Positions 1-64,000 of a DNA stretch of 64,000 nucleotides are shown here, one piece after another. The position numbers were made by a program, and so were the translations under genes. This DNA comes from an uncultured Clostridia bacterium (GTDB taxonomy: Bacteria > Bacillota > Clostridia > Christensenellales > Borkfalkiaceae). A model generated the notes under the pieces. The model ran no database searches and was not told the origin of the DNA. It worked only from the letters and a program-made list of their open reading frames with translations. The stretch spans positions 58,429-122,428 of the forward strand of contig CANQMX010000002.1 of NCBI GenBank assembly GCA_947625095.1. Direction: 5' to 3'. How positions within the stretch are numbered: position 1 is the first letter of the stretch; each line of letters begins with the position of its first letter.

Positions 1-68
1 TTTGCAAAATGGGGGCGGCTTTTTTATGGGAATAAAGCTTATAAAAGGAAAGCGGAGCGATTGAGGAG

Positions 69-135
69 AAGATACGCTCCGCCCCTGCGGGGCGTCGGTA
101 TGAGGGAGAGGCGCCTGCGGGGCGCCGGTATGAGG
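69..135. repeat. Two adjacent copies of GC-rich palindromic intergenic element, family A (AAGATAC...GGTATGAGG termini)
   Basis: aagatacgctccgcccctgcggggcgtcggtatgaggg then gcgcctgcggggcgccggtatgagg; same termini recur at 8917, 9566, 11124, 11181 and 18001-18537. Confidence 0.6.
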
Positions 136-233
136 AACGGACGCCGTATTGCGACGCTTATACGCGGGAGCAAGCGAACTCGCAAAATCGGAGCGAATAA
201 AAATCCCCCGCCAAACATTTTCCTTGACGGGGA

Positions 234-437
234 TTAATTTCTTTTGGGATTTTCCGTTCGTTCGAGAAGATAATCGATGGAGACGTTGAAATAGTCGGCG
301 ATGGCGATGAGCGTCTTATAGTCCGCCTCGCGCGCACCCGACTCGTACCGCGAAACGCTGTTTTGGTTCATATTGAGGTCCATCGCCAATTTTAACTGCG
401 AAATCCCCCTCTTTTTTCGCAATTCTTTCAATCTCAT
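234..437 (-). CDS. XRE-family helix-turn-helix transcriptional regulator (67 aa)
   Basis: Internal ATG (435-437) of track ORF 234..647; MRLKELRKKRGISQLKLAMDLNMNQNSVSRYESG is a typical HTH_3 sequence; the longer N-terminus in the track reads through a promoter. Confidence 0.8.
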   Translation of the reverse strand: MRLKELRKKRGISQLKLAMDLNMNQNSVSRYESGAREADYKTLIAIADYFNVSIDYLLERTENPKRN

Positions 438-447
438 AAAATTTCTC

Positions 448-476
448 TTGACATAAGTATACCAATTCGGTATAAT
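448..476 (+). promoter_or_regulatory. Consensus sigma-A type promoter with operator-like palindrome in the spacer
   Basis: TTGACA-17 nt-TATAAT; spacer holds TATACC-aattc-GGTATA inverted repeat; lies between the divergent XRE gene and the lipoprotein gene. Confidence 0.6.
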
Positions 477-512
477 AAAAATATCCCGATACGGGATATA
501 CAGGAGGAAAAT

Positions 513-2147
513 ATGAAGCACAAATGGAAAATCTGCGCCGTTCTGCTCACGGCGGCGACGGTACTTTCTGCGGCGGGTTGCAACACCTTGTTCGGCGGCG
601 CATTCAATAACCCCGAAATTTCGTTGGAACTCGCAGACGGCTGGCACGAGAACAGGATCGCATGGGAAGGGACATTGGATCTCGAAAAAGATTCCATCCC
701 CCTAAAAAAGGGCTATGACTTTCTCGGCTGGTACGATGCGGAGACGGGTGGCATACAGTACATAAACAAAGACGGCAAATGCATGACCACTTTCACAAAG
801 AATATGCGGCTCTATACGCAATATAAGGCGCACGAATACACGATTACATACAGCGCGCCCGCAGGAGTCCAAGGGCTTCCGAGTGAAAAAGTAAAGATCA
901 ACTATGACGATGAACTGCCCACCTTCCCCGCAGTGACGCTCGCACATCACACGCTCAACGGCTGGTATACTGCGGAGACGGGCGGAAGGCAGGTTACAAA
1001 CGGCGAAACAGTAATCGAAAAGATGAAAACGCTTTCATTTGACGGTTACAATTTAGACGATGTATCGCGCGCACTCACTTTCTATGCGCGGTTCGACATT
1101 GAACAATTCAACGTTACGCTCAAATTCGGCGGAAGTTATGTTGATGAAACAATCGTTGTGGATTACGGCACTCCTTTGGAGAACATTCTATATGAGACGA
1201 GAAACAGCGATGGCTACGGGGTAACTGCTTGGTCGGAAACAAACGGAGGCGCGGCTTATAGCGGCATTATCGACCGCGACATCACCTTATATGCAAGCGG
1301 GGAATGGGCGCCCGTCATCGAACTTGATTACAACGGAGGTGACTATGACGGCGCACTCATCGTGGCACAGGCAGGAGCTGACATCAATCTTCCCACGCCC
1401 AAAAAATCATGCAGCAAATTTATGGGCTGGAAGGACGAATACGGCACATCTTTTACCCAATCGACTATGCCGCAAAGCGGCGCAAAACTCCAAGCGTCAT
1501 GGCAAGGCGTACTCGAATTCGACTCCAACGGCGGGACAAAAGTCAATAATATCTCCGAACCCGCAAATACAATCATAGAATTGCCCAAACCCACGCGCGA
1601 CGGCTATATGTTCGCCGGTTGGTTCGAAGGCGATGGTAGTAAATACATGGAAACGACCATGCCGCGCGAGGGCAAAAAACTTAAAGCGGGCTGGGCGGAT
1701 GAAAAACGGACAACAATCACTTGGGGCGATGATGACGAATCCTATACCGCAGGAAATGGTGAGAAACGCGCCCAATGTTTTTTCTTTGATACGTCTACGT
1801 TTGATAATCCCATTGACATGACGGGAACTTGGGAAGTCACTTTGAACATTTCTTTTGAATGCTGCCATTACTCTGGTTCAAATATCGTCACCGACGGATA
1901 TGGTAATTTGATCTTTGGCATCTACTCACAGGCAACTCTAAACGATACCTATGCGCTTCTCCCGCCTCAAACCTACCCCCATGAAAAAATCCAAGGTTGG
2001 AGAAAGTACTCCTTCACGGGTACCTTCGACATGGTAAACGGCACAGTCTATTTTGCATTCCAATCAGACGATAAGGTTGACTCGGTAAAAATCAGAAATT
2101 TTCAAGTTGAACTTATCTATCCAGACCTCACCACGCTGGAAGTTTAA
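513..2147 (+). CDS. Surface lipoprotein with Listeria-Bacteroides (InlB B-type / Flg_new) repeats
   Basis: Signal peptide plus lipobox (LSAAGC); repeated signatures LGWYDAETGG, NGWYTAETGG, MGWKDEYG, AGWFEGDG. Confidence 0.75.
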   Translation: MKHKWKICAVLLTAATVLSAAGCNTLFGGAFNNPEISLELADGWHENRIAWEGTLDLEKDSIPLKKGYDFLGWYDAETGGIQYINKDGKCMTTFTKNMRLYTQYKAHEYTITYSAPAGVQGLPSEKVKINYDDELPTFPAVTLAHHTLNGWYTAETGGRQVTNGETVIEKMKTLSFDGYNLDDVSRALTFYARFDIEQFNVTLKFGGSYVDETIVVDYGTPLENILYETRNSDGYGVTAWSETNGGAAYSGIIDRDITLYASGEWAPVIELDYNGGDYDGALIVAQAGADINLPTPKKSCSKFMGWKDEYGTSFTQSTMPQSGAKLQASWQGVLEFDSNGGTKVNNISEPANTIIELPKPTRDGYMFAGWFEGDGSKYMETTMPREGKKLKAGWADEKRTTITWGDDDESYTAGNGEKRAQCFFFDTSTFDNPIDMTGTWEVTLNISFECCHYSGSNIVTDGYGNLIFGIYSQATLNDTYALLPPQTYPHEKIQGWRKYSFTGTFDMVNGTVYFAFQSDDKVDSVKIRNFQVELIYPDLTTLEV

Positions 2148-2165
2148 GAATGCCCTTCATATAAT

Positions 2166-2198
2166 ACAGCCCCCGTGTTTTACGCGGGGGCTGTATTT
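2166..2198. terminator. Bidirectional stem-loop terminator between convergent genes
   Basis: acagcccccg-tgttttac-gcgggggctgt followed by attt; sits between stop 2147 (+) and stop 2214 (-). Confidence 0.6.
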
Positions 2199-2213
2199 AC
2201 TTCAAACGAATTT

Positions 2214-3110
2214 TTAGATGAAGCCTTCTACAAACTGCTCTGCATCAAACAACTCTATGTCGTCGATTTTCTCGCCGACGCCGGCAAAGACGACGGGCAC
2301 ATGGAGTTCGCCGCACAGCGAAAATACAAAGCCGCCCTTGGCCGTGCCGTCGAGTTTCGTCAGCACGATGCCGTCCAAATCGACCGCCTCCTTGAACACG
2401 CGCGCCTGCGAATAGGCGTTCTGCCCCGTGGTGGCGTCGAGCACCAAAAATTTGTAGAAATTCGCCTCGGGGAACTCCCGCTCCACCACGCGATCCATCT
2501 TTTTTAATTCGTTCATGAGGTTTTCCTTGACGTGAAGCCGCCCCGCGGTATCGATGAGGAGCACATCCGTGCCCCGTGCCTTGGCGGAGGAGACGGCGTC
2601 AAAGACGACGGCGGAGGGATCGCTCCCTTCCTCGTGCTTGACGATGCGCACCTTAGCGCGTTCCGCCCAGACGGCGACCTGATCGATGGCGGCGGCGCGG
2701 AAGGTATCGGCGGCCGCGATGGTGACGCTCTTTTTCTGCCCCACGAACCAATTTGCGATCTTGCCGATGGTCGTCGTCTTGCCCACGCCGTTGACGCCCA
2801 CGAACATCATGACGCAGGGGTATTTTATTTCGGGCACGGGGGCTTCGTCGAGGATGCCCTCGAGGATATCCTTCAAAAGGTCGGTGACGAACTTTTCATC
2901 CTTAATTTTGTTGCCGATGGCCTCTTCCTTGACCTCTTCGACGACCTCCTCGGCGGTCGCAACGCCGACGTCGGCGGAGATGAGGATCTCTTCGAGTTCG
3001 TCGTAGAAGTCGTTTCCGAGTTTGTTTTTGAGGAAGAGGCGGCGCATTTTTTGCGCCACGCCGTCCTTGGTCTTTTTGAGTGCGTCTCTGATTTTTCCGA
3101 AAAAACTCAT
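2214..3110 (-). CDS. ftsY: Signal recognition particle receptor FtsY
   Basis: NG-domain motifs GVNGVGKTTTIGK, DTAGR, TKLDG; start set to ATG 3108-3110 (MSFFGK) because the track N-terminus translates a repeat element. Confidence 0.93.
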   Translation of the reverse strand: MSFFGKIRDALKKTKDGVAQKMRRLFLKNKLGNDFYDELEEILISADVGVATAEEVVEEVKEEAIGNKIKDEKFVTDLLKDILEGILDEAPVPEIKYPCVMMFVGVNGVGKTTTIGKIANWFVGQKKSVTIAAADTFRAAAIDQVAVWAERAKVRIVKHEEGSDPSAVVFDAVSSAKARGTDVLLIDTAGRLHVKENLMNELKKMDRVVEREFPEANFYKFLVLDATTGQNAYSQARVFKEAVDLDGIVLTKLDGTAKGGFVFSLCGELHVPVVFAGVGEKIDDIELFDAEQFVEGFI

Positions 3111-3139
3111 AGCGTTTTCCTGTTTTGGTTTTGGGGAAT

Positions 3140-3246
3140 GAGGGCGTACCCCCTCCCCATATCGCCCGCACATATTATGTCGTCGAAGGGCGACACGAGC
3201 CCGCAAGGGCGAAGTCCCCCTCCCCCTTACGCAGGGGGAGGGCAAG
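3140..3246. repeat. Family B intergenic element (copy 1), immediately upstream of ftsY
   Basis: gagggcg.accccctccccatatcgcccgcacatattatgt.gtc.aagggcgacacgag ... cccctccccct.acgcagggg.agggcaag; second copy at 29482-29589 upstream of tgt. Confidence 0.7.
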
Positions 3247-3516
3247 TAACAAGCCCATCCCCCGCCCCTCAGGGGAGGGGGACACAGGGGGAGGGGTGCT
3301 ACCGCGCCGCCGAACTACTGTACGGCGGCGCTTGGTGCGAGGCGGGTCTCCCGCCGCTGCACGACACAATTTGCCACACCACCGTAGGCTTAATGTCGGG
3401 GAGAGCGATATCGAGCCGCAACTCAATATCCCATACAAGTTACATTCCTCGTTCAATTTATTTTTGAGCATACGCCCCGAAGGGGCGGAGACGAAAAAAG
3501 AAATTGAACGAAATTT

Positions 3517-6500
3517 TTACATCACTGTGTCTCCGCCCAATCGGCTCTCGACCTCGGAGAGTTTGACGGAGACAATTTTACTTACGCCCTTTTCCTCCAT
3601 CGTCACGCCGAAGAGGGTATCGGCCTCCTGCATGGTGGGTTTTCTGTGCGTGATGACGATGAACTGCGTATCCTTGGAAAACTTTTTCAGATATTTGGCG
3701 AAGCGGTCGACGTTGGCCTCGTCGAGCGCCGCCTCTATCTCATCGAGGATACAGAAGGGCATGGGGCGGGACTTCAGAATGGCGAACAGAATGGCGATGG
3801 CGGTAAACGCCCGCTCGCCGCCCGAGAGCAGCGAAATTTTGGTGAGTTTCTTCCCGGGCGGGCACGCCACGATCTCGATACCCGCCTCGAGGGGGTCTTC
3901 GCAGTCGGTGTAGTCGAGTTGCATCTCCGCCCTGCCGCCGCCGAAGAGTTCCTTGAAGATCTGCGTAAAGTTCTTGTTGATCTCGTTGAAGCCCGCGTCG
4001 AACTGCTTTTGCATTTCGTCGCGCAGTTGGTTGAGAACGCCCGTCAGATCGACGATGCCCTTGTCGAGGTCGTCCTTCTGCGTCTGCATCTCGGTGTAGC
4101 GGTTGAAGAGTTCCTCGTAGTCCGCCTCCGCGTTGAAGTTGACAGGCCCGAGCGCTGCGATCTTATGCCGCAGGCTGTTGATGTTGGTATTGGCCTGCCC
4201 GATGTCGTAATCGGGGTCGCGCATCTCCTTCGCGCTCTCGTATGTAAGCCCGTACGCCTCCTCGATGCGCTGTTTCATGTTTTCGAGGCTGACTTCCGCC
4301 TTGGAAATTTCCAATTCGCAGGCGTGTTTTTCCTCGGAGAGGGTCATTTGGCGGGTCAAAAGGCCGCGCTTTTCCTCGGCGAATTTCAGTTGCCCGTCGT
4401 ATGCCTCCCGCTTTTCGGTCTCCTCGGCGGCGAGCCGTTCGCGCAGAGCCGATACGGTGCGCTGTTCCTCCTCGGTGAGGGCGACGCGCTCCTCTTCGCG
4501 CTTCAACTGTTCGATGACGCCCTCCTTGCGGGCGATGTCGCCGCGCGTCTCCTCCACCTTTCTGACGAGCAGTTCCTTCTCCTCTTTGAGCCGCTTCACG
4601 CTCTCCTCTTCGGCGGCGCGGGCGCTCTCGAGCGAAGCCCCCTCCACCTGCAAGGCGTGCAGCTTTTCGGCGAGGGAATCGCGTGCGGCGCGGAGTTCGC
4701 CCCCCTCCTGCGCGCGTGCAGAGGCCTCCTTCGCCGCCTCCGAGCGGATGCGGGTGAGAAGGTTCTCGTTCTCGGCGGAAAGTTGCACCTCGCTTTGGAG
4801 GCTATCCACCGTCTCGGTGAGTTGTTTGAGGAGCGCCCCGTATTCGCGCTCGTCGCGCTCAGCCTCGTCGAGGAAGGAGCGGATGGCGAGTTCGCGCTGG
4901 GAGAGCGCGGCAAAGTGCGCCGTCTCCTCCTGCACCTTGACGCGGAATTCCTCCTGCTCCCGCCGCGCCTCGTCGAGCGACCGGCCGCACTCATCCAAGG
5001 CGGCGCGCAGTTTTTCGGCGGTCGCCGTCTTTTTGGCGATCATCTCCTCGCACTCCTTGATCTGCCGCTCGCCCGCGAGCAAATTCCCGCTCTCGCGCCG
5101 CCGCGAGCCGCCCGTCATCGCGCCCGAAGTTGCAATGGTGTCGCCGTCGAGGGTGACGATCTTGAAGGCGCGCGGGTATTTTTTGGCGATGTTCGTCGCG
5201 CTCAGAATGGTATCGCAGATGAGGGTGTTCCCGAGCAGGTTGCGGATGATATTATCGTAGTAGGGGTCGAATTTTACAAGTTCTTCGGCAAGTCCCAGCG
5301 CGCCGCTCTCGCGGAGGGCGAGGCCGATCTCACGCGTGTTCCCGTGCGGGCGCATGGCCTCCACGGGCAGGAAGGTGACGACGCCGCCGTTTGTCTTTTT
5401 GAGGTATTCGATGAGGTAGCGCGCGTCGTCCGCGGTGGCGGTGACAAGGTTCTGCATCGCCGCGCCGAACGCCGTCTCGATGGCGACTTCGTACTTTTTA
5501 TCGGTGGAGACGATGTCCGCGATCGCGCCCTTGATGCGGCGGCCGATCTCGGCGTTCTCCTTAGCGGTGAGTTGCAGGCGGCGCACCGAATCGCGGTAGC
5601 CGTCGAAGCGGTTTTTGAGGCCGCGGTACATCTCTAAATTGTTGTTGAGGTTGGCGATGGAGGTCGTGCAGTCCACCACCTCCTGCGAGATGGCGCGCTC
5701 GGATTCCATGAGTTCGGAGACCGCCTCCGCGAGGCGCTCCTCCTCCCCCTCCTTTTCGTCGAGGAAGGTCTCGCACGCGCGCTTTTCTTCGAGGCAGACG
5801 GCAAGTTGCGCGCCGTACTCCTCTTTGCGGGAAGTTGCCTTCTGAATGGCCGCCTTCACCTCCTCCGCCCTGTCCTGCGCGGCGTCGCGCTTGGCGGAAA
5901 GGCTGCCCACATTGGCGCGCACATCGGCGAGGTTTTCGACCGAGGTAAGTTCGCTCGCGCGCTTCTCATCGGCGAGTTTTTCGTGGGCGGAGACGCGCGC
6001 CTCCGCCTCGGCAAGCGCACGGGTGAGCCGCGCGCTCTCGCGGGCGATCTCCCTCGCCCGCTCCTCGTTCTTTGCGCCCCGTCCCGCGCTCTCCGCGACG
6101 AGGGAGTCGATCTCCTTCATCCTGCGCAGAGAATATTCCACGTCGTCGGAGGCGGAGGAGAGTTCGCGGCGGAAGGCCTGGATGCGCTCGCCGAGCACCT
6201 TGGCTTCCCCCGTCTTGTGCTCCATGCCCACCTCGAAGAGGCGCAGTTTTTCGTTGAGGGAACGAAGCTGGGCGTCGGCGCGCTCGATGCGCTCGCGGGA
6301 GAGGCGATCCCCCTCGTCCACTTCGGCAAGCCGCGCCTCCACCTGCGCGAGGCGGGCGTCCGCCTGCGCGATGCGCGCGCGCTGTTTTTCCGTCTCGTAC
6401 GAGAAATTTTCGTAGCGAAGGAGATAGGAGTTGACCTCCTCATATTTGAGGCTTTCGGAAAATTCGCGGTATTTTTTGGCGGTCTCCGCCTGCCGTTCGA

Positions 6501-7113
6501 GGGGTTTCAACTGCTTTTCCGCCTCGTCCATGCGCTGGATGAACACGGTGAGGTTGTCCCGCGCGTTTTCGAGTTTGCGCTCGATCTCCCCCTTCTGCAC
6601 CTTGAACTTCATCACGCCCGTCGCCTCTTCGAAGATGGCGCGCCTGTCCTCGGGCTTGGCGTTCATGATCTGCTCCACCCTGCCCTGTCCGATGATGGAG
6701 TACCCCTCCTTGCCGATGCCCACGCCGTGCAGGAGGGCGACGATATCTTTGAGGCGGCAGGGCTGCATATTGAGGAGGTATTCGCTCTCGCCCGAGCGGT
6801 AGAGGCGGCGGGTCATGGCGACCTCTTCATACTCGATGTCGAAGAGTTTTTGCGAATTGTCAAAGACGAGCGTCACTTCGCAATAGGAGAGCTGGCGGCG
6901 CGCCTCCGTGCCGCCGAAGATGACGTCCTGCATATTGGAGCCGCGCAAGGTCTTTGCCGACTGTTCGCCGAGCACCCAGCGCACGGCGTCGGCAACATTG
7001 GATTTGCCGCACCCGTTCGGGCCGACGATACAGGTGACGCCGTCGTCGAATTTGATGGAGGTCTTGTCGGCAAACGACTTGAACCCCGTTAAGATGACTT
7101 CCTTAAAATTCAT
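3517..7113 (-). CDS. smc: Chromosome segregation protein SMC
   Basis: Walker A GPNGCGKSN, long coiled-coil arms, hinge, C-terminal LSGGE signature and ILDEIEAALD Walker B; start at ATG 7111-7113 (MNFKEV), 4-nt overlap with rnc stop. Confidence 0.95.
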   Translation of the reverse strand: MNFKEVILTGFKSFADKTSIKFDDGVTCIVGPNGCGKSNVADAVRWVLGEQSAKTLRGSNMQDVIFGGTEARRQLSYCEVTLVFDNSQKLFDIEYEEVAMTRRLYRSGESEYLLNMQPCRLKDIVALLHGVGIGKEGYSIIGQGRVEQIMNAKPEDRRAIFEEATGVMKFKVQKGEIERKLENARDNLTVFIQRMDEAEKQLKPLERQAETAKKYREFSESLKYEEVNSYLLRYENFSYETEKQRARIAQADARLAQVEARLAEVDEGDRLSRERIERADAQLRSLNEKLRLFEVGMEHKTGEAKVLGERIQAFRRELSSASDDVEYSLRRMKEIDSLVAESAGRGAKNEERAREIARESARLTRALAEAEARVSAHEKLADEKRASELTSVENLADVRANVGSLSAKRDAAQDRAEEVKAAIQKATSRKEEYGAQLAVCLEEKRACETFLDEKEGEEERLAEAVSELMESERAISQEVVDCTTSIANLNNNLEMYRGLKNRFDGYRDSVRRLQLTAKENAEIGRRIKGAIADIVSTDKKYEVAIETAFGAAMQNLVTATADDARYLIEYLKKTNGGVVTFLPVEAMRPHGNTREIGLALRESGALGLAEELVKFDPYYDNIIRNLLGNTLICDTILSATNIAKKYPRAFKIVTLDGDTIATSGAMTGGSRRRESGNLLAGERQIKECEEMIAKKTATAEKLRAALDECGRSLDEARREQEEFRVKVQEETAHFAALSQRELAIRSFLDEAERDEREYGALLKQLTETVDSLQSEVQLSAENENLLTRIRSEAAKEASARAQEGGELRAARDSLAEKLHALQVEGASLESARAAEEESVKRLKEEKELLVRKVEETRGDIARKEGVIEQLKREEERVALTEEEQRTVSALRERLAAEETEKREAYDGQLKFAEEKRGLLTRQMTLSEEKHACELEISKAEVSLENMKQRIEEAYGLTYESAKEMRDPDYDIGQANTNINSLRHKIAALGPVNFNAEADYEELFNRYTEMQTQKDDLDKGIVDLTGVLNQLRDEMQKQFDAGFNEINKNFTQIFKELFGGGRAEMQLDYTDCEDPLEAGIEIVACPPGKKLTKISLLSGGERAFTAIAILFAILKSRPMPFCILDEIEAALDEANVDRFAKYLKKFSKDTQFIVITHRKPTMQEADTLFGVTMEEKGVSKIVSVKLSEVESRLGGDTVM

Positions 7114-7793
7114 GATTGCTCCGTGAAAAGTTCCAATAGGCGCTTTGCGGCCGCCGTTTCCGCCGCCTTCTTGCTTGCGCCCTCCCCCGTGGCGCGCCCG
7201 CCGAGCGCAACCACCTCGCACGCAAATCCCTCGGGCGTCTCCCGCGTCACATAGTGCGGCGGCTCCTGTACGCGCTCCTGCACATACTCTTGCAGGCGCG
7301 ATTTATAGTTTTCGGTGTCGATCTCCGCGATGTATTTATCCAAAAATTTGCGCACGGCGTCCATGCCGCCGTCGAGGTACAGCCCCGCGACGCACGCCTC
7401 GAAGAGGTTGGAGGCCGTCTTTCCGCCCACGTTGCTGCCGCCGCCCGAATAGCGCAAAAAGCGCATCAGCCCCGCCTTTTTTTCGGCGCGCTCCAAAGCG
7501 CTCTGCGAAACGTACCCCTTCCTGCGCTCGGTGAGTTTTCCCTCGTCCTCGCCGCGGCTTGCAAACAGTTTCTCGGTCACGGCAAGTTCCAATACGGCGT
7601 CGCCCAAAAATTCCAGCCGCTCGTTGTGCTCGCCGCCGAAGGCGTTGGCGTACGATTTATGCGTAAAGCAGGTGAGGAGCAGCCCCCTGTCGCGGAAGGG
7701 GTGCATGAGCGCCTCCTCCGCAAGCGAGTAGGTCTCCTCCGTCCAATTTTCGCCGTTATTCACCTTCGCTCCCCGAAACGCCCGCCGCCGCAA
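7110..7793 (-). CDS. rnc: Ribonuclease III
   Basis: Signature NERLEFLGDAVLE plus C-terminal dsRNA-binding region; start uncertain (ATG 7793 overlaps plsX by 38 nt; a GTG at 7763 is an alternative). Confidence 0.9.
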   Translation of the reverse strand: MRRRAFRGAKVNNGENWTEETYSLAEEALMHPFRDRGLLLTCFTHKSYANAFGGEHNERLEFLGDAVLELAVTEKLFASRGEDEGKLTERRKGYVSQSALERAEKKAGLMRFLRYSGGGSNVGGKTASNLFEACVAGLYLDGGMDAVRKFLDKYIAEIDTENYKSRLQEYVQERVQEPPHYVTRETPEGFACEVVALGGRATGEGASKKAAETAAAKRLLELFTEQS

Positions 7794-8781
7794 ACGCCTC
7801 CTCTATCTTTTGGATGAGGTTTCCGCGGTACGCGTCCACCGCCTGCACGACGGAGGGGGTAATGGATCTGGCCTTGGAAGCGCCGTGGCTCTTGACGACG
7901 ATGCTTTTGAGCCCCAAAAACAGCGTGCCGCCGATGCGCGCATAGTCGAGAACGGACTTCAATTTATTGATCTTCCCGCGCACGAAGAGGTAGGAAATTT
8001 TGCTGAAAAGCGATTTTTTGAACTCTTGATTGAGTAGGGCGGAGACGGCCTTTCCGCACCCCTCGGCGGACTTTAAGGCGATGTTGCCCGAGAATCCGTC
8101 GGAGACGACGACGTCCACATCGCCGTACATGAGGTCGCGCCCCTCCACGTTGCCCACAAAGCGGACGCCCTTCATCTCTTTGAGCAGGGCGTGCGCCTCC
8201 TGGTGCAGGGGGTCGCCCTTGTGCTCCTCCGTGCCGTTGGAGAGCAGCCCCACGCGCGGCTCTTCCACGCCCAAAATGCGCGCATAAGCGGAGGCCATCA
8301 GCCCGAACTGCGCAAGGTAGGCGGGCTTGCACTCGGCGTTCGCGCCGCAGTCGCAAAGGAGGGTCTGCCCCACGCGGACGTTGGGCACGCCCGGGCAGAG
8401 CGCGGGGCGCATCACGCCCTTGATCCTGCCCAAATACATCACGCCGCCCGCAAAGAGCGCGCCCGTAGGGCCTGCCGAAACAAAGCCGCCCACGTTCTCG
8501 TCCTCTTTGAGCATTTTCAGCCCGACAACGAGGGAACTGTCCCGCTTGCGGCGCACCGCGCTCGTGGGGATATCGTCGTTCGTCACGACCTCGGTGCAGT
8601 GCCTCACGTCCACGCGCGAGGCGTCGTATTTATATTTTGCAAGCTCCGCCTTGACGAGGTTTTCGTCCCCCGTAAAGACGAGCATGAAATCTTCTCTCTC
8701 GTCGAGCGCCGCAAGCGCGCCCTTCACGATCTCCACAGGGGCGTTGTCGCCGCCCATTGCGTCCACAGCGATCTTCAGCAT
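7756..8781 (-). CDS. plsX: Phosphate acyltransferase PlsX
   Basis: MLKIAVDAMGGDNAP N-terminus and full-length (341 aa) PlsX-like sequence; conserved plsX-rnc-smc-ftsY synteny. Confidence 0.93.
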   Translation of the reverse strand: MLKIAVDAMGGDNAPVEIVKGALAALDEREDFMLVFTGDENLVKAELAKYKYDASRVDVRHCTEVVTNDDIPTSAVRRKRDSSLVVGLKMLKEDENVGGFVSAGPTGALFAGGVMYLGRIKGVMRPALCPGVPNVRVGQTLLCDCGANAECKPAYLAQFGLMASAYARILGVEEPRVGLLSNGTEEHKGDPLHQEAHALLKEMKGVRFVGNVEGRDLMYGDVDVVVSDGFSGNIALKSAEGCGKAVSALLNQEFKKSLFSKISYLFVRGKINKLKSVLDYARIGGTLFLGLKSIVVKSHGASKARSITPSVVQAVDAYRGNLIQKIEEAFAAAGVSGSEGE

Positions 8782-8916
8782 GGTTTCGCCTCCAAAAACG
8801 GTTGAAATTCATTATACCATTTTTTTCGCGAAAACACAATCCTTTGACGGCTTCTTGTGAAAAAAACTGTCCCCTCCGTCCCATTTTTTGCCCTATCGTC
8901 TCTCCGCGTCATTCCG

Positions 8917-8997
8917 CCCCCCTCATACCGAGGTTGCCGCGCCGCCCGCAGCGCCCCTGCGGGGCGCTGCGGGCGGCGCGGCAACCGAGTGTATCTT
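8917..8997 (+). repeat. Family A palindromic element, 81-bp copy upstream of mazF
   Basis: cccccctcataccgaggttgccgcgccgcccgcagcgcccctgcggggcgctgcgggcggcgcggcaaccgagtgtatctt; identical by hand comparison to 9566-9646. Confidence 0.85.
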
Positions 8998-9168
8998 GCC
9001 CACCCCTCCGAGGGGTGGGTGTCACCGCAGGTGACGGAAGGGGTGTCCTCCACAAAAAACCGCGTATAAACCGCGGGCGGGCTGTCCAAAATCGTAGGGC
9101 GCGGGCAAACCTTTTTGCCGTTACATATACTGATAGCGGAAGGATTTGCTCACGGAAGAGGAAACAAC

Positions 9169-9516
9169 ATGGTCGTCAAGCGCGGAGAACTGTATTATGC
9201 CGATCTATCCCCCGTGGTGGGGAGCGAACAGGGCGGGGTGCGCCCGGTACTTGTCGTGCAGAACGATACGGGCAACAAGTATTCGCCCACGGTGATCGCG
9301 GCCGCCGTCACGAGCAAGATCCACAAGGCGAGGCTGCCGACGCACATCGAACTCCCCTCGGCGTTCGGGCTGGCGAAGGACAGCGTCATTTTATTGGAGC
9401 AGATCCGCACCATTGATAAGCGGAGGCTGATGTCGCGCATCGGGGAACTTCCCGCGTCGACGATGTCGCGTGTCAACCGCGCGATCCTCATCTCCCTCGG
9501 CTTCGGCGACGCCTGA
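9169..9516 (+). CDS. mazF: MazF/EndoA (PemK-family) endoribonuclease toxin
   Basis: [33 protein letters not shown]...[13 protein letters not shown] closely resembles EndoA/NdoA; ATG 9169 preceded by ggaagagg; no antitoxin ORF seen on either side. Confidence 0.9.
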
Positions 9517-9565
9517 TCCCGCCCCTCTCCCCTCCTCATACCGAACGCGCCGCCCTCGCCCCGTT

Positions 9566-9646
9566 CCCCCCTCATACCGAGGTTGCCGCGCCGCCCGCAG
9601 CGCCCCTGCGGGGCGCTGCGGGCGGCGCGGCAACCGAGTGTATCTT
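9566..9646 (+). repeat. Family A palindromic element, 81-bp copy downstream of mazF
   Basis: Same 81 bp as 8917-8997 in the same orientation; a 55-bp near-perfect hairpin core. Confidence 0.85.
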
Positions 9647-9748
9647 TACAAAAAGAGGCCTCCCGCGGAGAGCCTCTTTTCACTATTTTTTGGGCGAAGC
9701 ACATCGTTCGCACAATTTTCCATGCCAACCGCAATTCCGCGGGGGCTT

Positions 9749-10726
9749 TTACCACGGCAGCTCATCGGGGAACGTCACTTTTTGCCCACCGTAAGTAATC
9801 GTGAGTCCTTGTTTTAATACCATTTCCCCATAATCCTCTTCAATCCATGCAGAGACGAGCTTTCCGTCCTTGAATTTGAACGTATAGGTTGTTTCGCCCT
9901 CAGTGCCAAATGCACCATCGTGCGTCAATTGCTCCTTGTCGGCATAGTGCGCCAATAGATCCTTGTCTGTGATGACATAGCCCTTCTTCTCCTCGTCGTA
10001 TTTCGCAAACTCGAGAATGGACGAGTGCTCTTCGAAATAGGTATCCCCCAGATCTTTCAGAACTCCAAGGTGCGAAAAATTAAAAAAGAATTCGATCGTG
10101 GTAAGGTCTCCTATGGAACTCGTATGTAATTCATTAGACCAAACATTCAGAGGGTCTCCCTCCAAGTCAACTCCTTCTCCTTCATGTTCTGTAATTTTAC
10201 AGACGCTCAATAATTTCCCGCTTTCGTTGTACTTCATGTATTCTTCGAACTTTAGCATCGCTTTTTCGGGAGAGCCGCCGTTGTCGGCATCGGTAACTTC
10301 TCCGGCATATTCATAGACGGAATGATATTTCCCCATATCGTATGCGGTAGAACAGTTCCACCTTTCATATCCGCTGCGTTCTCCCGTTGCTGTAACATCC
10401 ATAAAAACATTTACTTCGAAATTCTTGTCTTGGGCAAGTTTCAAATCATGGTCGAACGCGTCCAAACCCGTGCCCGCAGAGGGATGCCAACACGGAAACC
10501 CTTGATACAATTTTGTCGCATCGTCCTCGCCCTCGAAGTCGAAGAGATAGGTGAACGTATCCCGCATCGCCTTATCCCACTGTTCGTCCGTCTCGATCTT
10601 ATCCGAAACGATCGTTTCGGGGTCGACCGGGTCTGTCTTCGCCGCCCCGAATTTGTCGCAAGCCGCAAGGCCGCAAACCGAAAGCCCCATCGCTCCCGCC
10701 AAACACAGTGCAATTGTCTTTTTCAT
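9749..10726 (-). CDS. Lipoprotein, unknown function
   Basis: MKKTIALCLAGAMGLSVCGLAAC signal peptide plus lipobox; 325 aa. Confidence 0.75.
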   Translation of the reverse strand: MKKTIALCLAGAMGLSVCGLAACDKFGAAKTDPVDPETIVSDKIETDEQWDKAMRDTFTYLFDFEGEDDATKLYQGFPCWHPSAGTGLDAFDHDLKLAQDKNFEVNVFMDVTATGERSGYERWNCSTAYDMGKYHSVYEYAGEVTDADNGGSPEKAMLKFEEYMKYNESGKLLSVCKITEHEGEGVDLEGDPLNVWSNELHTSSIGDLTTIEFFFNFSHLGVLKDLGDTYFEEHSSILEFAKYDEEKKGYVITDKDLLAHYADKEQLTHDGAFGTEGETTYTFKFKDGKLVSAWIEEDYGEMVLKQGLTITYGGQKVTFPDELPW

Positions 10727-10741
10727 TTGTTTCCTCCCGTT

Positions 10742-10760
10742 TGATACAGTTACTGTATCA
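10742..10760. promoter_or_regulatory. 19-bp perfect palindrome, putative XRE operator
   Basis: tgatacagt-t-actgtatca in the divergent intergenic region between the lipoprotein gene and XRE gene 10822. Confidence 0.5.
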
Positions 10761-10821
10761 TATTTCTTTTCATTATACGCATTCTGTATACTATTGTCAA
10801 GGATTTTACGGAAATTTCGAT

Positions 10822-11037
10822 ATGGAATTAAAGGAAAGTGTCGGAGAAAAATTACGGGAGCGGCGGCAAGAGTTGCATCTTACGCAGCGGGAAGTCGCGG
10901 CGGCGCTCGGCGTGGCGCAGCCCGTGTACCAACGCTTTGAAAGGGGCATTTACGAGTGCAGTTACTCACAACTCGCGCAGCTCTGTAAACTGCTCGATCT
11001 TTCCGCAAACTATTTGCTCGGCATTTCCGACTATTAA
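10822..11037 (+). CDS. XRE-family HTH transcriptional regulator (71 aa)
   Basis: Internal ATG 10822 of track ORF 10708..11037; LRERRQELHLTQREVAAALGVAQPVYQRFERG HTH_3 pattern. Confidence 0.8.
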   Translation: MELKESVGEKLRERRQELHLTQREVAAALGVAQPVYQRFERGIYECSYSQLAQLCKLLDLSANYLLGISDY

Positions 11038-11050
11038 CTCCGCCTCTACG

Positions 11051-11079
11051 AAAAAAAGACCCCGCATAGGGTCTTTTTT
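11051..11079 (+). terminator. Rho-independent terminator
   Basis: aaaaaaagaccc-cgcata-gggtctttttt directly after stop 11037. Confidence 0.7.
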
Positions 11080-11123
11080 CAAATGCCAAACGTCCTCCAT
11101 GGGGTACGCCTTAAACATACCGT

Positions 11124-11309
11124 CCTCCCTCATACCAAACGCGCCGAAGTAGTGTATCTTCCCTTATTTCGCGCCCCGTTCCTCCCTCATACCGAGGTTG
11201 CCGCGCCGTCCGCAGCGCCCCGCAAGGGGCGCTGCGGGCGGCAACCGCCCCGCGCGCACTATTGTCTACTAAGCGCGGCACGAGCGCATAGCGCGAAGTA
11301 GTGTATCTT
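11124..11309. repeat. Cluster of family A elements (one short, one long with an inserted module)
   Basis: ctccctcatacc...agtgtatctt (11124-11160) and cctccctcataccgaggttgccgcgccg... ending agtgtatctt at 11309; the inserted ~50-bp module recurs inverted near 18363-18414. Confidence 0.6.
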
Positions 11310-11317
11310 CCCCACGC

Positions 11318-11345
11318 AAAAAGAGACCCCCCGCGGGAGGTCTCT
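11318..11345 (-). terminator. Rho-independent terminator of pnp
   Basis: Minus strand reads agagacctcccgcggggggtctcttttt just downstream of pnp stop 11372. Confidence 0.7.
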
Positions 11346-11371
11346 CGTCATTTTTGCAAATTATCGGCGAT

Positions 11372-13468
11372 TTACGAAAGTTTTTCGAGAAGTTTGAAGT
11401 CGATCCCCTTCTCGCCGATCTTGATGATCTTCACCTTGACGACGTCGCCGATGTTGAGGACGTCCTCCACCTTCTCCACGCGCCTGTCGGAGAGTTTGGA
11501 GATGTGGATCATGCCGTCCTTGCCGGGGGCAAATTCCACGAACGCGCCCATGGTGGAGAGCACGCGGACGACCCGCCCGATGAACATATCGCCCACTTCG
11601 GGGTCGTGTACGATGCTCTCGATGATGGCCTTGGCCTTCTCGGCGGCCTGCGCGTCTCCGTAGGAGGCGACGCACACCGTGCCGTCGTCCTCGATGTCGA
11701 TCTTCGTCCCCGTCTCCGCGATGATGGAGTTGATGACCTTCCCCTGCTTGCCGACGACGTCGCCGATCTTCTCGGGGTCAATGGTGAAGAAGAGGATGCG
11801 GGGCGCATACTTGCTAAGTTCGGGCGCGACCTCGGGCACACATTCGAGCATCTTGGAGAGGATGAACTGTCTCCCCTCGTTGGCCTGCTCGATGGCGGTG
11901 TGCATGATCTCCTCGGAGATGCCCTTTATCTTGATGTCCATCTGAATGGCGGTGATGCCCTTGGTCGTGCCCGCCACCTTGAAATCCATATCGCCGAGGA
12001 AGTCCTCAAGCCCCTGGATATCCGTCATGACGCGGAATTCGCCCGTCTCCTGGTTCTTGATGAGTCCCATCGCAACGCCCGCAACGGGGGCTTTGATGGG
12101 CACGCCGGCGTCCATGAGCGCCATCGTAGAGCCGCACACGGAGGCCATGGAGGAAGAGCCGTTGGAGGAGAGAATGTCGTTTACCACGCGGATGGCGTAG
12201 GGGAACTCCTCCTTGGAGGGAATGACGGGTTCAAGCGCGCGTTCGGCAAGCGCGCCGTGGCCGATCTCGCGGCGGCCGGGGGAGCGGAGGGCCTTCGCCT
12301 CGCCCGTGCAGTAGCCGGGGAAGTTGTATTGGTGCATATACCGCTTTTCCGTCTCGTCGTCGAGGCCTTCGAGTTTCTGCGCCGCGGCGAGCATATCGAG
12401 GGTGCAGGTCGTCAGCGTCTGCGTCTGGCCGCGGGTAAAGACGGCCGAGCCGTGCGCGCGGGGCAAAACATGGCGTTCGCACCAGATGGGGCGGATGTCC
12501 TTCAACCCCCTTCCGTCGGGGCGGATGCCCTTGTCAAAGATCTTGGCGCGCACCTTCTCCTTGGTGAGGTAGTAGAGGCTGTCCTTGATCTCGCGCGTGT
12601 TCTCGGAGTAGATGTCCTTGAAGTGCTCCAAGGTCTCCGCGTCCACCTGATCCTGCCGCGCCTGCCTCTCCTGCCTGTCGAAAGTATCGAGCGCCCAGTC
12701 GAGTTTCTCGCCCGCAAATTCGCGGACGGCCTTGTCGATCTCCTCGGGAATGTGGTAGAGTTCAATGGGGAGTTTGGGCTTGCCGACGGCGGGCACGATG
12801 ACCTCTTCGATGTACTTGCAGATCTTGGAGATCTCGGCCTGTCCGAACATGATGGCGCCCACCATCTCGTCGTTCGTCACCTCCTGCGCGCCCGCCTCGA
12901 TCATGAGGATGGCGTCCTTGCTGCCCGCAAGGTTGAGGTGAATGGTGCTCTTTTCGCGCTGGGCTGCGTCGGGGTTGATGACGTACTGCCCGTCCACCAA
13001 ACCGACCACGACCGACCCCGTAGGCCCCGCCCACGGAATATCGGAGATGGAGAGCGCGATGGAAGAGCCGATCATGGCGAGGGGCTCGGGCGCAACGTCG
13101 GGTTCGACGGAGAGCGCGGTCGCCACGACGACGACGTCATTGAAGAGTCCCTTGGGGAAGAGCGGGCGCAGGGGTCTGTCGATGAGCCGCGCCGTCAGAA
13201 TGGCCTTGTCGGAGGCTCTGCCCTCTCTGCGCTTGAAGCCGCCGGGGATCTTGCCGACGGCGAACATTTTTTCCTCGTAGTCCACTTGGAGGGGGAAGAA
13301 ATCGATCCCGTCGCGGGGGGTCGTCGACATACAGACGTTGACCATGACGGCAGTCTCGCCGCAGCGGACGACGCACGAGCCGTTCGTCTGTTCGGCGTAC
13401 TTGCCCGTCTCGACGGTAACTTCCCTGCCGCCGACCGTAAATTTGAATTCTTTGTAATTGGGTGTCAT
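11372..13468 (-). CDS. pnp: Polyribonucleotide nucleotidyltransferase (PNPase)
   Basis: 698 aa with two RNase PH-like domains, KH and S1 (GRVVRVLSTMGAFVEF) regions; rpsO immediately upstream. Confidence 0.95.
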   Translation of the reverse strand: MTPNYKEFKFTVGGREVTVETGKYAEQTNGSCVVRCGETAVMVNVCMSTTPRDGIDFFPLQVDYEEKMFAVGKIPGGFKRREGRASDKAILTARLIDRPLRPLFPKGLFNDVVVVATALSVEPDVAPEPLAMIGSSIALSISDIPWAGPTGSVVVGLVDGQYVINPDAAQREKSTIHLNLAGSKDAILMIEAGAQEVTNDEMVGAIMFGQAEISKICKYIEEVIVPAVGKPKLPIELYHIPEEIDKAVREFAGEKLDWALDTFDRQERQARQDQVDAETLEHFKDIYSENTREIKDSLYYLTKEKVRAKIFDKGIRPDGRGLKDIRPIWCERHVLPRAHGSAVFTRGQTQTLTTCTLDMLAAAQKLEGLDDETEKRYMHQYNFPGYCTGEAKALRSPGRREIGHGALAERALEPVIPSKEEFPYAIRVVNDILSSNGSSSMASVCGSTMALMDAGVPIKAPVAGVAMGLIKNQETGEFRVMTDIQGLEDFLGDMDFKVAGTTKGITAIQMDIKIKGISEEIMHTAIEQANEGRQFILSKMLECVPEVAPELSKYAPRILFFTIDPEKIGDVVGKQGKVINSIIAETGTKIDIEDDGTVCVASYGDAQAAEKAKAIIESIVHDPEVGDMFIGRVVRVLSTMGAFVEFAPGKDGMIHISKLSDRRVEKVEDVLNIGDVVKVKIIKIGEKGIDFKLLEKLS

Positions 13469-13592
13469 AAAAAAATCTCCTTTCTGCTCCTATTCTTTTG
13501 CCTGCCGCCCCGTGGCGACAAGCGATATTTCCGATTTTTGTCCACCTTATTCTTGCTTCCCCCTCTTGGGGGAAGTGGCGCACCGTATCATT

Positions 13593-13643
13593 ACGTCATC
13601 CCGAGCGTAACGTCATCCCGAGCGTAACGTCATCCCGAGCGTA
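13593..13643. repeat. Tandem repeat, 3 x 17 bp (acgtcatcccgagcgta), in the pnp leader
   Basis: Three exact units, then gtcgagggatgac completing a gtcatccc/gggatgac hairpin; related gtcatcccgagcg.agtcgagggat motifs occur inverted at about 18218 and 18476. Confidence 0.8.
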
Positions 13644-13831
13644 GTCGAGGGATGACCACATTATAAAAAGGCGATGGTTCGACTACGCTACGCTCCGCTC
13701 ACCATGACGTAATTGTTTGCCGCGTCAGGTGGGGGTTGTCCTTCTTCCCCCCCCCTGTACTCGCAGGGGTGAAAGGCGCGCTTCCCCTTTCCCGCGCAAA
13801 AAAAGGGCGGCAAGAGGCCGTCCTCTTCGAG

Positions 13832-14086
13832 TTATTTGCGCAGATCCAGCGCTGCAATGACGGCGCGGTAGCGTTCGATGTCCTTGGCTTTCAGGTAGTC
13901 CAAAAGGCCGCGGCGTTTGCCGACCATCTTCAAAAGACCGCGTCTCGAGTGGTTATCCTGCTTGTGCACTTTGAGGTGCTCATTGAGGTGGTTGATGCGT
14001 TCGGTGAGGAGCGCGATCTGCACTTCGGGCGAGCCGGTGTCACCCTCATGAGAAGCGAACTTTTTGATGATTTCCTGCTTATCCAT
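13832..14086 (-). CDS. rpsO: 30S ribosomal protein S15
   Basis: 84 aa; [45 protein letters not shown] is canonical S15. Confidence 0.95.
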
Positions 14087-14597
14087 TTGCGTTTATCCTC
14101 CTATGGAAGTAGTCGCGCAGCGCCAAGAGATGCGTGGAGGGCGCAATTCCTCGCGTGCGTCGAGAACAAGGATAGCATATTCGGGATAGTTTGTCAAAGA
14201 TTTTTGCGCCCCTCCTCGATTTTCGCGCAAAAATATTTTCGCGCCCCTTCTTGCTCCCCCCATACAGCGCGCCGCCGCACTTATTCTTACTTGCCCTCCC
14301 CTTGCGCAAGGGGGAGGGGTGGGGGAGGGGGTTTGCCCTTATACCGTCCCGCGCAGTTTAACGCGTCATTCTGACGGGAGCAACTCGACCGAAGGATCCC
14401 GAAAACGAAGTCCGCTTCTTCTTATTCCGTCCCGCGCGCCCCCGCTCCTCATTCACTCGCCCCTGCGCCGGCCGCGTTTTGCGCGGTCGGCGCAGGGGCG
14501 AGTGAATCTTCCCCGAAGTACGAATTCCGCCCTTCCCCCTACGCAACGCGCCGCCGTGGCATATGAAGCGCGGCGGCGAACATAATAATTTTTTTAT

Positions 14598-14924
14598 TTA
14601 GATGACCGCAAACATTATCACAAAAAACAGTGTAAGTCCAACAAGTAGCCCACCGAAAAGGGCAAACGCTTTTATATAACTTTTTTTTGTAGCCGAACTC
14701 AATGCCTCCGACAAACAGTTTTCCATTTGTTGCGTACTGTACTTACCGCCGTCGGAAACCGTGTCGGGTCTCTCTAAAATGACCGTCCATTTATAGGAAA
14801 ACCCTACTCTTCCCCATTCGGAACCTCTCGTCGTGCTCAACACTTTCCACCCGGAAGAAACAATTTTCCCCAAAGCGACATTCAAATCGCTTTGCGAAGC
14901 CCTCACTGTAATTACCCGTTGCAT
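14598..14924 (-). CDS. Hypothetical C-terminally membrane-anchored protein
   Basis: 108 aa with one C-terminal TM helix (AFALFGGLLVGLTLFFVIMFAVI); preceded by a consensus promoter. Confidence 0.6.
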   Translation of the reverse strand: MQRVITVRASQSDLNVALGKIVSSGWKVLSTTRGSEWGRVGFSYKWTVILERPDTVSDGGKYSTQQMENCLSEALSSATKKSYIKAFALFGGLLVGLTLFFVIMFAVI

Positions 14925-14950
14925 TGTGACTTCCCTCCACTTTCCTCTTC

Positions 14951-15005
14951 ATTATAACTAACTATTGGTTAGTTGTCAAGCAATTGCTAACTAATAGTTA
15001 TAATT
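14951..15005. promoter_or_regulatory. Divergent control region: minus-strand consensus promoter inside a long inverted repeat
   Basis: Minus strand TTGACA (14974-14979)-17 nt-TATAAT (14951-14956); outer arms attataacta / tagttataat plus inner ttggttag / ctaactaa half-sites; plus-strand TATAAT at 14999-15004. Confidence 0.6.
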
Positions 15006-15026
15006 TTGTGGGCAAGGAGAAACGCT

Positions 15027-15236
15027 ATGGTAGAGATGATAAAGGAGCGTTTGCGGGAGGAGATCAAGGCGAGCGGGCTGACGACGGTAGAAATTGCGCG
15101 GCGCGTGGGAATATCTCCCGAAATGGTCACGCAGTACATGACGACAAAAAAACTGCCCAAACTCGATACCTTTGCGCGGCTGTGCAAGGAACTCGACCTC
15201 TCCGCCGACTACATTTTGGGCTTAAAAAACGCATAA
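15027..15236 (+). CDS. XRE-family HTH transcriptional regulator (69 aa)
   Basis: ATG 15027 with aaggaga RBS 7 nt upstream; LTTVEIARRVGISPEMVTQYMT HTH; C-terminus LSADYILGLKNA resembles the other two XRE genes. Confidence 0.8.
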   Translation: MVEMIKERLREEIKASGLTTVEIARRVGISPEMVTQYMTTKKLPKLDTFARLCKELDLSADYILGLKNA

Positions 15237-15265
15237 AAAAATCTCCGTAACCGCGGAGATTTTTT
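15237..15265 (+). terminator. Rho-independent terminator
   Basis: aatctccg-taac-cgcggagatt followed by tttt. Confidence 0.7.
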
Positions 15266-15520
15266 ATTGTTCCCCCTTCATTGCTCCTTCGCCTCACCCC
15301 GCTTCTCTTTCCCCGCTCCCCTCATAGCGAGCCCATACGCAACGCGCCGCCGCGGCTCTTTGAGCCGCGGCGGCGCGTCCAAATTCCCCATCCCCTATCC
15401 ATATTCCCCTCCCTGCCCCGCGCATTATCCAACACTCCTCATGCCGAACCCGTGCCGCGCCCGATGGGCGCGGCTTCGCCGTAGGCAGTGGTGGGGGTCG
15501 CCCCCATATTCCCCCCCGCT

Positions 15521-15624
15521 CAATCCCATATAAAATCCCCTCTCCCTCCTGTCCCCGCTCTATCCTTTATAAAATTCCCTCCCGCCCCTGTCCCCGGTCT
15601 ATCCTATATAAAATTCCCCTCCCC
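15521..15624. repeat. About 2.7 tandem copies of a 39-bp unit
   Basis: c.atcc..tataaaat.ccctc.c.cc.ctgtcccc.g.t repeated; runs into palindrome ccctccccgcgcgcaaagcgcgcggggaggg. Confidence 0.7.
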
Positions 15625-15841
15625 GCGCGCAAAGCGCGCGGGGAGGGGGACGCAGGGGGCCTTCCTTGTGGCTTTCGGGAAAGGCGACCTATGATTTGTG
15701 GAGCCTTTCTCCGCAATGAGGGGTAAAAATTTTTTTTGATTTTTTTCAAAAAATATGGCATACATCCCCGAAAAGGAAAAAATTTTGTGGTACGATTACA
15801 TTGTGAAGAGAAAAAGTGAGCAAAAATGAGTGCGGCGGTTG

Positions 15842-15918
15842 AAAAAAAGCCCCCTGCTGCAGCGCGCGCGGCAGCAGCCGCAAGGGCGGCGGCGGCAGCG
15901 CGCGGCGCAGCAGGGGGC
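15842..15918 (-). terminator. Long GC-rich hairpin terminator after the HemZ-like gene
   Basis: Minus strand gccccctgctgcgccgcgcg...cgcgcgctgcagcagggggc followed by ttttttt; 22 nt downstream of stop 15940. Confidence 0.7.
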
Positions 15919-15939
15919 TTAAAAGGAAAATATTTTATT

Positions 15940-17313
15940 TTATTGAGCGAAAAGTTTGTCTTTTTCTTCGATTATTTTTTCGATTTTTTGAAGATAGGTC
16001 GGGATGTCTTTGGGGCTGCCGTAGCGCTCGATGCGCGCCTCGGCGGCGAATAATTTTTTGGAAATGGCGTTTGCGCCGACCGCAAGATTATCCGAAATTT
16101 CCTCCATGACGTCCACATTGTAAACGCAGGCCTTGCCCTTTTTTGTCCAGCCGACGTTTTCGTGCGCGCCCGCCATGTATTTTTGGCGGTACAAATAATA
16201 CGGCTCGTAGCCCGCGGCGGTCAATTTTTCGCGCGAGTAGGAAATCATTTCCGATAAAAGCCCGTCTTGAAGCCGCGCCGTCTCCTCTTTGAGGCGCGCG
16301 CCCTTTTTGAGGCAGAGCGTGTGCACGGTGATGTTTGCGGGCGCGAGCGAAATTGCCGCGTCGACGCTTTTTTCAAATTCCGGAAGGCTCTCGTCGGTCA
16401 GCCCCGCGATGAGGTCGCAGTTGACATCGAAGGCAAACGGCTTTGCCATTTCAAAGGCGCGGTAGAGATCTTCGGCGGTGTGCTTGCGGCCGATTTTTTC
16501 CAGCGTTTTATCCGAAAAACTCTGCGCGTTGATGCAGATGCGCGTGACGCCGAATTTTTTGCAGATCTCCAATTTTTCTTCGGTAAAGGTATCCGGTCTG
16601 CCCGCCTCCACCGTGTACTCGCAGGCGTTGGTGCGGAGGGGCGCGACGGCGCGGAGGACGCGCGCGAGTTCTTCGGCCTCCAAGGCAAACGGCGTGCCGC
16701 CGCCGATGTAGACGGAGCGCAGATTTTTGATGCGCGGGGCGGCCGCGGAGAGTTCCCTTTCGAGCGCGGAAAGGTAGGCTGGCATGAATTTGCGGGTCGC
16801 CGAAATGGGCGCGGTGATAAAGGAGCAATACGCGCACTTGGTGGGGCAAAACGGCAACGAGACAAATAGGTCGCAGTTGCCCTCGGCGCGCGTGTAGACC
16901 CCCTTCTGCCCCGCCAAAACGCGTTCTACGAGGGCGATGTTCTCCTCCGAAACGCCCAAATTGCGGAACGTGGACTGAAATTCCCCCCGCTTTTCGAGTT
17001 CCTTGTAGGCGAGGCGGGTGGGGCGGATGCCCGTGAGCGACCCCCACGGCAGCGTTTTACGGAAAATTTCCGAGAGCAATTTGTAGAGCGAAAGTTTTGC
17101 GTAGCGCTTAATAAGGCTCTTCTGTTCGAGGGGGCTGAGTGCGATATCGAAATCGCGGTAGCCGTACTGCCAGACGCCGACGAGAAATTTATTTTCGTAG
17201 CACGCGCCGACGACATCGGCATCGTGGGAGATCTCCAAATTTTCCGCGCCCTCGAAGAGGCGCACGACATCCATGAGTTCCGGTTCTAACCATTTACATG
17301 AAGAAGTCAGCAT
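15940..17313 (-). CDS. Radical SAM protein, HemN/HemZ family (coproporphyrinogen III oxidase-like)
   Basis: CxxxCxxC motif (CPTKCAYCSF) and HemN-like length; start set to ATG 17313 (MLTSS), ATG 17274 is an alternative; the track N-terminus is antisense read-through of the MBL gene. Confidence 0.8.
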   Translation of the reverse strand: MLTSSCKWLEPELMDVVRLFEGAENLEISHDADVVGACYENKFLVGVWQYGYRDFDIALSPLEQKSLIKRYAKLSLYKLLSEIFRKTLPWGSLTGIRPTRLAYKELEKRGEFQSTFRNLGVSEENIALVERVLAGQKGVYTRAEGNCDLFVSLPFCPTKCAYCSFITAPISATRKFMPAYLSALERELSAAAPRIKNLRSVYIGGGTPFALEAEELARVLRAVAPLRTNACEYTVEAGRPDTFTEEKLEICKKFGVTRICINAQSFSDKTLEKIGRKHTAEDLYRAFEMAKPFAFDVNCDLIAGLTDESLPEFEKSVDAAISLAPANITVHTLCLKKGARLKEETARLQDGLLSEMISYSREKLTAAGYEPYYLYRQKYMAGAHENVGWTKKGKACVYNVDVMEEISDNLAVGANAISKKLFAAEARIERYGSPKDIPTYLQKIEKIIEEKDKLFAQ

Positions 17314-17893
17314 TTTCCCTCTCCTTTTGCAGCGTTGTCCCCTCGCCGTGCCCCGGGTAGACGGCGAAGTCCCCCTGCAAACCGAATAGCGTTTTGAGAC
17401 TTTCGCGCATTTGCCCTTCATTGCCCGTGGGAAGATCTGTCCTGCCGCGGTCGCCCGCAAAGAGCGTATCGCCCGTGAAGAGGGCGTCTCCGACGCGGAA
17501 GGTGCAACTGCCCGCGGTGTGCCCCGGCGTGGCAATGGCATGAAAATTTATGCCCGAAATCGACAGCGTTTTGCCGTTTTTGAAGGTGAAGTCGATGCGG
17601 AAGGGCGGGACGGGCGAGGAAAATTCCTCCCCCAAATTGTGAAAGAGCGCCGTTTCGCGCTCCTCTTGGAGACACCCCACCTTTGCGCCCGCCGCCTGAA
17701 GGGCGGCGCACCCGCCGATGTGATCGAAATGGCCGTGCGTGAGAAGGACGTGGGTCACAATAAGCCCGCGCCTTTGCGCCTCCCCGAGGACGCGGGGCTG
17801 TGCGGGGTCGATGGCGACCGCCGTTTTGTTGTCCGCGGTGACGAGGTATGCGTTTGCGGCAAAGCCGATGGGGAGAATTTTATAGATGGTCAT
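17294..17893 (-). CDS. MBL-fold metallo-hydrolase (glyoxalase II-like)
   Basis: HxHxDH motif (LLTHGHFDHIGG), 199 aa. Confidence 0.85.
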   Translation of the reverse strand: MTIYKILPIGFAANAYLVTADNKTAVAIDPAQPRVLGEAQRRGLIVTHVLLTHGHFDHIGGCAALQAAGAKVGCLQEERETALFHNLGEEFSSPVPPFRIDFTFKNGKTLSISGINFHAIATPGHTAGSCTFRVGDALFTGDTLFAGDRGRTDLPTGNEGQMRESLKTLFGLQGDFAVYPGHGEGTTLQKERENADFFM

Positions 17894-17989
17894 ACGATGA
17901 AATTAGGGCGTACCCCCTCCCCCTGCGTCCCCCTCCCCCGCACAAAGTGCGGGGGAGGGGGATAATAAGATGCGGGCGGGCGCGCAGAC

Positions 17990-18545
17990 TTCGTTCGGAA
18001 AAGATACACTCCCTACGGTCGGTATGAGGGGCGGGGGAAAGATACACTCCCTACGGTCGGTATGAGGGAGAATCCACCCCTTCCGTCACCTGCGAGGACA
18101 CCCGCCCCTTGAGGGGAGGGCAAGATACACTCCCTGCGGCCGGTATGAGGGCGGGCGGGACGACTACGCTCAGAATGACGCGATTGCTAAGCGAGGGAAA
18201 ATAAGGTAGAGATCCCTCGACTGCGCTCGGGATGACAATTTATAGCGGGGGAAAGATACACTCCCTGCGGTCGGTATGAGGGAAAACCCACCCCTTCCGT
18301 CACCTGCGGTGACGCCCACCCCTTGAGGAGTGGGCAAGATGAACTTCGTTGTTCGGGATTCTTACTTCGCGCTACGCGCTCGTGCCGCGCTTAGTAAGCG
18401 AATGGTGCGCGCGAGACGACTACGCTCAGAATGACGCGGTTGCTAAGCGAGGGAAAATAAGGTAAAGATCCCTCGACTGCGCTCGGGATGACAATTTATA
18501 GCGGGGGCAAGATACACTCCCTACGGTCGGTATAAGGAGGCCTCC
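17990..18545. repeat. ORF-free cluster of nested palindromic repeats (families A and C, plus a 123-bp direct repeat)
   Basis: Five aagatacactccct.cgg.cggtat.agg units (about 18001, 18039, 18121, 18252, 18508); 123-bp direct repeat 18159-18281 / 18415-18537; cccaccccttccgtcacctgcg hairpins at about 18072 and 18286. Confidence 0.8.
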
Positions 18546-18597
18546 CCACCACCGCCTACGGCGGAGCCTCCCCTTTGAGAAAGAGGAGGCCTTGGGG

Positions 18598-20727
18598 TCA
18601 GTTGCTTAAACGGCGGACGGCGAGGATGCGGGGCTGGGCGGAGATCTTGCCGATGAGGCCTTCGATCTGCTGGCGGCTGCGAAGCGAAACTGTGACTTCC
18701 ACGACGGCATCGCCCGCCTTTTCGTACCTGCCGTTGATGGAGACGAGGTTCAACTTCATTTCGCTGACCGACTGCGAGATGGCGGAAAGCGCCGCGCCCT
18801 GCTCTTCGGCATACACGACGATGGCCGCCTTGAACTGCGCCTCGCCCTCCCGCTCGATCCATTCGGCGGGTTGCAGGCGCGCCTCTTCCGCGTTCTTCAA
18901 ATTGGGGCAGTCCTTGCGGTGCACGACGATGCCGCGCCCCCGCGTGACGTAGCCCACGATATCATCGCCCGGCACGGGCGAACAGCACCCCGCAAACGAG
19001 ACGAGAAGGCCGCTCATCCCCTTGACGGTGACGGCGCCCCGCGCGTTCTTTTCCTTGAACGGCTGCAAGGTGACGACGGCGGGGGATTCCCGCTTGAAAA
19101 AGTCGACAAGTTTGAAAAAGACCTGATTGACGGAGATCGCGCCGTAGCCGATGGCAGAGAACATCTCGTCCTGCGTATCGAAGGAGAGCTTTTCCGATAC
19201 CTTTGCAAAACTTTCGGGCGTGAGAAGTTCGGAAAGGGTGTATCCCTTCTTCTTGGCGGCCTCCTCCAAAAGGCTCTTGCCGAGGCGGATATTTTCCTCC
19301 TTCATCGCCTTTTTGTAGAACGCCTTTATCTTGGCGCGCGCCGAGGGGGATTTGACGAATTTGAGCCAATCGCGCGAAGGGCCTTTGCTCGACGGCGAGG
19401 TGATGATCTCGACGACGTCGCCGAGTTCCAGCGTGGAATTGAGGGGAACTATCTTGCCGTTTACCTTTGCGCCCGTGCACTTGTTGCCCACCTCCGAGTG
19501 GATGGCGTAGGCGAAGTCGACGGGCGTTGCGCCGACGGGAAGCGAAATGACCTTGCTGTGCGGCGTGAACACCAGAAGTTCGGTGCTGTACAGTTCCTGC
19601 TTGACGGAATCCATGAATTCCTTAGAATCGCGGATGCCGCCCTGCAATTCCATCATCTCGCGGATCCATGCGATGCGGGCGTCGAGCGACGTATCCTCAT
19701 CGCGGTGCTCCTTGTACTTCCAATGCGCCGCGATACCGTATTCCGCCGTGCGGTGCATCTCCTCCGTTCTTATCTGAATTTCGAACGGCTGGCCGAAGTT
19801 GGTGACGACGGTAGTGTGCAGCGACTGGTACATATTGGGCTTGGGGGTGGCGATATAGTCCTTGATGCGCCCCGGGACGGGCTTCCACTCCTTGTGGATC
19901 TTGCCCAGCACTTCGTAGCACTCATCCACCGTGCCCACGATGACGCGAACGGCCGTGAGATCGTAGATCTGATCGAGCGTCCTCCCCTTATCCTTCATCT
20001 TTTTATAGATGGAATAGAAGTGCTTTGGCCGCCCGAATACCTCGCCCGAGATGTTGCTCTCCGTGAGGATATCGTTGATCTGCGAGACGACAAAATCGAC
20101 GAAGCGCATCCGCTCATCGAGTTTTTGGTGGATGTTTTCGACGAGAAATTCAAACGCCGCGGGGTCGAGATATTTGAGGCACAGATCTTCGAGTTCGCAC
20201 TTGATCTGGCTGATGCCGAGACGCCCCGCGATGGGCGCGTAGATATCCAAGGTCTCGCGCGCCATGCGCTGCTGCCGCTCCGCCGAGAGATAGTTGAGCG
20301 AACGCATATTGTGCAGACGGTCGGCAAGTTTTATGATGATGACGCGGATATCCTTCGCCATGGCGATGAAGATCTTGCGGAAGTTTTCCGCCTCCTCTTC
20401 CTCGTGCGACTTGAACACGAACCGATCGAGATTGGTGACGCCCGAGACGAGGGACAGAACTTCCTCGCCGAATTCGCGGCGGATATCCTCCTCGGTGGCG
20501 GGGGTATCTTCGATGACGTCGTGCAGGAGCGCGCCCGCGATGGTTTCGGCATCCAGCCCCAACTCCACCAAAATTTCGGCGACGGCGCAGGGATGGATGA
20601 AGTACGGCTCGCCCGAGGCACGCTTTTGGTTTTTGTGCGCATTCTCGGCAAAATCATATGCATGGAGGAGCATATTGCGGTCGTCCCCCGTGTAATGTTC
20701 ATAGATCTTCATGAGAATGGCGTCCAT
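18598..20727 (-). CDS. rel: Bifunctional (p)ppGpp synthetase/hydrolase Rel (RelA/SpoT family)
   Basis: 709 aa; N-terminal HD hydrolase (ALLHDVIEDT), synthetase, TGS and C-terminal ACT regions in canonical order. Confidence 0.95.
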   Translation of the reverse strand: MDAILMKIYEHYTGDDRNMLLHAYDFAENAHKNQKRASGEPYFIHPCAVAEILVELGLDAETIAGALLHDVIEDTPATEEDIRREFGEEVLSLVSGVTNLDRFVFKSHEEEEAENFRKIFIAMAKDIRVIIIKLADRLHNMRSLNYLSAERQQRMARETLDIYAPIAGRLGISQIKCELEDLCLKYLDPAAFEFLVENIHQKLDERMRFVDFVVSQINDILTESNISGEVFGRPKHFYSIYKKMKDKGRTLDQIYDLTAVRVIVGTVDECYEVLGKIHKEWKPVPGRIKDYIATPKPNMYQSLHTTVVTNFGQPFEIQIRTEEMHRTAEYGIAAHWKYKEHRDEDTSLDARIAWIREMMELQGGIRDSKEFMDSVKQELYSTELLVFTPHSKVISLPVGATPVDFAYAIHSEVGNKCTGAKVNGKIVPLNSTLELGDVVEIITSPSSKGPSRDWLKFVKSPSARAKIKAFYKKAMKEENIRLGKSLLEEAAKKKGYTLSELLTPESFAKVSEKLSFDTQDEMFSAIGYGAISVNQVFFKLVDFFKRESPAVVTLQPFKEKNARGAVTVKGMSGLLVSFAGCCSPVPGDDIVGYVTRGRGIVVHRKDCPNLKNAEEARLQPAEWIEREGEAQFKAAIVVYAEEQGAALSAISQSVSEMKLNLVSINGRYEKAGDAVVEVTVSLRSRQQIEGLIGKISAQPRILAVRRLSN

Positions 20728-23028
20728 TTATGCCTCCTCTTGCAGCCGTACGACGGCATTATAGATGGAAGAGCGGCCGAGTTCCGTCTTGACGCCGCGG
20801 AAGACGCGAAGCCTGCCGTTCTCCCGCGAGAGAAGCCCCAGCTCCTCGAATACGGCGAGCGCAAACAGCGTCTGCTCCTCCCCGAGACCCAGCCCCTGCG
20901 CGGTGGCGGAACGGGCGAGTTCGGAGTAGGTATCCCCCTCGAGGCGGGCATTGCGGATAGCGGCGAACGCCTCCAACAGCGCGGCGCGGGAGGCATCCAG
21001 CCCCAGAAGTGCGCGGTAGCCGCAGAGATCTTTGCAGGCGACGACGCGCGCAGCGCCAACCACCGCTTCCTCCGCGGGGGGAGAATCGAGGTAGACGACT
21101 TCGCGGAAGGAGGCGAGGTCGCAGCCCGCCTCGGGCGCGTAGAGAAGAATGTTGGCCGCGCCCTGCGACGAGGGGCGGAATACATCGACGGGAAGCCCCT
21201 TTGCGGCGGGGTAATGGTTGAGGGTCGCGCGGTCGTGAAAGACGGCGCAGAGGCCGTAGGCGCACGCGGCGGTGCGCTCTGCGATCAAGTTATTGACCTC
21301 CTCGGCGGAAAGTTTTTCCGCACGCAGGGGGCGGTTGCCCGCCGCGAGGAGCATATTTTCAAACGCCTCCGCTTCGCCGCCCGCTTCCCCTTCCGCAACG
21401 GCGGCGCGGACATACCCCTTGAGCGTCTCCCGACCCTTGTAACGGGAGAGGTTCAATTCGAACACGAGCTGCTTTTTGACGTCGCTTTTGAGGAGTTTGA
21501 GGTCGTTTGCGCCGTTGAAATACATGAAGGGAATTCCCGCCGCCGCGAACGAGACGTGCGGCGAGAGCGGACGGAGGAGCGAAGCTTCGAGCGCACCCGC
21601 CTCCACCGCGAAGAGCGGACGGCGGTTGCCCACCCCGAAGGGTTCGAGCATGGCGATCTCCCGCGCGACGCGCTCGGGGTCGTCCGCAAGTTCGCAGACG
21701 GGAAGAGAGGGCGTGAAATCTTCGCGCGCGTAGTGGCTTTGGATATAGGAGTTGAGCGATCTTTTGAAATCTTCGAACTTCTCCGCGCGGACATTGACGC
21801 CCGCAGCCTGCGCGTGGCCGCCGAATTCTTCGATCTCTTCGGCGCAGCCTTTGAGCGCTTCGAAGATGTTGACGCTCTCGATGGAGCGCGCGCTGCCCTT
21901 TAACATTTCGCCGTGGCGCACGAAGAGAAGGGCGGGACGGGCGTACTCCTCCGCGATGCGCGCCGCCACGATGCCCACAAAGCCCGCGTTCCAGCGCTCC
22001 GCCGCCAGCACAACGACGCTATCGAACGCCCCCTCCTCGCGGATGAGCGCGTGCGCCTGCGCCTGCAATTCATCGCAACAGCGCTGGCGCTCGGAGTTGT
22101 AGAGGTTGAGTTTTTCGGCGAGGGCGTAGATCTCCTCCTCGTTTTCGGTCGTGAACATTTGAAGGGCGGCGTGCGCATCCCCCATCCTGCCCGCCGCGTT
22201 GATGCGCGGCGCGATGGAAAAGGCGAGGGTCTGCGCGGAGACCTCCCTCTCCCCCATCAGCGCGGAAAACGCGGGGCGGGGGGCGCTTTCGATGCGCTTT
22301 AAGCCCTCGGCGACGATATCGCGGTTTTCGCCCAAGAGGGGCACGCTGTCCGCCACCGTGGAGAGCGCGGCGAAGTCCAATAAATCATATGCCGCCTCGC
22401 CGATGAGCGCGCAAGCGAGTTTGAAGGCGACGCCCGCGCCGCAGAGATTATCGTAGGGGTAGTCATCCCTGAACTTGGGGTTGACGGTGACGCAATCGGG
22501 GAGATTTTCGGGCAGTTCGTGGTGGTCGGTGACGATGACGTATGCGCCCTGCTCCTTGATGTACTCCACCTCCGCCGCGTTGGAGATGCCGCAGTCCACC
22601 GTGACGACGAGGTCGGGCAGAAATTCATCGAAAATTTTATCGAGGGCGGCGACGGACATCCCATAGCCGTCGCTGCGCTCGGGCACGAAGAGGTACGGCT
22701 CGACGCCGAAGCGCTTTAAGGCGCGGGACAGAATGGCGCAGGCGCCGATGCCATCCGCATCGTAGTCGCCGTACACCGCGACCCGCCAGCCCTCGTCCCG
22801 CGCGCGCGTAATGAGTTCGACCGCCTCCTTCATGCCCTTCATGAGGAAGGGAGAGAGGAAGCGCTCCCGCGAGGGGTGCAGAAATGCCCGCATCTTTTCC
22901 GCCGTATCCTGCCCGCGCGCGAAAAGAAGGCTCGCCGTCGTCTCCGTGAGAGATAACTCCGCGGCGAGGGCGCGCACCGTTTGCAGTTGTTCGGGCGAAA
23001 AATCATATTCGCGGACGAGTTTTTTCAT
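20728..23028 (-). CDS. recJ: Single-stranded-DNA-specific exonuclease RecJ
   Basis: 766 aa; DHH motifs (VYGDYDADGIGA, DHH-like TDHHE); recJ-rel synteny. Confidence 0.92.
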   Translation of the reverse strand: MKKLVREYDFSPEQLQTVRALAAELSLTETTASLLFARGQDTAEKMRAFLHPSRERFLSPFLMKGMKEAVELITRARDEGWRVAVYGDYDADGIGACAILSRALKRFGVEPYLFVPERSDGYGMSVAALDKIFDEFLPDLVVTVDCGISNAAEVEYIKEQGAYVIVTDHHELPENLPDCVTVNPKFRDDYPYDNLCGAGVAFKLACALIGEAAYDLLDFAALSTVADSVPLLGENRDIVAEGLKRIESAPRPAFSALMGEREVSAQTLAFSIAPRINAAGRMGDAHAALQMFTTENEEEIYALAEKLNLYNSERQRCCDELQAQAHALIREEGAFDSVVVLAAERWNAGFVGIVAARIAEEYARPALLFVRHGEMLKGSARSIESVNIFEALKGCAEEIEEFGGHAQAAGVNVRAEKFEDFKRSLNSYIQSHYAREDFTPSLPVCELADDPERVAREIAMLEPFGVGNRRPLFAVEAGALEASLLRPLSPHVSFAAAGIPFMYFNGANDLKLLKSDVKKQLVFELNLSRYKGRETLKGYVRAAVAEGEAGGEAEAFENMLLAAGNRPLRAEKLSAEEVNNLIAERTAACAYGLCAVFHDRATLNHYPAAKGLPVDVFRPSSQGAANILLYAPEAGCDLASFREVVYLDSPPAEEAVVGAARVVACKDLCGYRALLGLDASRAALLEAFAAIRNARLEGDTYSELARSATAQGLGLGEEQTLFALAVFEELGLLSRENGRLRVFRGVKTELGRSSIYNAVVRLQEEA

Positions 23029-23040
23029 GCACCTTTTCCT

Positions 23041-23068
23041 ATATAAAACGGCGGGAAAAACCCGCCGT
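23041..23068 (-). terminator. Rho-independent terminator after secF
   Basis: Minus strand acggcggg-ttttt-cccgccgt followed by tttatata. Confidence 0.6.
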
Positions 23069-23085
23069 CCGTATTATTTTTGCGA

Positions 23086-24081
23086 TCAGTTTTCCGGTTC
23101 TTCGGGCTTTTCCGCCTTCTTCTTGCCGAAGTAGCGGGGCTTGTGCTTTGCCGAGAACTTATCGAATGCCGTCTTGACGGGAATGTGCAGGGCGGGCGCC
23201 AACAGGAGCGAGGAATACGACGCGACGGCGACGGGAAGCATGGCGGGAAGCAGGAACAGCCGAACGCCCGCTGCCGCTACGCCGCCCGCAACGGCAAAGA
23301 CCGCAACGCTCACGGCGGCGAGGATAGCGATCTTCTTCCAACTCCCCTCCCATGCGTAGGCGACGGCATCCGCGGCCTCCAAAGAGCGCAGAGCGGGGTC
23401 TTTTTTCGCATCGCGCAGTTTCATGCACTGCAACAGCCAGAACACGAGGGAGAATACCGCCGCGATCGTGGCAAAGAGCAGGGGCGCATAGGCGTATGTG
23501 GGGATGCGGGCGATCGCAAAGAGCGCGACCGTGAACACCGCATCGTGCGCGGCGAGGCACAGCCCTGTGAGCGCGCACCCCACGCCGAAGCGGAAACCGA
23601 TGTAGATGAGACCCACGACGACCCCTACCGTCAAGGCGACCGCGCCCCGCCATGTGGGTTCGTAGTAGATATCCGAGACGTTATCGATTTTGTGATAGGC
23701 GACGCGCACATTCCCATCAGGGAAGGCGGTCTGTGCCTCGGTCGTGATGGCCTGCTGCGCGGCTTCGAGTTTTTCCACCGAGCAATCGGCAGGCAAGATG
23801 TAGGAGATGAGCGTCATATCGAGGGTGGAATCGTAGCCGTCCTGACGGTCGGTGACGCCGACATCTTTGAGCGCGGCATCGCAGATGCCCTCGAGTTTTT
23901 CCACCTTTGCGGGGTCGATCTCCACCGAGACATCGTAGCTCACTTCGACGGTGTAGCCCTTCTTGCGGTCGGGCGAGGTGTTGAAGCCGAGAAGGCAGGT
24001 AAGAATGATGCCCGCAATGATGACGGCGGCGGAGATCGCCAGCCAGACGGGCAGAAGTTTATAGATACGTTTAGTCTTCAT
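23086..24081 (-). CDS. secF: Protein translocase subunit SecF
   Basis: 331 aa, C-terminal six-TM block, overlaps the secD stop; secD-secF order. Confidence 0.85.
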   Translation of the reverse strand: MKTKRIYKLLPVWLAISAAVIIAGIILTCLLGFNTSPDRKKGYTVEVSYDVSVEIDPAKVEKLEGICDAALKDVGVTDRQDGYDSTLDMTLISYILPADCSVEKLEAAQQAITTEAQTAFPDGNVRVAYHKIDNVSDIYYEPTWRGAVALTVGVVVGLIYIGFRFGVGCALTGLCLAAHDAVFTVALFAIARIPTYAYAPLLFATIAAVFSLVFWLLQCMKLRDAKKDPALRSLEAADAVAYAWEGSWKKIAILAAVSVAVFAVAGGVAAAGVRLFLLPAMLPVAVASYSSLLLAPALHIPVKTAFDKFSAKHKPRYFGKKKAEKPEEPEN

Positions 24082-25609
24082 CGTCTTCGACCTCCACTCT
24101 CTTGAAGTTGCAGAATTTACCCTGCTTGTTGGTGAAGCGCATCATGATCGCCCACATGAACCTGCCCACGGCGAGCGCGCAGATACCCGAGAAGAGCGTG
24201 CACAGCCCGAGCATGAAGGCAAAGCCCGAAAGTTGGGTGAGCGCGATGGCGTAGGTGATGAAGGAGACGCCCGCCACCACGATGTGCAGATCGAAGATGT
24301 GCCAGAAGCACTTTTTGTAGGCGTTCTTGACGGCGGCGGCGACCGTTTTCCCCGCGGCGTATTCCTTCCGCGCGTTCTCGTAGACGATGGCCTGCGAGGC
24401 GGAGAGGAGCACCGAGGCGAGGAGCACCGCCGCAAACGTGCCCGTGGAGATGGTGATGAACGAGAGACTCCACATACACAGAAGAGTGACGAGCAGGAAC
24501 AGTAGATAGGTGTACAGGTGGACAAAGCCGAGAAGGCCGTACCGCACGAAGAAGAACACCATCATCGCCACAAAGAGAACGCCGAACGCGATGTACATAT
24601 AGACGAGCGCGCTGTCGCCGTAGAGGGCGCGCATGGTGGCGATGGAATCGACATTGAGCGTGAACGTATCGCCGCCGAATACTTCGGAGGCGGGAACTTG
24701 CGCGTTCGCCGTGCTATCGATGAGAATGGCGAGCGCCTGCGCCGCTTCCGCCGTGAACGGGCTGGAAGGATTGCTGATGTAGAGGCGGTCGTCCTCGATG
24801 GCGGAGGTGATGGAGAGCGAGATGACGGTGTTTTCCCCCACCTTGAAAAAGAGGGTGCCCGAACCGCTGTCGGCAACATCGGCCGTGCGGGAGGCGAGAC
24901 GATCCTTGCCCTCCGAAGTGAAACTGATGACGACATAATGCGTGCCGTCGCCATCCGTAGCCGTGGCAGCGCCCTTTACATAGTCCCCTATGCTCTTGCC
25001 CGCGGCGGGAAGCGCCGTGGTCGCCGAGGCTTCATCCGAACCGTACCGCACTTCGAGGTCGCCCATATACGAGAAGAGCGAGAACGTAGAGGTGTAGGCG
25101 GTCGCCGTGGACGCCGACTGCGGCACAAAGACGCGGAGCGCGTAGTTATCGACGACGTCGATGCGGATATTTTCGATGTTCATGCGCTCGTAGCGCTCGA
25201 CGAGCCTGTCCTTCGCGTAGTTGAACTTGGCGATGAACTCTTCCGTCACTTTGCCGTTCGCATCGAGATTTTCCTTTGCGTCGTAGTAGAGGTTGCCGAC
25301 CTTTTTGTACTTTTCGGCGTACTCGTCCTTTTCGGCGCCCTCCGGCATCCCGGCGAGGTTATCCGTAAATTCCGCCGCCGAAATGACCCCTTCGGGGTAG
25401 AACGTGGCGGTGTATCCGCCGCCGCGGTACGACTCGTTCGCGCCGTACTCCACGCCGAGGTTCGCATCCTTATCGATCCACGTCACGACGGGGTCGAACT
25501 GCGTGATGCTGCCGCCCCCCGCAGGGAGCGCCACGAAACAAATGAAGCTCAAAGCGGCGATGATGAGCGTTGCAAGCACGAGACAGATCGCCGATTTTAC
25601 CTTTCCCAT
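24071..25609 (-). CDS. secD: Protein translocase subunit SecD
   Basis: 512 aa, N-terminal TM, large periplasmic-type domain, C-terminal multi-TM block; directly upstream of secF. Confidence 0.8.
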   Translation of the reverse strand: MGKVKSAICLVLATLIIAALSFICFVALPAGGGSITQFDPVVTWIDKDANLGVEYGANESYRGGGYTATFYPEGVISAAEFTDNLAGMPEGAEKDEYAEKYKKVGNLYYDAKENLDANGKVTEEFIAKFNYAKDRLVERYERMNIENIRIDVVDNYALRVFVPQSASTATAYTSTFSLFSYMGDLEVRYGSDEASATTALPAAGKSIGDYVKGAATATDGDGTHYVVISFTSEGKDRLASRTADVADSGSGTLFFKVGENTVISLSITSAIEDDRLYISNPSSPFTAEAAQALAILIDSTANAQVPASEVFGGDTFTLNVDSIATMRALYGDSALVYMYIAFGVLFVAMMVFFFVRYGLLGFVHLYTYLLFLLVTLLCMWSLSFITISTGTFAAVLLASVLLSASQAIVYENARKEYAAGKTVAAAVKNAYKKCFWHIFDLHIVVAGVSFITYAIALTQLSGFAFMLGLCTLFSGICALAVGRFMWAIMMRFTNKQGKFCNFKRVEVEDDED

Positions 25610-25681
25610 TGTCTCCTCCTATCTTGAAACGCGGGCAAGACCCGCACGGAATATTTCCCTTTGGAAAAACCCACTTTCTAC

Positions 25682-25710
25682 ATTATATAAGAAAGGCGCG
25701 CGGCAGTCAA
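25682..25710 (-). promoter_or_regulatory. Putative secDF promoter
   Basis: Minus strand TTGACT-17 nt-TATAAT, about 70 nt upstream of secD ATG 25609. Confidence 0.55.
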
Positions 25711-25742
25711 GCCGAAACGCCCTTTTTTTCGCATTTTTTCGC

Positions 25743-27044
25743 TTATTTTTCGCGCGATCTTCGCTCCGCCAAGGCGTGCATCCCACATTCGATGCGCTTT
25801 TTCATCATGGCGCAGGTGATGGGATACGGCTCGTTGATATCCCCGCAGAAGTGATAGTTGTTCGCATTGCACCCGCCCGAGCAGATGAACTTTGCAAAAC
25901 AGTCCTCGCACTTCTTGCGCGTAAAGAGGCAGTTGGTGGCGAATTTTTCGCGCAAGTCCGCCCGCTCCACGCCCGTAAACACGCTGCCCATGCGCCACTC
26001 CTTCTCCCCCGCGAACTGGTGGCAGGGGTAGAGATCGCCGCTCGGGAGCACCGAAAAGTACTCGTTGCCCGCGCCGCACGCCGAGACGCGCTTTTCAAGA
26101 CACGGCCCGCCTTCGAGGTCGACGTTGAAGTGGAAAAAGTTGAAATAGCGCCCCTCCGCCTCGCGCTTTATGTACTCGTCGCAGAGTTTTTCGTACTCCG
26201 CGCATATTTGCGGGAGGTGCTCCTCTCTGATGGCGAGGTCGGGGATATCGGTGACGACGGGTTCCATGGAGAGGGAATCAAAGCCCTCATCGGCGAGGAA
26301 CAAAACGTCGTTGGAAAAATCGAGGTTCTTGGCCGTGAACGTGCCGCGGACATAGTAGTGCTTGTCCCCGCGCATCTTGACGAAGTTTTTGATCTTATCG
26401 ATGACGAGGGCGAAACTCCCCTTTCCATTCGCCGTCTTGCGGACGGCGTCGTGCACCTCGGGGCGGCCGTCCAAAGAGAGGACGACGTTTTCCATCTCCT
26501 CGTTCAGAAATTCCGCCCGCTCGCCGTCCAAAAGGAGGCCGTTGGTCGTCGTCGTGAAGAGAAATTTTTTGCCGCGCTTTTGGGCTTCTTCCTTGGCGTA
26601 GAGCACCGTCTCTTTGAGCACGCCGAAGTTCATGAGCGGCTCGCCGCCGAAAAAGTCCATTTCGAGCACCTTGCGGTCGCCGCTCTCGCGGATGAGGAAG
26701 TCGACGGCCGCCTTGGCGACGGAAAAGGGCATCATCTCGCGCGCGGCGTGATAGGCGCCCTCATCGGCAAAGCAGTACTTGCAGCGAAGGTTGCAATCGT
26801 GGCAGATGTGGAGGCACAATGCCTTTGCCGCGTGCGACTTGATGGGGCGCGCCTTGGTTTCGGGTGCGCCGAGAAGCCCCGCCCGTTTCAGCGCGTCGAT
26901 CTCGGCGAGTTCCTCTTTTGTCATGGAGACAGGCTCGCCCGAGAGGTAGCGCGCAGTTTTTTCATCGCACTCGTGCAGGCTTCCGCTGCCCGAATCGTAG
27001 ACGTAGTGTTTTTCGTGATAGCAAAAGGTGTGGATCATACTCAA
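25743..27044 (-). CDS. scfB: Radical SAM/SPASM thioether-forming SCIFF peptide maturase
   Basis: CxxxCxxC (CNLRCKYC), C-terminal Cys-rich SPASM region; immediately downstream of a SCIFF precursor. Confidence 0.88.
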   Translation of the reverse strand: MSMIHTFCYHEKHYVYDSGSGSLHECDEKTARYLSGEPVSMTKEELAEIDALKRAGLLGAPETKARPIKSHAAKALCLHICHDCNLRCKYCFADEGAYHAAREMMPFSVAKAAVDFLIRESGDRKVLEMDFFGGEPLMNFGVLKETVLYAKEEAQKRGKKFLFTTTTNGLLLDGERAEFLNEEMENVVLSLDGRPEVHDAVRKTANGKGSFALVIDKIKNFVKMRGDKHYYVRGTFTAKNLDFSNDVLFLADEGFDSLSMEPVVTDIPDLAIREEHLPQICAEYEKLCDEYIKREAEGRYFNFFHFNVDLEGGPCLEKRVSACGAGNEYFSVLPSGDLYPCHQFAGEKEWRMGSVFTGVERADLREKFATNCLFTRKKCEDCFAKFICSGGCNANNYHFCGDINEPYPITCAMMKKRIECGMHALAERRSREK

Positions 27045-27098
27045 AATAACGGCAAAAGAGCGGCGGAACTCCGCCGCTCGCCCATGTTTTGCGACCGA

Positions 27099-27251
27099 TT
27101 ACTTCTTTTCGATCTTCTGTTCGCGCGTGATGCGCTCGCAGGATTGGTTTCCAACGGTGCAGCTCGTTTTGCAGGCGGATTGGCAGGTGCTCCTGCACTC
27201 GCCGCAACCCGTGACTTTCTTTTCGGCGGGCTTTGCGATCGTCTTAATCAT
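27099..27251 (-). CDS. scfA: SCIFF (six-cysteines-in-forty-five) ranthipeptide precursor, 50 aa
   Basis: Hand translation: MIKTIAKPAEKKVTGCGECRSTCQSACKTSCTVGNQSCERITREQKIEKK; six Cys; below the ORF-track length cutoff; upstream of the maturase. Confidence 0.88.
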   Translation of the reverse strand: MIKTIAKPAEKKVTGCGECRSTCQSACKTSCTVGNQSCERITREQKIEKK

Positions 27252-27277
27252 AATGTCCTCTCCAAAAGTTTTTCTCT

Positions 27278-27306
27278 ATTATACTATGCGCCGCGCGAAA
27301 AGGCAA
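27278..27306 (-). promoter_or_regulatory. Putative SCIFF operon promoter
   Basis: Minus strand TTGCCT-17 nt-TATAAT, about 27 nt upstream of scfA ATG. Confidence 0.55.
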
Positions 27307-27314
27307 GCGTTTTT

Positions 27315-27695
27315 TTAAGTTTTGCGCAATTTAGCTCCCAAAAGCGCGCCGAGCGCACCCAAAGCCGCGCAGACGAGGATCTCGAGCAGGAAGAGAACGC
27401 TGACGGAAGCCCCTCCGCCGATGGCGGCGAACACCGCAAGCGTCACGAGCGCGGATAAAATTCCCGCAGCAACGCCCTTGAAGAGGGATTTTTCGCGGCG
27501 GATGAAGATCATGGAGAACAAAAAGACGCCCGAGCACTTGACGACCCAATTCACAGCCGTGACGACCCCCTGCGGCGGCGCGTAGGCGCGAATGAACACC
27601 GCGGCAAGGGCGAGCGCGAGCAAACTGTATACGGTGACCGCGAATACCGCCTTGAATACCTCCCAAGCGGCGCGCTTCCAAAAGATTTTGTCCAT
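27315..27695 (-). CDS. Small multi-pass membrane protein (resembles the TIGR04086-type protein often found beside SCIFF)
   Basis: Start at ATG 27693-27695 (MDKIFWKR); 126 aa, four hydrophobic helices; the track N-terminus is K/R/P-rich read-through of yajC antisense. Confidence 0.7.
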   Translation of the reverse strand: MDKIFWKRAAWEVFKAVFAVTVYSLLALALAAVFIRAYAPPQGVVTAVNWVVKCSGVFLFSMIFIRREKSLFKGVAAGILSALVTLAVFAAIGGGASVSVLFLLEILVCAALGALGALLGAKLRKT

Positions 27696-27734
27696 AAAAA
27701 AACCTCCGCAACCCAACCTATGGGTATGCGGAGG
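27696..27734 (-). terminator. Hairpin plus T-run between yajC and the next gene
   Basis: Minus strand cctccgca-(16 nt)-tgcggagg then ttttttt abutting ATG 27695; the 3' arm doubles as a GGAGG RBS. Confidence 0.55.
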
Positions 27735-27750
27735 ACAGGCAATATATGCC

Positions 27751-28218
27751 TTAATCCTGCTTTTCTTCGGGCGCTTCCTCGGGCGCGGCGGGCGCTTCCG
27801 CAGGCTCTTCGGCGGGCGTTGCGGCCTCTTCGGCGGGCTTTTCTTCCGTCTTTTCGCCCGATTTTGCCGCTTTCTTCGCCTCTTTTTCCGCACGGCGGCG
27901 GGCTTCCGCCTCCTCGCGGGCGATCTGCATCGGCCCTTTGGCATCCGTCTGGTAGATGCACTCCTTATCGATCTTCACAAAGGATTTGCCCGTCTGCTCC
28001 GAACCGGTCTCCATGACGATCGTTCCATCGTCGCACACTTCCTTGACGATGCCGCAGATGCCGCCCGTCGTCTTTACCTTGTTGCCCGGCTTGATGGCCT
28101 CGATCTGCTCCGCATATTCCTGCCTGCGTTGCTTGTTCTTCCGCCCCGAAAAGACGAAGTAGACGACGAACAGTACGATGATGATACCGAGAAAAATCCA
28201 AATCAACCAACTTTGCAT
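27751..28218 (-). CDS. yajC: Preprotein translocase subunit YajC with extended charged C-terminal tail
   Basis: N-terminal TM plus IKPGNKVKTTGGICGIVKEV YajC core; about 50 extra aa rich in E/K/A/P. Confidence 0.88.
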   Translation of the reverse strand: MQSWLIWIFLGIIIVLFVVYFVFSGRKNKQRRQEYAEQIEAIKPGNKVKTTGGICGIVKEVCDDGTIVMETGSEQTGKSFVKIDKECIYQTDAKGPMQIAREEAEARRRAEKEAKKAAKSGEKTEEKPAEEAATPAEEPAEAPAAPEEAPEEKQD

Positions 28219-28302
28219 TGAGAACTCTCCTTATGCTTTATGCCATAATGATAGCGTTTTTTTCGCGTTTTGGCAAGCTATTTTAGGGCGATTTTTGCCG
28301 TG

Positions 28303-29640
<1,338 letters not shown>

Positions 29641-29728
29641 CTATGCTTACGGGAAACAGGATTACAGATATACAAGCCCGTTTCTCATTGGTTTTGATGC
29701 GAACTCGCTTGCCCAGCACTGCTTGATA

Positions 29729-29757
29729 ATTATACCATAATTCTTACCGTTTTGCAA
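29729..29757 (-). promoter_or_regulatory. Consensus-like promoter at the prophage/chromosome junction, reading toward tgt
   Basis: Minus strand TTGCAA-17 nt-TATAAT, about 265 nt upstream of tgt ATG. Confidence 0.5.
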
Positions 29758-29864
29758 GCCTTTTGGTAGCCCTGTTGCCATAAGGAAGCGAGTTTTACGG
29801 ACTGATGATAGTTTGGTTGTCTCGTGCGCCCTGCGCCTTGTGGGGCAAATTTGGACGCCCGTAA

Positions 29865-30164
29865 CTATTCCATTAAATCATCGTACTCTTCCTGCGTAAT
29901 TCCTATCTCATCCTCCGCATCGGTTCCAATGATAGATGTACAGCAATCGTTCTCTATGAATTTGATAGCATTTCGTAGCATAGATTCGAGCCGCTCTATT
30001 TTGTTTGACTGCCGCTCTACTACTTCGCCATCGTTGCATATCTCGCAGGGAAGGTCCAGCAATCTTTGCAGCCGCTCAACGAGGGATAAGTGTCCGGGGA
30101 ATCCGTCTGTCTTTTCAACCACCATTTTCAAAAGTAGGTTTTTGTCGTTTTCTGAATACTCCAT
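29865..30164 (-). CDS. Hypothetical acidic protein (99 aa)
   Basis: Track ORF; last gene of accessory operon 1; no recognisable motif. Confidence 0.55.
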   Translation of the reverse strand: MEYSENDKNLLLKMVVEKTDGFPGHLSLVERLQRLLDLPCEICNDGEVVERQSNKIERLESMLRNAIKFIENDCCTSIIGTDAEDEIGITQEEYDDLME

Positions 30165-30191
30165 TGTTAACTCCTTTTATATGAATATATA

Positions 30192-31238
30192 TCAATACCT
30201 ATTATTATAGCCGTTCGGGTTTTCTTGCTGCCATTTCCAAAGCGAGTTACACATATCGTCGAGTGTCAGCGTTGCCCTCCATCCAAGTTCACGCTCCGCC
30301 TTGCTTGGGTCTGCGTAAGTGGCGTCAATATCTCCGGGCCTGCGGCCAACAATTCTATACGGAATTTTTCTTCCGCACGCTCGCTCAAACGACTCAATGA
30401 CTTGTAGCACACTATAACCTTTTCCGGTCCCAAGATTATAAACAAATCGTCCGGGAGTCTTAATCCTGTCAAGTGCAGCGAGATGCCCTCTGGCGAGGTC
30501 CACAACGTGTATGTAGTCTCTGACGCCTGTCCCATCCGGAGTGTCGTAGTCATCCCCGTAAACCTGCACCTCTTTAAGTTCTCCGATTGCCACTTTTGCC
30601 ACATACGGCAAAAGGTTATTTGGAATGCCTCTTGGGTCTTCCCCGATAAGCCCGCTTGGATGCGCTCCTATCGGGTTGAAATATCTTAACAGGATTACAG
30701 TCCATTCTCCGCTGGCTCTTTGTAGGTCGGAGAGAATTGACTCTTGGAAAAACTTCGTCGCCCCGTATGGGTTCGCAACGTTCCCGACTGGCGCATCTTC
30801 GTTAACAGGAAGCGTTTTTGGGTTGCCGTACACGGTTGCGGATGAGGAGAATATAATCTTGCAGCACCCACATCTTCTCATAACGTTTAAGAGAGCGAGC
30901 ATACCATATACATTATTATTATAATAAAGGAGCGGATTTGCGCAACTCTCTCCGACCGCCTTTAACCCGGCAAAATGAATAACCGCAGAAACTTTGTGGC
31001 TGGTGATGACGTATTCCACAAGTCGCTCATCTCTAACGTCTCCGCTATACAGAACCGCCTCTTTCCCCGTGATGCTGTTTACTCTATAAATCGACGCCGG
31101 GGACGAATTGCAAAAGTTATCAATAACTACCACATTGTACCCAGCGTTGAGAAGTTCTACGCAAGTATGACTTCCGATATATCCGGCACCACCCGTAACA
31201 AGTATGGTTTCCTTTTCTCTATTCGGCAATGAACACAT
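30192..31238 (-). CDS. galE: UDP-glucose 4-epimerase GalE (prophage-borne)
   Basis: VTGGAGYIGSH Rossmann motif, YGATK catalytic YxxxK, 348 aa full-length SDR epimerase. Confidence 0.88.
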   Translation of the reverse strand: MCSLPNREKETILVTGGAGYIGSHTCVELLNAGYNVVVIDNFCNSSPASIYRVNSITGKEAVLYSGDVRDERLVEYVITSHKVSAVIHFAGLKAVGESCANPLLYYNNNVYGMLALLNVMRRCGCCKIIFSSSATVYGNPKTLPVNEDAPVGNVANPYGATKFFQESILSDLQRASGEWTVILLRYFNPIGAHPSGLIGEDPRGIPNNLLPYVAKVAIGELKEVQVYGDDYDTPDGTGVRDYIHVVDLARGHLAALDRIKTPGRFVYNLGTGKGYSVLQVIESFERACGRKIPYRIVGRRPGDIDATYADPSKAERELGWRATLTLDDMCNSLWKWQQENPNGYNNRY

Positions 31239-31626
31239 ACGATTCTCCTATCTTGTTAACCCACTCGTTGCCCATTACGATTTCTTCTGTGATTTCGGAG
31301 CCGTCTTCAAGTGATATGCACTTGCCATCCTCAATCTCAAAGTCCTTCCCATAGACATAGTTGAGCAAATCTTTCCAATCACCGCTTATGGAGTAGGATT
31401 CAAGCCCAATGTAATCGAGAAAATCTGCAACCGTCTTCTGCCTTTTAATTCCGCTGACAACTCCCGCAATGAATTGCTCCACAGTTTCGTCTGCCGGAAT
31501 AGAGTCTGTTGCGAAATAGTCGAGATACCTCTTCTCGCTATCAAACAACTTTATTCTGTCATCCTCTTCTCTGCCGTCTACCCCTTCAATATAAAGGGTC
31601 CCGAACGATGTTTCTATCTTTTCCAT
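31219..31626 (-). CDS. Hypothetical acidic protein (135 aa)
   Basis: Track ORF, overlaps galE start by 20 nt. Confidence 0.6.
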   Translation of the reverse strand: MEKIETSFGTLYIEGVDGREEDDRIKLFDSEKRYLDYFATDSIPADETVEQFIAGVVSGIKRQKTVADFLDYIGLESYSISGDWKDLLNYVYGKDFEIEDGKCISLEDGSEITEEIVMGNEWVNKIGESYVFIAE

Positions 31627-31627
31627 T

Positions 31628-32317
31628 TCACACCCTCCACAAAAGTTCGTCTTGACGAAAGTCGTTTCCCATAATTGAACGCAGGCTCTCTTTCATAAAG
31701 ACTTTTGTTCCTGCCTCGTTGCATTGTTCAACCAAGTCCAAAACCCATCCTTTTTCCGGGATGACCTTCCCTTTACGATTTCCCGTCTCCGCACCAATGA
31801 TAAGCAGTTTAACTGCGCTCGTTTTTTGATTGAGCAGCCAGTCCATATTGCCTATCGGCCCAAGTAAGGGTTCTACGCTCAAAAAGTCAAAGTATTGCAA
31901 CTCTTCTCCATAATTAAACAGACTTGCCTTGTTGACAACCGTTACTCCCGCAAACAGATTCATCAAGAACCGTTTACTGTTGATGCCGTATTTGGCGTTC
32001 ATTTCGATAAAACCGCTCGGCTTTTTGGTAAGTGCAATGTACTTATGTTGAGCATTATCCCAAATTGCGTTCATAACCGCCTCAAACCACTCGTATTTCC
32101 AAGTGCCTATATCGCTCATACTGTCAACGAAAATGCTCCTCGGCTTTTTTACGGTAAAATCTTTGAGATGCTCTGGTTTCCATTCCGGGATGGACCAGTT
32201 CTTGCAAAAGTGGAACCTTTTGTTGAGAACATTGCCGTAGCAATATTTACAGTTGTTTGGGCATCCATACACGCAGTTAATCGTGCTGTCGCACCAGTCG
32301 ATTTTTGTTTTCTTCAT
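31628..32317 (-). CDS. Phage Gp37/Gp68-family (DUF5131-like) protein
   Basis: N-terminus KIDWCDSTINCVYGCPNNCKYCYG resembles the family's IEWT..WNP..GC...C..CYA start; contains CxxxCxxC. Confidence 0.6.
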   Translation of the reverse strand: MKKTKIDWCDSTINCVYGCPNNCKYCYGNVLNKRFHFCKNWSIPEWKPEHLKDFTVKKPRSIFVDSMSDIGTWKYEWFEAVMNAIWDNAQHKYIALTKKPSGFIEMNAKYGINSKRFLMNLFAGVTVVNKASLFNYGEELQYFDFLSVEPLLGPIGNMDWLLNQKTSAVKLLIIGAETGNRKGKVIPEKGWVLDLVEQCNEAGTKVFMKESLRSIMGNDFRQDELLWRV

Positions 32318-32481
32318 AACCTTACTCCTTTCTCACTCTCGTAAACTTGAACCTTTTTAACAAACTCGTCGAATCGTCTTCGTGTTGCATCTGACATAAG
32401 TTCTTGTCTCCCTGCGTAAACGGAGAATCTCTTCGCTTCTTTTTGAAGTTCGCGCTTTGTATATGTAAGTTTCCTTTTCAT
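32314..32481 (-). CDS. Hypothetical protein (55 aa)
   Basis: Start moved to ATG 32479-32481, overlapping the upstream stop as ATGA. Confidence 0.5.
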   Translation of the reverse strand: MKRKLTYTKRELQKEAKRFSVYAGRQELMSDATRRRFDEFVKKVQVYESEKGVRL

Positions 32482-32975
32482 TCTTTGCCGCCCTCCACAT
32501 ACATCCAATTCTGTGGCGGGCGCGAAATGGTTCTATCGCACCCCCACTCTGGATATTCGTAATATCCAACATTTATCGAATAACAGCAGTGAGAGCAGGT
32601 GTCCCCGCTCTTCTCACATTCCGGTTTGCTGAACTCGCAAAGTTCTTTCGGTCTATCGTAGATTTTGAGGTCGGAAATTTCCATTTCGCTTATGTTCTTG
32701 AAGTTTTTCCCACTGTATGCCTTAATCTCCCCGACTGATAGACAGGCTCTGATAGGCAAGTGGGCAGGAACTCCCATACAAATGCGCCATTCTGTTACTT
32801 TGCGGCAAACCCACTCATTGACAACTTTTCGACGACCATCAACTCCGCTCTCATAGGTGTACACCTTAAAGGGCGGTTTGAGCGTCGGCGGAGCCGTTCT
32901 CAATTCGCTCGTCTTATCACCGCTCTCGATATTGCGGTTGTGTTTTGCCTGTATGCTCATTAAAACTGCTTTCAT
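32478..32975 (-). CDS. ASCH/PUA-like domain protein with Cys-rich C-terminus
   Basis: MKAVLMSIQAKHNRNIESGDKTSELR resembles ASCH N-termini (MKA.SI.QPWA..I..G.K..E.R); assignment by resemblance only. Confidence 0.5.
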   Translation of the reverse strand: MKAVLMSIQAKHNRNIESGDKTSELRTAPPTLKPPFKVYTYESGVDGRRKVVNEWVCRKVTEWRICMGVPAHLPIRACLSVGEIKAYSGKNFKNISEMEISDLKIYDRPKELCEFSKPECEKSGDTCSHCCYSINVGYYEYPEWGCDRTISRPPQNWMYVEGGKE

Positions 32976-33039
32976 TTCTTTGCTTTTCTCCTGTCTTTTC
33001 TTTGCTTAAAGCAACTATCGCACAAAACCGTTCCGTCTT

Positions 33040-33186
33040 TCATAAGGTGCATACCAGCCCACTTTGCCGCTTGCCGTTTGGAGTGTACGTTTTCTGAAAG
33101 GCTGTCTGCCAGCATTTTTTCTTCAATTTACAGTAATGACAGCACCTGTTTTTTCTGTCGCAACTGTTACCTATCAAACACTTCAT
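33040..33186 (-). CDS. Possible small Cys-rich protein (48 aa)
   Basis: Hand translation MKCLIGNSCDRKNRCCHYCKLKKKCWQTAFQKTYTPNGKRQSGLVCTL; GAGGTG 7 nt upstream; below the track cutoff. Confidence 0.3.
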   Translation of the reverse strand: MKCLIGNSCDRKNRCCHYCKLKKKCWQTAFQKTYTPNGKRQSGLVCTL

Positions 33187-33197
33187 CTCGCCGCACC

Positions 33198-33452
33198 TCA
33201 ATCTATTGAAACAATTTTTGCGCCGTCGAAGTTGACAAACCGCTCATCGCCGTCGAAGTATTCTCCGCCGAGCGTTATTTCAAGGTAAACGTACACCTCA
33301 CCAATGGCACAATTCTGTCGGATGCAATTCTCCCGAAGGGCGGACCAAAGTTCATCTTTTGCACTTTGGATGTCTTCTGCGATTTTTCCATACTGAAACT
33401 CCTTGTCCGTTGAATCCGTAACATATACGGTCAACCTGTACTTTTCTCTCAT
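33198..33452 (-). CDS. Hypothetical protein (84 aa)
   Basis: Start moved to ATG 33452 (MREKYRL) with GGGAGGAAG RBS, 1 nt after the upstream stop. Confidence 0.6.
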   Translation of the reverse strand: MREKYRLTVYVTDSTDKEFQYGKIAEDIQSAKDELWSALRENCIRQNCAIGEVYVYLEITLGGEYFDGDERFVNFDGAKIVSID

Positions 33453-33453
33453 A

Positions 33454-34200
33454 TTACTTCCTCCCTTCAAGAGCATCTGCAAGTTCATCCAGCATATCTG
33501 CGATTGCCTCTGCGTCGTCGAGAAGGTCTCGCAGGCTACCCGGCTCTCCTCTGTGTTGCCCGTACCATTCGTAGGCGTGTTCATCCGGAGAGAAACTTTC
33601 TGCGTATTCCCTTACATCGGCTACGAACTGCTGGATGCTAACGTCGAAGCAGAAGTCCTCTCCGGCAGGAGAATACTTCTCCAATTCGACGTACTCGTCG
33701 TCAACGCTGACGTTCCACCCAAGGTCCTCGCAGATGGCTATAAACCTTTGGTCAACGTGCGCCACACACACGATGCTGTGGCTCGCACATTCGTCATTAT
33801 ACTCGCCGTAATACAGCATCAACACGCCGCCGCTCTCGACGTCTATCGGGGTCCCAGTGGTATCAATAAACCTTACGGTTTCGCTGCGGATGTTCTTGAT
33901 GTAAAGATAGTCGGAAAACCACTTGTCGAAATATCCGTTCATCATATTAAACAGGTCTTCCTCGTCGATTCCATCGTAATCATAGACAATGCTCTCAACA
34001 TCTTTGTAGTCGTGATGCTCTCGATTAAACTTCTCTACGAACGCTATGTACCCCTGTTCTGTGTGAATGTCGATTAGGCCATTGACAACCTCTTCGCCGT
34101 ACCCTCCCCATCCGTCGTTGGGCCAATACATATCCCCGTTGAACTCAACGGATGTGAGTACCTTTTCCTGTGCGATAAGCACAATCTTTCCTCTTGTCAT
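33454..34200 (-). CDS. Hypothetical acidic protein (248 aa)
   Basis: Track ORF; no recognisable motif. Confidence 0.65.
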   Translation of the reverse strand: MTRGKIVLIAQEKVLTSVEFNGDMYWPNDGWGGYGEEVVNGLIDIHTEQGYIAFVEKFNREHHDYKDVESIVYDYDGIDEEDLFNMMNGYFDKWFSDYLYIKNIRSETVRFIDTTGTPIDVESGGVLMLYYGEYNDECASHSIVCVAHVDQRFIAICEDLGWNVSVDDEYVELEKYSPAGEDFCFDVSIQQFVADVREYAESFSPDEHAYEWYGQHRGEPGSLRDLLDDAEAIADMLDELADALEGRK

Positions 34201-34224
34201 AAATAGTTACCTCCATACTTTTTT

Positions 34225-34695
34225 TTAGACGTTACCCTCGTCTGCTCTGCTTTTAAGCCAGTCTGCAAACCAAGACTTGTCTTCCGAAAGCCATTCTTCC
34301 GCTTTGTCGATTGCTGCGTTTGCCGCCTCGTCTGAACTGTCTATTTTTTCTTCGAGGGCCTTGATGAGCAGTTCCTCAATTTGCTCCGGAGTGAAGCAAG
34401 AGGCAAGGAACCCGTTAATCTCAACCTCTAACTTTGCATCCGCTCCCGCCTTAATCGCATTATCTACCGTCATCTCGTCTTTGAGACAGTCTTCGCAGAC
34501 TCCACTGTACAAATCATCATCGTGGAAATACTCTCCGCAAATATCGCACGCTGATGCCTCCGATACCGAACCGCCACAGTGGCACACGCTATAATCCTCG
34601 TAACACCCTCCCATATAATCACTTACATAGGACCGTTCCGTTCGGAGGTCGTCTTCGTCCAAAACCGAACCACAATCGTCACAAATATACTTCAT
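34225..34695 (-). CDS. Hypothetical acidic protein with paired CxxC motifs (zinc-ribbon-like)
   Basis: MKYICDDCG...CHCGG...CDICG...CEDC; start chosen for spacing from the GGAGGAA RBS. Confidence 0.6.
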   Translation of the reverse strand: MKYICDDCGSVLDEDDLRTERSYVSDYMGGCYEDYSVCHCGGSVSEASACDICGEYFHDDDLYSGVCEDCLKDEMTVDNAIKAGADAKLEVEINGFLASCFTPEQIEELLIKALEEKIDSSDEAANAAIDKAEEWLSEDKSWFADWLKSRADEGNV

Positions 34696-34743
34696 ATCCA
34701 TTCCTCCAAAGTTAAGCAAACGCAGACCGCACAATATGTAGTC

Positions 34744-35100
34744 CTATTTGTTGATGAGCGCTTCTAAATCTCTTATACTTTTTTCGAGCGCATCCTCTAT
34801 CAAGTAAAGCGATTCTTGCGCATTTCCGTTAAGTGCCGGAACTTTGATTTCCTTTGTCTCGTTGCACAACAGTGTGAGCAACTGCTTTGCGCCTCTTAAA
34901 TTTATCAATATTTGCATTAAATCTTTCATACAGATACCTCCGTCATAATAATGGTTGGCAATCTGCGTTTGCCCTTTACTCAAAAAAGGAGCGTCCTCTC
35001 CGTATAAGGCAAAAAGCGCCGCTTGCCTCTCGGTAGGCTCCTTGATGCCGTAAAACAGTATCAACTTTGCCCTTGCTTGTTCTGCTGCGCCGTTTCTCAT
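34744..35100 (-). CDS. Hypothetical protein (118 aa)
   Basis: Track ORF, tightly packed. Confidence 0.6.
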   Translation of the reverse strand: MRNGAAEQARAKLILFYGIKEPTERQAALFALYGEDAPFLSKGQTQIANHYYDGGICMKDLMQILINLRGAKQLLTLLCNETKEIKVPALNGNAQESLYLIEDALEKSIRDLEALINK

Positions 35101-35102
35101 TT

Positions 35103-35714
35103 TTATACCTCCTCGATTATTCCGTCTATATATCCCTGTGTTCTCCCGAGGAACACGGCCTCACAAATGCGGGACTTTGCGTCCTTGTCAATACTCGAAA
35201 AACTTATTTCCTCATATTCTCCGTCTACCACAATAACAATGCCGTCTTCCGTCATCCGCCAGACTCCGCTGAACTCGACCGGTGCCGAACTGGAATCAAT
35301 AATCTCCGCACCTATACTTTTGCCCTCGTCTATGTATCCACGGTGAAGAACGCATACTCCGTTGTCGCACAGTCTAATTGTTTCAACGTCTCCTGTTTCG
35401 CTCTTTGCTTTGATGAGGCAATCCCTCCCCGATATGTTTTTGACGTACAGGTGGTCGTCTTTGTTATCCGCTATTAAATCTCTTGAAAGGCCCGTATCCC
35501 TGCAATTTGGAACTCCCCGATAAAGAGGATTAGCTCCTGTGCAATATTCGTTATTGAACTCTTGGAGAAAGCGAGAAAACGCTTCGCTGCAATCAACCTC
35601 TTCGAGCGCCATAAACGCTCTGTCGGGAATACCTCCTGTCTCTGCGCACCTTATGGTGGGAGTTGACACAATAACTCTACCGCTCACTATTGCTGCTATC
35701 TTCATATTTTCCAT
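35103..35714 (-). CDS. Hypothetical protein (203 aa)
   Basis: Start at ATG 35712-35714 behind GAGGTG; the track GTG 35729 is an alternative. Confidence 0.6.
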   Translation of the reverse strand: MENMKIAAIVSGRVIVSTPTIRCAETGGIPDRAFMALEEVDCSEAFSRFLQEFNNEYCTGANPLYRGVPNCRDTGLSRDLIADNKDDHLYVKNISGRDCLIKAKSETGDVETIRLCDNGVCVLHRGYIDEGKSIGAEIIDSSSAPVEFSGVWRMTEDGIVIVVDGEYEEISFSSIDKDAKSRICEAVFLGRTQGYIDGIIEEV

Positions 35715-35725
35715 ATCTCTGCACC

Positions 35726-36088
35726 TCACGCCGCAATCACATATTTCAGTTCTCTTATCTGGCTCTTGACCCTTTCGATATTGCGCTTTGCTACTTTGAC
35801 CATATCTTTGTCCTCGATGAATATGTAAAGGCTTAATTTTTCTTTCCAGTATTTCAAATCGTCTTTCTTGGCGTCGATTTCTTTCTGTATTTCATCTATA
35901 ATGGTCTGATTCTCCGCTCTTCTTCTGATAGCGTCCTCGCTTTCCGGGATGGCTTTGATGTCGAGCATTTTAACGAACTGCTGCTTGGTAACGTTTTCGG
36001 GAAGGGCACCGTACATCGCTTGGTAAACTTCAAAGGTTTCAACGCTTACTTCCTTTCCTATCATTTCCTCGAACTCGCATTTCATCAT
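35726..36088 (-). CDS. Hypothetical protein (120 aa), first gene of accessory operon 1
   Basis: Start moved to ATG 36086-36088 (MMKCEFEE) behind GGAGG; the track TTG start lies inside the repeated promoter-proximal palindrome. Confidence 0.6.
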   Translation of the reverse strand: MMKCEFEEMIGKEVSVETFEVYQAMYGALPENVTKQQFVKMLDIKAIPESEDAIRRRAENQTIIDEIQKEIDAKKDDLKYWKEKLSLYIFIEDKDMVKVAKRNIERVKSQIRELKYVIAA

Positions 36089-36106
36089 ATCTGGTAAACC
36101 TCCGTT

Positions 36107-36207
36107 CTTGCAAATCTGCAAGTTTTATTTTATGCTTTTATTATATCTTACACAACTGTAATTGTAAAGCATTTTTTATGCCTTTTCGTGAAATTTTTTA
36201 TTTTTTT
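36107..36207 (-). promoter_or_regulatory. Repeated promoter-operator module P1
   Basis: Minus strand TTTACA (36163-36168)-17 nt-TATAAT (36140-36145); spacer holds TTACAGTTGTGTAA; downstream palindrome CTTGCAGATTTGCAAG; upstream A/T tract; about 95 bp nearly identical to P2. Confidence 0.75.
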
Positions 36208-36252
36208 GGGAAATGTAACTATTGCGTTTATATTTTTGAGGTCAAAATGGTA

Positions 36253-36279
36253 CAAAAAAAAGGACGCACCCTGCGTCCT
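36253..36279 (-). terminator. Rho-independent terminator ending accessory operon 2
   Basis: Minus strand aggacgca-ggg-tgcgtcct followed by ttttttttt. Confidence 0.75.
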
Positions 36280-36293
36280 CAATTTGCGTTTTC

Positions 36294-36857
36294 TTATATA
36301 TTGAAGTAGTCCGAATCTTCCTCGCCTCCGCAGTTAAGATAGAACTGCTTTGCGTTTTCCGGAGTTATCCTTGCCAAACAGGCGCTGTTGCCAGTCTCGA
36401 AGTAGGCCACTGTAAAAAACTCCCCAGTGCAGATGTCCTTGAACAACTCGAACCAACCTCCATAAATTTTTGGCGTATGACACAACGAGGTTGATTTATC
36501 AGTGTCGAACTGTATTCCGTCCACCAGTTGCACAACCCTCGGACCCGTGCTTTTCTGCCTTTGTTTGAGGACGAGATTGCTGGATAGGTCTACCATCTGG
36601 ATTTCATATCCGAGAATGTTGCTAATCTTGACCCATTCTTCCGCATCTATCGTGCCGTTTTTCATCCTATTGGAAAAGTTCTGGGAACTCCACCCCATCT
36701 GTGCGGCTACGTCCTTTTTCTTCATACCCTTTGCAAGCATTGCTTGATTGAGCATCTCAACTACTGTCATAAAACTACTTCCTAAAACCTGTCTCTGCAT
36801 ATTATGGTACTCCTTTTCGTTTAATTTGTCAAGCATTTTCGTAATTTCACGAAACAC
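36294..36857 (-). CDS. HTH-domain protein (187 aa), candidate repressor
   Basis: MTVVEMLNQAMLAKGMKKKDVAAQMGWSSQNFSNRMKNGT has an XRE-like HTH pattern, plus an about 100-aa C-terminal domain; last gene of operon 2. Confidence 0.6.
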   Translation of the reverse strand: MFREITKMLDKLNEKEYHNMQRQVLGSSFMTVVEMLNQAMLAKGMKKKDVAAQMGWSSQNFSNRMKNGTIDAEEWVKISNILGYEIQMVDLSSNLVLKQRQKSTGPRVVQLVDGIQFDTDKSTSLCHTPKIYGGWFELFKDICTGEFFTVAYFETGNSACLARITPENAKQFYLNCGGEEDSDYFNI

Positions 36858-36858
36858 T

Positions 36859-37185
36859 TTATTCGTCCTTTGCGTAATTATTTACAAGGTCTTTTATATC
36901 TTGGTCGTTTGCAATATCGCACCATTCGGAATCGAAGTATTCATCCACCAAAGATGCGAGGATGTGTCCCGCTGCCTTATCGTGAATTTTTATGAGGGAC
37001 TTGCTACTTATCCAGTCGTATTCTCCGCAAGTGAATAGGTCATAGAACGTCTCCGTTACCATAATCCTATATGCGTTTTTGAAAATATCCTCTTTTGACC
37101 CGCTCAAAATCCGCTCTTTGTACTCCTGCCATTCCGTCTCAACGGATGCCTTTACAACAGACTCTATGATTGTTTCTTTTTTCAT
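36859..37185 (-). CDS. Hypothetical protein (108 aa)
   Basis: Track ORF; 1-nt gap to the next gene. Confidence 0.6.
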   Translation of the reverse strand: MKKETIIESVVKASVETEWQEYKERILSGSKEDIFKNAYRIMVTETFYDLFTCGEYDWISSKSLIKIHDKAAGHILASLVDEYFDSEWCDIANDQDIKDLVNNYAKDE

Positions 37186-37592
37186 AGAAACCCCCTCCTC
37201 CCTCTTTCTTCTTCGTCGTGGTCTTTAATGACCCGCATATCAAACCCGCTCTGGATGAACTTGTCACACAAAGCGTCGTTAACCCCGTTTCCGAGATAGG
37301 TATATATGAGCATCCACTCGTCGCAGTCATAACTTACGTTGAGGAACTCGTTTAGACTGTTTCTGACTCGGTTCTGGTACTCCAAATTGTTAGCCTTGCT
37401 CCTAAACGGTTCCGTCTTACAGGCGTCTCTTGAACACCACGAGAGAACTTTTCTGTATAAGTCTTGCTCCGTTTCAACTCTTTTGAGGCTGAAATAGAGG
37501 TTCGACTTTTTATCGAGGATAAGTTCTTCTTCGCCGTTGATAAAACTGCCGGGAAACAGCATCATCAATTCCCGAACTCTCTTGTTAATCAT
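37182..37592 (-). CDS. Hypothetical protein (136 aa)
   Basis: Track ORF; 4-nt overlaps on both sides. Confidence 0.6.
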   Translation of the reverse strand: MINKRVRELMMLFPGSFINGEEELILDKKSNLYFSLKRVETEQDLYRKVLSWCSRDACKTEPFRSKANNLEYQNRVRNSLNEFLNVSYDCDEWMLIYTYLGNGVNDALCDKFIQSGFDMRVIKDHDEEERGRRGFL

Positions 37593-38095
37593 ATTGCCAC
37601 TTTGCCTCCTATTACCTTATCGAGTAGACCGTCGTACAACGCTTTGTATGTGTCCCTCTCCACTCTCGTTTTTGTTAATTCGTCGGTTACATCCTTGGCG
37701 ACGCCCGCATCTTTTTTAACAACCTCGTCGGCGGAGTTCTTTTTCCCAGACGCATCCGGTTCTATTCCGAGGCTTATCATAAGGGCGGCGTTTATCATAT
37801 CCATTTCATATTTGGTACAGGTCGCAACGTACTCTCCTATCCTGTCCACCGATACGGAACATACTTGCTCGCACAAAGCGATGGATGGCCTTTCAGAACT
37901 ACGGATGTCTATGTGCGTAGGCAAGTCCGTTTTGGGCCTTGTAGTAAGGTAAACTATCTCTACAACCGAACTGTGGCGATTGCAAGAATTGTTTGAGACG
38001 ATTATTGCCGGACGCCCCGCTCGCTGCTCGCTACCCTCTTCTTGATAGCCGCTTACGATGTAATAAATTTCTCCTCTGTCAATTTCTCCGTTCAT
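37589..38095 (-). CDS. PemK/MazF-fold toxin-like protein with about 55-aa C-terminal extension
   Basis: RGEIYYI...GSEQRAGRPAIIVSNN...VVEIVYLTTRPK.DLPTHIDI...ALCEQVCSVSVDRIG parallels the chromosomal MazF at 9169; extra charged helical tail. Confidence 0.65.
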   Translation of the reverse strand: MNGEIDRGEIYYIVSGYQEEGSEQRAGRPAIIVSNNSCNRHSSVVEIVYLTTRPKTDLPTHIDIRSSERPSIALCEQVCSVSVDRIGEYVATCTKYEMDMINAALMISLGIEPDASGKKNSADEVVKKDAGVAKDVTDELTKTRVERDTYKALYDGLLDKVIGGKVAI

Positions 38096-38355
38096 TGATT
38101 TGTCTCCAAATATTTTTTATATCCGCCAGCCATATAAGACTCTTTGTTGTTGCAACGTTCTTGATACTCCTCTTCTGACATAGGCCTTATGCGAAGTATC
38201 CTCTCATCGGTGAGGTTCCACTGCCGGATGTACAGATTTCCTCTTTTCCTCGCAGCCTCCGCATTTTGAACATTGAATACAGCCTCATTGAATGGCGTTT
38301 TCGGTGTGTAGTCGTTCCCTATCAAAACGGCATACATATTCGTCTTGGAACCCAT
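38092..38355 (-). CDS. Hypothetical protein (87 aa), positional candidate antitoxin
   Basis: 4-nt overlap with the MazF-like gene downstream; no recognisable antitoxin fold. Confidence 0.5.
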   Translation of the reverse strand: MGSKTNMYAVLIGNDYTPKTPFNEAVFNVQNAEAARKRGNLYIRQWNLTDERILRIRPMSEEEYQERCNNKESYMAGGYKKYLETNQ

Positions 38356-38357
38356 AT

Positions 38358-38876
38358 TTACGCCGCCTTTCTGATTTTGTATTGGAGCGTTATGTCTCCC
38401 TTGATTCTTTCATCTCTTACCTGTTGCCTACAAGTGTCGAATATCATTCCACGCTCCTTCTTTGCGCCCATCAAGTATTCATACCCGGCATCTTTGAAAA
38501 AGCGCACTTCCTCCCAATACGTCGAACTCCCATCTGTTAAGGCGTCGTAGTCACTTCTCCTAATGTAGTCCTCCGTGCTGGCGTGAGCAGACCACTGCTC
38601 TTTAACTGCACGTTCTTCCGGAGTTAGGTCTCTGTATCCGGCACTGTAAACGGTCAGCGTTTCTCCGTCATAATCTACAAGACTCGCCTTGGGGAGCGGC
38701 AACTCGCTTACATCTCCTCCGACGTTCTGGAAAAAGATAGAGACGGTGTTGCACCCAACAATCTTTCTCCAACCCTGCAACCGAGCCGGTATGACGCTTT
38801 CACCGAACCGCTTAATCATTAAGCCCTCGTATTCACCCGTACTCGCCTCTCTTTTGAGTTCTGCAAGTGTTTTCAT
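38358..38876 (-). CDS. Hypothetical protein (172 aa)
   Basis: Track ORF. Confidence 0.6.
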   Translation of the reverse strand: MKTLAELKREASTGEYEGLMIKRFGESVIPARLQGWRKIVGCNTVSIFFQNVGGDVSELPLPKASLVDYDGETLTVYSAGYRDLTPEERAVKEQWSAHASTEDYIRRSDYDALTDGSSTYWEEVRFFKDAGYEYLMGAKKERGMIFDTCRQQVRDERIKGDITLQYKIRKAA

Positions 38877-38977
38877 TTATGTCTCCTTTTTTGGCCCTGT
38901 AAGGCCACATTTATTTTTGTGTATTGTTTGTTGTCAACCCACTTTGCGCCCGTTATGGTGCTTGTAGGGGCGTAATT

Positions 38978-39766
38978 TTATGCCTTTGGCGTGTAGGTCT
39001 TCAACTTGTCGTCCCACACATATTCATCTTCTCCGCCGACGAGTTCAAACGCAAGTTCGTATGCCTCTTTTGAATAGTCGGCGTATGTTTCTGCCGCAAC
39101 TTCCTCTCCCGAATCGTACTCCGCCCAGCCCGTGTAGTGTCCGGTCTGCTCTTCGGCATATTCGTACTGGAATCTATATTGAGGATGCTGCGCCGACCAC
39201 TTTCGCATAAGGGTCCGGACGTCGCTCCAAGCAGTGGAGAAGAACAAAACGTCTCCCTCTATAAGGGTGTCGCAAGCATTCCACTTTGTACCCCAGTGTT
39301 CCACGCTCCAATCGTACCAGTCGATTGCCCCAAATTCCAACACATTGTCCAGCGCTCGTCTGCCGTAGTTAAGTACATCTTCCGCTGTTGCGAACTTGGG
39401 TTCCGAGCCGTCTTTGCTGTGGTTCTTAACGATGTATTCAATCTTTGCCGCCGCATCATCGTCCGGAATAAACACCGACTTCGACGAGAGGCGCAAATGT
39501 TTCGTTTGGCTCTTGAAGTATGCGGGCATATACTTATCCATAAGGCTTTCGTCGTTTTTGATGCTGTTGAGGAAAAGTTTAACGCAATCTTCCGTAATGG
39601 ACCCAGCGATGATGTCCAGTTCTTTGGGCATCGGAAGGATGCTGTTGAAGTCAAACGAAATTTCTTTTCCATTCTTGAAGCAATGGGCGAGTATCAACTC
39701 GTTGCCGGTCATCATCGCTTCGTCTTTTGCTATTACTGTTACTCTGTTATATACATAGTTCGGCAT
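38978..39766 (-). CDS. Hypothetical protein, MPNY/MPNW-start family (possibly DUF1281-like)
   Basis: MPNYVYNRVTVIAKDE... N-terminus; similar start and size to the adjacent gene 39782..40459. Confidence 0.55.
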   Translation of the reverse strand: MPNYVYNRVTVIAKDEAMMTGNELILAHCFKNGKEISFDFNSILPMPKELDIIAGSITEDCVKLFLNSIKNDESLMDKYMPAYFKSQTKHLRLSSKSVFIPDDDAAAKIEYIVKNHSKDGSEPKFATAEDVLNYGRRALDNVLEFGAIDWYDWSVEHWGTKWNACDTLIEGDVLFFSTAWSDVRTLMRKWSAQHPQYRFQYEYAEEQTGHYTGWAEYDSGEEVAAETYADYSKEAYELAFELVGGEDEYVWDDKLKTYTPKA

Positions 39767-39781
39767 TTTACTTATCCTCCT

Positions 39782-40459
39782 TTAACCGAAAAAATCAAAC
39801 GCTGTCGGGTGGACCTCATCAAATCTGTTGATGTCGCACCAATAGCAACCGTCAAAACCTTTACGCTGTGCGTATGCTATAATTCTGTTCTCGACCTCTT
39901 CTGACAACTTGTAAAGATTTGTGGTCTTATGATACTTGAACGGCATATTTTCATCCAGCCAAGCGAATATCTCCTTCTCCGAATGGAACGAGTATTTCTC
40001 TTCAACCGTAACCTCCGTTCCGTCTTTGTCCGGATAGCATATATCCACGCAGAAATCGTCTTGATAAAAGCAATCTTCCTCATCCCATTTGCAATATACC
40101 GCACACCCGCTTTCTTCTGAAATATACGCTACCTTTACTCCGGGATAAAAACTTTTTGCAATTTCGTACCAAAGTCTAACCTTTGGACTCCAAGCCGTAA
40201 GCGTCAGTATTGAGAAATACCAAAAGCCTTGCTTTTCCTTGACCCCTTCCGCCTCTTCAACACTACCCCTGCACTCTATATCTTCCGGGCGATATTCAGG
40301 GAAAAAAGCCGCCACGAAATCACCCATCCATCCGTTGCCGAAGCCGTTCGGTACGGACGCCGGTCCATCATAGATGTTGACGAACTTTCTGTGCATTTCC
40401 TCGATGACCTCCTTGTTTGGGGAATAAAAAGTCACCGAACTCGAACACCAATTAGGCAT
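39782..40459 (-). CDS. Hypothetical protein, MPNY/MPNW-start family (possibly DUF1281-like)
   Basis: Start moved to ATG 40457-40459 (MPNWCSSSVTFYSP) behind GGAGG. Confidence 0.55.
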   Translation of the reverse strand: MPNWCSSSVTFYSPNKEVIEEMHRKFVNIYDGPASVPNGFGNGWMGDFVAAFFPEYRPEDIECRGSVEEAEGVKEKQGFWYFSILTLTAWSPKVRLWYEIAKSFYPGVKVAYISEESGCAVYCKWDEEDCFYQDDFCVDICYPDKDGTEVTVEEKYSFHSEKEIFAWLDENMPFKYHKTTNLYKLSEEVENRIIAYAQRKGFDGCYWCDINRFDEVHPTAFDFFG

Positions 40460-40466
40460 ATCCCAT

Positions 40467-41051
40467 TTACCTCCTATTTGCGTAATCTGTAAATTCCGCT
40501 CTGTGTACAAACAGGCAGTAGTAATCTCCGCCATCGTCTCGGAACTCTACCTGCGGAAGCCCGTCTGTAAGTCTCGTTCTCTCCTCTCCGGTGATGTCTT
40601 TCAAAAAGAAATTATCATCTTTGAGTAAACTGTCTTTTTCTTGCTCGTATCTGGCGAGCGCCTCATCTTTGTCGGTTGTGCGCAGATAGACAATTTCTTC
40701 GACTTCCCCGTCGCACCTGCTCTCTTCTTTTACTATGTAGATATTGCGCTCTACCTTCGAGGTACCGCCGCAATTTTTTACTCCCTCAAATATAACCTCG
40801 CCCTCAAACAAGGCTGCTTGATATATCTCACAGGAGTCTTCGCTCGTGTACTCATTTTCCAGCCAATGCGTAAGTTCGTCATCCTTTACGAGCCTATAAG
40901 GGTGATTGCTATTCTCGGTCAAGTAGTCAATGAGCCACTCCTTTCTGACGGCGAAGATGTAATCGACGTCCTCTGAAAACTCGGTGCCGACAATGAGGTT
41001 TCCATTAACCAAAAGCACCTTGATGTCTTCATACAACAAATTTCTGTCCAT
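40467..41051 (-). CDS. Hypothetical protein (194 aa)
   Basis: Start moved to ATG 41049-41051 (MDRNLLYED). Confidence 0.6.
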   Translation of the reverse strand: MDRNLLYEDIKVLLVNGNLIVGTEFSEDVDYIFAVRKEWLIDYLTENSNHPYRLVKDDELTHWLENEYTSEDSCEIYQAALFEGEVIFEGVKNCGGTSKVERNIYIVKEESRCDGEVEEIVYLRTTDKDEALARYEQEKDSLLKDDNFFLKDITGEERTRLTDGLPQVEFRDDGGDYYCLFVHRAEFTDYANRR

Positions 41052-41061
41052 AGTCCTCTCC

Positions 41062-41199
41062 TTATTTTTTCTTGAACATCCACGACTCGTTGTGCTTGGC
41101 AAGTTTCTTTTCTGCCTTGAACAACAAGATTACGAGCGAAACGATTGCAACAACTGCTATCGAAAGCCCAACAACATTTGCTATAAGCAACGCCTTCAT
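41062..41199 (-). CDS. Possible single-pass membrane peptide (45 aa)
   Basis: Hand translation MKALLIANVVGLSIAVVAIVSLVILLFKAEKKLAKHNESWMFKKK; ATGA overlap with the upstream stop; below the track cutoff. Confidence 0.45.
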   Translation of the reverse strand: MKALLIANVVGLSIAVVAIVSLVILLFKAEKKLAKHNESWMFKKK

Positions 41200-41387
41200 A
41201 GTAAAACCTCCTTTTTAACTCTTTTTTTGACTATCCTTAATGGAATATGTTCGTTCTCCGCATAGGCCTTTAACTGTGCCTTTGCGGCCTTGTGGGTATC
41301 CTCGGAGAGGATGTCATCCCACCCGCTCTCGTCGCTGTAACGACCTTGCAAAACATATACGTCATCCGTCTTTCTTTGATAATCCAT
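41196..41387 (-). CDS. Hypothetical protein (63 aa)
   Basis: Track ORF. Confidence 0.5.
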   Translation of the reverse strand: MDYQRKTDDVYVLQGRYSDESGWDDILSEDTHKAAKAQLKAYAENEHIPLRIVKKRVKKEVLL

Positions 41388-41397
41388 CTTCCCGTCC

Positions 41398-41919
41398 TCA
41401 AAAATTGTAGTCGTAGTATTCGTGGCGCCCGTTTCTGATTTGACAGCCCTTGTAAACGAACATCCCTTTCTTTTCGCTCCACCTGCACTTCAAAACCTCA
41501 CCGTTCGGGTCTCGTTCGTAAGACCACTTTTGTTCGTCTTGATTTGTGCAGTGGGCCGCAAAGCCTCCGGGGATAAACTCCGGCTTGAAATCCGGAGACA
41601 GCGTGGCCTTATCTCTTTGAATGGTTATCGTCTTCGCCGTCTTCGCAATTACTGTATAGGCGTGAGCGTCGCTGTAAAGACACAGCGTAACTCCATCCCC
41701 AACTTCTACCTCTCTGCGCTCTTCCGTCCAAATCTGGCACTTTAAGCGGTCCATCTTATCACTCGCAGCACTACCATAAACACGCCAATACTCGTTGAGC
41801 AGTTTATCGTAGTTGGAGCCGTCCTCCGAACATTTGGAGCGGACCATCTTTTGGAGCATCTCATTGTTTTCCTCTTTGAGATTTTTGAGCATAATCTTTA
41901 ACTCTTCACTGCGTTTCAT
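41398..41919 (-). CDS. Hypothetical protein (173 aa)
   Basis: Track ORF. Confidence 0.6.
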   Translation of the reverse strand: MKRSEELKIMLKNLKEENNEMLQKMVRSKCSEDGSNYDKLLNEYWRVYGSAASDKMDRLKCQIWTEERREVEVGDGVTLCLYSDAHAYTVIAKTAKTITIQRDKATLSPDFKPEFIPGGFAAHCTNQDEQKWSYERDPNGEVLKCRWSEKKGMFVYKGCQIRNGRHEYYDYNF

Positions 41920-42239
41920 TATTCAGCCCCCATCAAATCCTCGACCGTTGCGCTATCTCCAATATAGATGTCTCTCTCAATTCCGAGACCGTAGCGCCCA
42001 CGATGATTCTGCAAATCCGAAAGCATTATGTATCCCCATTCCCACTCGTAAATGTGGCAATATCCAAACAGCATCCAGTCTCCGTTCTCTTGTTTCTCTG
42101 CCTCTGTAATGAGCCACGTCCCTGCACCCGTAGGGTTAAAATACTTGACGAGGACTGTCGCCTTGACCCCCTTGCCGTCTTGGGAATACAGTGGATGTCT
42201 CTCAAACTTCTTTTCGATTGACTTTGTAAGTAACTTCAT
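41919..42239 (-). CDS. DUF2958-like protein
   Basis: MKLLTKSIEKKFERHPLYSQDGKGVKATVLVKYFNPTGAGTWLITEAE matches my recollection of the DUF2958 N-terminal pattern (PLYSQ...KFF.P...WTWY.TE). Confidence 0.6.
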   Translation of the reverse strand: MKLLTKSIEKKFERHPLYSQDGKGVKATVLVKYFNPTGAGTWLITEAEKQENGDWMLFGYCHIYEWEWGYIMLSDLQNHRGRYGLGIERDIYIGDSATVEDLMGAE

Positions 42240-42252
42240 AACCTTCCCTCCA

Positions 42253-42669
42253 TTAAACGTCCAGCCCGAACGCCTCTGCAACTTTCCATAGATTGCCGCC
42301 AAGATGTCCGACCTTAAACCAGCGTGTAAATCTCTTACCCGTGCAATCGTACTCTGAATAGATTCGAGTAGCGCACTCGTCGTAGAGATAATCTAAAACC
42401 TCTTGTTTGGTGCCGTCGAACTCTAATGGGTCAGCATAGATAACAACGCAACCCTCGCCATCCGAGTCATAGATAATCGTGTCTTTGGGCTTATTTTCGG
42501 AAAGTCTGCGCAACTTTTCACGCAATTCTTGAATCCGGCCCGTTGCAGACCACCTGTCGAGAATTTCTCTGCGTTCGTTTCCGGTCTTTCCCATCAGTTG
42601 ACTGTGACGAAGGGCAAACATTACTCTTAAAAACCCGTCGTAGTTTCTGTTGGGCGTGCAAACGTTCAT
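42253..42669 (-). CDS. Hypothetical protein (138 aa), first gene of accessory operon 2
   Basis: Start moved to ATG 42667-42669 (MNVCTPN) behind GAGGAGG; the track TTG start lies in the repeated palindrome. Confidence 0.6.
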   Translation of the reverse strand: MNVCTPNRNYDGFLRVMFALRHSQLMGKTGNERREILDRWSATGRIQELREKLRRLSENKPKDTIIYDSDGEGCVVIYADPLEFDGTKQEVLDYLYDECATRIYSEYDCTGKRFTRWFKVGHLGGNLWKVAEAFGLDV

Positions 42670-42684
42670 ACCAGCCTCCTCTAT

Positions 42685-42778
42685 CTTGCAAATCTGCAAG
42701 TTTTATTTTATGCTTTTATTATATCTTACAGAACTGTAATTGTAAAGCGTTTTTATGCCTTTTCGTGAAATTTTTTTG
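42685..42778 (-). promoter_or_regulatory. Repeated promoter-operator module P2
   Basis: Minus strand TTTACA (42741-42746)-17 nt-TATAAT (42718-42723); perfect palindrome TTACAGTTCTGTAA (42726-42739) in the spacer; CTTGCAGATTTGCAAG palindrome downstream. Confidence 0.75.
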
Positions 42779-42845
42779 GAATTTTATTTTTTTCATTATT
42801 GCGTGTATCGTTTGTGTGCGCCTTATGCCCTCGCTCGAATGAATA

Positions 42846-42867
42846 CGCCCGCCACACAGGGCGGGCG
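42846..42867 (-). other. GC-rich hairpin 16 nt downstream of the VR2 stop (DGR target-recognition hairpin and/or terminator)
   Basis: Minus strand CGCCCGCC-CTGTGT-GGCGGGCG; same loop and similar spacing as the hairpin after VR1 (51658-51683). Confidence 0.6.
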
Positions 42868-42883
42868 ATTCTTGGAGTAGAGA

Positions 42884-43693
42884 TTATACGCAAAAGCCGA
42901 GGCACACGCCGTTCGAGTTGTCAGCGCCGTCGCCGTCGACGTAGCCACCGCCGTAGACGTAGAGGAAGTAGTAGGAATCGTCAACGCGAGGAGAACGGAG
43001 CCACCAGTAGCCAGTGGAGCCACCAGACCTGCGCTTGATGCGATTATTCTCGTCGTCTTCAAAATATGCGTACTGCGCTCCCTCATCCGCTACGTCGTCA
43101 CCATCCAGCCCGCACACCTCCGATTCGGAGAAAAGGAACAGCTTGTCCACTGTGGTTCCGACTTCTCGTGAGCCGCCGCCAATCGTTGTGGTTTTTTCGA
43201 CCTGCTTGATGACGGCCTTTGCCGCATCTGGTAGCAATCTGTACAGCCTCTCCATATAGACCGTGCGCATCTTCGAGTCTTTCCATCCGCCCTCGTTGGA
43301 CCATACCTCGTTCATCTCGTACCAACCGTCGATAATCCCCTTGAACCCGAACGTGATACCGGCACGATTTGACGTTCTCGCAATCCTATCGTGGTTGAAC
43401 CCAAGGATTACGAGTTTCACCACCTCTCCGGTGAGCAATTCGACGTCTTTTTCTTGCCCGACCCAGAAGTGTTTTTGCGCACACCCGGACTCGGCAATTC
43501 TTGCAATTTCCGCCCAACTCATATTGTTGAGCGAGTCCACGTCTTGCGAAACGTGGTAGTTGTGCAGAGCCGCAAATACCGGACAACTGCTCTCGCACCC
43601 AAGGCTTTTTAACTTTGGGCATAAGCAGTTGGTCCTGCACAATTCGTCTTCCGCCATCTTTCTGGCTCTTTCGTTCATCTTTGTTTCATTCAT
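42884..43693 (-). CDS. Second DGR target protein (269 aa), non-structural context
   Basis: Start ATG 43691-43693 behind AGGAGG; C-terminal about 200 aa homologous to the C-terminus of fibre 51698..53311 (ILGF.HD...GITFG...NEGGW..S.MR...); ends ...WWLRSPRVDDSYYFLYVYGGGYVDGDGADNSNGVCLGFCV, encoded by VR2. Confidence 0.85.
   Translation of the reverse strand: MNETKMNERARKMAEDELCRTNCLCPKLKSLGCESSCPVFAALHNYHVSQDVDSLNNMSWAEIARIAESGCAQKHFWVGQEKDVELLTGEVVKLVILGFNHDRIARTSNRAGITFGFKGIIDGWYEMNEVWSNEGGWKDSKMRTVYMERLYRLLPDAAKAVIKQVEKTTTIGGGSREVGTTVDKLFLFSESEVCGLDGDDVADEGAQYAYFEDDENNRIKRRSGGSTGYWWLRSPRVDDSYYFLYVYGGGYVDGDGADNSNGVCLGFCV
42890..43024 (-). repeat. DGR variable repeat VR2
   Basis: 135 bp aligned by hand to TR 50682-50816 without gaps: 18 mismatches, all where the TR coding strand has A. 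Confidence 0.9.
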
Positions 43694-43710
43694 ATATTTA
43701 ATCCTCCTAT

Positions 43711-43926
43711 TTAATCTTCGTAATCGTCCTCTCCCGCATAGGAAACCGACGTGATTTTGAGTCCCTCGTAGTCCACTGCGCACAGTAGCCTGTCTATAAG
43801 TTCGCTACGAGGCATTTGCTCAATTTCTTTTTCTGCAATCTCCATCGCCTCTTTTTTGCTGCTTGCCGAAATGGAGAAAACAGCATCTGCAACCGGTCTG
43901 AAATTTACGTCATATATCTTTTTCAT
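43711..43926 (-). CDS. Hypothetical protein (71 aa)
   Basis: Track ORF. Confidence 0.55.
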   Translation of the reverse strand: MKKIYDVNFRPVADAVFSISASSKKEAMEIAEKEIEQMPRSELIDRLLCAVDYEGLKITSVSYAGEDDYED

Positions 43927-43939
43927 ATACCCGCCTCTC

Positions 43940-44374
43940 TCACACGCAGTAATACGAGCCGTACTTCTTCAAAGCCTTGTTGAGTCCGGCTCTCAAAGCC
44001 TTGTTTTCAAGGACCTCTTCGAGCGTATATCCGCACGCATCAAGCGTATCTTCAAGTTCTTCCGTGTACCCGAACTCGTGATTGGCTAACTCGTAACTCC
44101 ACATTTGGTAGATGTACTTGCTGCCCGTCTTATCCGCCAGCACGGCCGCCTTGCGCTCCTCTTCTTGTCTTTCCATCATCTCGTGGAAGGCATCGGCGTC
44201 TGTCCTTTTGATGTAACCGCCTCCACCTATGGAGAATATCTTGTCCGTGTCGTTCACTGTCAGCCCGAACTTTTCCATCATTTTTTCAAACTGGTCTTGC
44301 GAAAATGCAAATCCGAACGGAAATTCGTTGACTTCTTTCTGGTGCTTTTCTTTCAACGCTATGTATTCGTTCAT
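43940..44374 (-). CDS. Hypothetical protein (144 aa)
   Basis: Track ORF. Confidence 0.6.
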   Translation of the reverse strand: MNEYIALKEKHQKEVNEFPFGFAFSQDQFEKMMEKFGLTVNDTDKIFSIGGGGYIKRTDADAFHEMMERQEEERKAAVLADKTGSKYIYQMWSYELANHEFGYTEELEDTLDACGYTLEEVLENKALRAGLNKALKKYGSYYCV

Positions 44375-44583
44375 CTTACTTCCTCCCCGTAGATGTTATA
44401 ATATTTGATAGGCCCCGCACCGACCTCCGGTTCAACGTGGATACACGAGTATGTGAGAACTGTAACTCCTTTCTTCTGGCGGAGTCCAAGCGCATATTTG
44501 CTTGCCTTTTCTACTGACCGAAACCGTTTCTTCTTCATTCCCTTGCTTTCTTTCCAAAAGTAGAGCCACACCGTCATACGCAC
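44371..44583 (-). CDS. Hypothetical protein (about 70 aa)
   Basis: Track ORF; start uncertain (ATG 44577 alternative). Confidence 0.5.
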   Translation of the reverse strand: MRMTVWLYFWKESKGMKKKRFRSVEKASKYALGLRQKKGVTVLTYSCIHVEPEVGAGPIKYYNIYGEEVR

Positions 44584-44858
44584 CCCCTCGCTCCTCTGTC
44601 GAGGACCTCTCTTACTTTCTCGCTGTAATGATATGAGGCATCAAACGGATGAAACAGAAGAGCCTTAATAAACTCCTCGTCCGGAGTAGTGCTTTGCCAG
44701 CCGTCGATGTTCTCCCCGAACCCGTTTGCTCTATCGCCAACCCTTTCAATTTGGTCGGCAAAATCAATCATCTTTTCTCCGTTCAAGTAAACTTCTGCAA
44801 CTCCCTGCGTTACTGAATACCGCTTACGCTTTACCTCAAATACATATTTCATACACAC
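44574..44858 (-). CDS. Hypothetical protein (94 aa)
   Basis: Track ORF. Confidence 0.55.
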   Translation of the reverse strand: MCMKYVFEVKRKRYSVTQGVAEVYLNGEKMIDFADQIERVGDRANGFGENIDGWQSTTPDEEFIKALLFHPFDASYHYSEKVREVLDRGARGCV

Positions 44859-44859
44859 C

Positions 44860-45357
44860 TCACTCTATACAAAAGTCAGACAGACTTCTATATTCCCTCA
44901 CTTCGTTGACAACTCCGTCTTTGAGGGCTTTGCGCATAATCTCAAAGATGTCTTCTCCGTGAGAAACGGCAACTTTCCCGAACCCGGACTTGACTTCTGT
45001 ATAAGAAACCAAGTATGTCGGACCCTCTTTCGAGTAACGTTTGAACCTCTTTTCGAGGTCTTGCAGGTCAATGAGTTCGGCAAAAAACAATTCGTCGTCC
45101 GGAATTATTTGCGAATAATCCTCTCCGAGCGGATAACGTGTAAAGTATTCCTTTACTGCTGCTTTCAGCGCTTCTTCGACTTCCGCTCTGCCTTCGCCTG
45201 CAAAGTAAAAGTCAATGTCTGCGCAGCCGCCATTTCCGTCGTTGTTATACCACCCGACTTTCTTGCCTTTATAGTAGATGCTGCCTTGACAGCCATCCCA
45301 CTCCCGGCCCTTAAAAGTCTTGATGTTTCTGATTTCAAACCCATAAATTGACGCCAT
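44860..45357 (-). CDS. Hypothetical protein (165 aa)
   Basis: Track ORF. Confidence 0.6.
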   Translation of the reverse strand: MASIYGFEIRNIKTFKGREWDGCQGSIYYKGKKVGWYNNDGNGGCADIDFYFAGEGRAEVEEALKAAVKEYFTRYPLGEDYSQIIPDDELFFAELIDLQDLEKRFKRYSKEGPTYLVSYTEVKSGFGKVAVSHGEDIFEIMRKALKDGVVNEVREYRSLSDFCIE

Positions 45358-45372
45358 CTTATATACCTCCGT

Positions 45373-45570
45373 TTAATATATCCACATTATCAGCCAGTCC
45401 ACCTTTTCGAGGTGCGCTCTCTTAATGCCGATTTTTTCCTTAAATGCCTTGAACGCAGATTTCAGCGTGTGAAACATAAACCGCATTTCATATCCGAACC
45501 ACTCCAAGTGCTTGCCCTCGTATCTCATCTTGATTATCCCGTTCTTGACTTGGTAGAAAACTGTATCCAT
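45373..45570 (-). CDS. Hypothetical protein (65 aa)
   Basis: Track ORF. Confidence 0.5.
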   Translation of the reverse strand: MDTVFYQVKNGIIKMRYEGKHLEWFGYEMRFMFHTLKSAFKAFKEKIGIKRAHLEKVDWLIMWIY

Positions 45571-45579
45571 AGTCCCTCC

Positions 45580-45909
45580 TCAATCTTGCAACTCGCAGAC
45601 TTTCTTGTAGTCAACAATCTTGCCAAACTCGTTAACCTGCTGCATACAGGTCTCTACCGTGCAGGGCGTAAGGGTTATGCGCTCTCCGTCATAAACGTAC
45701 TTTCTCGAACAGTTATACTTCCTGCTGGGGACTCTTACGTCCTTTCCTTCGCAGATGGACATAACTCTGTCCCACACTCCGCCGGTCCATTGACTGCCCC
45801 TAAAAACTTTAAGGGCAATACCGTCTATCCAGTTATACAAATCTACCGAATATCCCTCATCTATGTATCTATTTGCGGCATCCACTATCCTCTTTATCTC
45901 ATTTGACAT
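45580..45909 (-). CDS. Hypothetical protein (109 aa)
   Basis: Track ORF. Confidence 0.55.
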   Translation of the reverse strand: MSNEIKRIVDAANRYIDEGYSVDLYNWIDGIALKVFRGSQWTGGVWDRVMSICEGKDVRVPSRKYNCSRKYVYDGERITLTPCTVETCMQQVNEFGKIVDYKKVCELQD

Positions 45910-46162
45910 TGCTGTATCCCTCCAATCTTTTCTTGTCTTTTCTTACTTTGCGGAACTCCAAGCCCCACATCTCCGATATGAAGCCGATAACCTCATCCGC
46001 CGGAAGTTCTGCGAGCGTCTCGGCCAGTCCATCGTTGTCGTCCATATCCGCCCACTCCATTGCCTGTTCTCTCCACTGCTCAACGGTGTAGTCTCGGTAC
46101 ATCCCGAACTCTCCACCCTGCAAGTCTCTCGAAACTCTATATCTTATTTCCTTATCCATCAT
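45899..46162 (-). CDS. Hypothetical protein (87 aa)
   Basis: Start moved to the ATG that overlaps the upstream stop as ATGA. Confidence 0.5.
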   Translation of the reverse strand: MMDKEIRYRVSRDLQGGEFGMYRDYTVEQWREQAMEWADMDDNDGLAETLAELPADEVIGFISEMWGLEFRKVRKDKKRLEGYSNVK

Positions 46163-46557
46163 TGCTCCTCCGACCACCCTATAAGGGTTAACTCGTAATC
46201 TCTAACCTCCTTCTCGGTAAGCAACCTTGAATAGACAAGGATGTCGTGGAAGTTGCTCGTGAGGCTATCCTCTCTTCTTATCAATCCTTCCATTGGCTGA
46301 CATCCGGGAGAAAACCCCCTCAACCTCATTCCGTATGTATAGGTAACTGCCTTCTTCTCTCCCGCCAAAACATCGAAGTCGATTATATCCGCAGAGGGCT
46401 TGTTGTCCGCCCTCAATCTGCGAATCTGCTCGACCTCGTTGGGGAATTGGCAAACCCCGCCGAAAAACTTCTCGCAAAATGCCGCAATCGAATGGAACTT
46501 TGAGGTTCCATATACCGAGTACGAGCCGTCTTGATAAATAATCTGGTATCGTGTCAT
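46159..46557 (-). CDS. Hypothetical protein (132 aa)
   Basis: Track ORF; C-terminal YGMRLRGFSPGCQP...ILVYSRLLTEKEVRDYEL motif noted but not assigned. Confidence 0.6.
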   Translation of the reverse strand: MTRYQIIYQDGSYSVYGTSKFHSIAAFCEKFFGGVCQFPNEVEQIRRLRADNKPSADIIDFDVLAGEKKAVTYTYGMRLRGFSPGCQPMEGLIRREDSLTSNFHDILVYSRLLTEKEVRDYELTLIGWSEEQ

Positions 46558-46571
46558 ATCTTCTTACCTCC

Positions 46572-46916
46572 TTAATCTCTCGTAAGCAAGTCGTAGAGTT
46601 CTTGCGTTTCCTGTCTGTCGTGAATGGGAAGCGGATGTCCTGCAAGTTCGCTGAATCTTCCATCGCTCGAATAGGCAATGTTTCCACCAAACATCCATCC
46701 CAGATGTTCCGGCCTTGCTATCGGCTCCAAGAACTTATAACCGTTCCTGTCGCAAACCTTGACCAAGTTTTCCGGCGGATTGCTTTCGTCGATTTTTATG
46801 TGGCCATCTTCGCACACCAAGAGGAGTTGCTCGTATCTGCTGCTTATTCCTCCGTTGGTGCAATCGCAATCTCCGTTGCCCTTTGCTACATACACTTTAA
46901 TGGGTAATGCCTTCAT
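46572..46916 (-). CDS. Hypothetical protein (114 aa), first gene of accessory operon 3
   Basis: Track ORF; ATG preceded by GGAGGTT. Confidence 0.6.
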   Translation of the reverse strand: MKALPIKVYVAKGNGDCDCTNGGISSRYEQLLLVCEDGHIKIDESNPPENLVKVCDRNGYKFLEPIARPEHLGWMFGGNIAYSSDGRFSELAGHPLPIHDRQETQELYDLLTRD

Positions 46917-46927
46917 TGTGAACCTCC

Positions 46928-47036
46928 AAATCTCTTACTGAATGGTAAGATTTATTTTGTACTCCTATTATATCGTACAGAACTGTAAGTTGTAAAGCGT
47001 TTTTAAGCCTTTTTATGAAATTTTTTATTTTTTTTG
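46928..47036 (-). promoter_or_regulatory. Repeated promoter-operator module P3 (diverged copy)
   Basis: Minus strand TTTACA (46991-46996)-18 nt-TATAAT (46967-46972); TACAGTTCTGTA palindrome in the spacer; downstream inverted repeat tcttac/gtaaga; upstream A/T tract. Confidence 0.7.
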
Positions 47037-47062
47037 TTTTTGTAACGATTTTATGTATTTCT

Positions 47063-47185
47063 GGTTCGGAAATGACTGTTGAGCGGTATTTATCACAACA
47101 TAAATACCGTTGATGACAAAATATCGGTTCGGAAACTATCAAAGTAAAGTAGAGTAAAGAAAAGTATAGCAAAGTAAAGAAAAGC
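47063..47185. repeat. Non-coding region with direct and inverted short repeats (iteron-like)
   Basis: ggttcggaaa at 47063 and 47116; cggtatttat/ataaataccg inverted repeat (47084-47109); agtaaag x3 and aaagaaaag x2 between 47142 and 47184. Confidence 0.5.
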
Positions 47186-47348
47186 AAAGAAAAATACTCG
47201 TGCGCTCCCACCATTCTATCCGACCCAATAGAAACGCCTTATTTAAGCCGATAAGCGTCAATAGTAAAGTATGAGTATTTATAGGTAAAAGACGAAAAGT
47301 CTCGTTAGGTGGGTTGTAGGAGCCTTATTTTCTGCTTTTGGGCAAAAG

Positions 47349-47370
47349 AAAAAAGCCCACGTTATGGGCT
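47349..47370 (-). terminator. Rho-independent terminator after yafQ-like gene
   Basis: Minus strand agccca-taacg-tgggct followed by tttttt. Confidence 0.7.
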
Positions 47371-47396
47371 TTCCATAAAGTGGGCTATTCTTGCGG

Positions 47397-47672
47397 TCAA
47401 AACAGGTCTGAATGCGAACCCGTTCTTGACAGGTAGAGAATTATCTGTTCTCCATTCTTCTTGTAGATGAGCAACCAATCCGGTTCGATGTGGCACTCTC
47501 GGAATCCGTCATAGTTCCCGGACAACTCGTGGTCTCTGTATCTCGCATCGAGTTCTTCGTCGTTTGACAGTTTCTCAACGATGCCGAAAAGTTTATCGAG
47601 GTCTTTCCCTTGTCGCCGCACGAGTTTGAGGTCCTTCTTGAACTTTGTGGTAAAGCGAACTTCGTATCTCAT
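47397..47672 (-). CDS. yafQ: YafQ/RelE-family mRNA interferase toxin
   Basis: MRYEVRFTTKFKKDLKLVRRQGKDLDKL...HELSGNYDGFRECHIEPDWLLIY typical YafQ pattern; 4-nt overlap with the antitoxin gene. Confidence 0.85.
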   Translation of the reverse strand: MRYEVRFTTKFKKDLKLVRRQGKDLDKLFGIVEKLSNDEELDARYRDHELSGNYDGFRECHIEPDWLLIYKKNGEQIILYLSRTGSHSDLF

Positions 47673-47944
47673 ACTCCAAGCGCCTGCCTTAACGAATTGA
47701 TGTCTCTGTACCCCGTGTAGTTTTCGGGGTGCGCTTCCATTTGCTTAACCTCGTCCATTGCGGAAATGGTTTCCTCGTTCGGCAGCTTCTCGCTGACCTC
47801 AAAGGGAATCCCACGTTCGAGCAACGCACGCTTGAAGAAGATGCTTACCGCAGCGGACAACGAAAGGCCGATATTGTCGAACAACTCTTCCGCCTGTCTC
47901 TTGGTGTCTTCGTCAATGCTGATATACGTTTTCTTTGTAGCCAT
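47669..47944 (-). CDS. dinJ: RelB/DinJ-family antitoxin
   Basis: ISIDEDTKRQAEELFDNIGLSLSAAVSIFFKRALLERGIPFEV typical DinJ RHH N-terminal domain. Confidence 0.85.
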   Translation of the reverse strand: MATKKTYISIDEDTKRQAEELFDNIGLSLSAAVSIFFKRALLERGIPFEVSEKLPNEETISAMDEVKQMEAHPENYTGYRDINSLRQALGV

Positions 47945-47979
47945 ATTAACTACCTCCTTTCCTGTATTAGTATATGCTT

Positions 47980-48008
47980 ATTATATCAAAATAGAAAACG
48001 TTTGTCAA
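47980..48008 (-). promoter_or_regulatory. Perfect consensus promoter of the dinJ-yafQ operon
   Basis: Minus strand TTGACA-17 nt-TATAAT, about 35 nt upstream of ATG 47944. Confidence 0.65.
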
Positions 48009-48082
48009 ACATTTGGAAACTTTTATTTTCTAAAAGAGTAAAAAATATTCCCCCTGCTGTTAACAGGGGGAATAATCTTGCG

Positions 48083-48505
48083 TCATAGGTAATATTTGTT
48101 GCCGAGACTTGTTGCCCATCCCTCGAACCAAACGGAATCGTATGGTTTAAGGTCAGAGTATCTTTTGCGTCCGGTCCTAACAACAATTTCTCTGTACCAG
48201 TATCTTATTGCGGAAGGGATGCTTACCACAAAGGGCATCAACGGACCAAAAATAATGTTCTGGATTCCGTGGCCGCATTCGTGACGCTTAATAGACAACG
48301 AGGCGCTGTTGTTGCAGAAAAAGAAGCATCCCGCTTCAAACCCGCCCCAGTCTTTCCCGACCTCAAAGTAGACAAAATAGTGGAAACGATGAGGCTTGTG
48401 TCCGGTAACGAGGAGGGCGAGTGCGCAAACCGCTCCAACGAGAGTCATAGGAAGACCCCACGTCCACGAGAGCAACCAAAACAGAATTGCTTTAAGCGTT
48501 TTCAT
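48083..48505 (-). CDS. Multi-pass membrane protein with HExxH motif (putative membrane zincin)
   Basis: Start ATG 48505 (MKTLKAILFWLL); hydrophobic helices; KRHECGHGIQN contains HECGH. Confidence 0.55.
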   Translation of the reverse strand: MKTLKAILFWLLSWTWGLPMTLVGAVCALALLVTGHKPHRFHYFVYFEVGKDWGGFEAGCFFFCNNSASLSIKRHECGHGIQNIIFGPLMPFVVSIPSAIRYWYREIVVRTGRKRYSDLKPYDSVWFEGWATSLGNKYYL

Positions 48506-48824
48506 CACTCGTTTCCCCCTTTGTCGTATTCTTCCCCGCCTGTTTCTTCGCATAATCCTCAATCTTGTCGAACGCCGCCTGCACAAGGCTTTCAAGCAAC
48601 TGCTTTGTGAAAAACGGCTTCAAAACGGCTGGGATAATTGTCTGTAACTGCTCTACTACTATCGCCATCTTTTGCTTTCCATCGACGTCGTTGTTCTCTG
48701 CGCTGTCGATTTCTCCGGCTATGGCGGCATTTATCTTGTTCTTCACATAAAAGTACCACGAGCCGAGTGTCCCGGCGATAGTGAGTACGGCAAAAACGAT
48801 TGTTAAAATGATTTCGAGCGTCAT
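48492..48824 (-). CDS. Putative holin (LL-H-like architecture)
   Basis: 110 aa, single N-terminal TM (IILTIVFAVLTIAGTLGSWYF) plus charged soluble tail; directly downstream of the XhlA-like gene. Confidence 0.5.
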   Translation of the reverse strand: MTLEIILTIVFAVLTIAGTLGSWYFYVKNKINAAIAGEIDSAENNDVDGKQKMAIVVEQLQTIIPAVLKPFFTKQLLESLVQAAFDKIEDYAKKQAGKNTTKGETSDENA

Positions 48825-48825
48825 A

Positions 48826-49140
48826 TCAAATACCTCCTATTATAATTGCCATTAAGGCGCTAAAAAGCCCGCCCAACACTGCCGAAATAATACAACTGAT
48901 AATTGTCCGCTTGTAGTATTTCGCATTATCGGCAGGCTCGGTTTCGAGTTTTTTCAATCTGTTGCCCTGTTCCTTCTGTTCTTCGAGCATATACTTCATA
49001 TTGATAGCAAGTTCGTTGACAGAATTTGCAAGGCTGCCTATTTCCGATTGCTTTGCCTCGATGTCTTTTACACGATGTTTCAGCGACCCGATTTCGTGTT
49101 CGTGGTCGTTTAGTTTCAGTGCGATGTCGTTCTCTTCCAT
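48826..49140 (-). CDS. xhlA: XhlA-like lysis-associated membrane protein
   Basis: Start ATG 49140 (MEENDIALK); coiled-coil N-terminal part plus C-terminal TM (IISCIISAVLGGLFSALMAIIIGGI); position as in the PBSX lysis cassette. Confidence 0.55.
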   Translation of the reverse strand: MEENDIALKLNDHEHEIGSLKHRVKDIEAKQSEIGSLANSVNELAINMKYMLEEQKEQGNRLKKLETEPADNAKYYKRTIISCIISAVLGGLFSALMAIIIGGI

Positions 49141-49153
49141 AGCATTGCACCTC

Positions 49154-49333
49154 CTATTTTGCTGGCTCGCCAAGACCGCCGCAGTCTGGGCAGAGCAACT
49201 TTTCAATGTCTATCTCTTTGCCTTCGAGACAATCGTACCACACGTCGCAGGGTTGCTTACAAGGCTTTGAACTACTTTCACAAACATCACAGATATTATC
49301 TACCGTGATTTTTTGCACTTCAAGATTGGGCAT
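49154..49333 (-). CDS. Possible small Cys-rich protein (59 aa)
   Basis: Hand translation MPNLEVQKITVDNICDVCESSSKPCKQPCDVWYDCLEGKEIDIEKLLCPDCGGLGEPAK; GGAGGTGGG RBS; ATG overlaps the 3' end of the RT gene; just below the track cutoff. Confidence 0.45.
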   Translation of the reverse strand: MPNLEVQKITVDNICDVCESSSKPCKQPCDVWYDCLEGKEIDIEKLLCPDCGGLGEPAK

Positions 49334-50465
49334 AGCCCACCTCCTTATTACAATAGAATAGAGTCCGGAATAACTGTTTCATACTCCGGAGTGTGCGGTA
49401 AGCGTTACAATGTAAAAGATGACCGCACCAAGAAACGAAAGAGTCTTTGATTTTTGAGAACTCCATCCTTCCCGCATCTAACCATTGCTTGAATTTCTTC
49501 AACTTTTGTCGCATCCTCGTAATTCCTTTGCGAGCAGGTTTAACGACGACTTTTCCTGTCTCCGTAAGAAAAAACCTGTGCTTCAAGAATGTGATTCCAC
49601 GAGTGAGTTTTACGATTTGCGTCTTCTTCTCGTTGAGTTTTATCCCTATTTTCGCACACAACTCGGAGAGGTCCTTCAAACATTCTTGGAGATACTCCTT
49701 GCTTATGTGCATCATATACCCATCATCCATATACCTGCCGGACTTCCGAACCCTTCTGACCTCCTTAAAATGGTGGTCTATCGAACTCGGATACCGCAGG
49801 GCCGATATTTGAGAAATCTGACTTCCCAGACCGAGACCCTTGTCTCCTCCGAAGTCGTCTATAAGTTGGTTGATAAGACCGGACAGACGCTTATCGGAAT
49901 AAGTTTCATCGACGAGCCTTTTCAGAATATCGTGGTTGATGTTATCAAAATACTTCGAGAAATCGAACACGAGAACGTAGCCCTTTGTGCCGTATTGGCG
50001 GTAGTGTTCGTGCAACTGCCGCTTTAACCGGTTGATGGCGAAGTCTATTCCCTTGTTCTTGACACAGGCCCCATTGTCGTAAACGAATGACCGGCTGAAC
50101 AGCGGAACGAGTGAGTAGTCGCATATACATCTCTGTACAACTCTTTCGCTTATATGGACAGACTTTATATGCCTTGGCTTCCCTCGCTCCATAATGTCGA
50201 ACTCGAAGAAGCCTTTACTCTTAAACTTTCCGCTGCGCAACTGGTCGAGCGTGTTGACGACGTTCAATGAGGCGTTTGCGGTGTATCGCTGGGTGCTTGA
50301 CTTCCAATTCACACCCTTCTTGCAACACCTGTACGCCCTGTGGAGATGCTCAAAGGTAAAAACCTTATCGAAGTCTCCATACTGCTGTTCAAGCGCTACT
50401 TTCTTTGCTTCACGCTTGGCTTTTCGTCTTTGATAACGATTTTCGTGTCTTTCTTTACTATTCAT
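49320..50465 (-). CDS. DGR reverse transcriptase
   Basis: RT motifs DFSKYFDNINHD, GLGLGSQISQ (DGR-type [ILV]GxxxSQ), RYMDDGYMM (YxDD); 381 aa; TR lies about 215 nt upstream. Confidence 0.9.
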   Translation of the reverse strand: MNSKERHENRYQRRKAKREAKKVALEQQYGDFDKVFTFEHLHRAYRCCKKGVNWKSSTQRYTANASLNVVNTLDQLRSGKFKSKGFFEFDIMERGKPRHIKSVHISERVVQRCICDYSLVPLFSRSFVYDNGACVKNKGIDFAINRLKRQLHEHYRQYGTKGYVLVFDFSKYFDNINHDILKRLVDETYSDKRLSGLINQLIDDFGGDKGLGLGSQISQISALRYPSSIDHHFKEVRRVRKSGRYMDDGYMMHISKEYLQECLKDLSELCAKIGIKLNEKKTQIVKLTRGITFLKHRFFLTETGKVVVKPARKGITRMRQKLKKFKQWLDAGRMEFSKIKDSFVSWCGHLLHCNAYRTLRSMKQLFRTLFYCNKEVGYAQS

Positions 50466-50816
50466 AAAAATGTATTACTCCGTATAGCCGTGATTTGACG
50501 AAATAGGCTACTTAATTACCTACTATTAAATGGAAGTTTTCGTCGTTCTTCCACAATGCAAGAAGCGTCCAGTAGTGAATATCGGAGAATAAATTTACCC
50601 TTGCGGGAAGGTCATACACCCCTTTTGCAAAAGGCATTGATTCACGCATTATGACGTTACTATGTCGAGCCTATAAAGATTGCAAAATCCGAGGCACACG
50701 CCGTTCGAGTTGTCAGCGTTGTCGTTGTTGACGTTGCCATCGTTGTTGACGTAGAGGAAGTTGTTGGAATTGTCAACGTTAGGAGAACGGAGCCACCAGT
50801 TGTCAGTGGAGCCACC
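50466..50816 (-). ncRNA. DGR template RNA region (TR plus about 215-nt TR-RT spacer)
   Basis: Non-coding stretch between TR and the RT ATG with small palindromes (ccttttgcaaaagg about 50621-50634; cccttgcggg about 50598-50607); role inferred from other DGRs. Confidence 0.5.
50682..50816 (-). repeat. DGR template repeat (TR)
   Basis: Coding-strand sense would read GGSTDNWWLRSPNVDNSNNFLYVNNDGNVNNDNADNSNGVCLGFC, very rich in AAC codons; matches VR1 and VR2. Confidence 0.9.
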
Positions 50817-50869
50817 AACACAATGTTTACGGCATATAACCTATGATAAATTCATTCCTTCGGACAGCG

Positions 50870-51316
50870 TTAATCTACGTTGTCCTTGTACTTGCTTTGT
50901 AACTTCTTCTTCAACCCAGACAAGAGCGTCAACTCTTTCGAGATGAGTCTTGCCCAGTTCTCCCAAACCTTTGCCGGGATAGATTTCTCTTTCCCGTCCT
51001 TGTCTTTTGCGCTATAATGCGTTACAACCTTTTGCGCAACGTCCAACTGCGACGAGAGCGCTTGCAGGCTGCAAATAGCGTGGATGACATAGTTTACTCT
51101 GATTTGAGATTCTGTGGGGTTGGTAGCATAGACAGAATTTGCTGACTTTGCGTTGTTGTAAACCTGCTTTGACAGGTCCAACAGGTCCTTCGTTATAACG
51201 AAAAAGTACCGTTTCGGGAACTTGATTGCGTATCTTATCGCATATTCTTCGAGTTCCATAGCGGTTTCAAGGAACTGCACGGTGCTTTCTTCTCGGTTCT
51301 TTTCCAAGACGCCCAT
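50870..51316 (-). CDS. avd: Accessory variability determinant (Avd-like four-helix-bundle protein)
   Basis: 148 aa, helical, basic; ...FPKRYFFVITKDLLDLSKQVYNNAKSAN resembles the FPK.E...L..Q..R...SI..NIAEG pattern of the four-helix-bundle/IVS family; sits between target and TR. Confidence 0.7.
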   Translation of the reverse strand: MGVLEKNREESTVQFLETAMELEEYAIRYAIKFPKRYFFVITKDLLDLSKQVYNNAKSANSVYATNPTESQIRVNYVIHAICSLQALSSQLDVAQKVVTHYSAKDKDGKEKSIPAKVWENWARLISKELTLLSGLKKKLQSKYKDNVD

Positions 51317-51633
51317 TACCGTTTGCCCTCCACGTTTCGAGCCTCATCCGGCTCCGGTAAAACAATCTCGTCCCAATACTCTTGGTCTTTGATTTTGAGC
51401 GACTCGAAGTCAACCGTGGGGCTGACGTACTTGCCGAGGAAGAAGTCGTCGCTGGTCTTCAAGTTTCTCGAATACCAACCGGACTTGGATGCGTCCGGCT
51501 TGAACACGAGATGCCTTCTATTGGATATGACGTGAAGACGTCCATTTTCGGTATAAACAACACCCGTAAGCGCCGTTGCAACAATTTCGTCCGCCTGCCT
51601 TACTGTTTGTTTGTTCTTAAAACCTACTGTCAT
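51316..51633 (-). CDS. Hypothetical protein (105 aa) inserted between DGR target and avd
   Basis: Start ATG 51631-51633 behind AAAGGAGAAA; its stop overlaps the avd start. Confidence 0.6.
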   Translation of the reverse strand: MTVGFKNKQTVRQADEIVATALTGVVYTENGRLHVISNRRHLVFKPDASKSGWYSRNLKTSDDFFLGKYVSPTVDFESLKIKDQEYWDEIVLPEPDEARNVEGKR

Positions 51634-51657
51634 AAAATTTCTCCTTTTTGAGGTATT

Positions 51658-51683
51658 CTCTGCGCCCACACAGGGGCGCAGAG
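51658..51683 (-). other. GC-rich hairpin 14 nt downstream of the VR1 stop
   Basis: Minus strand CTCTGCGCCC-CTGTGT-GGGCGCAGAG; no T-run follows; same loop as the hairpin after VR2. Confidence 0.6.
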
Positions 51684-51697
51684 TTTCAGATTATTGA

Positions 51698-53311
51698 TTA
51701 TACGCAAAAGCCGAGGCACACGCCGCTCGAGCCGTCAGCGTAGTCGCCGCGGACGTAGCCATCGTAGTAGACGCAGAGGAAGTAGCTGGAATTGCCAACG
51801 TTCGGAGAACGGAGCCACCAGATGTCAGTGGAGCCACCCCCGTCATCAAGACTTTTAACGAGTCCGTCGTTTGCGTCGTTGGGGTCAATGTCTCCCGCTG
51901 CACTCTTGTAGTAATCGTACTGCTCGCCCTCTCCCATATAGGTGTCTGCGTAGTCCGAAATCGAGGACCAAGCGGAATTTCTTATAGCCCTCTCGGAGCA
52001 TATTTCAGCAAGCGAAAGCAGCCACAAGGAGTCATCGGACGTAACGATGTCTGTACTCGTATTGCCTGCGCTCGTTCTCTTTTTGACGGTCTTTATGACC
52101 TTTACAAGGTCGTCCGGAAGGTCTTCGAGGAGCGACTGCATCGTGCTGTTTCTCATCTCCGACTGGTCCCAACCGCCTTCATTGGTAGAACTGCCGTTCA
52201 TTGAGTAGTAGTCGGCAAGCAAATTCTTCATACCGAAAGTTATGCAAGCCTTTCCTGTACCGTCGGACAGGTCGTCGTGTTCAAATCCGAGAATAACGAA
52301 GGTTGCCGTGCCTCCCGATTTGAGTTGGACTTTCTTTTCTGCTCCAACCTTAAAGAGCGACTTTGCTCGTCCGGATTCAGCCAACGCCGCTATGACATCC
52401 CAACTCGCATTTTCAAGAGTGGGTTCCTGCGCAACGAACTTCGAGCCATTCCAGTAGATAGGCGTGTAGTCGTCGCCTATCGGAGATTTCCCAACGAGGT
52501 CCACAAGCGCAATCTCTACCGCTCCCGTTTTTCCGTTAACTTTCGTTACTGGATACGGAGGCGGATTGCTGGCGGAATACTGCTTTACGTTGTCAACGTT
52601 TCCGAGACCAACATCACCCTTTGCAATAGACACCGCTCCTGTCTTGCTGTTTACAGAGGTGACAGGGTAAGGCGGAGGGTTACTTGCAGAATATTGTCTG
52701 ACGTTATCCACATTCCCCAAACCAACATCCGCCTTTTCGTGCGTATGTGCCTTGGGGGTTCTTGCATCGGAAAGTCTGCCGTCATTGCCTTGACATACCG
52801 TCCCCGCTGCCGTGCCGAAATTTTTGTTGAACGCAGTGTTCTTGGAAAACGCCGGCTCCGCACCGACGTTCTCGGCGGTGATGTCAACCTGCCCCGTTCT
52901 GTACTTCGTTTCTGAATGACCCTTGACTCCCGTAACGGTGTTCTTCTGTGCGCCGGACTCAATGCCGTTGAGTTTTGCTTTATCTGTTGCACTCAACAGC
53001 CCTGCGGCGGAAGTCGTGGCCTCCGAAATGGTCTTATCCGCACTTCCGTCGAACTTTTCGGTTCCAATCGTAAGTGTATGATTTAATTTCTTGGCTGACG
53101 GAGCGGCGTAGGTAGCAAAAGCAGTTATCAATGAGGCAAGCTGCGAAGCAATGCTCCTGCCCGTACTTTCCGTGAGGAGCGACTTATCGGTGTAATCTTC
53201 CGAACTGACCGAACTTGACTTGCCGCTTTGAATCATAGAAAGCAAGGCTTTTAATTGGTTTACAACTTCTTGCCCTGCGCCGTCCGTAACCGGTCTATAT
53301 GATGTAGCCAA
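51698..53311 (-). CDS. Tail fibre protein, primary DGR target
   Basis: TTG start with GGAGG 8 nt upstream; duplicated DVGLGNVDNV.QYSASNPPPYPVT.VN.KTGAV fibre repeats; C-terminus ...IWWLRSPNVGNSSYFLCVYYDGYVRGDYADGSSGVCLGFCV encoded by VR1. Confidence 0.88.
   Translation of the reverse strand: MATSYRPVTDGAGQEVVNQLKALLSMIQSGKSSSVSSEDYTDKSLLTESTGRSIASQLASLITAFATYAAPSAKKLNHTLTIGTEKFDGSADKTISEATTSAAGLLSATDKAKLNGIESGAQKNTVTGVKGHSETKYRTGQVDITAENVGAEPAFSKNTAFNKNFGTAAGTVCQGNDGRLSDARTPKAHTHEKADVGLGNVDNVRQYSASNPPPYPVTSVNSKTGAVSIAKGDVGLGNVDNVKQYSASNPPPYPVTKVNGKTGAVEIALVDLVGKSPIGDDYTPIYWNGSKFVAQEPTLENASWDVIAALAESGRAKSLFKVGAEKKVQLKSGGTATFVILGFEHDDLSDGTGKACITFGMKNLLADYYSMNGSSTNEGGWDQSEMRNSTMQSLLEDLPDDLVKVIKTVKKRTSAGNTSTDIVTSDDSLWLLSLAEICSERAIRNSAWSSISDYADTYMGEGEQYDYYKSAAGDIDPNDANDGLVKSLDDGGGSTDIWWLRSPNVGNSSYFLCVYYDGYVRGDYADGSSGVCLGFCV
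51704..51838 (-). repeat. DGR variable repeat VR1
   Basis: 135 bp aligned by hand to TR without gaps: 18 mismatches, 17 at TR coding-strand adenines and 1 synonymous non-A change (CCT/CCG Pro). Confidence 0.9.
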
Positions 53312-53325
53312 AACTGTAACCTCCT

Positions 53326-53496
53326 TTATTTGTTTTCGACGACAATAACATAGCCTTCGCTATCTTTCGATAAGCAAAGGCCAGTGTCCTTTTGATAATG
53401 GGCTGTTATGTCGTTCCCATCTTTGTCATATATAACTCCGACCGGCAGCAGTTTGCCGTCCTTATCTTTTACATAAGGCGTTACTATATCTGCCAT
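53326..53496 (-). CDS. Possible small protein (56 aa) between the two fibre genes
   Basis: Hand translation MADIVTPYVKDKDGKLLPVGVIYDKDGNDITAHYQKDTGLCLSKDSEGYVIVVENK; AAGGAGGTG RBS; below the track cutoff. Confidence 0.5.
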   Translation of the reverse strand: MADIVTPYVKDKDGKLLPVGVIYDKDGNDITAHYQKDTGLCLSKDSEGYVIVVENK

Positions 53497-53507
53497 CACG
53501 CACCTCC

Positions 53508-54722
53508 TTAAATCCTCTTAAAGAAGATGCCGCCGATTGCCAACTTTTCGCTGGGGGTTTCTTGTTCGGGTTCCCCGACTTCCACCACGTTCGCACCTGC
53601 TGTGACTCTGCCTTTTTCATCGACTGTTACCGCAGAGTAGGACCCTGCCGTAACGCCCGTTTTGGACAGCACTGCGGCCAACTCTACTGCTTGGCTTCCG
53701 TCAAACGGTTTTGCGGCGGCGGTGACATCTCCGCTAATCGAGAAATTCTTTGACACCGCAAGTTTTTTTGCAGCATCTGCGTTCGTCGCAGAGGTTGCGC
53801 TGTCTGCCTGCGTTGCCTTGCCGACTTTTGTGGTGCCGTCAACAATGTCGGAAATTGCACCTTCGTTTGTGGTTGCCTTTTCCTTCGCCTCGTTCCAGCC
53901 ATCCTTTTCGGTGTCGGTAACAAGCCTGTGAGTTTCGTCGTCTGTTGCGTCAGCCAAAGAGCCGCTCTTGCCGAGACTTGAAACTTCCGTACTCTTGATA
54001 TAGGGGGTGAGCGCAGCGGTAATAAGTCCGTTTACGTCGTTAGCCGTCTGGAAGTCCTCTATCGCTGCGTTGAGGGCTTCTGTGGTGACATAGCCGGACA
54101 GGTCGAGTTTCTGTGCGCCCAACTTCTCCCACGCATCGCTAACCCAGATGTATTCAACGTACAGGTTTTGCGACTCTTCTCCTGTGTCTTTAACGAGGTA
54201 TATCGTTGCATCATCACCCGATTCGGGCAAGACAGAAACGACGCTTACCTTGAACTTGGGAATGGCGCTTATTTTCTGGTCCACCTCTCCTTTCGTGTAG
54301 TAGTTAACAAGGTCGTTGACCGCCTTTGTGATAAAGCCGCTTACATCCGGAATGTCGCCCGTGTTCGCCTTCTTTGCAAGTTGCGTATTAACGTAGTCTG
54401 TTGTTGCCTTTTTGTCCAGTTCTGCCTGTGTTGCGGCAGATATGGGCTTCTCGTCGTCGGACGTATTGTCAACCTTTCCAAGACCAACGTCCGCCTTGCC
54501 GATAGTGACCTCCCCGCTTTTTCCGTTTACCGAAGTGACGCTTCCGGCAATGGCATTGTCGATTCTCTGCTCGATTTCTTCGAGTGCGCCCTTGACGGTT
54601 TTCGCTTGAATCTTTTCAGATTCAACAAGAACAACTTCCGAATCCGTTTCCGGATGCAAGAGCAAAAACTCGTCTTCTCCAACCTTCTGAACGATTTGGG
54701 TTTGCTGTGTCGTAGTAGCCAT
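53508..54722 (-). CDS. Tail fibre protein
   Basis: GKADVGLGKVDNTSDDEKPIS and similar fibre motifs; 404 aa; adjacent to the second fibre gene. Confidence 0.75.
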   Translation of the reverse strand: MATTTQQTQIVQKVGEDEFLLLHPETDSEVVLVESEKIQAKTVKGALEEIEQRIDNAIAGSVTSVNGKSGEVTIGKADVGLGKVDNTSDDEKPISAATQAELDKKATTDYVNTQLAKKANTGDIPDVSGFITKAVNDLVNYYTKGEVDQKISAIPKFKVSVVSVLPESGDDATIYLVKDTGEESQNLYVEYIWVSDAWEKLGAQKLDLSGYVTTEALNAAIEDFQTANDVNGLITAALTPYIKSTEVSSLGKSGSLADATDDETHRLVTDTEKDGWNEAKEKATTNEGAISDIVDGTTKVGKATQADSATSATNADAAKKLAVSKNFSISGDVTAAAKPFDGSQAVELAAVLSKTGVTAGSYSAVTVDEKGRVTAGANVVEVGEPEQETPSEKLAIGGIFFKRI

Positions 54723-54743
54723 TTTTCTTTCAATCTCCTTGAA

Positions 54744-55097
54744 TTATTTTATTTTTACGAATTGGAATGTCCCAACAGGGGCGTCTTTGTCGAGTTGGTC
54801 TGTAACTTCTGCGAGTTTCGACTGCTCAACCACGTCGTCTACCGGAACTTTGTAGGACTTGCCTTGACCGATTGCAACGAAATACCTGTCTTTCTTCTGA
54901 CTCTCGATTAGAGAAACGGTTTCGTGTTCGGCCTCGTCCGAGGAAAGAAGGCTCAACGACTTTCCTGTCATTTCGCCTTCGAGGGTCACTCCGTTGATAG
55001 TTGGCTTGTTGGTAATGTTCACATAGTCTGTGGGCAGTACCGAAACAATCTTCCTTATCTCAACGGGAGGACACCTGTCTCTGTCTTGTCTGTTCAT
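54744..55097 (-). CDS. Tail-fibre-module protein (117 aa)
   Basis: Start ATG 55097; YVNITNKPTINGVTLEG motif as seen at fibre N-termini. Confidence 0.55.
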   Translation of the reverse strand: MNRQDRDRCPPVEIRKIVSVLPTDYVNITNKPTINGVTLEGEMTGKSLSLLSSDEAEHETVSLIESQKKDRYFVAIGQGKSYKVPVDDVVEQSKLAEVTDQLDKDAPVGTFQFVKIK

Positions 55098-55099
55098 CG

Positions 55100-55420
55100 C
55101 TATTGCCCTCCGCACATTTTATTATCTTTTTTTCGCACAGTGAATGTACCGTTGCGGATGAGGGTTACTTCGTTTCCATCTATCAAAGTTGCCGTTAGGT
55201 CATAGTAATTGATTCTTGGTAGCAACGTCGCCGTTACATCACTACCAAGGCGCAAACAATAACCGCCCTGCATCTCCGAATAAGGCAAGTGGACACATAT
55301 CCCTTGTCCCTTGCAAACAAAGCACACTTCTTTAAGCGCCGCTCGGTCTACGCAATTAAGAACAAAGTAGCATTCAAGCAGGTCGCCAATAATTGCTTTT
55401 ACACCGTTATTTTCAGCCAT
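55100..55420 (-). CDS. Hypothetical protein (106 aa)
   Basis: Track ORF in the tail module. Confidence 0.55.
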   Translation of the reverse strand: MAENNGVKAIIGDLLECYFVLNCVDRAALKEVCFVCKGQGICVHLPYSEMQGGYCLRLGSDVTATLLPRINYYDLTATLIDGNEVTLIRNGTFTVRKKDNKMCGGQ

Positions 55421-55436
55421 TGTAATTACCTCCTAT

Positions 55437-55679
55437 CTACCCGTCTTCACTGTTTTTCACGCAGATATAGCCTTCTTCATCGAGGAAAAAGACTATCCCA
55501 AAACCAAGCTGCGAGGGCGTGACGTTATGCGGATTGTCTTTTAGGTCTGCGTGTTCATTCGCTGTACCTATTCCGTCTTCCATATGATTGAAGTGCAGGG
55601 CATCCATAGCGGTGCCTTGCTGTTTTACTTGCCCGCCTTCCTCAATGTGGTCTATCCACTTTTGCTTTTCGTATGCCAT
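55437..55679 (-). CDS. Hypothetical protein (80 aa)
   Basis: Track ORF in the tail module. Confidence 0.55.
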   Translation of the reverse strand: MAYEKQKWIDHIEEGGQVKQQGTAMDALHFNHMEDGIGTANEHADLKDNPHNVTPSQLGFGIVFFLDEEGYICVKNSEDG

Positions 55680-55682
55680 ACG

Positions 55683-55994
55683 CTATACCTCCTCGTAGTC
55701 GATATTGATTACAAGCAAGACGGTCTGTGCCGAATTTACCTCAATAGACAATGAGCGTTGTGCGATGACGTTTTGGTCTTTGTCGAGGAACCGCAGGCCC
55801 GTAATCCTATGGGATGACTGCTGAACATTCGCAAGCAACAGCGTATAGGTTATAACGTTACCGTCTATCGCCCTGCTCTGTTCGGCTGCCTCATACCATT
55901 CTTCTTGCCCAGCGACTTCGTACTCGATTTTGGCTACATAGGCCATAAACTCCTCTCTGCGCTGGTCTATAAAGTCTTTGTTATATAATGCCAT
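55683..55994 (-). CDS. Hypothetical protein (103 aa)
   Basis: Track ORF in the tail module. Confidence 0.55.
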   Translation of the reverse strand: MALYNKDFIDQRREEFMAYVAKIEYEVAGQEEWYEAAEQSRAIDGNVITYTLLLANVQQSSHRITGLRFLDKDQNVIAQRSLSIEVNSAQTVLLVINIDYEEV

Positions 55995-56005
55995 AACCGC
56001 ACCTC

Positions 56006-56599
56006 CTATCTTTTAGGCGGATAAGTTCCGCAGTAATGTGTTCCGCACTCAATGCCGCTAATGTAATAGTTGATATTGTGCGTTATTCTTATCTTTCTTG
56101 CCAGCCCCGTTTTGTACTCGATGCTTACTCCTGCCGGCTTGATAGGCGGAATATCGCCCAAATGCAGCGTTTCGTCATTTCCGGTCGAGAGGTCAAGAAT
56201 GATAGTAGCAGGAAACTCCGCATCTTCGCTGTATCGTATTTCGCCCGTGTCTCCCCACACCATCTTTAACGCATTTATCAAGTCATAGTAGGTGCAACTG
56301 TTTGACCCTCTGTACGCTTCGTATTTGAGATACTTTCGGTAGGTTTCGTCGTCCATAACAAAACTGATTTTATCGCCGCACAGAAGAGCCGCCTCCGCCC
56401 TTGTTAAGCCGACTATCTCTCCGATTCTGTCCAACTGTTTGCCTACCGCCGTATCAAGCGACGTTTCGTACTGTATCCTATCGAACGTGTCCGTAAGTTC
56501 TTTTATCTGTTTATCGAACACTTCGCACAACGCCTCAATATTTGTCTTGCCTTTGAACTGTTCCAAGAGGTCGGATATAATGCTATTTATCTCATTCAT
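56006..56599 (-). CDS. Baseplate-associated protein, XkdU/YmfQ-like by position
   Basis: Start ATG 56599; immediately downstream of the baseplate J-like gene, as in PBSX. Confidence 0.5.
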   Translation of the reverse strand: MNEINSIISDLLEQFKGKTNIEALCEVFDKQIKELTDTFDRIQYETSLDTAVGKQLDRIGEIVGLTRAEAALLCGDKISFVMDDETYRKYLKYEAYRGSNSCTYYDLINALKMVWGDTGEIRYSEDAEFPATIILDLSTGNDETLHLGDIPPIKPAGVSIEYKTGLARKIRITHNINYYISGIECGTHYCGTYPPKR

Positions 56600-58046
56600 C
56601 CTTAACCACCTCGATTCGTTCCTCGGCAAAGTTCGCCTTTTCTCTTGACGTTACCGTGACATAATTGAGGGTGTAGTCCCCTTCGCTCGGTTCGCTTTCT
56701 TGCTCGCTCGACTTATACGCCTTTATCTCGATATAAGCAATTCCGGAAACCGTTTCGTTTATATCTTTGATAAACTTCTGCAACACTACCGTATCGCCCG
56801 CTTTGAGCGAGTCTGTGCAGTTTATGATAGCCTGCTTAATGAGTTCTTCGGCATCCTGCGGCATTGCCTCCATAGGGTTGACGGTGTATTTGACTTTGAG
56901 CCAGACATAAACCGGAGTGGGACGGTTGAACCGCACCTTGATTGTATCGTTATAAAGTCCGGGAACATCAACTTCCACCTTGCCGTAGGTTTGTATTCCT
57001 GCGGCTTTCGTCCGGAAAATCTGTTGCGCTATGTCGGAAGGCTCTCCGCCGTCAACCACAACCTCTATGCTGTGAGGCGGCCTCCCCTCGCTATCCGTTG
57101 TATTGCTGTCGTTCTCATAAACGGTACAACTCAAAATGCCGTTTACGTTATCAATGATTGCGCTCTCAATGCTTTCAAGCATTGATGCTGACCGTGAGTT
57201 GCGCTTGCTCAAATAGGACTGACGATATTCAACGTCCGTTTCCCTCAACCTGCCGTAGGCCGGAGAGTCAAGGTTTGTACAAGACGCAAAGCCTGATACA
57301 GTGGTAACTATTTCGGTTATGGACCCTGCCGGCAATACGATTTCTCCGTATTCTTCGCTTTGGAACACTATAAGCGACGAAACGGTGACAGTGGTCAAAT
57401 TATCCGAGAGAGCGAGCGAATGATTTATCCTTTCGTTCTTACTTTCGATTGTGAGGCTGTTACCGTCGGTAGCAACCTCGAAATCGTTGTTCGTGATAAC
57501 TTTTACGAGGGCGTTAAGTATCTCGCTCTTGGTGGCGCTGTTGCCGCTTACGATAGAGTACCCGACTTCATCGAGATAAACCGCATAGGTGGCGTTGTCT
57601 GACACCGCAACGAGGTCTATCTTAACTTTGTTGAAACTGTCTCTTGTAATTTTGAAATCGTTATACACCGTAAAAAAGTTTTTCGGATTTGTAGTAGACG
57701 AAATTCTTGTTCCTGTTGGAATATCGGAACCGTCTTCTCCTGTGCATAACACGGTGTACTTCGTCCTGCTGTTATCCTCCCTCGTTACTCCGCCGAATTG
57801 ACAGGCGTAATCGAGGTTGATTCCTTCTGCCGTTGACGGATAATGGTTTAGGTAAACCCCTTCCGCAACTTCCCATAATTGCGACAATTTATCGCAGAAT
57901 GACGAGAGAAGAACGTTGATGAACGACTTGGGGTTCATCGCAACATCAATGCCAATCTTGTCTTTCAAATCTTCTTGCACTTCCGAATAGATTGTATCGT
58001 ACCTTTTGCGCAAGAAACCTTTTTCCGTAACACCAAAATCAGACAT
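56592..58046 (-). CDS. Baseplate J-like protein (XkdT/gp47-like)
   Basis: 484 aa; position between the XkdS-like and XkdU-like genes; general resemblance to Baseplate_J proteins. Confidence 0.65.
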   Translation of the reverse strand: MSDFGVTEKGFLRKRYDTIYSEVQEDLKDKIGIDVAMNPKSFINVLLSSFCDKLSQLWEVAEGVYLNHYPSTAEGINLDYACQFGGVTREDNSRTKYTVLCTGEDGSDIPTGTRISSTTNPKNFFTVYNDFKITRDSFNKVKIDLVAVSDNATYAVYLDEVGYSIVSGNSATKSEILNALVKVITNNDFEVATDGNSLTIESKNERINHSLALSDNLTTVTVSSLIVFQSEEYGEIVLPAGSITEIVTTVSGFASCTNLDSPAYGRLRETDVEYRQSYLSKRNSRSASMLESIESAIIDNVNGILSCTVYENDSNTTDSEGRPPHSIEVVVDGGEPSDIAQQIFRTKAAGIQTYGKVEVDVPGLYNDTIKVRFNRPTPVYVWLKVKYTVNPMEAMPQDAEELIKQAIINCTDSLKAGDTVVLQKFIKDINETVSGIAYIEIKAYKSSEQESEPSEGDYTLNYVTVTSREKANFAEERIEVVKDE

Positions 58047-58389
58047 CTACTTCCACCTCCCCGCCTGTTTGTATTCCGTTTACGACCACTGTAAAGGTAA
58101 TCGTGGCCGCTCGTGTCTTTGTATCTATTGAGATACTGACCGACTTTACTTCATTCACCTCTTCTACCGATAAAATCTCCTCACGAATACGCTCCTCCAA
58201 AAGGACCCTGTTCGGGTTCTTGATGAAGACATCCTCGTAGTACGGCATACCGTATTCCGTGTTAATCCGCCATTCTCCTGCGAACCACTTTAATCGTATT
58301 TTGATTGCCTGCACTACACTGTCCGTGAACGAAACATCCCCGTTGGTAAAAAGAAGGTCTCCGTTTGCATCAAGCAGCAAATCTTTCAT
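58039..58389 (-). CDS. Small baseplate protein (XkdS / gpW-gp25-like)
   Basis: 116 aa; DANGDLLFTNGDVSFTDSVVQAIKIRLKWFAGEW resembles the small baseplate wedge family; position. Confidence 0.55.
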   Translation of the reverse strand: MKDLLLDANGDLLFTNGDVSFTDSVVQAIKIRLKWFAGEWRINTEYGMPYYEDVFIKNPNRVLLEERIREEILSVEEVNEVKSVSISIDTKTRAATITFTVVVNGIQTGGEVEVDV

Positions 58390-58399
58390 CGGCGCCTCC

Positions 58400-58924
58400 T
58401 TATTTGTTAATCGTTCCGCTTATATCAAGATTCCCGTCAATAACGACATTGCCTTTAAGGGTGATGCCGCCACTTGCTATTTGCACCCTGCTTTCTCCGC
58501 AAGCAAGGACAACCGCCTTGTTGTTTATTGCCTCTGAAAGCATATCCGGAGCAAACTTCATAAGACCGGGAATTGCTATGGCGTTTGTTAGGCTATATTT
58601 CAATTCAGACGTAGTATCGCCCTTCCCAAGCCAAACATCCAGCGCCTGCTCCGAAAAGATAACCAGACAACTGTCTCCCGACTCTATGGGGAAAGCCATC
58701 CCCGCACCGAGTGCAGAGCAGAACGGAAACACGATAGGCACATCGTTGAGTTGTGGGTAATCGAGGTACTGGTCATTCGGAGCCTTTATTTTCCCCTTCG
58801 GCCGCACCGTCGCTCGTCCGGATTGTTTATCGAACGAAAGGACCGTAGCCGGGATTGCCGTGTGCATTTCGTTTGCAACTTCGTTTGCGAGTGATTGTAT
58901 TTGCTCTACTACATCTTGATACAT
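58400..58924 (-). CDS. Baseplate central spike/plug protein (gpV / Gp138 N-terminal-like)
   Basis: IPATVLSFDKQSGRATVRP...VPIVFPF plus C-terminal beta-helix-like GGITLKGNVVIDGNLDISG. Confidence 0.55.
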   Translation of the reverse strand: MYQDVVEQIQSLANEVANEMHTAIPATVLSFDKQSGRATVRPKGKIKAPNDQYLDYPQLNDVPIVFPFCSALGAGMAFPIESGDSCLVIFSEQALDVWLGKGDTTSELKYSLTNAIAIPGLMKFAPDMLSEAINNKAVVLACGESRVQIASGGITLKGNVVIDGNLDISGTINK

Positions 58925-58925
58925 T

Positions 58926-59828
58926 TTAGCCTCCTATTTCTACGAGTTCGGCTGTACATTGCCAATCGGACGTTAGGTTGTCTCCCTCTATCTTCAAGGT
59001 ACTGACCCGAAAGTTACCCGTAACTATACTCGATTCGAGGTAAACAGTATCGTTGATTCCGATTGCTCCGTTCAAAAAGAAAACAACCTCGTAGCCGTAC
59101 AAGGTTGCTTCTGTTCCCGACTCGGAAGTATCACTGTTAATGGAACTTACAGAGGAATTGTACAATTTCTTCGGTATCCCTATAAGCCCCGTTTCCTTGC
59201 TTAATTTGTGTACTATGTTCGAGACAGGCTCCGAAACCTTTGTAATTTGAACTATGCCGTTTTGAATGGTATATCTCAAAGACGCCTTTGTACATAACTG
59301 TGTCAACGCCTTCGTCGCCTTACCAACATAGGCGTATCCGTTGGTATAATACACATACAGCAATCTCTGCCGAGCCTTTTCTGAAAACACTACCGGCATA
59401 CCGAGTTGGTTCGTAATGTCTTCGATAATTCTCTTAACCTCGATGTTTCCACGATATGATAAGGAAACATAGGTATCGTTTACCTCCGCAAACCCATCCA
59501 CCACCTCGAACTCTATGAGTCTGTCCGAGCCGTCGAGTTCTTCCGTGACGAGCGAGACTGTCCCTTTGAAAACACAGGGCCTTGACTCCCCATATCCTGC
59601 GTAAAGTTCCACCGTGCAGCCCTCTTTGGCGAGGGTGGCTATTTGGGTTTTGTTCAAATTCCACAACTGCATCTTGGTGGTATTTAAGGTCGAGCCATCC
59701 GTCTTTTCTATTGAAAACTTGATGTGCAACGCCCGACTCGTTTCCTCGTCCGGCTGCCCAACCTCGAAGCCCGAATATCCGGGCGCACTTGCCTTTAATC
59801 TGTATTGCCTGTCAAAATAATCGTTCAT
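58926..59828 (-). CDS. Baseplate hub protein (XkdQ-like) by position
   Basis: 300 aa, upstream of the spike gene in PBSX order. Confidence 0.5.
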   Translation of the reverse strand: MNDYFDRQYRLKASAPGYSGFEVGQPDEETSRALHIKFSIEKTDGSTLNTTKMQLWNLNKTQIATLAKEGCTVELYAGYGESRPCVFKGTVSLVTEELDGSDRLIEFEVVDGFAEVNDTYVSLSYRGNIEVKRIIEDITNQLGMPVVFSEKARQRLLYVYYTNGYAYVGKATKALTQLCTKASLRYTIQNGIVQITKVSEPVSNIVHKLSKETGLIGIPKKLYNSSVSSINSDTSESGTEATLYGYEVVFFLNGAIGINDTVYLESSIVTGNFRVSTLKIEGDNLTSDWQCTAELVEIGG

Positions 59829-60163
59829 TGACTTTGCGCCTCCACATATTCGTCGAACTCGTCGTTGCTTACAAAAACAAAACGAGCCTTGCCGTCCGCA
59901 AAGTCTCTCCTTCCTATTCTGTCAAGCGTGGTCTCAACAAAGATATGCCCCTCCGGAAGTTCTGCCATCTTGAAGTAGCAGGTCATCGGAAATTCCGGCA
60001 CTACTTTTATGCAAGCCACGATGGGGACTGTGTAGTTTTCGTAAATTCCCATCGTCCAGCAGTCAAAGTGGTAGTTGAATCCGAAGTGGAAAACGTACTC
60101 TTTATTGTTTAGAACGAGCCTTGTGAGGCTATCGTTACTGTCTGGTGGCGTAAAATACAACAT
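59825..60163 (-). CDS. Hypothetical tail protein (112 aa)
   Basis: Start ATG 60161-60163 behind GGAGGATGA. Confidence 0.55.
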   Translation of the reverse strand: MLYFTPPDSNDSLTRLVLNNKEYVFHFGFNYHFDCWTMGIYENYTVPIVACIKVVPEFPMTCYFKMAELPEGHIFVETTLDRIGRRDFADGKARFVFVSNDEFDEYVEAQSQ

Positions 60164-60167
60164 AATA

Positions 60168-60710
60168 TCATCCTCCAAAAAGCCAGCCGAACAGCTTGGA
60201 AAGGATGCTACCGGACTTTGCAGACGACTCTTCGTTTTTTGTTTCGGTGGTTCCCGCATCCGCATTGCTGTCTCCGCTTTGGTCGTATCCGCTTGATACC
60301 TTTACGGTGGATGCGGACGTCACCGTTACTTGCAAAAGGGAAAACGTTACATCTACGGAATTTGCGTATTCCTCTCTTGGGATGCTCAATGCTGTGATTG
60401 CCATATTCTTATACACCTTATCCGGCGTAACGAATGTAACCAACTTCCTTGAAAAGAACATCTCTTCGAGTTCTTCGCAAACTCTCTTGATTCTGTTTTG
60501 CCCGAAATGTTTATTCTTCCAAGTCACCGGCGTTTCCGATATTGTGGCTACAACTTCAAGAGCAATGGGACTGTAAAAAATTCCGTCGCTTACATCGTAG
60601 CCACTTTCTACCGGATATTGCGGAACTTCCGCTTCCAAGTTCTTTGTCCTGCTTACAGTGCAATCGAACTCAATTCCGCCAAGACTCGAAGGTGCTGATG
60701 CTTTTATCAT
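60168..60710 (-). CDS. Tail/baseplate protein immediately after the tape measure gene
   Basis: Start ATG 60708-60710; position equivalent to distal-tail/XkdP proteins; no LysM seen. Confidence 0.5.
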   Translation of the reverse strand: MIKASAPSSLGGIEFDCTVSRTKNLEAEVPQYPVESGYDVSDGIFYSPIALEVVATISETPVTWKNKHFGQNRIKRVCEELEEMFFSRKLVTFVTPDKVYKNMAITALSIPREEYANSVDVTFSLLQVTVTSASTVKVSSGYDQSGDSNADAGTTETKNEESSAKSGSILSKLFGWLFGG

Positions 60711-60715
60711 AATCT

Positions 60716-63331
60716 TTACCTCGCATAAGCCAAGGCGTGAGCAAGTTCCGCCGTGGTGTCTCTTGTTGATTGCCGCATAGCGTCTCTTGCGGTCCTGCCA
60801 ACGTCTGTGGAGCCGCACTTGAAATCATTGTTGATGTTGATATTCTGTACTATGCTCCTGTTTGTGGTTTCCTGCGTCAATACGCCAGCGGCCCTTGCCG
60901 TGCTGTTTCTACTGTTCATAAAGGTAGCCAATGCGTCGAGCATCGTCTCCTTCATTTTACTTATGGGCGAAACAATCTCGCCCTCTTGTTTGTTATCGCC
61001 TATGACTACCGGTGTAGGACTGTCTTTATCGACGTATCCACCCTTTGCCAAGTAAGCGATTCTGCCAAACGATACTTTTGGTATCTCCGGTATAGCAGGT
61101 ATGCCAATCCACGTCCACAGCGAGGACAATGCCCCCGTTATAGCATTGATAGCGTTGACGAAGAAGTTAAGCAGCGACTCAAATCCACTTATTATACCGT
61201 TGATTATTGCAATAGGTATGTTGCCGAGCGACTTCCAAGCCTTTGACCAATCTCCCGAAAAGACTCCCGAAATGAACCCAACGATGTTTTTCAACACGGT
61301 GATTATTCCTTCGAGAGGCCCTTTGATGAGGGACGTTATTGCGCTGCCAACCTTCGAGGTAAACGTGCTTACTGCGCTCGTAATATAACTGATTACTTTC
61401 GATACTATTTTGAGCAATGCACCGAAGAGGTCCAGCAACGGCTGCAACAGTTTAACCACGAACGAGATTGCCTCTCCGAGAACTCCCGTGAGTACCTCTG
61501 CCAAGATGTTCAAGATTTCGTTGATGGGTTCGAGGATGCTATCAAGAAGGACTATAAGCACATCTATGATGGCCCACAGCGGTTCCAAAATAGCCATAAT
61601 CACGTCCATAATGGGACCCAACACGCTATTGAGCAATTTGGTTAACAGGTCAAATACCGGTTTCAATGCGCTTACGACGCCCTTTAAGATATTGACTACC
61701 GGTCGAAGGATTGAATTTAGCAACTTGACCAAAACCGCAACTATATCACCGATTATACCGAGAACAATATCGAGTATGTCCATTATCGGTGTAAGCACGA
61801 GGTCAAGGAGCGTCATCAACAGGTCGATTATAGGCATTATAAGGTCGAGGAGCGTAGTTAAAAGGTCTATGACCGTAGCCACTACTTCCATAACGGAGCC
61901 GAGTACCTTGTTGATTACGGTGGATAGGCTTACTATCAGTTTTTGAATAATGGGCATTATCGTGGACATTATTCTTTCAAGCATCGGCATTATTTTTTCG
62001 AGAAGCGATACTATCAAGTTTATGGCCGCCGCCAACCCACCTCCGATAATCTGCGCCGCCAGCCCAAGTATTTGTACGACTACTTTGATTAGGTCGCCCA
62101 GCACCGACTTTATGGAGTTGACCACATTGCTTATCTTCTCCTTCATATCGGTTGCCGACAATCCCATTTTTTCAAACAGTCCGCCGACCACGCTGTCTTT
62201 TCCGTTGAAGAAGTTTACCAAGTCTTCTACCGCAATCAGCAGAGCCGCAATAACGGCTATGATTAGCAGTATCCAAGGTAGCGCACTTCCTGCGGCTTTT
62301 GCCACCGTGCCGAGCGCCGACCCAAACGACTTGAATATTCCTCCTGCGCCTGCGGCCGCACCGCCTGCCGTTCCGAGCGCCTCTGCAAGTTTTTGTATTA
62401 CCGTGGTCCCCTGCGCCATCTTCGCAAATAACTTCACGCTTGATATTGCGGCAGAGATTGAGGCAATTCCCACAACTATGAGTTTGAGCAGGTTTTCCAC
62501 GCCGCCGAGTTTCTTTCCGAGGGACTCAACGTTTGCGATACATCTCTCCAAGAACGACTTAACCCTCGTAAAAACATTTAGCATCAGCCTTGCAACTTTA
62601 TCGGTGATTTTGTATGTGTCGTTCAACTGATACAGCCAAGCCGAGAATTGGCTTTTTATGCTCGTGAGAGCGTCTGTAACAGTCATTTGCACTGTCCCGA
62701 ATGAGTTGTTTATAGCATCCGCATTTTGCCTTAACGATTGATATAACTGCGTAGATGTTATCTTGCCTGCGGAGCCGAGAGCCTTTACCTGCTGTTCTGT
62801 GATGCCGAGCGTTTGAGCGAGGTACGTTACTATCTGCGGAGTCTTCTGCATAAGCGAGGAGAACTGACTTGCGGACACCTTGCCTGTTGAAAATGCGCTC
62901 GTGAGAGAGGACGCCAATGATGCCGTATCCGACGAGGAAAGCCCTGCCGCTCGGAATGCTTTGTGCATAAGTTCCGCAAATTCCGTAGTATCTTTCACCG
63001 ACTTGAACAGCCTATTGTGAGAGTTGAGCAAGCCCGTAACCGTATTCGTCATATCGGCGTAACTTGCCCGTGCGGAATCTGCGGCTTTCTGCACTTCGTC
63101 TTGCGCATCCGCTTGGTCTTTCAACCCTGCGGTTGCGTTTTTAATTTTTTGCTGTATGAGAGCATACTCTTCTACAAGAGCGTTGAGCTTCACGAAAGAA
63201 AAACCGATTCCGATTGCACCCAAAGCCTTCGTTGCAAAATTCTTTATGCTCGTGATTGACTTTTCGACTGTTTTTGCCGACTGCGAATCTACTACATAGC
63301 CGGCAGATATAACAATCTCTCTAATCGTCAT
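60716..63331 (-). CDS. Tail tape measure protein
   Basis: 871 aa; central hydrophobic/Gly-rich segments and long periodic L..IL.P(I/V).D(I/L)L repeats; located between the chaperone pair and the baseplate genes. Confidence 0.88.
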   Translation of the reverse strand: MTIREIVISAGYVVDSQSAKTVEKSITSIKNFATKALGAIGIGFSFVKLNALVEEYALIQQKIKNATAGLKDQADAQDEVQKAADSARASYADMTNTVTGLLNSHNRLFKSVKDTTEFAELMHKAFRAAGLSSSDTASLASSLTSAFSTGKVSASQFSSLMQKTPQIVTYLAQTLGITEQQVKALGSAGKITSTQLYQSLRQNADAINNSFGTVQMTVTDALTSIKSQFSAWLYQLNDTYKITDKVARLMLNVFTRVKSFLERCIANVESLGKKLGGVENLLKLIVVGIASISAAISSVKLFAKMAQGTTVIQKLAEALGTAGGAAAGAGGIFKSFGSALGTVAKAAGSALPWILLIIAVIAALLIAVEDLVNFFNGKDSVVGGLFEKMGLSATDMKEKISNVVNSIKSVLGDLIKVVVQILGLAAQIIGGGLAAAINLIVSLLEKIMPMLERIMSTIMPIIQKLIVSLSTVINKVLGSVMEVVATVIDLLTTLLDLIMPIIDLLMTLLDLVLTPIMDILDIVLGIIGDIVAVLVKLLNSILRPVVNILKGVVSALKPVFDLLTKLLNSVLGPIMDVIMAILEPLWAIIDVLIVLLDSILEPINEILNILAEVLTGVLGEAISFVVKLLQPLLDLFGALLKIVSKVISYITSAVSTFTSKVGSAITSLIKGPLEGIITVLKNIVGFISGVFSGDWSKAWKSLGNIPIAIINGIISGFESLLNFFVNAINAITGALSSLWTWIGIPAIPEIPKVSFGRIAYLAKGGYVDKDSPTPVVIGDNKQEGEIVSPISKMKETMLDALATFMNSRNSTARAAGVLTQETTNRSIVQNININNDFKCGSTDVGRTARDAMRQSTRDTTAELAHALAYAR

Positions 63332-63522
63332 CTGTTGTCCCTCCTTTCTTTGAGTTCTTCATTCTTGCAACTCTCTATATCGTTATCCATTTGGTAAAGC
63401 GCATAGAGTTTAAGCGCCTCGTCAAGCGTGTAGCAGTTTTTCAACTCCCACATAGTCGCAAGACGAGCCTTAATGAGAGTGTACATACGAATTTCGAGAG
63501 CGCTGAACTGTTCGAGGTCCAA
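63328..63522 (-). CDS. Tail assembly chaperone, frameshift-extension (gpT-like) ORF
   Basis: Lies in the -1 frame relative to 63537..63947, and that frame stays open back across the upstream stop; overlaps the TMP start by 4 nt. Confidence 0.5.
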   Translation of the reverse strand: MDLEQFSALEIRMYTLIKARLATMWELKNCYTLDEALKLYALYQMDNDIESCKNEELKERRDNR

Positions 63523-63536
63523 CTTTCCGTATTTTT

Positions 63537-63947
63537 CTATTCGGTTGTCTTCGTCGTCGAGGCATCGGAAGCATTGCCAAATAGGCTTCCGAGTTTCCCG
63601 AAAAAACCGGCGTAATTGGTCCTCACAACCTCAAAGGCGAGTACATACAGACCCTGTACCTCCCCGCAGAACAATTCATCGAGGTTGCCTTCGGTGAGGC
63701 GAACTGCCTTCCCGTCGTCCGTTTCGTAAGCAACATTCTCATTGATGATGAGGAGTTTCTTCAAGAGCAACTCCACAGCATCTCCCGACAAAGAGCCAAA
63801 AGCCCCCGCAATCGCAGGGGCTATCTCTCTGATGTCATAATCGAATATGCTTTTTTCGCCGTCTTTGGTGTCAATGACCGCTCCCAGACTTCCCAGCGCC
63901 GGAGCGAGCAATTTCACGAGTTCGCCCGACAGGTTCGCCGCTTTCAA
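63537..63947 (-). CDS. Tail assembly chaperone (XkdN / gpG-like) by position
   Basis: 136 aa from TTG 63947, but no RBS was seen and the frame stays open to the window edge, so the true start may lie beyond 64000. Confidence 0.5.
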   Translation of the reverse strand: MKAANLSGELVKLLAPALGSLGAVIDTKDGEKSIFDYDIREIAPAIAGAFGSLSGDAVELLLKKLLIINENVAYETDDGKAVRLTEGNLDELFCGEVQGLYVLAFEVVRTNYAGFFGKLGSLFGNASDASTTKTTE

Positions 63948-64000
63948 GGCGCCGAACGGATAGATATAGAATTTTCTGTTTGCTACGGTTACTTCTCTAA

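Follow-up and report, generated by a model that had tools for sequence, protein, structure and literature searches.

Genes and promoter modules of the accessory region

The window, i.e. the whole stretch of 64,000 nucleotides that was analysed, contains a gut-bacterium prophage whose integration site adjoins the host tgt gene (28303-29595) and whose GC content is 46%, compared to 58-62% for the host. Genes for a DGR, a baseplate and a tape measure protein mark the element as a tailed prophage, more precisely a Brigitvirus-like temperate myophage. Its accessory region includes three operons that are each headed by a promoter module (P1, P2 or P3) with two dyads (O1 and O2):

29865..36088, minus strand: P1 operon, ~12 genes, extending to the prophage end beside host tgt
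30192-31238, minus: NAD-dependent epimerase/dehydratase, P1 operon
31628-32317, minus: DUF5131, P1 operon
36107..36207, minus: module P1 (UP-like A/T tract, promoter, O1, O2, then a Shine-Dalgarno site and ATG at 36088)
36168-36163 and 36145-36140, minus: P1 -35 (TTTACA) and -10 (TATAAT), spacer 17
36161-36148, minus: P1 operator O1, TTACAGTTGTGTAA, one mismatch
36122-36107, minus: P1 second dyad O2, CTTGCAGATTTGCAAG
36260..36280, minus: intrinsic terminator (9-bp stem and T-run), closing the P2 operon and insulating P1
36294..42669, minus: P2 operon, ~14 genes, the HTH gene being the last
36294..36800, minus: Xre-type HTH protein, 168 aa, matching phrog_38278 (unknown function)
37589-38095, minus: MazF/PemK-like toxin, P2 operon
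42685..42778, minus: module P2 (promoter, O1, O2)
42746-42741 and 42723-42718, minus: P2 -35 and -10, spacer 17
42739-42726, minus: P2 operator O1, TTACAGTTCTGTAA, perfect
42700-42685, minus: P2 second dyad O2, CTTGCAGATTTGCAAG
42846..42867, minus: GC-rich hairpin, 3' end of DGR variable repeat VR2, directly upstream of P2
42884..46916, minus: P3 operon, ~11 small genes
42884-43693, minus: DUF6273 protein, last in the P3 operon, its C-terminus a remote DGR variable repeat
43940-44374, minus: DUF7659, P3 operon
46159-46557, minus: DarA_C-domain protein, P3 operon
46928..47036, minus: module P3 (promoter, O1, O2)
46996-46991 and 46972-46967, minus: P3 -35 and -10, spacer 18
46988-46975, minus: P3 operator O1, TTACAGTTCTGTAC, one mismatch
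46950-46933, minus: P3 second dyad O2, TCTTACCATTCAGTAAGA, perfect TTAC-N6-GTAA core
47350..47374, minus: intrinsic terminator after a RelB/YafQ pair, 310 bp upstream of P3

An earlier reading of this DNA, made from the sequence only, had described three minus-strand modules of the form TTTACA-17/18-TATAAT with a palindrome inside the spacer (perfect in P2, with one mismatch or a shorter form in P1 and P3) and a second palindrome downstream of the -10, all of which are indeed present, with one mismatch each in the spacer palindromes of P1 and P3 and the second palindrome found in all three modules. Each promoter matches the consensus at 11 of 12 positions and is preceded by an A/T-rich tract, and together they account for three of the top four promoter-like sites in a scan of 29.5-49.4 kb. 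The centre of O2 lies exactly 40 bp downstream of that of the spacer dyad, at ~ +12 to +27. With up to two mismatches allowed, the spacer dyad gave four matches (two being both strands of the single P2 site), all inside P1-P3, versus 0.2 expected, while exact TTAC-N6-GTAA occurs at only three sites in the 64-kb window, one per module. The near-identity that had been claimed for P1 and P2 was borne out (91-97%; 91/94 positions, or 96.8%, in the module alignment), and P3 is 83-85% identical to either. A search for further copies with an nhmmer profile returned P1, P2 and P3 (E-values 1e-27 to 4e-27) and no fourth copy in the 64 kb.

Two other claims of the sequence-only reading hold in part. A hairpin or terminator was said to precede each module, which is true of P1, where a canonical terminator is directly attached (36280-36260), whereas the hairpin before P2 lacks a T-run and the terminator before P3 is 310 bp away, across a non-coding leader with phased CTTTAC repeats at 47141-47190. 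The division of the accessory region into three operons stands as far as the module-driven operons are concerned, but the RelB/YafQ toxin-antitoxin pair is headed by a perfect consensus promoter of its own (48008-47980), unrelated to the modules, so that the region holds at least four transcription units.

The content of the P2 operon also includes DUF2958, an Api92-like/DUF1281_C protein and a DUF3848-like protein. PADLOC gave zero defence-system matches for the cargo, in which DarA_C, DUF2958 and the MazF-like toxin are weak hints of anti-defence; our guess would be that the cargo serves functions early in infection, anti-defence for example.

The spacer dyad in related phages

As the window stops short of the switch region of this prophage, the key comparison had to be made in relatives. 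There, CI-like and Cro-like genes diverge beside the integrase, and the early promoter between them has the dyad of P1-P3 in its spacer. In the viral contig IMGVR_UViG_3300027542_000842, which is syntenic with the window (amino-acid identity 35-72%), the core TTGACA-a-TTACAGTTCTGTAA-gt-TAGAAT is present at three places, namely the homologues of P3 and P1 and the promoter in front of a Cro-like gene (73 aa), from which a CI-like gene (118 aa) and a serine integrase gene diverge. The native early promoter also contains the dyad in L026 and L027, the relatives closest to the window (TTTACA/TATAAT type). Three lineages have a second operator at the 3' end of cro (perfect in L010 and L026, one mismatch in L016), which belongs to no promoter and follows the one in the switch 259-266 bp further downstream; the chance expectation for a dyad of 12 specified bases is ~0.002 per 14 kb. 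In L014 the dyad (at most one mismatch) is found at yet another non-promoter site, 207 bp upstream of P3. With such occurrences outside promoters, the dyad has the behaviour of an operator for a protein, common to several transcription units.

In more distant relatives the dyad changes. Faecalibacterium phage FP_Brigit, whose CI-like protein is only 34% identical, has a different dyad (CTTACC-N5-GGTAAG) at five equivalent positions, i.e. the switch promoter, the cro end and three accessory promoter spacers (51.4, 52.4 and 57.6 kb). Similarly, in each of L034 and L032 (CI-like proteins ~50-60% identical to the reference) the switch promoter and one accessory promoter share an inner-base variant particular to that lineage. 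The recognition helix of CI, TTE(A/T)T(I/V)SRY, hardly varies among all the lineages, in line with the constant outer bases TTAC/GTAA of the dyad.

Probable copies of an immunity-controlled early promoter

With the dyad shared by the switch promoter and cro end of relatives, and altered at the same positions in FP_Brigit, the modules are best read as paralogues of the early promoter. From these comparisons it is probable, though short of certain, that in P1-P3 the phage has paralogues of its own early lytic (P_R-type) sigma-A promoter, with the immunity operator included, and that their operons belong to the immunity regulon. The proposal that one repressor serves three transcription units is thereby supported, the promoters being paralogous and of the sigma-70 type, with a conserved spacer dyad that changes with the immunity region in FP_Brigit. 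The presence of the dyad in the CI/Cro early promoter of relatives points to the immunity repressor, encoded beyond 64000, and the likeliest repressor would be this CI-like protein outside the window rather than the HTH protein at 36294-36800. We infer that the dyad is bound by the CI-like protein and maybe by Cro as well, that binding represses transcription, and that the switch region of the window prophage resembles those of its relatives.

In the proposed mechanism, O1 would be TTACAG-N2-CTGTAA within the 17/18-bp spacer (superfamily-wide core TTAC-N6-GTAA) and O2 an auxiliary dyad of each module, while the upstream terminators or hairpins would shield the modules from read-through of late, tail and DGR genes; it is this combination of immunity operator and insulation that would place the three accessory operons in the immunity regulon. 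A CI-like Xre repressor of ~118 aa, as a dimer or oligomer, would occupy O1 during lysogeny and block RNA polymerase; its gene would lie past 64000, beside that of the serine integrase, at the other end of the prophage. Upon infection or induction, the accessory operons would fire immediately along with the early genes, independent of late transcription. As early-promoter copies with an immunity operator would drive it, the cargo is most likely off in the dormant phage and on at once upon infection or awakening. Such control is not obligatory everywhere, since some accessory operators have decayed (three mismatches in P2 of L022, only a half-site in the P1-equivalent of L034).

Alternative explanations

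The modules could also be mainly mobile regulatory cassettes, i.e. recombination substrates that shuffle cargo, which has about an even chance of being right and would complement the immunity-regulon reading. The nearest neighbours of modules are copies in their own genome (P1/P3 95% in L013 and 96% in L019; P1/P2 in the window), so module copies inside one genome evolve in concert. P2 and its first genes vary in presence between relatives, P2 being absent from the same junction in L003/L013 and L014 and present in L016/L017/L019/L022. Furthermore, in the 13-kb element L021, which has lost ~40 kb and reads integrase, CI, chimeric promoter, P2 operon, P1 operon, tgt, early promoter and P2 are fused exactly, with 100% native early promoter upstream of TATAATA and 100% native P2 downstream, which also counts in favour of the immunity-regulon reading; this is a single metagenomic contig, and the longest identical stretch at the junction (~8 nt) is too short for k-mer mis-assembly. 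A precedent exists in the PeSL (promoter-early stem-loop) cassettes of T4-type phages, recombination of which yields insertions, deletions and replacements (PMC2839356, PMC4122927), and which likewise are repeated strong sigma-70 promoter cassettes flanking small non-essential genes in plastic regions. However, those are promoter-plus-terminator composites of virulent phages without a repressor operator, whereas here the phage is temperate, the cassette includes the immunity operator and only P1 has a directly attached terminator. Moreover, any dispersed repeat can be expected to recombine as a by-product, which leaves the conserved operator unexplained.

That the HTH protein, the only obvious candidate inside the window for the sequence-only reading, is the repressor now seems unlikely. 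It would be an Aca-like autoregulator at the operon 3' end that binds O1 and/or O2 and damps the strong accessory promoters. Its gene, which had been drawn as 36294-36857, most likely has the ATG at 36800 as its start codon, given an AGGAG Shine-Dalgarno site and full-length homologues of 166-170 aa. The gene closes the P2 operon, or the P3 operon in genomes that lack P2, and its place just upstream of P1 is kept throughout the relatives, FP_Brigit (gp84) and L034 among them, and O2 is found in accessory promoters only, never in the switch promoter. The two-dyad layout also resembles that of Aca-repressed anti-CRISPR operons, in which a strong early promoter with inverted repeats drives small anti-defence genes and a 3' HTH gene (PMC9410906, PMC8633003). 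Unlike in Aca operons, the dyad is common to the lysis-lysogeny switch, where O1 lies in the promoter and at the cro 3' end, far from the HTH gene. Neither the CI-like protein nor any solved Aca structure resembles the HTH protein, and known acr or aca families were not detected. Two O2 types in one genome (TTGC..GCAA and TTAC..GTAA in the window and L019) fit a single specific binder poorly, and L034 has the HTH protein yet only decayed O2 sites. The constant block around the gene (MazF/PemK toxin, one or two small genes, HTH) rather suggests that the protein may be an antitoxin or local regulator. Co-variation alone cannot name the dyad-binding protein, as in FP_Brigit the CI-like and the accessory HTH protein are both down to ~34% identity, each with its recognition helix conserved.

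It is more doubtful still that the modules are constitutive 'moron' promoters, active in the prophage, with dyads that are functionless relics of an old early-promoter duplication. An own promoter and terminator are typical of morons (the neighbouring RelB/YafQ pair is laid out exactly so), and the single O1 mismatches in P1 and P3, as well as the degenerate accessory dyads of some relatives, would fit. Nevertheless, the dyad is kept within one mismatch in 18 of 20 distinct promoter-context modules (window and relatives) while -35, -10 and flanks vary, the promoter core is better conserved between phages (80-86%) than flanking coding DNA (~69-70%), and in FP_Brigit, L032 and L034 the accessory dyad changes along with the operator of the lineage.

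Finally, Frpo-like single-strand DNA promoters as in conjugative leading regions, an option raised earlier on account of the short palindromes and to which DUF2958, Api92-like and DarA_C families (also found in plasmid leading regions) would lend some colour, can practically be dismissed, as neither strand has an extended ssDNA fold (z-scores -1.5 to +0.07), -35 and -10 are on one strand at normal duplex spacing, the element is a tailed prophage, and the same module is the switch promoter in relatives.

Comparison with known repressor systems

The proposed immunity regulon is comparable to that of phage P1, with its 22 C1 operators (PMC8546580). There, one immunity repressor acts on many genome-scattered operators and operons, accessory functions included, as is proposed here. 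The C1 operators are, however, asymmetric 17-mers and the promoters of phage P1 are not mutual copies, whereas here a symmetric 14-bp dyad lies inside a duplicated whole promoter module, and C1 is unrelated to the predicted repressor, which is small and of the Xre type.

The repressor of lactococcal phage TP901-1 is likewise small and is not known to have an S24 peptidase domain. It represses at three sites, OR, OL and OD (PMC7250872), and its CI/MOR system shares the divergent CI/Cro-like genes, the palindromic operators and the extra operator beyond or inside the cro-like gene. All TP901-1 operators are within a switch region of <1 kb, whereas here more copies lie ~40-50 kb away, at the opposite genome end, driving cargo operons.

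The stoperators of Cluster A mycobacteriophages are similarly spread across the prophage as many repressor sites (PMC9283540, PMC6550527), with immunity control reaching past the early promoter. These are asymmetric, orientation-dependent and mostly outside promoters, and block elongation, whereas the sites described here are symmetric and overlap promoter cores.

Promoter architecture

The three promoter modules of about 100 bp on the minus strand (P1, 36107-36207; P2, 42685-42778; P3, 46928-47036) are real, since coordinates, hexamers, dyads, alignment and a profile search all agree. Read on the minus strand, P1 is ...TTTCACGAAAAGGCATAAAAAATGC-TTTACA-a-TTACAGTTGTGTAA-ga-TATAAT-...-CTTGCAGATTTGCAAG-...GGAGG-ATG, P2 is the same except that its dyad (TTACAGTTCTGTAA) is perfect, and P3 is TTTACA-ac-TTACAGTTCTGTAC-ga-TATAAT-...-TCTTACCATTCAGTAAGA-...GGAGG-ATG. 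A consensus scan of 29.5-49.4 kb returned them as three of the four top sigma-70-like sites (11/12 positions), with spacers of 17 (P1), 17 (P2) and 18 (P3). The dyad in the spacer (O1) fills 14 of these 17/18 positions and overlaps the core promoter, so that a bound repressor would exclude RNA polymerase. Four matches to the 14-mer dyad at ≤2 mismatches (counting both strands of the P2 site separately) were found versus 0.2 expected, every one of them inside P1-P3. P1 and P2 are identical at 91/94 positions, while P3 is 83-85% identical to either, and a profile search of the window for further copies returned exactly these three (E-values 1e-27 to 4e-27). Each module contains one perfect TTAC-N6-GTAA, which is O1 in P1 and P2 and the second, downstream dyad (O2) in P3; no further perfect site exists elsewhere in the 64 kb.

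According to the sequence-only reading, every module follows a hairpin or terminator and the modules divide the accessory region into three operons. The first statement holds for P1, which has a terminator ~90 bp upstream of its -35, but the GC hairpin preceding P2 lacks a T-run and is in fact the end of a DGR variable repeat, and the closest terminator to P3 is 310 bp upstream. The number of operons was too low, as a fourth, unrelated perfect promoter (48008-47980; TTGACA-17-TGnTATAAT, without the dyad) drives a toxin-antitoxin pair:

47669-47944, RelB antitoxin
47397-47672, YafQ/RelE-like toxin

With terminators on both sides (48074-48046 and 47374-47350), this pair is a classical constitutive moron beside the operator-controlled operons. 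No Rfam family matches P1-P3, the only matches being the RT-2 RNA of the DGR and two sub-threshold ones (one within the P3 leader, one overlapping RT-2), and a search for tRNA genes found none.

A probable operator shared with the early-promoter switch of relatives

One strict module pattern had no match in viral contigs and a second had none in metagenome contigs, and a relaxed pattern was used. The latter retrieved IMGVR_UViG_3300027542_000842 (63 kb), which is syntenic with the window and whose proteins are 35-72% identical. The core TTGACA-a-TTACAGTTCTGTAA-gt-TAGAAT is present three times in this genome: upstream of the homologue of the P3 operon, upstream of that of the P1 operon, and as the promoter of a Cro-like gene. 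The latter encodes a 73-aa HTH protein and is divergent from the gene of a 118-aa CI-like HTH protein, which is followed by a large serine integrase, while early lytic genes, for a 167-aa regulator, an exonuclease and RecT, follow downstream of the Cro-like gene. A second perfect dyad lies in a non-promoter context at the cro 3' end (+259 bp). This two-site switch layout, which resembles the OR/OL/OD operators of TP901-1 (PMC7250872), recurs in two further lineages of related phages: L016 (early-promoter dyad TTACAAAACTGTAA, cro-end site at +266 bp) and L026/L027 (TTACAGTTCGGTAA, perfect cro-end site at +261 bp), the early promoter of L026/L027 being of the window's TTTACA/TATAAT type. In total, a dyad lies between divergent repressor and cro-like genes in L010, L016, L026/L027, L034, L032 and the distant Faecalibacterium phage FP_Brigit; the sharing of the dyad with the switch is thus read from relatives, the switch of the window prophage itself lying beyond coordinate 64000. 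L014, which is likewise a prophage at the tgt-yajC locus, has an extra perfect dyad 207 bp upstream of its P3 operator.

FP_Brigit (NC_047909) shares its genome plan with the window family: integrase and CI come first, then cro with the early genes, the structural, tail, DGR and lysis genes, and finally an accessory tail of 10 kb that contains MazF and then an HTH protein. Its proteins are only ~34% identical to the window family and its dyad differs (CTTACC-N5-GGTAAG). Nevertheless, this variant occupies the early-promoter spacer and the cro 3' end, as well as the spacers of three consensus accessory promoters (51.4, 52.4 and 57.6 kb), with O2-like copies ~37-41 bp downstream of the accessory promoters. 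Similarly, L034 and L032, of which the CI-like proteins are ~50-60% identical to the reference, each carry a variant of their own: L034 has other inner bases (TTACTGTTCGGTAA at the switch, TTACTTTTCGGTAA at the accessory promoter), and L032 has TTAC-N6-GTAA with C/G inner bases at both. The outer TTAC/GTAA bases are common to the dyads of all lineages, as is the recognition helix of the CI-like proteins, TTE(A/T)T(I/V)SRY. FP_Brigit, L034 and L032 thus each show their own variant at switch and accessory sites alike, and the accessory promoters follow the immunity operator of the phage in which they lie. The FP_Brigit papers do not mention promoters or operators, and the regulon therefore appears to be undescribed for these phages.

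It follows that the proposal of one repressor for the three operons appears to be right, judging from a dyad that is shared with the switch and changes with the immunity region. Constitutive morons with relic dyads would also place promoters in front of cargo, as the RelB/YafQ pair illustrates, but they fit poorly with a dyad that is retained and tracks its lineage.

The candidate repressor and the HTH protein

The binder is most economically taken to be the CI-like repressor, perhaps with Cro as a partner, because the early promoter must be repressed in the lysogen and O1 is its only dyad. Both binding by the CI-like repressor and the timing of expression are what we infer from sequence comparison.

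The sequence-only reading had instead pointed to the HTH protein encoded directly upstream of P1. Its gene, placed at 36294-36857, is indeed present, although the start is probably at 36800 (168 aa). As the repressor it is probably the wrong candidate, being unrelated to the CI-like protein, while the dyad is also found at the switch and where cro ends. The same comparison rejects the idea that the HTH protein is paralogous to the switch regulators. The family is rare (29 clusters) and always part of a block in which a MazF/PemK toxin and then one or two small genes precede HTH, a terminator and P1:

36294-38095, MazF-x-HTH block of the window
gp83-gp84, the block of FP_Brigit
9099-10504, the block of L019, a related phage
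9120-10504, the block of L021, a prophage remnant

The MazF/PemK-like toxin is unusually long (168-177 aa), and the block, which lies within the early accessory operon, may form a toxin-antitoxin module of several components. Given its constant place in the block, the HTH protein may be an antitoxin or a local regulator. It could conceivably also be a co-regulator at the modules: in FP_Brigit the HTH and CI-like proteins are equally diverged and the recognition helices of both are conserved, which makes helix conservation uninformative for choosing between the two. A link between the presence of the HTH protein and O2 is not supported, as L034 has the protein yet decayed O2 sites.

With the CI-like repressor as binder, the arrangement stays inside known phage regulatory logic. 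The logic of dispersed operators is the same as in the regulon of phage P1, where C1 acts at 22 of them (PMC8546580). The design of the cargo promoters is similar to that of Aca-controlled acr operons (PMC9410906), but the repeats of an Aca-type system would be operon-specific, whereas the present dyad turns up at the switch promoter and the cro 3' end as well. Cluster A stoperators are asymmetric, orientation-dependent and located outside promoters (PMC9283540), unlike the symmetric sites inside the spacers of P1-P3. Single-strand promoters, raised earlier as a speculative alternative with reference to the leading regions of conjugative elements, can be discarded: folding either strand as DNA yields z-scores between -1.46 and +0.07, with pairing confined to the two short dyads and no Frpo-type long imperfect hairpin rebuilding the -35/-10, and the element is a tailed prophage (tape measure, baseplate J, DGR) syntenic with FP_Brigit rather than a conjugative element with a nearby oriT or relaxase.

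The second dyad

O2 (TTRC-N6(7)-GYAA) is present in 12/14 accessory modules, 39.5-40.5 bp downstream of O1 (centre to centre; the near-identical P1 copies of L001 and L002 taken as one), and was never found in the switch promoters of the relatives compared. Its symmetry is kept by compensatory changes, one pair being A-T four times and G-C four times, with a covariation score that beats all but 7 of 500 shuffles. Such symmetry-preserving changes fit an RNA hairpin as well as an operator. The fixed 14-bp TTRC-N6-GYAA frame (equal to the operator core of the superfamily) and the 40-bp phasing would favour a weak auxiliary operator, while two copies with 7-nt spacing and the occurrence of both sequence types within one genome would fit a 5'-UTR hairpin. 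On the plus strand (42685-42700 and 36107-36122), O2 has a T-rich run behind it (CTTGCAAATCTGCAAG TTTTATTTTA) and was flagged as terminator-like; it could stop antisense transcription from entering the promoter.

Recombination of the modules

Between phages, the promoter core is more conserved (80-86%) than the adjacent coding DNA (~69-70%). Within a genome, the copies are closer to each other than to their positional orthologues (P1/P3 95% in L013 and 96% in L019; 83% in L014; P1/P2 91% in the window), a pattern of concerted evolution. The modules also come and go: in L003/L013 and L014 no P2 follows the VR2 hairpin, whereas L016/L017/L019/L022 have the module, as does the window.

L021 (ena:ERZ12802899 NODE_3134, 1-15900) is a 13-kb remnant between queA and tgt. 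After ruvB-queA come a serine integrase, two small genes and CI, then a promoter with the P2 operon, HTH and the P1 operon, and finally tgt; the lytic and structural genes, ~40 kb in all, are missing. Up to TATAATA its promoter matches the native early promoter (L026/L027) at 100%, and from there on it matches native P2 (L022) at 100%. A k-mer mis-assembly was judged unlikely, because the longest exact stretch shared at the junction is only ~8 nt, though the remnant comes from a single contig. The chimera, the turnover of P2 and the homogenisation together suggest that cassette recombination generates insertions and deletions between related genomes. This shuffling recalls PeSLs, in which a strong sigma-70 promoter is coupled to a neighbouring stem-loop terminator and for which recombination has precedent (PMC2839356, PMC4122927); a PeSL-like role is supported as an addition to regulation, not as an alternative to it.

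A more far-reaching reading, which we consider rather improbable, is that the modules are portable cassettes. They would recombine with each other and with the early promoter, capturing and shuffling cargo, and a whole prophage could collapse to a 13-kb island of integrase, CI and accessory operons, as in L021. Toxin and anti-defence cargo in such a remnant would remain silent under CI. Only the removal of CI, whether by a related phage, by an antirepressor or through an inducing signal, would release it, making the island a repressor-gated 'sentinel'. O2 would then be a control element specific to cargo operons, either a low-affinity operator or a 5'-UTR hairpin.

Integration site and cargo

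The first 29.6 kb of the window are host DNA (58-62% GC) with tgt (28303-29595) at the end, and GC falls to ~46% from ~29.8 kb onward. The low-GC element, which encodes a tape measure protein, a baseplate J-like protein and the DGR, all transcribed leftward, is a myovirus-type prophage, of which the accessory region (47 to 29.8 kb) forms the distal end. The family inserts between queA and tgt via a large serine recombinase (window, L014, L021, L022 and L025), in the host order ruvB-queA, prophage, tgt-yajC-SCIFF-secDF; the TG-extended tgt promoter of the window (29757-29729) sits immediately beyond the prophage end. Searched by megablast, the 30-54 kb stretch has no close DNA relatives in annotated phage and plasmid collections, and single-protein locus searches gave no viral relatives of the first genes of the P1 and P2 operons.

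Recognisable cargo includes a DarA_C-domain protein, DUF7659, DUF2958, an Api92-like protein, the MazF/PemK-like toxin, DUF5131 and an epimerase, the cargo proteins being mostly without assigned function. PADLOC gave no functional lead among ten cargo proteins tested, and PHROGs only families of unknown function for ten that largely overlap this set. Possible anti-defence genes upstream of HTH in the window are limited to the DarA_C domain, DUF2958 and the Api92-like protein. Among the relatives, the P1 operon of L019 (13777-16665) contains C5 and N6/N4 DNA methyltransferases, and an accessory operon of L032 a Tad2-like (anti-Thoeris) protein (16901-17155), which is consistent with anti-defence cargo behind these promoters.

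If control by the immunity operator is correct, the 17-kb cargo end of this gut Faecalibacterium-type phage family is an immunity-gated early regulon rather than a set of lysogenic-conversion morons, with cargo that stays off in the prophage and is switched on when the phage infects or is induced. The TTAC-N6-GTAA core inside a consensus promoter would be a sequence handle on early accessory genes, and the genes so marked could be prioritised in screens for anti-defence or host-takeover functions, the hints so far being the DarA_C-domain protein and the MazF-like toxin of the window and the Tad2-like protein and DNA methylases of relatives. The data also show how the genomes of temperate phages are reshaped by dispersed regulatory repeats, namely by concerted evolution, by turnover of cargo and by deletions such as the 40 kb lost from the remnant.

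The DGR and the P3 leader

The DGR is complete (49320-53311 plus 42852-43024) and comprises:

49320-50465, leftward, DGR reverse transcriptase (RT)
50454-50674, RT-2 RNA (RF03077, 112 bits)
50644-50816, template repeat (TR)
51666-51838, variable repeat VR1, within a 537-aa DUF6273 tail-fibre-like protein
42852-43024, remote variable repeat VR2, ~7.8 kb away

VR2 forms part of a DUF6273 protein of 269 aa, whose gene closes the P3 operon. Most TR-to-VR mismatches fall on TR adenines (17/23 for VR1 and 20/26 for VR2). In L018 (2711-4925), the P2 module comes directly after a 566-aa DUF6273 tail-fibre-like protein, and neither the DGR cassette nor the P3 operon is present, which could be due to a deletion between the two homologous genes bearing variable repeats.

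The 310-bp non-coding P3 leader (47036-47350) contains five CTTTAC-type units phased by ~10 bp (47141-47190), two TTTCCGAACC direct repeats and an AT-rich hairpin (GGTATTTAT-N6-ATAAATACC). The repeats could represent bent DNA, extra TTAC half-sites or iterons, and the architecture is kept upstream of the P3 homologues in L003 (5740-5800) and L014 (2510-2610).

Follow-up and report, generated by a model that had tools for sequence, protein, structure and literature searches.

The window analysed here, namely the whole 64,000-nt stretch of DNA to which all coordinates refer, began with host chromosome (positions 1-29600, approximately 60% GC), carrying genes for SMC, PNPase, RelA/SpoT, RecJ, and TGT, and continued from approximately 29.8 kb into a prophage of 46% GC. 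The prophage harboured a DGR cassette, the genes of which were arranged on the minus strand in the 5'-to-3' order of fibre, small conserved gene, Avd-like gene, TR, and RT. The tail fibre gene (51698..53311), the primary target of the DGR, encodes a 537-aa protein that carries DUF6273 at its C-terminal end. The small conserved gene lying between the fibre and Avd genes (51316..51669) was syntenic in relatives. The product of the Avd-like gene (148 aa; 50870..51316) matched phrog_3206, annotated as 'Avd protein of DGR', with an E-value of 2.5e-7, and the reverse transcriptase (381 aa; 49320..50465) matched Pfam RVT_1 with an E-value of 1.6e-16. The translated RT contained the motifs LGSQISQ and YMDD, which we take to be typical of DGR reverse transcriptases. 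The same element therefore carried both a cognate DGR RT and an accessory protein. All the DGR-related genes and repeats in the window were on the minus strand.

A second target gene was located at 42884..43693 on the minus strand, 7.7 kb from the TR and the cassette, bearing out the proposal of the first-pass annotation that this prophage has a non-adjacent second target. The gene encodes a protein of 269 aa (30.2 kDa, pI 5.0), and public gene calls gave the same ORF. A ribosome-binding site, AGGAGG (43703..43708, minus strand), precedes the ATG at 43693 by 9 nt.

The repeat search of the 64-kb window returned a single three-copy family of approximately 173 nt, located at 42852-43024, 50644-50816, and 51666-51838. 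The TR (50682..50816, minus strand) contained 34 A in 135 nt, VR1 (51704..51838, minus strand), delimited by alignment to the TR, lay within the tail fibre gene, and VR2 (42890..43024, minus strand) corresponded to aa 224-268 of the second target. The alignment of the TR (50816..50682) with VR2 (43024..42890) covered a 135-nt core with no gaps and 18 mismatches, all of which were at TR adenines (11 A>G, 5 A>T, and 2 A>C). Such a restriction to adenines had already been reported in the first-pass annotation and was confirmed; with 34 A per 135 nt in the TR, the hypergeometric probability of finding all 18 mismatches on A is 2e-13. Of the 18 mismatches, 17 were at codon position 1 or 2. The same annotation described 42890-43024 as the last 135 coding nucleotides; the ungapped 135-nt repeat was reproduced, but one codon (GTA) remains between the end of VR2 and the stop codon, and the repeat is not strictly the final coding segment. 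The alignment of the TR with VR1 (51838..51704) also had no gaps and 18 mismatches, 17 at TR adenines (9 A>G, 6 A>T, and 2 A>C) along with one T>G. Changes in VR1 and VR2 coincided at nine TR positions, with an identical replacement base at six, and nine further positions were altered in VR2 alone, indicating that VR1 and VR2 were written independently, in agreement with the previously noted difference between their substitution patterns. The diversity encoded by the TR amounted to 20 variable codons and approximately 3e19 theoretical peptides, with stop codons unreachable.

The 3' ends of the two variable repeats shared further sequence elements. An IMH-like invariant 21-mer, GGCGTGTGCCTCGGCTTTTGC (42890..42910 in VR2, minus strand), was exact in VR1 and VR2 and had one mismatch in the TR. 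The TR, VR1, and VR2 carried the only three copies of this 21-mer in the 64-kb window, indicating the absence of a third target, and neither the repeat search nor the 21-mer search detected a third VR within the window. Downstream of both VR1 and VR2 came the same 8 nt, GTATAATC, and, beyond a spacer, a GC hairpin. The hairpin after VR2 (42846..42867, minus strand) had an 8-bp stem and that after VR1 (51658..51683, minus strand) a 10-bp stem; the stems were thus unequal, and the loop CTGTGT was the same and located at an equal offset from the stop codon. The hairpins of VR1 and VR2 folded far more stably than shuffled sequence, with z values of -3.6 and -3.5, respectively, whereas the stretch downstream of the TR contained no GC hairpin and gave a z value of -0.05. 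Both VRs therefore carried at their 3' ends an IMH-like sequence and a GC hairpin that is missing from the TR. In the related two-target loci that were fetched, a GC hairpin was found 17-27 nt past the stop codon at both targets wherever the sequence was readable, with the frameshifted remote copy in the MAG L088 as the sole exception, and the loop was usually identical within one phage. In the BPP-1 paradigm, a 3' IMH and a downstream hairpin mark a VR as recipient. By analogy with this paradigm we infer that the 21-mer and the hairpin act in targeting; the VR2 hairpin is probably a DGR target-recognition element, and it may double as an operon terminator.

The comparison of VR2 genes among natural variants pointed to ongoing diversification. 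The exact 269-aa protein was present on 7 public contigs. A sister strain, L122 (run ERR14033506), had the same operon, in which the VR2 gene differed at 34 nt. Inside the 135-nt VR there were 17 differences, 17/17 at TR-A positions, and the remaining 17 were distributed over the 669 nt outside the VR as 13 synonymous and 4 nonsynonymous substitutions. When compared with the TR of the window, the VR of L122 showed 17 mismatches, all at A. In two clusters of orthologues (93 and 58 members with at least 90% identity), hypervariability was confined to the VR columns, with up to approximately 10 different residues per column, and the remainder of the protein was nearly invariant. The nucleotide sequence of the VR2 gene had detectable similarity to the fibre gene in its last 141 nt alone, despite 44% protein identity over 216 residues, indicating that the VR2 repeat has been continually overwritten from the TR. 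The shared 21-mer and hairpin, the confinement of the L122 differences to TR-A positions, and the VR-only variability of the orthologues demonstrated that the single DGR of this prophage acts in trans on VR2 as a second, live target, and we regard the status of VR2 as a genuine active DGR target as practically certain.

The second target was located in an accessory region. Downstream of the RT gene were XhlA-like and holin-like genes, a RelB/YafQ toxin-antitoxin pair, and then three operons that begin with near-identical promoter-like regions of approximately 94 nt. These regions consisted of TTTACA, a 17-18-nt spacer, TATAAT, a 5'-UTR hairpin maintained via compensatory changes, and a ribosome-binding site; the sigma-70-like promoter calls are consensus matches only. 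The first promoter-like site (TTTACA-18-TATAAT, 46967..46996, minus strand) headed an operon of 11 tightly packed genes (DUF8317, DarA_C, ..., DUF7659, target), the last of which is the VR2 gene. A near-identical site at 42718..42746 (minus strand) opened the operon that follows; the VR2 hairpin lay upstream of this promoter, at a distance of approximately 100 nt. The terminal position of the ORF in an accessory operon, as previously annotated, was accordingly reproduced, with repeated sigma-70-like promoters bounding the operon on both sides. The next 12 kb contained genes for a MazF/PemK-like toxin, an HTH protein, a DUF5131 protein, a sugar epimerase/dehydratase, and uncharacterised proteins. 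No virion genes were found in the accessory region around the VR2 gene and in the following 12 kb. With regard to the prophage boundary, no integrase was identified in the 30-64 kb region and neither a tRNA nor an att site was found at the prophage end; the gene at this end was considered as a candidate integrase and rejected, being that for the sugar epimerase/dehydratase.

The VR2 product was composed of two parts. Residues 54-269 (42887..43534, minus strand) formed a DUF6273 domain, detected by Pfam with an E-value of 6e-21 and 75.5 bits against the curated cut-off of 23.5, and the fibre protein was also above the curated cut-off for this family. These residues were 44% identical to residues 298-537 of the fibre (E-value of 1e-56), in accordance with the earlier statement that the C-terminal 200 or so residues are paralogous to the end of the fibre. 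The N-terminal module (approximately aa 1-53; 43535..43693, minus strand) contained three predicted helices and five cysteines at positions 19, 23, 25, 33, and 37, and the description of the N-terminus as Cys-rich and not fibre-like was thus upheld. The AF2 model had a mean pLDDT of 88.9, with values above 90 across DUF6273 and of 59-73 in the N-terminal module. The VR spanned the last five predicted strands of this model.

The N-terminal module was retained in orthologues with 43-52% identity, which kept the full frame and conserved a motif C-x3-C-x-CPK...C-x2/3-C preceded by E-L. Among more distant remote targets, which also begin with a helix, similar C-x-CP or CPCC knots came after it in some, and cysteines were lacking in others. 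The five-Cys module probably binds metal, which is considered the most likely function of such a cluster in a protein without an export signal from a strictly anaerobic organism. No fusion partners of the Cys module were found, as the profile search returned only four short fragments. A match to the PDB entry 2obb obtained by the PDB profile search with one alignment (A3) was discarded, since it came only via an unrelated N-terminal extension in two sequences (P0059 and P0075), in which no Pfam domain was detected.

DGR targets of the secreted or lipoprotein type are exemplified by Legionella LdtA and Treponema TvpA. A hydropathy scan, used here instead of a dedicated predictor, detected neither a signal peptide or lipobox nor a membrane segment in the VR2 product: the maximum Kyte-Doolittle value in a 19-residue window was 0.88, and the first 30 aa were hydrophilic with an average of -1.09. 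These values lend no support to the secreted or cell-associated function that was suggested in the first-pass annotation.

The structural searches placed the VR2 product among phage fibre-like and DUF6273 proteins, which were the best matches in BFVD, the top one being a 'tail-collar fiber protein'. In the PDB fold search with Foldseek, the closest solved structure was 9qa6 (E-value of 1.9e-6, TM-score of 0.54 normalised to the query). Lectin matches were weak in this search and the assignment of the fold to the C-type lectins rests on the literature; Mtd and TvpA were not recovered. The product did not conform to the known architectures of DGR targets. There was no Pfam match to Mtd_N (PF18454), a domain that does occur in some homologues of approximately 283 aa. 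The layout of tentaclins, with an N-terminal VR-bearing lectin-like domain and Ig-like domains (Baykov 2023), was not found either, as the VR was C-terminal and Ig and Fn3 domains were missing. The features of a tail fibre or receptor-binding protein, namely an N-terminal anchoring region and a gene in the tail module, were absent from the VR2 locus, and the 53-aa helical Cys module was the sole unique N-terminal sequence. Pfam and PHROG searches detected no anti-defence homology.

The gene organisation was then compared among relatives, which were found in gut metagenomes and in MAGs of Christensenella, Christensenellaceae, and other Clostridia. Megablast of the region 42000-51900 gave no match among GenBank phages. 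In the protein search against phages, relatives showed identity of 40% or less, with approximately 28-30% for Faecalibacterium phages and up to 39% for unannotated faecal phage contigs. The short remote target was located outside the virion module in three phage lineages, in accessory, early, or replication-proximal regions, and this synteny strengthened the earlier designation of the gene as non-structural. In the approximately 60-kb lineage (a) to which the window itself belongs (L003-L006, L094, L095, L119, and L122), the short target of 267-293 aa was located after the DUF7659 gene and before the next operon; the operon position was the same as that of the VR2 gene in L003, L005, L006, L119, and L122. 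The fibre, Avd, TR, and RT were 6-7 kb upstream of the short target on those contigs of this lineage that were long enough to show them. The mismatches of the remote VR were at A only.

Lineage (b) consisted of distant temperate phages of approximately 35 kb, with an RT of 44% identity. The gene order began with the fibre (target 1), Avd, TR, and RT, continued with genes for a CBM protein and an SH3 lysin, and then included a serine integrase and, in those loci where one was detected, an S24 repressor on the opposite strand. Diverging from the integrase and repressor were two small genes at the cro position and then target 2, which was 266-278 aa in length where complete. A gene for an Hjc-type Holliday-junction resolvase was found after target 2 wherever the contig extended far enough. 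This order was shared by at least 12 contigs, including every locus that extended far enough, and, judging from it, target 2 clearly belongs to a predicted early lytic operon. In lineage (c), a DUF6273 protein of 285-382 aa was encoded just upstream of a rolling-circle Rep gene, which was followed by the terminase and portal genes. Across the loci, adjacent targets were 283-553 aa in length and nearly all remote targets 266-293 aa, and the N-terminal module of the remote target was absent from the adjacent target of the same phage. In the MAG L088, the remote VR contained a 1-nt frameshift, with the 3' element and hairpin retained; the frameshift could be the consensus of a mixed-population assembly or a real casualty.

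The overall explanation that we favour, with a probability of roughly 60%, is that the VR2 gene encodes a DGR-diversified, free-standing, soluble binder that is not a fibre and is used inside the infected cell. According to this explanation, the TR RNA would be copied by the RT/Avd complex into an adenine-mutagenised cDNA, which would replace the 135-nt repeat (aa 224-268) in the gene at 42884-43693, with the common 3' 21-mer and the GC hairpin past the stop codon directing it to VR2, 7.7 kb away from the TR. The product would be a free-standing, soluble, and probably cytoplasmic 30-kDa protein, not a fibre, combining the helical five-Cys N-terminal module with a DUF6273 (C-type-lectin-like) domain whose C-terminal strands bear the variable residues. 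The gene is encoded among accessory and early genes, not among virion genes, and expression early or independently of the late operon is therefore most likely. Both this timing and the cytoplasmic site of action are suggested by gene order and sequence. The protein would then serve as a variable ligand binder in the infected cell. That it is a non-virion soluble binder we hold to be slightly better than an even chance.

The most plausible role of such a binder would be in phage-host or phage-phage conflict, for example in binding variable proteins of host defence or of competitors. The ligand and the intracellular conflict role are speculative, and a conflict or anti-defence function is put forward only tentatively, as a rather unlikely proposition. 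It is hinted at only by the neighbouring DarA_C and toxin-antitoxin genes and, as a precedent, by the DGR-diversified sensors that act in the cytoplasm (PMC10907252). It is equally doubtful that the short remote DUF6273 targets as a whole are a conserved class of phage proteins that are expressed early, diversified by DGRs, and active inside the cell as hypervariable binders neutralising or sensing variable proteins of host defence or of rival phages. Several points stand against the favoured explanation. DGR diversification has classically been useful for extracellular binding. DUF6273 is typical of tail-fibre tips, the top match in BFVD was a tail-collar fibre protein, and the N-terminal helices could be a module for docking on the virion or for trimerisation.

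The main rival takes up these points and deserves weight as a minority view. It regards the product as a virion-associated auxiliary adhesin, docked by its N-terminal helices on the fibre, baseplate, or capsid, so that the particle would recognise the host surface or gut mucus through a further specificity, diversified independently of the first. The domain shared with the fibre tip, the fibre-like nature of the nearest structural relatives, and the conservation of the approximately 50-aa helical N-terminal module all agree with such an adhesin, and receptor-binding roles have been proposed for small DUF6273 targets (PMC10743442; bioRxiv 10.1101/2024.10.15.618418). However, the gene was never found in the structural module and occupied early or accessory operons in three lineages, the N-terminus was neither fibre-like nor of the Mtd_N type, and the module that would have to dock was not common to the adjacent target of the same phage.

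It is improbable that the product acts as a receptor mask, a decoy, or a superinfection-exclusion factor, which would bind the host receptor, its precursor, or lysis debris and thereby protect progeny phage or shut out rival phages. Such a role, also raised in the first-pass annotation, would suit a paralogue of the receptor-binding tip that is encoded among moron-like accessory genes including toxin-antitoxin modules. Nevertheless, a protein with no export signal cannot reach the surface before lysis, and in the approximately 35-kb lineage the gene lies in a lytic early operon that is presumably silenced by the repressor in lysogens. The variable residues gave no sign of shared specificity: among the 17 positions at which VR1, VR2, or both differ from the TR-coded residue, VR1 and VR2 had the same residue at only 4 (three Tyr/Tyr and one Gly/Gly), which does not exceed what the common AAC>TAC outcome would produce. 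This comparison was made within this phage only, as loci with identical TR were too few for cross-locus statistics. The proposed decoy and exclusion roles were weakened by the missing export signal together with the few residues shared between VR1 and VR2.

The remaining readings of the gene as a decaying fibre fragment, a passive TR-homologous relic, or a silent spare tip cassette can appeal to the frameshift in L088 and to the origin of the domain through duplication of the fibre tip, but are highly improbable and were rejected, since the ORF is intact with a strong ribosome-binding site, the orthologues at 43-52% identity are full-length and conserve the N-terminal module, which speaks against the pseudogenised fibre fragment named in the first-pass annotation, drift outside the VR was largely synonymous (13 of the 17 differences in L122), the gene position is conserved across lineages, and the similarity to the fibre gene extends over no more than 141 nt, with both copies in direct orientation, which means that a crossover exchanging the tip, as the spare-tip proposal of that annotation would need, would delete the essential DGR and lysis genes.

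Phage DGRs have usually been explained as host-range devices of tail fibres. The VR2 locus shows that the same retroelement also keeps a small, non-fibre, signal-less protein hypervariable, and, according to the comparative data, three lineages of phages from gut Clostridia encode such a protein in early or accessory operons. If the binder acts intracellularly as we favour, it would represent a programmable binder in phage-host conflict and would extend the function of DGRs in phages beyond adsorption. If it is instead an auxiliary adhesin, genes for host recognition can sit outside the structural module. Either reading leaves a defined and testable candidate, consisting of one gene with a known VR and natural variants.

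When compared with the DGR of BPP-1 and its target Mtd, the present system is alike in the Avd-like gene, the TR, the RT, and adenine-specific mutagenesis, and also in the 3' IMH-like element, the downstream GC hairpin, and the variable C-terminal binding surface. It is unlike BPP-1 in that the latter has a single adjacent target, a trimeric fibre-tip protein, and the VR2 product is without Mtd_N, Mtd being absent from the results of the PDB fold search. The closest solved structure to the VR2 product, the N-terminal DUF6273 domain of the IgA peptidase of Thomasclavelia ramosa (PDB 9qa6; PMC12402451), is part of a secreted, cell-wall-anchored bacterial protease that, unlike the VR2 product, is not a DGR target. 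In multicellular bacteria, cytoplasmic 'antigen sensors' (PMC10907252) provide a precedent for DGR-diversified lectin-like domains in intracellular conflict. These sensors are cellular multi-domain proteins of the NTPase type, whereas the VR2 product has no effector or NTPase domain, and the analogy is a functional speculation.

Non-adjacent targets within the same prophage have been described for many phage-associated DGRs (Wu et al. 2018, PMC5758913). Examples are the Bacteroides 'Bacuni' phages, with a distant target gene (PMC8143477), and the Faecalibacterium Toutatis-like phages, in which 17.5 kb separate a DUF6273 target from the TR (bioRxiv 10.1101/2024.10.15.618418). Remote targets could not be detected in the survey by Roux et al. 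(PMC8144416). These published cases resemble the present one in having one TR and RT serving a cassette-adjacent and a remote target, A-specific mismatches, and a VR at the 3' end of the gene. They differ from it in that the target here is a short stand-alone protein, encoded in an accessory or early operon at a position conserved in three lineages; the expression module of the remote gene was not analysed in those studies. Lelie and CP11, two phages of Faecalibacterium, have pairs of a large and a small DUF6273 target (PMC11792537). Baykov et al. (2023; PMC10743442), whose study includes 'target2' of the gut phages nd4 and nd12, described small DUF6273 targets that consist of a single domain with flanking helices and called the role of two targets unclear. 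Both members of the Lelie and CP11 pairs, as well as 'target2' of nd4 and nd12, are DUF6273 proteins with the VR at the C-terminus, as in the prophage studied here. In contrast, the Faecalibacterium phage proteins have only approximately 28-30% identity to the VR2 product, the targets of nd4 and nd12 lie inside the cassette, unlike the remote VR2 gene, and the fibre partner of the VR2 gene is a classical fibre, not a tentaclin. The five-Cys N-terminal module is without a published description. Non-adjacent prophage targets and large-plus-small DUF6273 pairs are thus already published, and the features that appear to be new are the placement in early or accessory operons across lineages, the lack of export signals, and the Cys-rich N-terminal module.

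The prophage-host junction was located inside the window, because the GC content dropped sharply from approximately 60% to 46% near 29.7-29.9 kb and the part to the left of about 29.9 kb (positions 1-29900) carried host housekeeping genes, namely those for SMC, PNPase, RelA/SpoT, RecJ, TGT and radical-SAM enzymes. A search for a tRNA and an integrase on the junction side of the prophage found neither. The final prophage gene before the host junction, at 30192-31238 on the minus strand, encoded an NAD-dependent sugar epimerase/GDP-mannose-4,6-dehydratase-like enzyme and had a phage-like GC content. This gene could be a moron that modifies surface glycans, a role which, if true, would bear on receptor variation.

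Three consecutive accessory operons each had at their head a promoter-like region of roughly 94 nt, and the three copies were almost identical (36106-36199, 42684-42777 and 46933-47026, all on the minus strand). The layout was the same in all three, consisting of an A-rich upstream stretch, TTTACA, a spacer of 17-18 nt, TATAAT, then a hairpin in the 5' UTR and finally a ribosome-binding site. This hairpin was preserved through compensatory changes (CTTGCA..TGCAAG versus CTTAC..GTAAG), which suggests that the promoter regions share an operator or RNA element. Public assemblies were also seen to break at this repeat. Toxin-antitoxin-type genes were found within the prophage accessory region at 47397-47944 and 37589-38095 on the minus strand; a RelB/YafQ(ParE) pair stood directly after the lysis genes, and a MazF/PemK-like toxin gene was located in the second accessory operon. 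Another repeat, a direct one of 74 nt with 74% identity (52590-52663 and 54466-54539), was common to the fibre gene and the upstream fibre-like gene (404 aa), and encoded the peptide motif ...VTSVN(S/G)K(T/S)G(A/E)V(S/T)I(A/G)K(G/A)DVGLG(N/K)VDN...

The VR of the remote target at 10001-10945 of L088, a related locus in the Christensenella MAG contig CAJTND010000002.1, contained a 1-nt frameshift, with the 3' 21-mer and hairpin intact; the frameshift is either a real casualty of the DGR or an artefact that arose when a mixed VR population was collapsed into a consensus. The VR region of the orthologue P0016 read ...NNFCYVNNNGNVNNNNADNSNGVCFGFC and was nearly all Asn, as in an unmutated TR; it could represent a VR that is still naive, or else a chimera of TR and VR produced by mis-assembly. 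In two further homologues, P0059 (positions 39-1187 of the related contig L123) and P0075, the short DUF6273 protein had an additional N-terminal domain of approximately 115 aa, resembling PDB 2obb, fused to it in frame. This domain starts with DFDGT and looks HAD-like. The extended DUF6273 gene was immediately upstream of a rolling-circle Rep gene, and the extension could reflect either a genuine fusion or a gene call that ran on.

The related contig L079 and its relatives (IMG/VR 3300045988 contigs) constituted a large family of temperate gut phages of about 35 kb with a strictly conserved layout. The genes were ordered as fibre, Avd, TR, RT, CBM protein and SH3 lysin, followed on the opposite strand by a serine integrase, together with an S24 repressor where detected. 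The early operon after this integrase/repressor block held the second DGR target, and a Hjc resolvase gene came after that target wherever the contig reached far enough.

Follow-up and report, generated by a model that had tools for sequence, protein, structure and literature searches.

A probably functional diversity-generating retroelement with one template repeat and two targets in a gut Clostridia prophage

Diversity-generating retroelements (DGRs), the only natural system known to target protein hypermutation in prokaryotes, occur commonly in gut phages. The prototype, from Bordetella phage BPP-1 (mtd-avd-TR-brt), runs from a target gene with a 3′ VR through avd, a template repeat (TR) and a structured spacer RNA to a reverse transcriptase (RT) gene; its TR is AAC-rich, its TR-to-VR differences are adenine-specific, and its VR has at the 3′ end a GC-rich element, then VR/TR-specific sequence, with a hairpin downstream. 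The RNA motif placed in the BPP-1 TR-RT spacer is RT-10 (Weinberg et al. 2017, PMC5737381). In the DGR of Roseburia phage Shimadzu (LR596903.1), the order is tail fibre, Avd, TR, RT and then lysis genes, with the RNA motif RT-2 (145 bits) in the TR-RT spacer; TR and VR differ in an adenine-specific way, and a hairpin lies downstream of VR. Further DGRs of gut Bacillota prophages come from Faecalibacterium prophages Lelie, CP11, Roos and Pioen (PMC11792537) and from gut phages nd4 and nd12 (PMC10743442), in whose targets a DUF6273 domain has the VR at its C-terminal end. There is precedent both for targets of the DUF6273 type and for phage DGRs with two targets (PMC10743442, PMC11792537): Lelie and CP11 each pair a large DUF6273 target with a small one and possess a second VR (PMC11792537), nd4 and nd12 have one target with a VR near the N-terminus (‘tentaclin’), and nearly all TR adenines vary across the genomes of nd4-like phages (PMC10743442).

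Here we describe a DGR from an uncultured gut Clostridia bacterium, located in a 64,000-nt stretch of DNA (the window) and most closely related to those of Roseburia phage Shimadzu and the Faecalibacterium prophages. We read it as a functional DGR of a temperate, contractile-tailed prophage in which one TR serves two targets, a reading to which we assign a probability of about 93%. Its features and neighbours are the following.

42846 to 42867, minus strand: hairpin 22 nt after VR2, stem CGCCCGCC/GGCGGGCG, loop CTGTGT, z −3.5
42884 to 43693, minus strand: target gene 2, a 269-aa DUF6273 protein (gene call on the identical contig L001, Pfam DUF6273)
42890 to 43024, minus strand: VR2, fed by the same TR as VR1, 18 mismatches to TR
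49320 to 50465, minus strand: DGR reverse transcriptase, 381 aa (Pfam, PHROG and PDB matches)
50454 to 50674, minus strand: structured RNA, Rfam RT-2 (RF03077), 112.2 bits, E 4e-26
50682 to 50816, minus strand: TR, with 34 A, 12 AAC codons and 1 AAT codon
50870 to 51316, minus strand: avd, accessory variability determinant, 148 aa, four-helix bundle (PHROG, AF2, Foldseek)
51316 to 51633, minus strand: 105-aa ORF between target 1 and avd, with an AGGAG ribosome-binding site
51658 to 51683, minus strand: hairpin 20 nt after VR1, stem CTCTGCGCCC/GGGCGCAGAG, perfect 10 bp, loop CTGTGT, no T-tract
51696 to 51724, minus strand: IMH-like 3′ end of VR1, GC-rich 14-mer GGCGTGTGCCTCGG plus CTTTTGCGTATAATC (three-way VR1/TR/VR2 alignment)
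51698 to 53311, minus strand: target gene 1, 537 aa, tail-fibre-like, DUF6273 domain at the C-terminus (Pfam, PHROG)
51704 to 51838, minus strand: VR1, the last 45 codons but one of target 1

The gene order, repeat chemistry and VR 3′ architecture of BPP-1 all recur here, whereas the spacer RNA (RT-2 rather than RT-10), the targets (two with DUF6273, against one with an Mtd-type tip), the extra 105-aa gene between VR and avd and the 6-nt hairpin loop set the two elements apart. All of the Shimadzu features given above are likewise shared, and its RT is the closest annotated one (47% identical), but its Avd is just 27% identical, no counterpart of the 105-aa ORF lies between its fibre and Avd genes, and its host belongs to a different Clostridia order. 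The Faecalibacterium prophages and nd4/nd12 have RTs just 31–36% identical to the one here; the large and small DUF6273 targets of Lelie and CP11 have their counterpart in this element, but the gene for target 2 is set 5.6 kb beyond the RT gene, with lysis and toxin-antitoxin genes in between, and, unlike in nd4 and nd12, both VRs are C-terminal. The locus offers no new principle and is a well-formed example of a well-known kind; what it adds is a clean, fully annotated DGR from a prophage whose host belongs to an uncultivated, Christensenellales-like lineage of Clostridia, with two targets and a natural allele series for both, of use for DGR annotation pipelines and for the choice of a Gram-positive DGR to set against BPP-1.

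A sequence-only reading had proposed a complete, co-oriented DGR at 49320–53311. Every part that it named holds, and its ORF coordinates (RT, Avd, target) agree with the ORF list and with independent gene calls on identical contigs, but VR2, the RT-2 RNA and the VR hairpins were missing from it, and its interval takes in the 105-aa ORF, probably no part of the DGR. The TR/VR1 pair was returned unprompted by a repeat finder (135 nt, 87% identity, spacing 1022), and a computed recount reproduced both the coordinates and the tally of the earlier hand alignment: on the minus (coding) strand, TR and VR1 mismatch at 18 positions; TR has A at 17 of these (A>G 9, A>T 6, A>C 2), and the exception is a synonymous Pro change (T>G at repeat position 36, CCT>CCG). 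With 34 A in 135 nt, this enrichment corresponds to an odds ratio of 100 (Fisher p = 2.2e-11). At VR2, 7.7 kb outside the interval and at the end of target 2, all 18 mismatches fall at TR adenines. The description of TR as AAC-packed and stop-free is also accurate, since just one of its 34 adenines occupies a third codon position and no substitution at any of them can yield a stop codon; 20 codons per target are variable, giving ~3e19 possible peptides. The A>C difference at repeat position 129 is common to all six VR alleles seen, and is therefore a fixed VR/TR difference and not a product of mutagenesis, while positions 1–2 vary among related VR1 alleles, which puts the true 5′ boundary at about position 3.

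VR1 had been expected to vary in population data, and near-identical prophages (98–99%) from other samples indeed present three VR1 alleles and two VR2 alleles alongside an exact TR, which is invariant even in four other contigs whose flanks hold SNPs. One of these prophages, L004, is 99.2% identical over 7188 nt, yet 17 of its 57 mismatches lie in the 135-nt VR2, all 17 at TR adenines; in another, L019, 25 of 47 mismatches over 3127 nt lie inside VR1. Compared pairwise, the three VR1 alleles differ at 23–26 positions, of which 21–23 are TR adenines, and 32 of the 34 positions with a TR adenine are variable in one allele or more. Against TR, the six VR alleles show 124 differences, 114 of them at TR adenines; of the other 10, six are the shared boundary dinucleotide at positions 1–2, and the remainder include the position 36 T>G of the window and a T>G at position 64 in L019. 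A sister lineage with the same gene order behaves likewise, with contigs from different samples identical over 6.9 kb bar 18–21 differences, all in the VR. Allele differences confined almost entirely to TR adenines, with TR itself exact, are indirect, population-level evidence that the element has been recently active.

Mechanistically, the element would be expected to work by analogy with BPP-1: an RNA spanning TR and the structured RT-2 spacer would be transcribed and bound by an RT-Avd complex, the RT would copy TR into cDNA while misincorporating opposite template adenines, and the cDNA would then replace the homologous VR. The outcome would be 20 randomised codons per target at no risk of a stop codon. 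Directionality could come from two features of each VR that TR lacks, a GC-rich, IMH-like 3′ end and a hairpin beyond it. Both VRs share CTTTTGCGTATAATC at their 3′ ends where TR has ATTTTGCAATCTTTA instead, and GC-rich hairpins with a common loop and different stems lie downstream of both VRs, with none after TR. The VR1 hairpin folds as DNA at −14.2 kcal/mol (z −6.6, against 0.0 for the equivalent stretch after TR) and received no terminator-like flag. The VR2 hairpin was flagged weakly terminator-like, and the hairpin is retained in a relative, L008, without adjacent avd, TR or RT, so these hairpins may not be specific to DGRs; their role as homing signals, and that of the IMH-like element, is suggested by the likeness to BPP-1.

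The RT-2 match far exceeds the Rfam gathering score of 40, covers the full model length and takes up the entire TR-RT spacer, extending over the RT start codon. An RT-2 RNA occupies the same place in five related DGRs (L007, phage Shimadzu, L009, L010 and L013), and its position is analogous to that of RT-10 in BPP-1. We presume that it is the DGR spacer RNA, which may also prime cDNA synthesis, and an orphan Rfam motif would thereby gain a concrete genomic role, that of the spacer RNA between TR and RT in this clade of DGRs.

As to the proteins, the Avd-like four-helix gene of the sequence-only reading is corroborated by a match to PHROG 3206 (‘Avd protein of DGR’, 2.5e-7), by similarity to the protein annotated as Avd in phage Shimadzu (E 1e-10) and by an AF2 model of four long helices (pLDDT 84.6) that Foldseek matches to 8ub7_B (bAvd; prob 1.0, TM 0.77) and 2gsc (E 1.5e-3). 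The protein itself is too divergent for a direct Pfam, NCBIfam or PDB sequence-profile match to bAvd, although members of its family match Pfam bAvd (PF22296) and 23S_rRNA_IVP. The RT, matched by Pfam RVT_1 (1.6e-16) and PHROG 1423 (5.5e-84), carries an [ILV]GxxxSQ motif and a YxDD catalytic motif. Its best PDB match is the BPP-1 DGR RT (bRT, 8ub7_A; E 6.7e-21 and, at 78 bits, remote), with group II intron RTs at 2e-10, and in this alignment LGSQISQ falls on IGSLTSQ and RYMDD on RYMDD, as befits the DGR-type RT with GxxxSQ and YMDD motifs that had been called.

That the RT might nonetheless come from another retroelement (a retron, a group II intron or a defence RT), with the repeat unrelated to it, we regard as scarcely credible: its best NCBIfam match is to group II intron RT/maturases (6e-25), with weaker ones to Drt3a and others, but all fall far under the curated cut-offs (88 bits against 300 for the intron model, 22 against 235 for retron St85), the closest annotated phage RTs reside in DGRs, and an Rfam scan for intron RNA domains or a retron msr/msd returned none and found only RT-2. 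Very improbable, too, is an origin of the VR differences in recombination or gene conversion among the DUF6273 gene ends (VR1, VR2 and TR) instead of reverse transcription. Such exchange would have three repeat copies within 9 kb to draw on, and a shared VR1/VR2 flank, but it cannot create new bases solely where TR has A, and TR itself is never altered.

An improbable case, though one to be taken more seriously, is that all parts are those of a DGR but this prophage copy is now silent or a relic, its alleles stemming from earlier activity or from the lytic cycles of relatives. In keeping with this, the window and contigs L001 and L002 stem from different sample accessions and are 100% identical, VR1 and VR2 included, and the related L007 has an A-poor TR (19 A) with only 6 TR/VR mismatches, a sign that such cassettes can run down. 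However, RT, Avd, TR and RT-2 RNA are all intact here, with the catalytic motifs present; prophages just 0.6–0.8% diverged outside the VRs hold completely different VR alleles; and several contigs break at VR1, as heterogeneity within a sample would cause.

Functionally, target 1 is, as had been proposed, a tail-fibre-like protein ending in VR1: baseplate genes precede it, its N-terminal half matches PHROG tail-fibre and tail-collar families, and DUF6273 spans residues 371–532 (Pfam 8e-14). The tip had been expected to adopt a C-type lectin or FGE-like fold; for the C-terminal 242 aa, modelled at pLDDT 93.5, Foldseek recovered the C-type lectin fold in weak local matches only, and the domain assigned is DUF6273. 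This tip presumably binds the receptor. Beyond a Cys-rich N-terminus of ~55 aa, target 2 is little more than a stand-alone DUF6273 domain; it is 44% identical to residues 298–537 of target 1 and matches PHROG 37900 and the DUF6273 part of ‘Hoc-like head decoration’. Its neighbours, beyond the lysis and toxin-antitoxin modules, are accessory genes.

We offer only tentatively, as a rather doubtful extension, the separate proposals that target 2 is not a virion receptor-binding protein but a prophage accessory protein acting within or upon the lysogen or its surroundings, and that RT-2 represents a self-priming class of spacer RNA, structurally distinct from the RT-10 of BPP-1, shared by a large clade of DGRs in phages of gut Bacillota. 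If target 2 were such an accessory protein, a single TR would be varying two functions simultaneously, one on the phage side and one on the host side.

The 105-aa ORF, whose stop overlaps the avd start, has no family match in Pfam, NCBIfam or PHROG. It lies beside the fibre gene both in L007 (58% identity), where a DGR is present, and in L008 (37% identity), without avd or RT; it is probably a fibre-associated protein that travels with the fibre gene. The same comparison shows that avd-TR-RT is a discrete module, present or absent beside an otherwise conserved arrangement of fibre gene, 105-aa ORF and lysis genes.

The repeat pair of the diversity-generating retroelement (DGR) carries the adenine-specific signature by which such elements are recognized: a repeat finder returned the template repeat (TR) and first variable repeat (VR1) as a direct repeat of 135 nt with 87% identity, and on the coding (minus) strand they differ at 18 positions, 17 of which are TR adenines (A>G 9, A>T 6, A>C 2), the sole exception being a T>G at position 36 that leaves a proline codon synonymous. 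The sequence-only reading had reached this same tally by hand, and our recount reproduced it exactly. That reading's interpretation of the locus as a DGR is supported, and is extended here by a second target, an RT-2 RNA and hairpins; its interval missed the second variable repeat, this RNA and the hairpins. The parts discussed are as follows.

51704-51838, minus strand: VR1, in the 537-aa tail-fibre-like target 1
50682-50816, minus strand: TR
50454-50674: RT-2 RNA (Rfam RF03077), filling the whole TR-RT spacer (112 bits over the full model, gathering score 40)
49320-50465: reverse transcriptase (RT) gene
42884-43693, minus strand: target 2 gene (269 aa), a free-standing DUF6273 domain
42890-43024, minus strand (the same as TR): VR2, a third copy of the repeat, ending the 269-aa ORF

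The ORF list gives the same ORF coordinates, as do gene calls made independently on public contigs of identical sequence. Adenines make up 34 of the TR's 135 nt, and the concentration of TR/VR1 mismatches on them is extreme (Fisher p = 2.2e-11, odds ratio 100). Read in frame, the TR contains 12 AAC codons and one AAT codon, one of its 34 adenines falls at a third codon position, and no substitution at its adenines can reach a stop codon, while its 20 variable codons allow ~3e19 possible peptides.

VR2 emerged when the whole window was scanned with the TR and mismatches at A were disregarded, and all 18 of its differences from the TR lie at TR adenines. Since VR2 matches the TR except at adenines and closes a second ORF, one TR feeds two targets. 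The target 2 protein shows 44% identity with the tail-fibre target over residues 298-537 of the latter, has a Cys-rich N-terminus (CRTNCLCPKLKSLGCESSCP), and is encoded among accessory genes past the lysis and toxin-antitoxin modules, outside the interval first delimited. Paired targets are known elsewhere: Faecalibacterium prophages Lelie and CP11 have a large and a small DUF6273 target with a second VR (PMC11792537), and a pair of DUF6273 targets is also present in phages nd4 and nd12 (PMC10743442). Foldseek matches of the target to the C-type lectin fold were short and weak.

Population data, the check that the sequence-only reading had itself suggested, also support the DGR reading, with VR differences concentrating at TR adenines around an exact TR. 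Two public contigs show 100% identity to the window, also in the VRs, and a near-identical prophage contig (L004) shares 99.2% identity over 7188 nt, with 17 of its 57 mismatches inside the 135-nt VR2, every one of them at a TR adenine. Contigs encoding variants of the neighbouring ORF105 yielded two further VR1 alleles, one in L019 (the same allele as in L022) and one in L024; in L019, 25 of 47 mismatches over 3127 nt are in VR1. Pairwise, the three VR1 alleles differ at 23-26 positions, 21-23 of them TR adenines, and a few VR differences fall off adenines. Taking all alleles together, variation reaches 32 of the 34 TR adenines, and the TR itself is exact in four of these contigs (L019, L020, L021 and L023) despite SNPs in its flanks. 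Several metagenomic contigs of the prophage (L020, L021, L025 and L024) begin at or inside VR1, with ends at window 51716-51846, as would be expected if VR heterogeneity within a sample had interrupted assembly. In a sister lineage, whose Avd is 71% identical and whose order of target, ORF105, Avd, TR, RT-2 and RT is retained, contigs of separate samples differ over 6.9 kb at 18-21 positions, each of them inside the VR and almost every one a TR adenine. Judging from these alleles, the element appears to have been active recently in this lineage.

The RT matches Pfam RVT_1 (1.6e-16) and PHROG 1423 (5.5e-84), and among solved structures its best match is 8ub7_A (E 6.7e-21), which we identified as part of the BPP-1 DGR ribonucleoprotein from the Foldseek description of chain B; group II intron RTs came next (2e-10). 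Aligned to bRT, its LGSQISQ and RYMDD motifs pair with IGSLTSQ and RYMDD. A group II intron model was the best in NCBIfam, and classing the RT accordingly was rejected, as the score was far under the cut-off; a DGR-specific RT match was absent from NCBIfam, and the group II, Drt and retron models all scored far under their cut-offs. For the 148-aa Avd, Pfam and NCBIfam gave no match, phmmer against PDB returned nothing meaningful, and a 56-sequence family profile searched against PDB did not reach bAvd. The protein matches the PHROG ‘Avd protein of DGR’ (2.5e-7), shares 27% identity (E 1e-10) with the Avd that is annotated in Roseburia phage Shimadzu, and is modelled as four long helices (pLDDT 84.6) resembling the solved structures 2gsc (E 1.5e-3) and bAvd 8ub7_B (prob 1.0, TM 0.77). 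Its family comprises 650 representatives in a full HMMER search, and a few of the 56 members scanned reached Pfam bAvd and 23S_rRNA_IVP. Fold comparison, PHROGs and these family-member matches are the lines that support the Avd identity.

Phage Shimadzu also has the closest annotated RT (47% identity) and the same order of fibre, Avd, TR, RT and lysis genes. As in the window, its spacer holds an RT-2 RNA (145 bits), its TR/VR pair is adenine-specific, and a hairpin comes after its VR. Our RT-2 match starts 7 nt past the TR and ends just beyond the RT start codon, and RT-2 takes the TR-RT spacer position in six DGR loci. In BPP-1 that spacer is occupied by the RT-10 motif, and it has been speculated that other DGRs are served by other RT motifs (Weinberg et al., PMC5737381); a literature search for ‘RT-2’ with DGR found no paper placing RT-2 in DGR TR-RT spacers.

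At the 3′ ends of the repeats, position 129, directly after the GC-rich 14-mer GGCGTGTGCCTCGG, is C in VR1 and VR2 (and in 6/6 VR alleles seen) versus A in the TR, and the sequence that follows is CTTTTGCGTATAATC in both VRs versus ATTTTGCAATCTTTA in the TR. We take this contrast to be of the IMH/IMH* type and not a product of mutagenesis. A GC-rich hairpin lies 20-22 nt past each VR, with a common CTGTGT loop and differing stems (a perfect 10-bp stem, z −6.6, for VR1; an 8-bp stem, z −3.5, for VR2), and the corresponding stretch past the TR shows no folding (z 0.0). Neither hairpin was accepted as a plain terminator: the one past VR1 lacks a T-tract and was not flagged by the terminator scan, and the one past VR2 has marginal terminator likeness. 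Because the VR2 hairpin is marginally terminator-like and the post-fibre hairpin is also present in a relative without a DGR (L008), a role in homing would be an analogy, not a result.

This relative (Logan ERR14127505, 10001-12050) has a homologous fibre gene ending WWLRSP...GVCFGFCV, the downstream hairpin and ORF105, and between ORF105 and its lysis genes avd, TR and RT are absent; the ~2.2-kb avd-TR-RT module thus behaves as a discrete indel, gained or lost. ORF105, a 105-aa product encoded between target 1 and avd, had no family match, and is kept beside the fibre gene both in L008 (37% identity) and in L007, a relative with a DGR (58% identity). Its candidacy as a new DGR accessory gene was therefore rejected, and we infer that it is part of the fibre module, as it stays by the fibre gene in L008 without adjacent avd, TR or RT. 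L007 (NCBI GCA_963650915.1, 1780-2927) carries the same cassette with a TR poor in adenine (19 A) and with only six TR/VR mismatches, 6/6 at A; the mutagenic potential of this DGR's template may be largely lost. Separately, one low-coverage contig (L023, ENA ERZ27249389, 1-580, coverage 1.3) carries a GNAT acetyltransferase gene, not a tail-fibre gene, before ORF105-avd-TR, which may reflect a chimeric assembly or a truly different context.

Relatives of the cassette were obtained through the protein collection only. The 4-kb cassette had no megablast match among 50,697 phage records, and an exact-pattern scan (non-adenine TR core plus GC-rich end) found none in IMG/VR, JGI metagenomes or GTDB species representatives, so the lineage is absent from these three. 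Target 1 is the single member of its 90% cluster, the nearest other target being 50% identical.

The surroundings of the element are those of a prophage in a host chromosome.

1-31300 (window 1 to ~31 kb): host chromosome, with SMC-like, PNPase, RelA/SpoT, RecJ and TGT genes
46159-46557 and 46572-46916, minus strand: DarA_C and DUF8317 accessory genes (precomputed Pfam on the identical contig L001)
47342-47391, minus strand: weak Rfam match to ctRNA_p42d (28.8 bits, gathering score 50, E 0.004)
47397-47944: RelB/YafQ(ParE)-type toxin-antitoxin pair, in the prophage between lysis genes and target 2
48083-48505, minus strand: 140-aa membrane protein with an HECGH (HExxH-like) motif, last of the lysis cluster
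49154-49333, minus strand: 59-aa Cys-rich ORF (CDVC...C...C...CPDC), overlapping the RT gene 3′ end

The host part, from an uncultured gut Clostridia bacterium, also encodes radical SAM enzymes, a SecDF-like protein and a sugar epimerase/dehydratase; its PNPase shares 93% identity with that of uncultured Clostridia MAGs from the rabbit gut, and related MAGs bear the label Christensenellaceae or Candidatus Gallimonas. The rest of the window is prophage, with tape measure, baseplate and sheath-initiator genes, and the DGR is flanked by fibre genes and an XhlA-like/holin-like lysis cluster, followed by RelB/YafQ, accessory genes and target 2. The lysis cluster showed no recognisable endolysin domain, and the HECGH protein had no family match. 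A perfect (12/12) sigma-70-like promoter (48008-47980, minus strand) lies just upstream of the toxin-antitoxin pair, which is also kept in the sister lineage (L010, L013 and L018). The ctRNA_p42d match overlies a terminator-like hairpin directly past the toxin gene and is probably a terminator only. Between this pair and target 2, the DarA_C and DUF8317 genes may be anti-restriction or moron genes. Gene calls on all the identical contigs include the Cys-rich ORF, and in phage Shimadzu, too, a small ORF overlaps the end of the RT gene.
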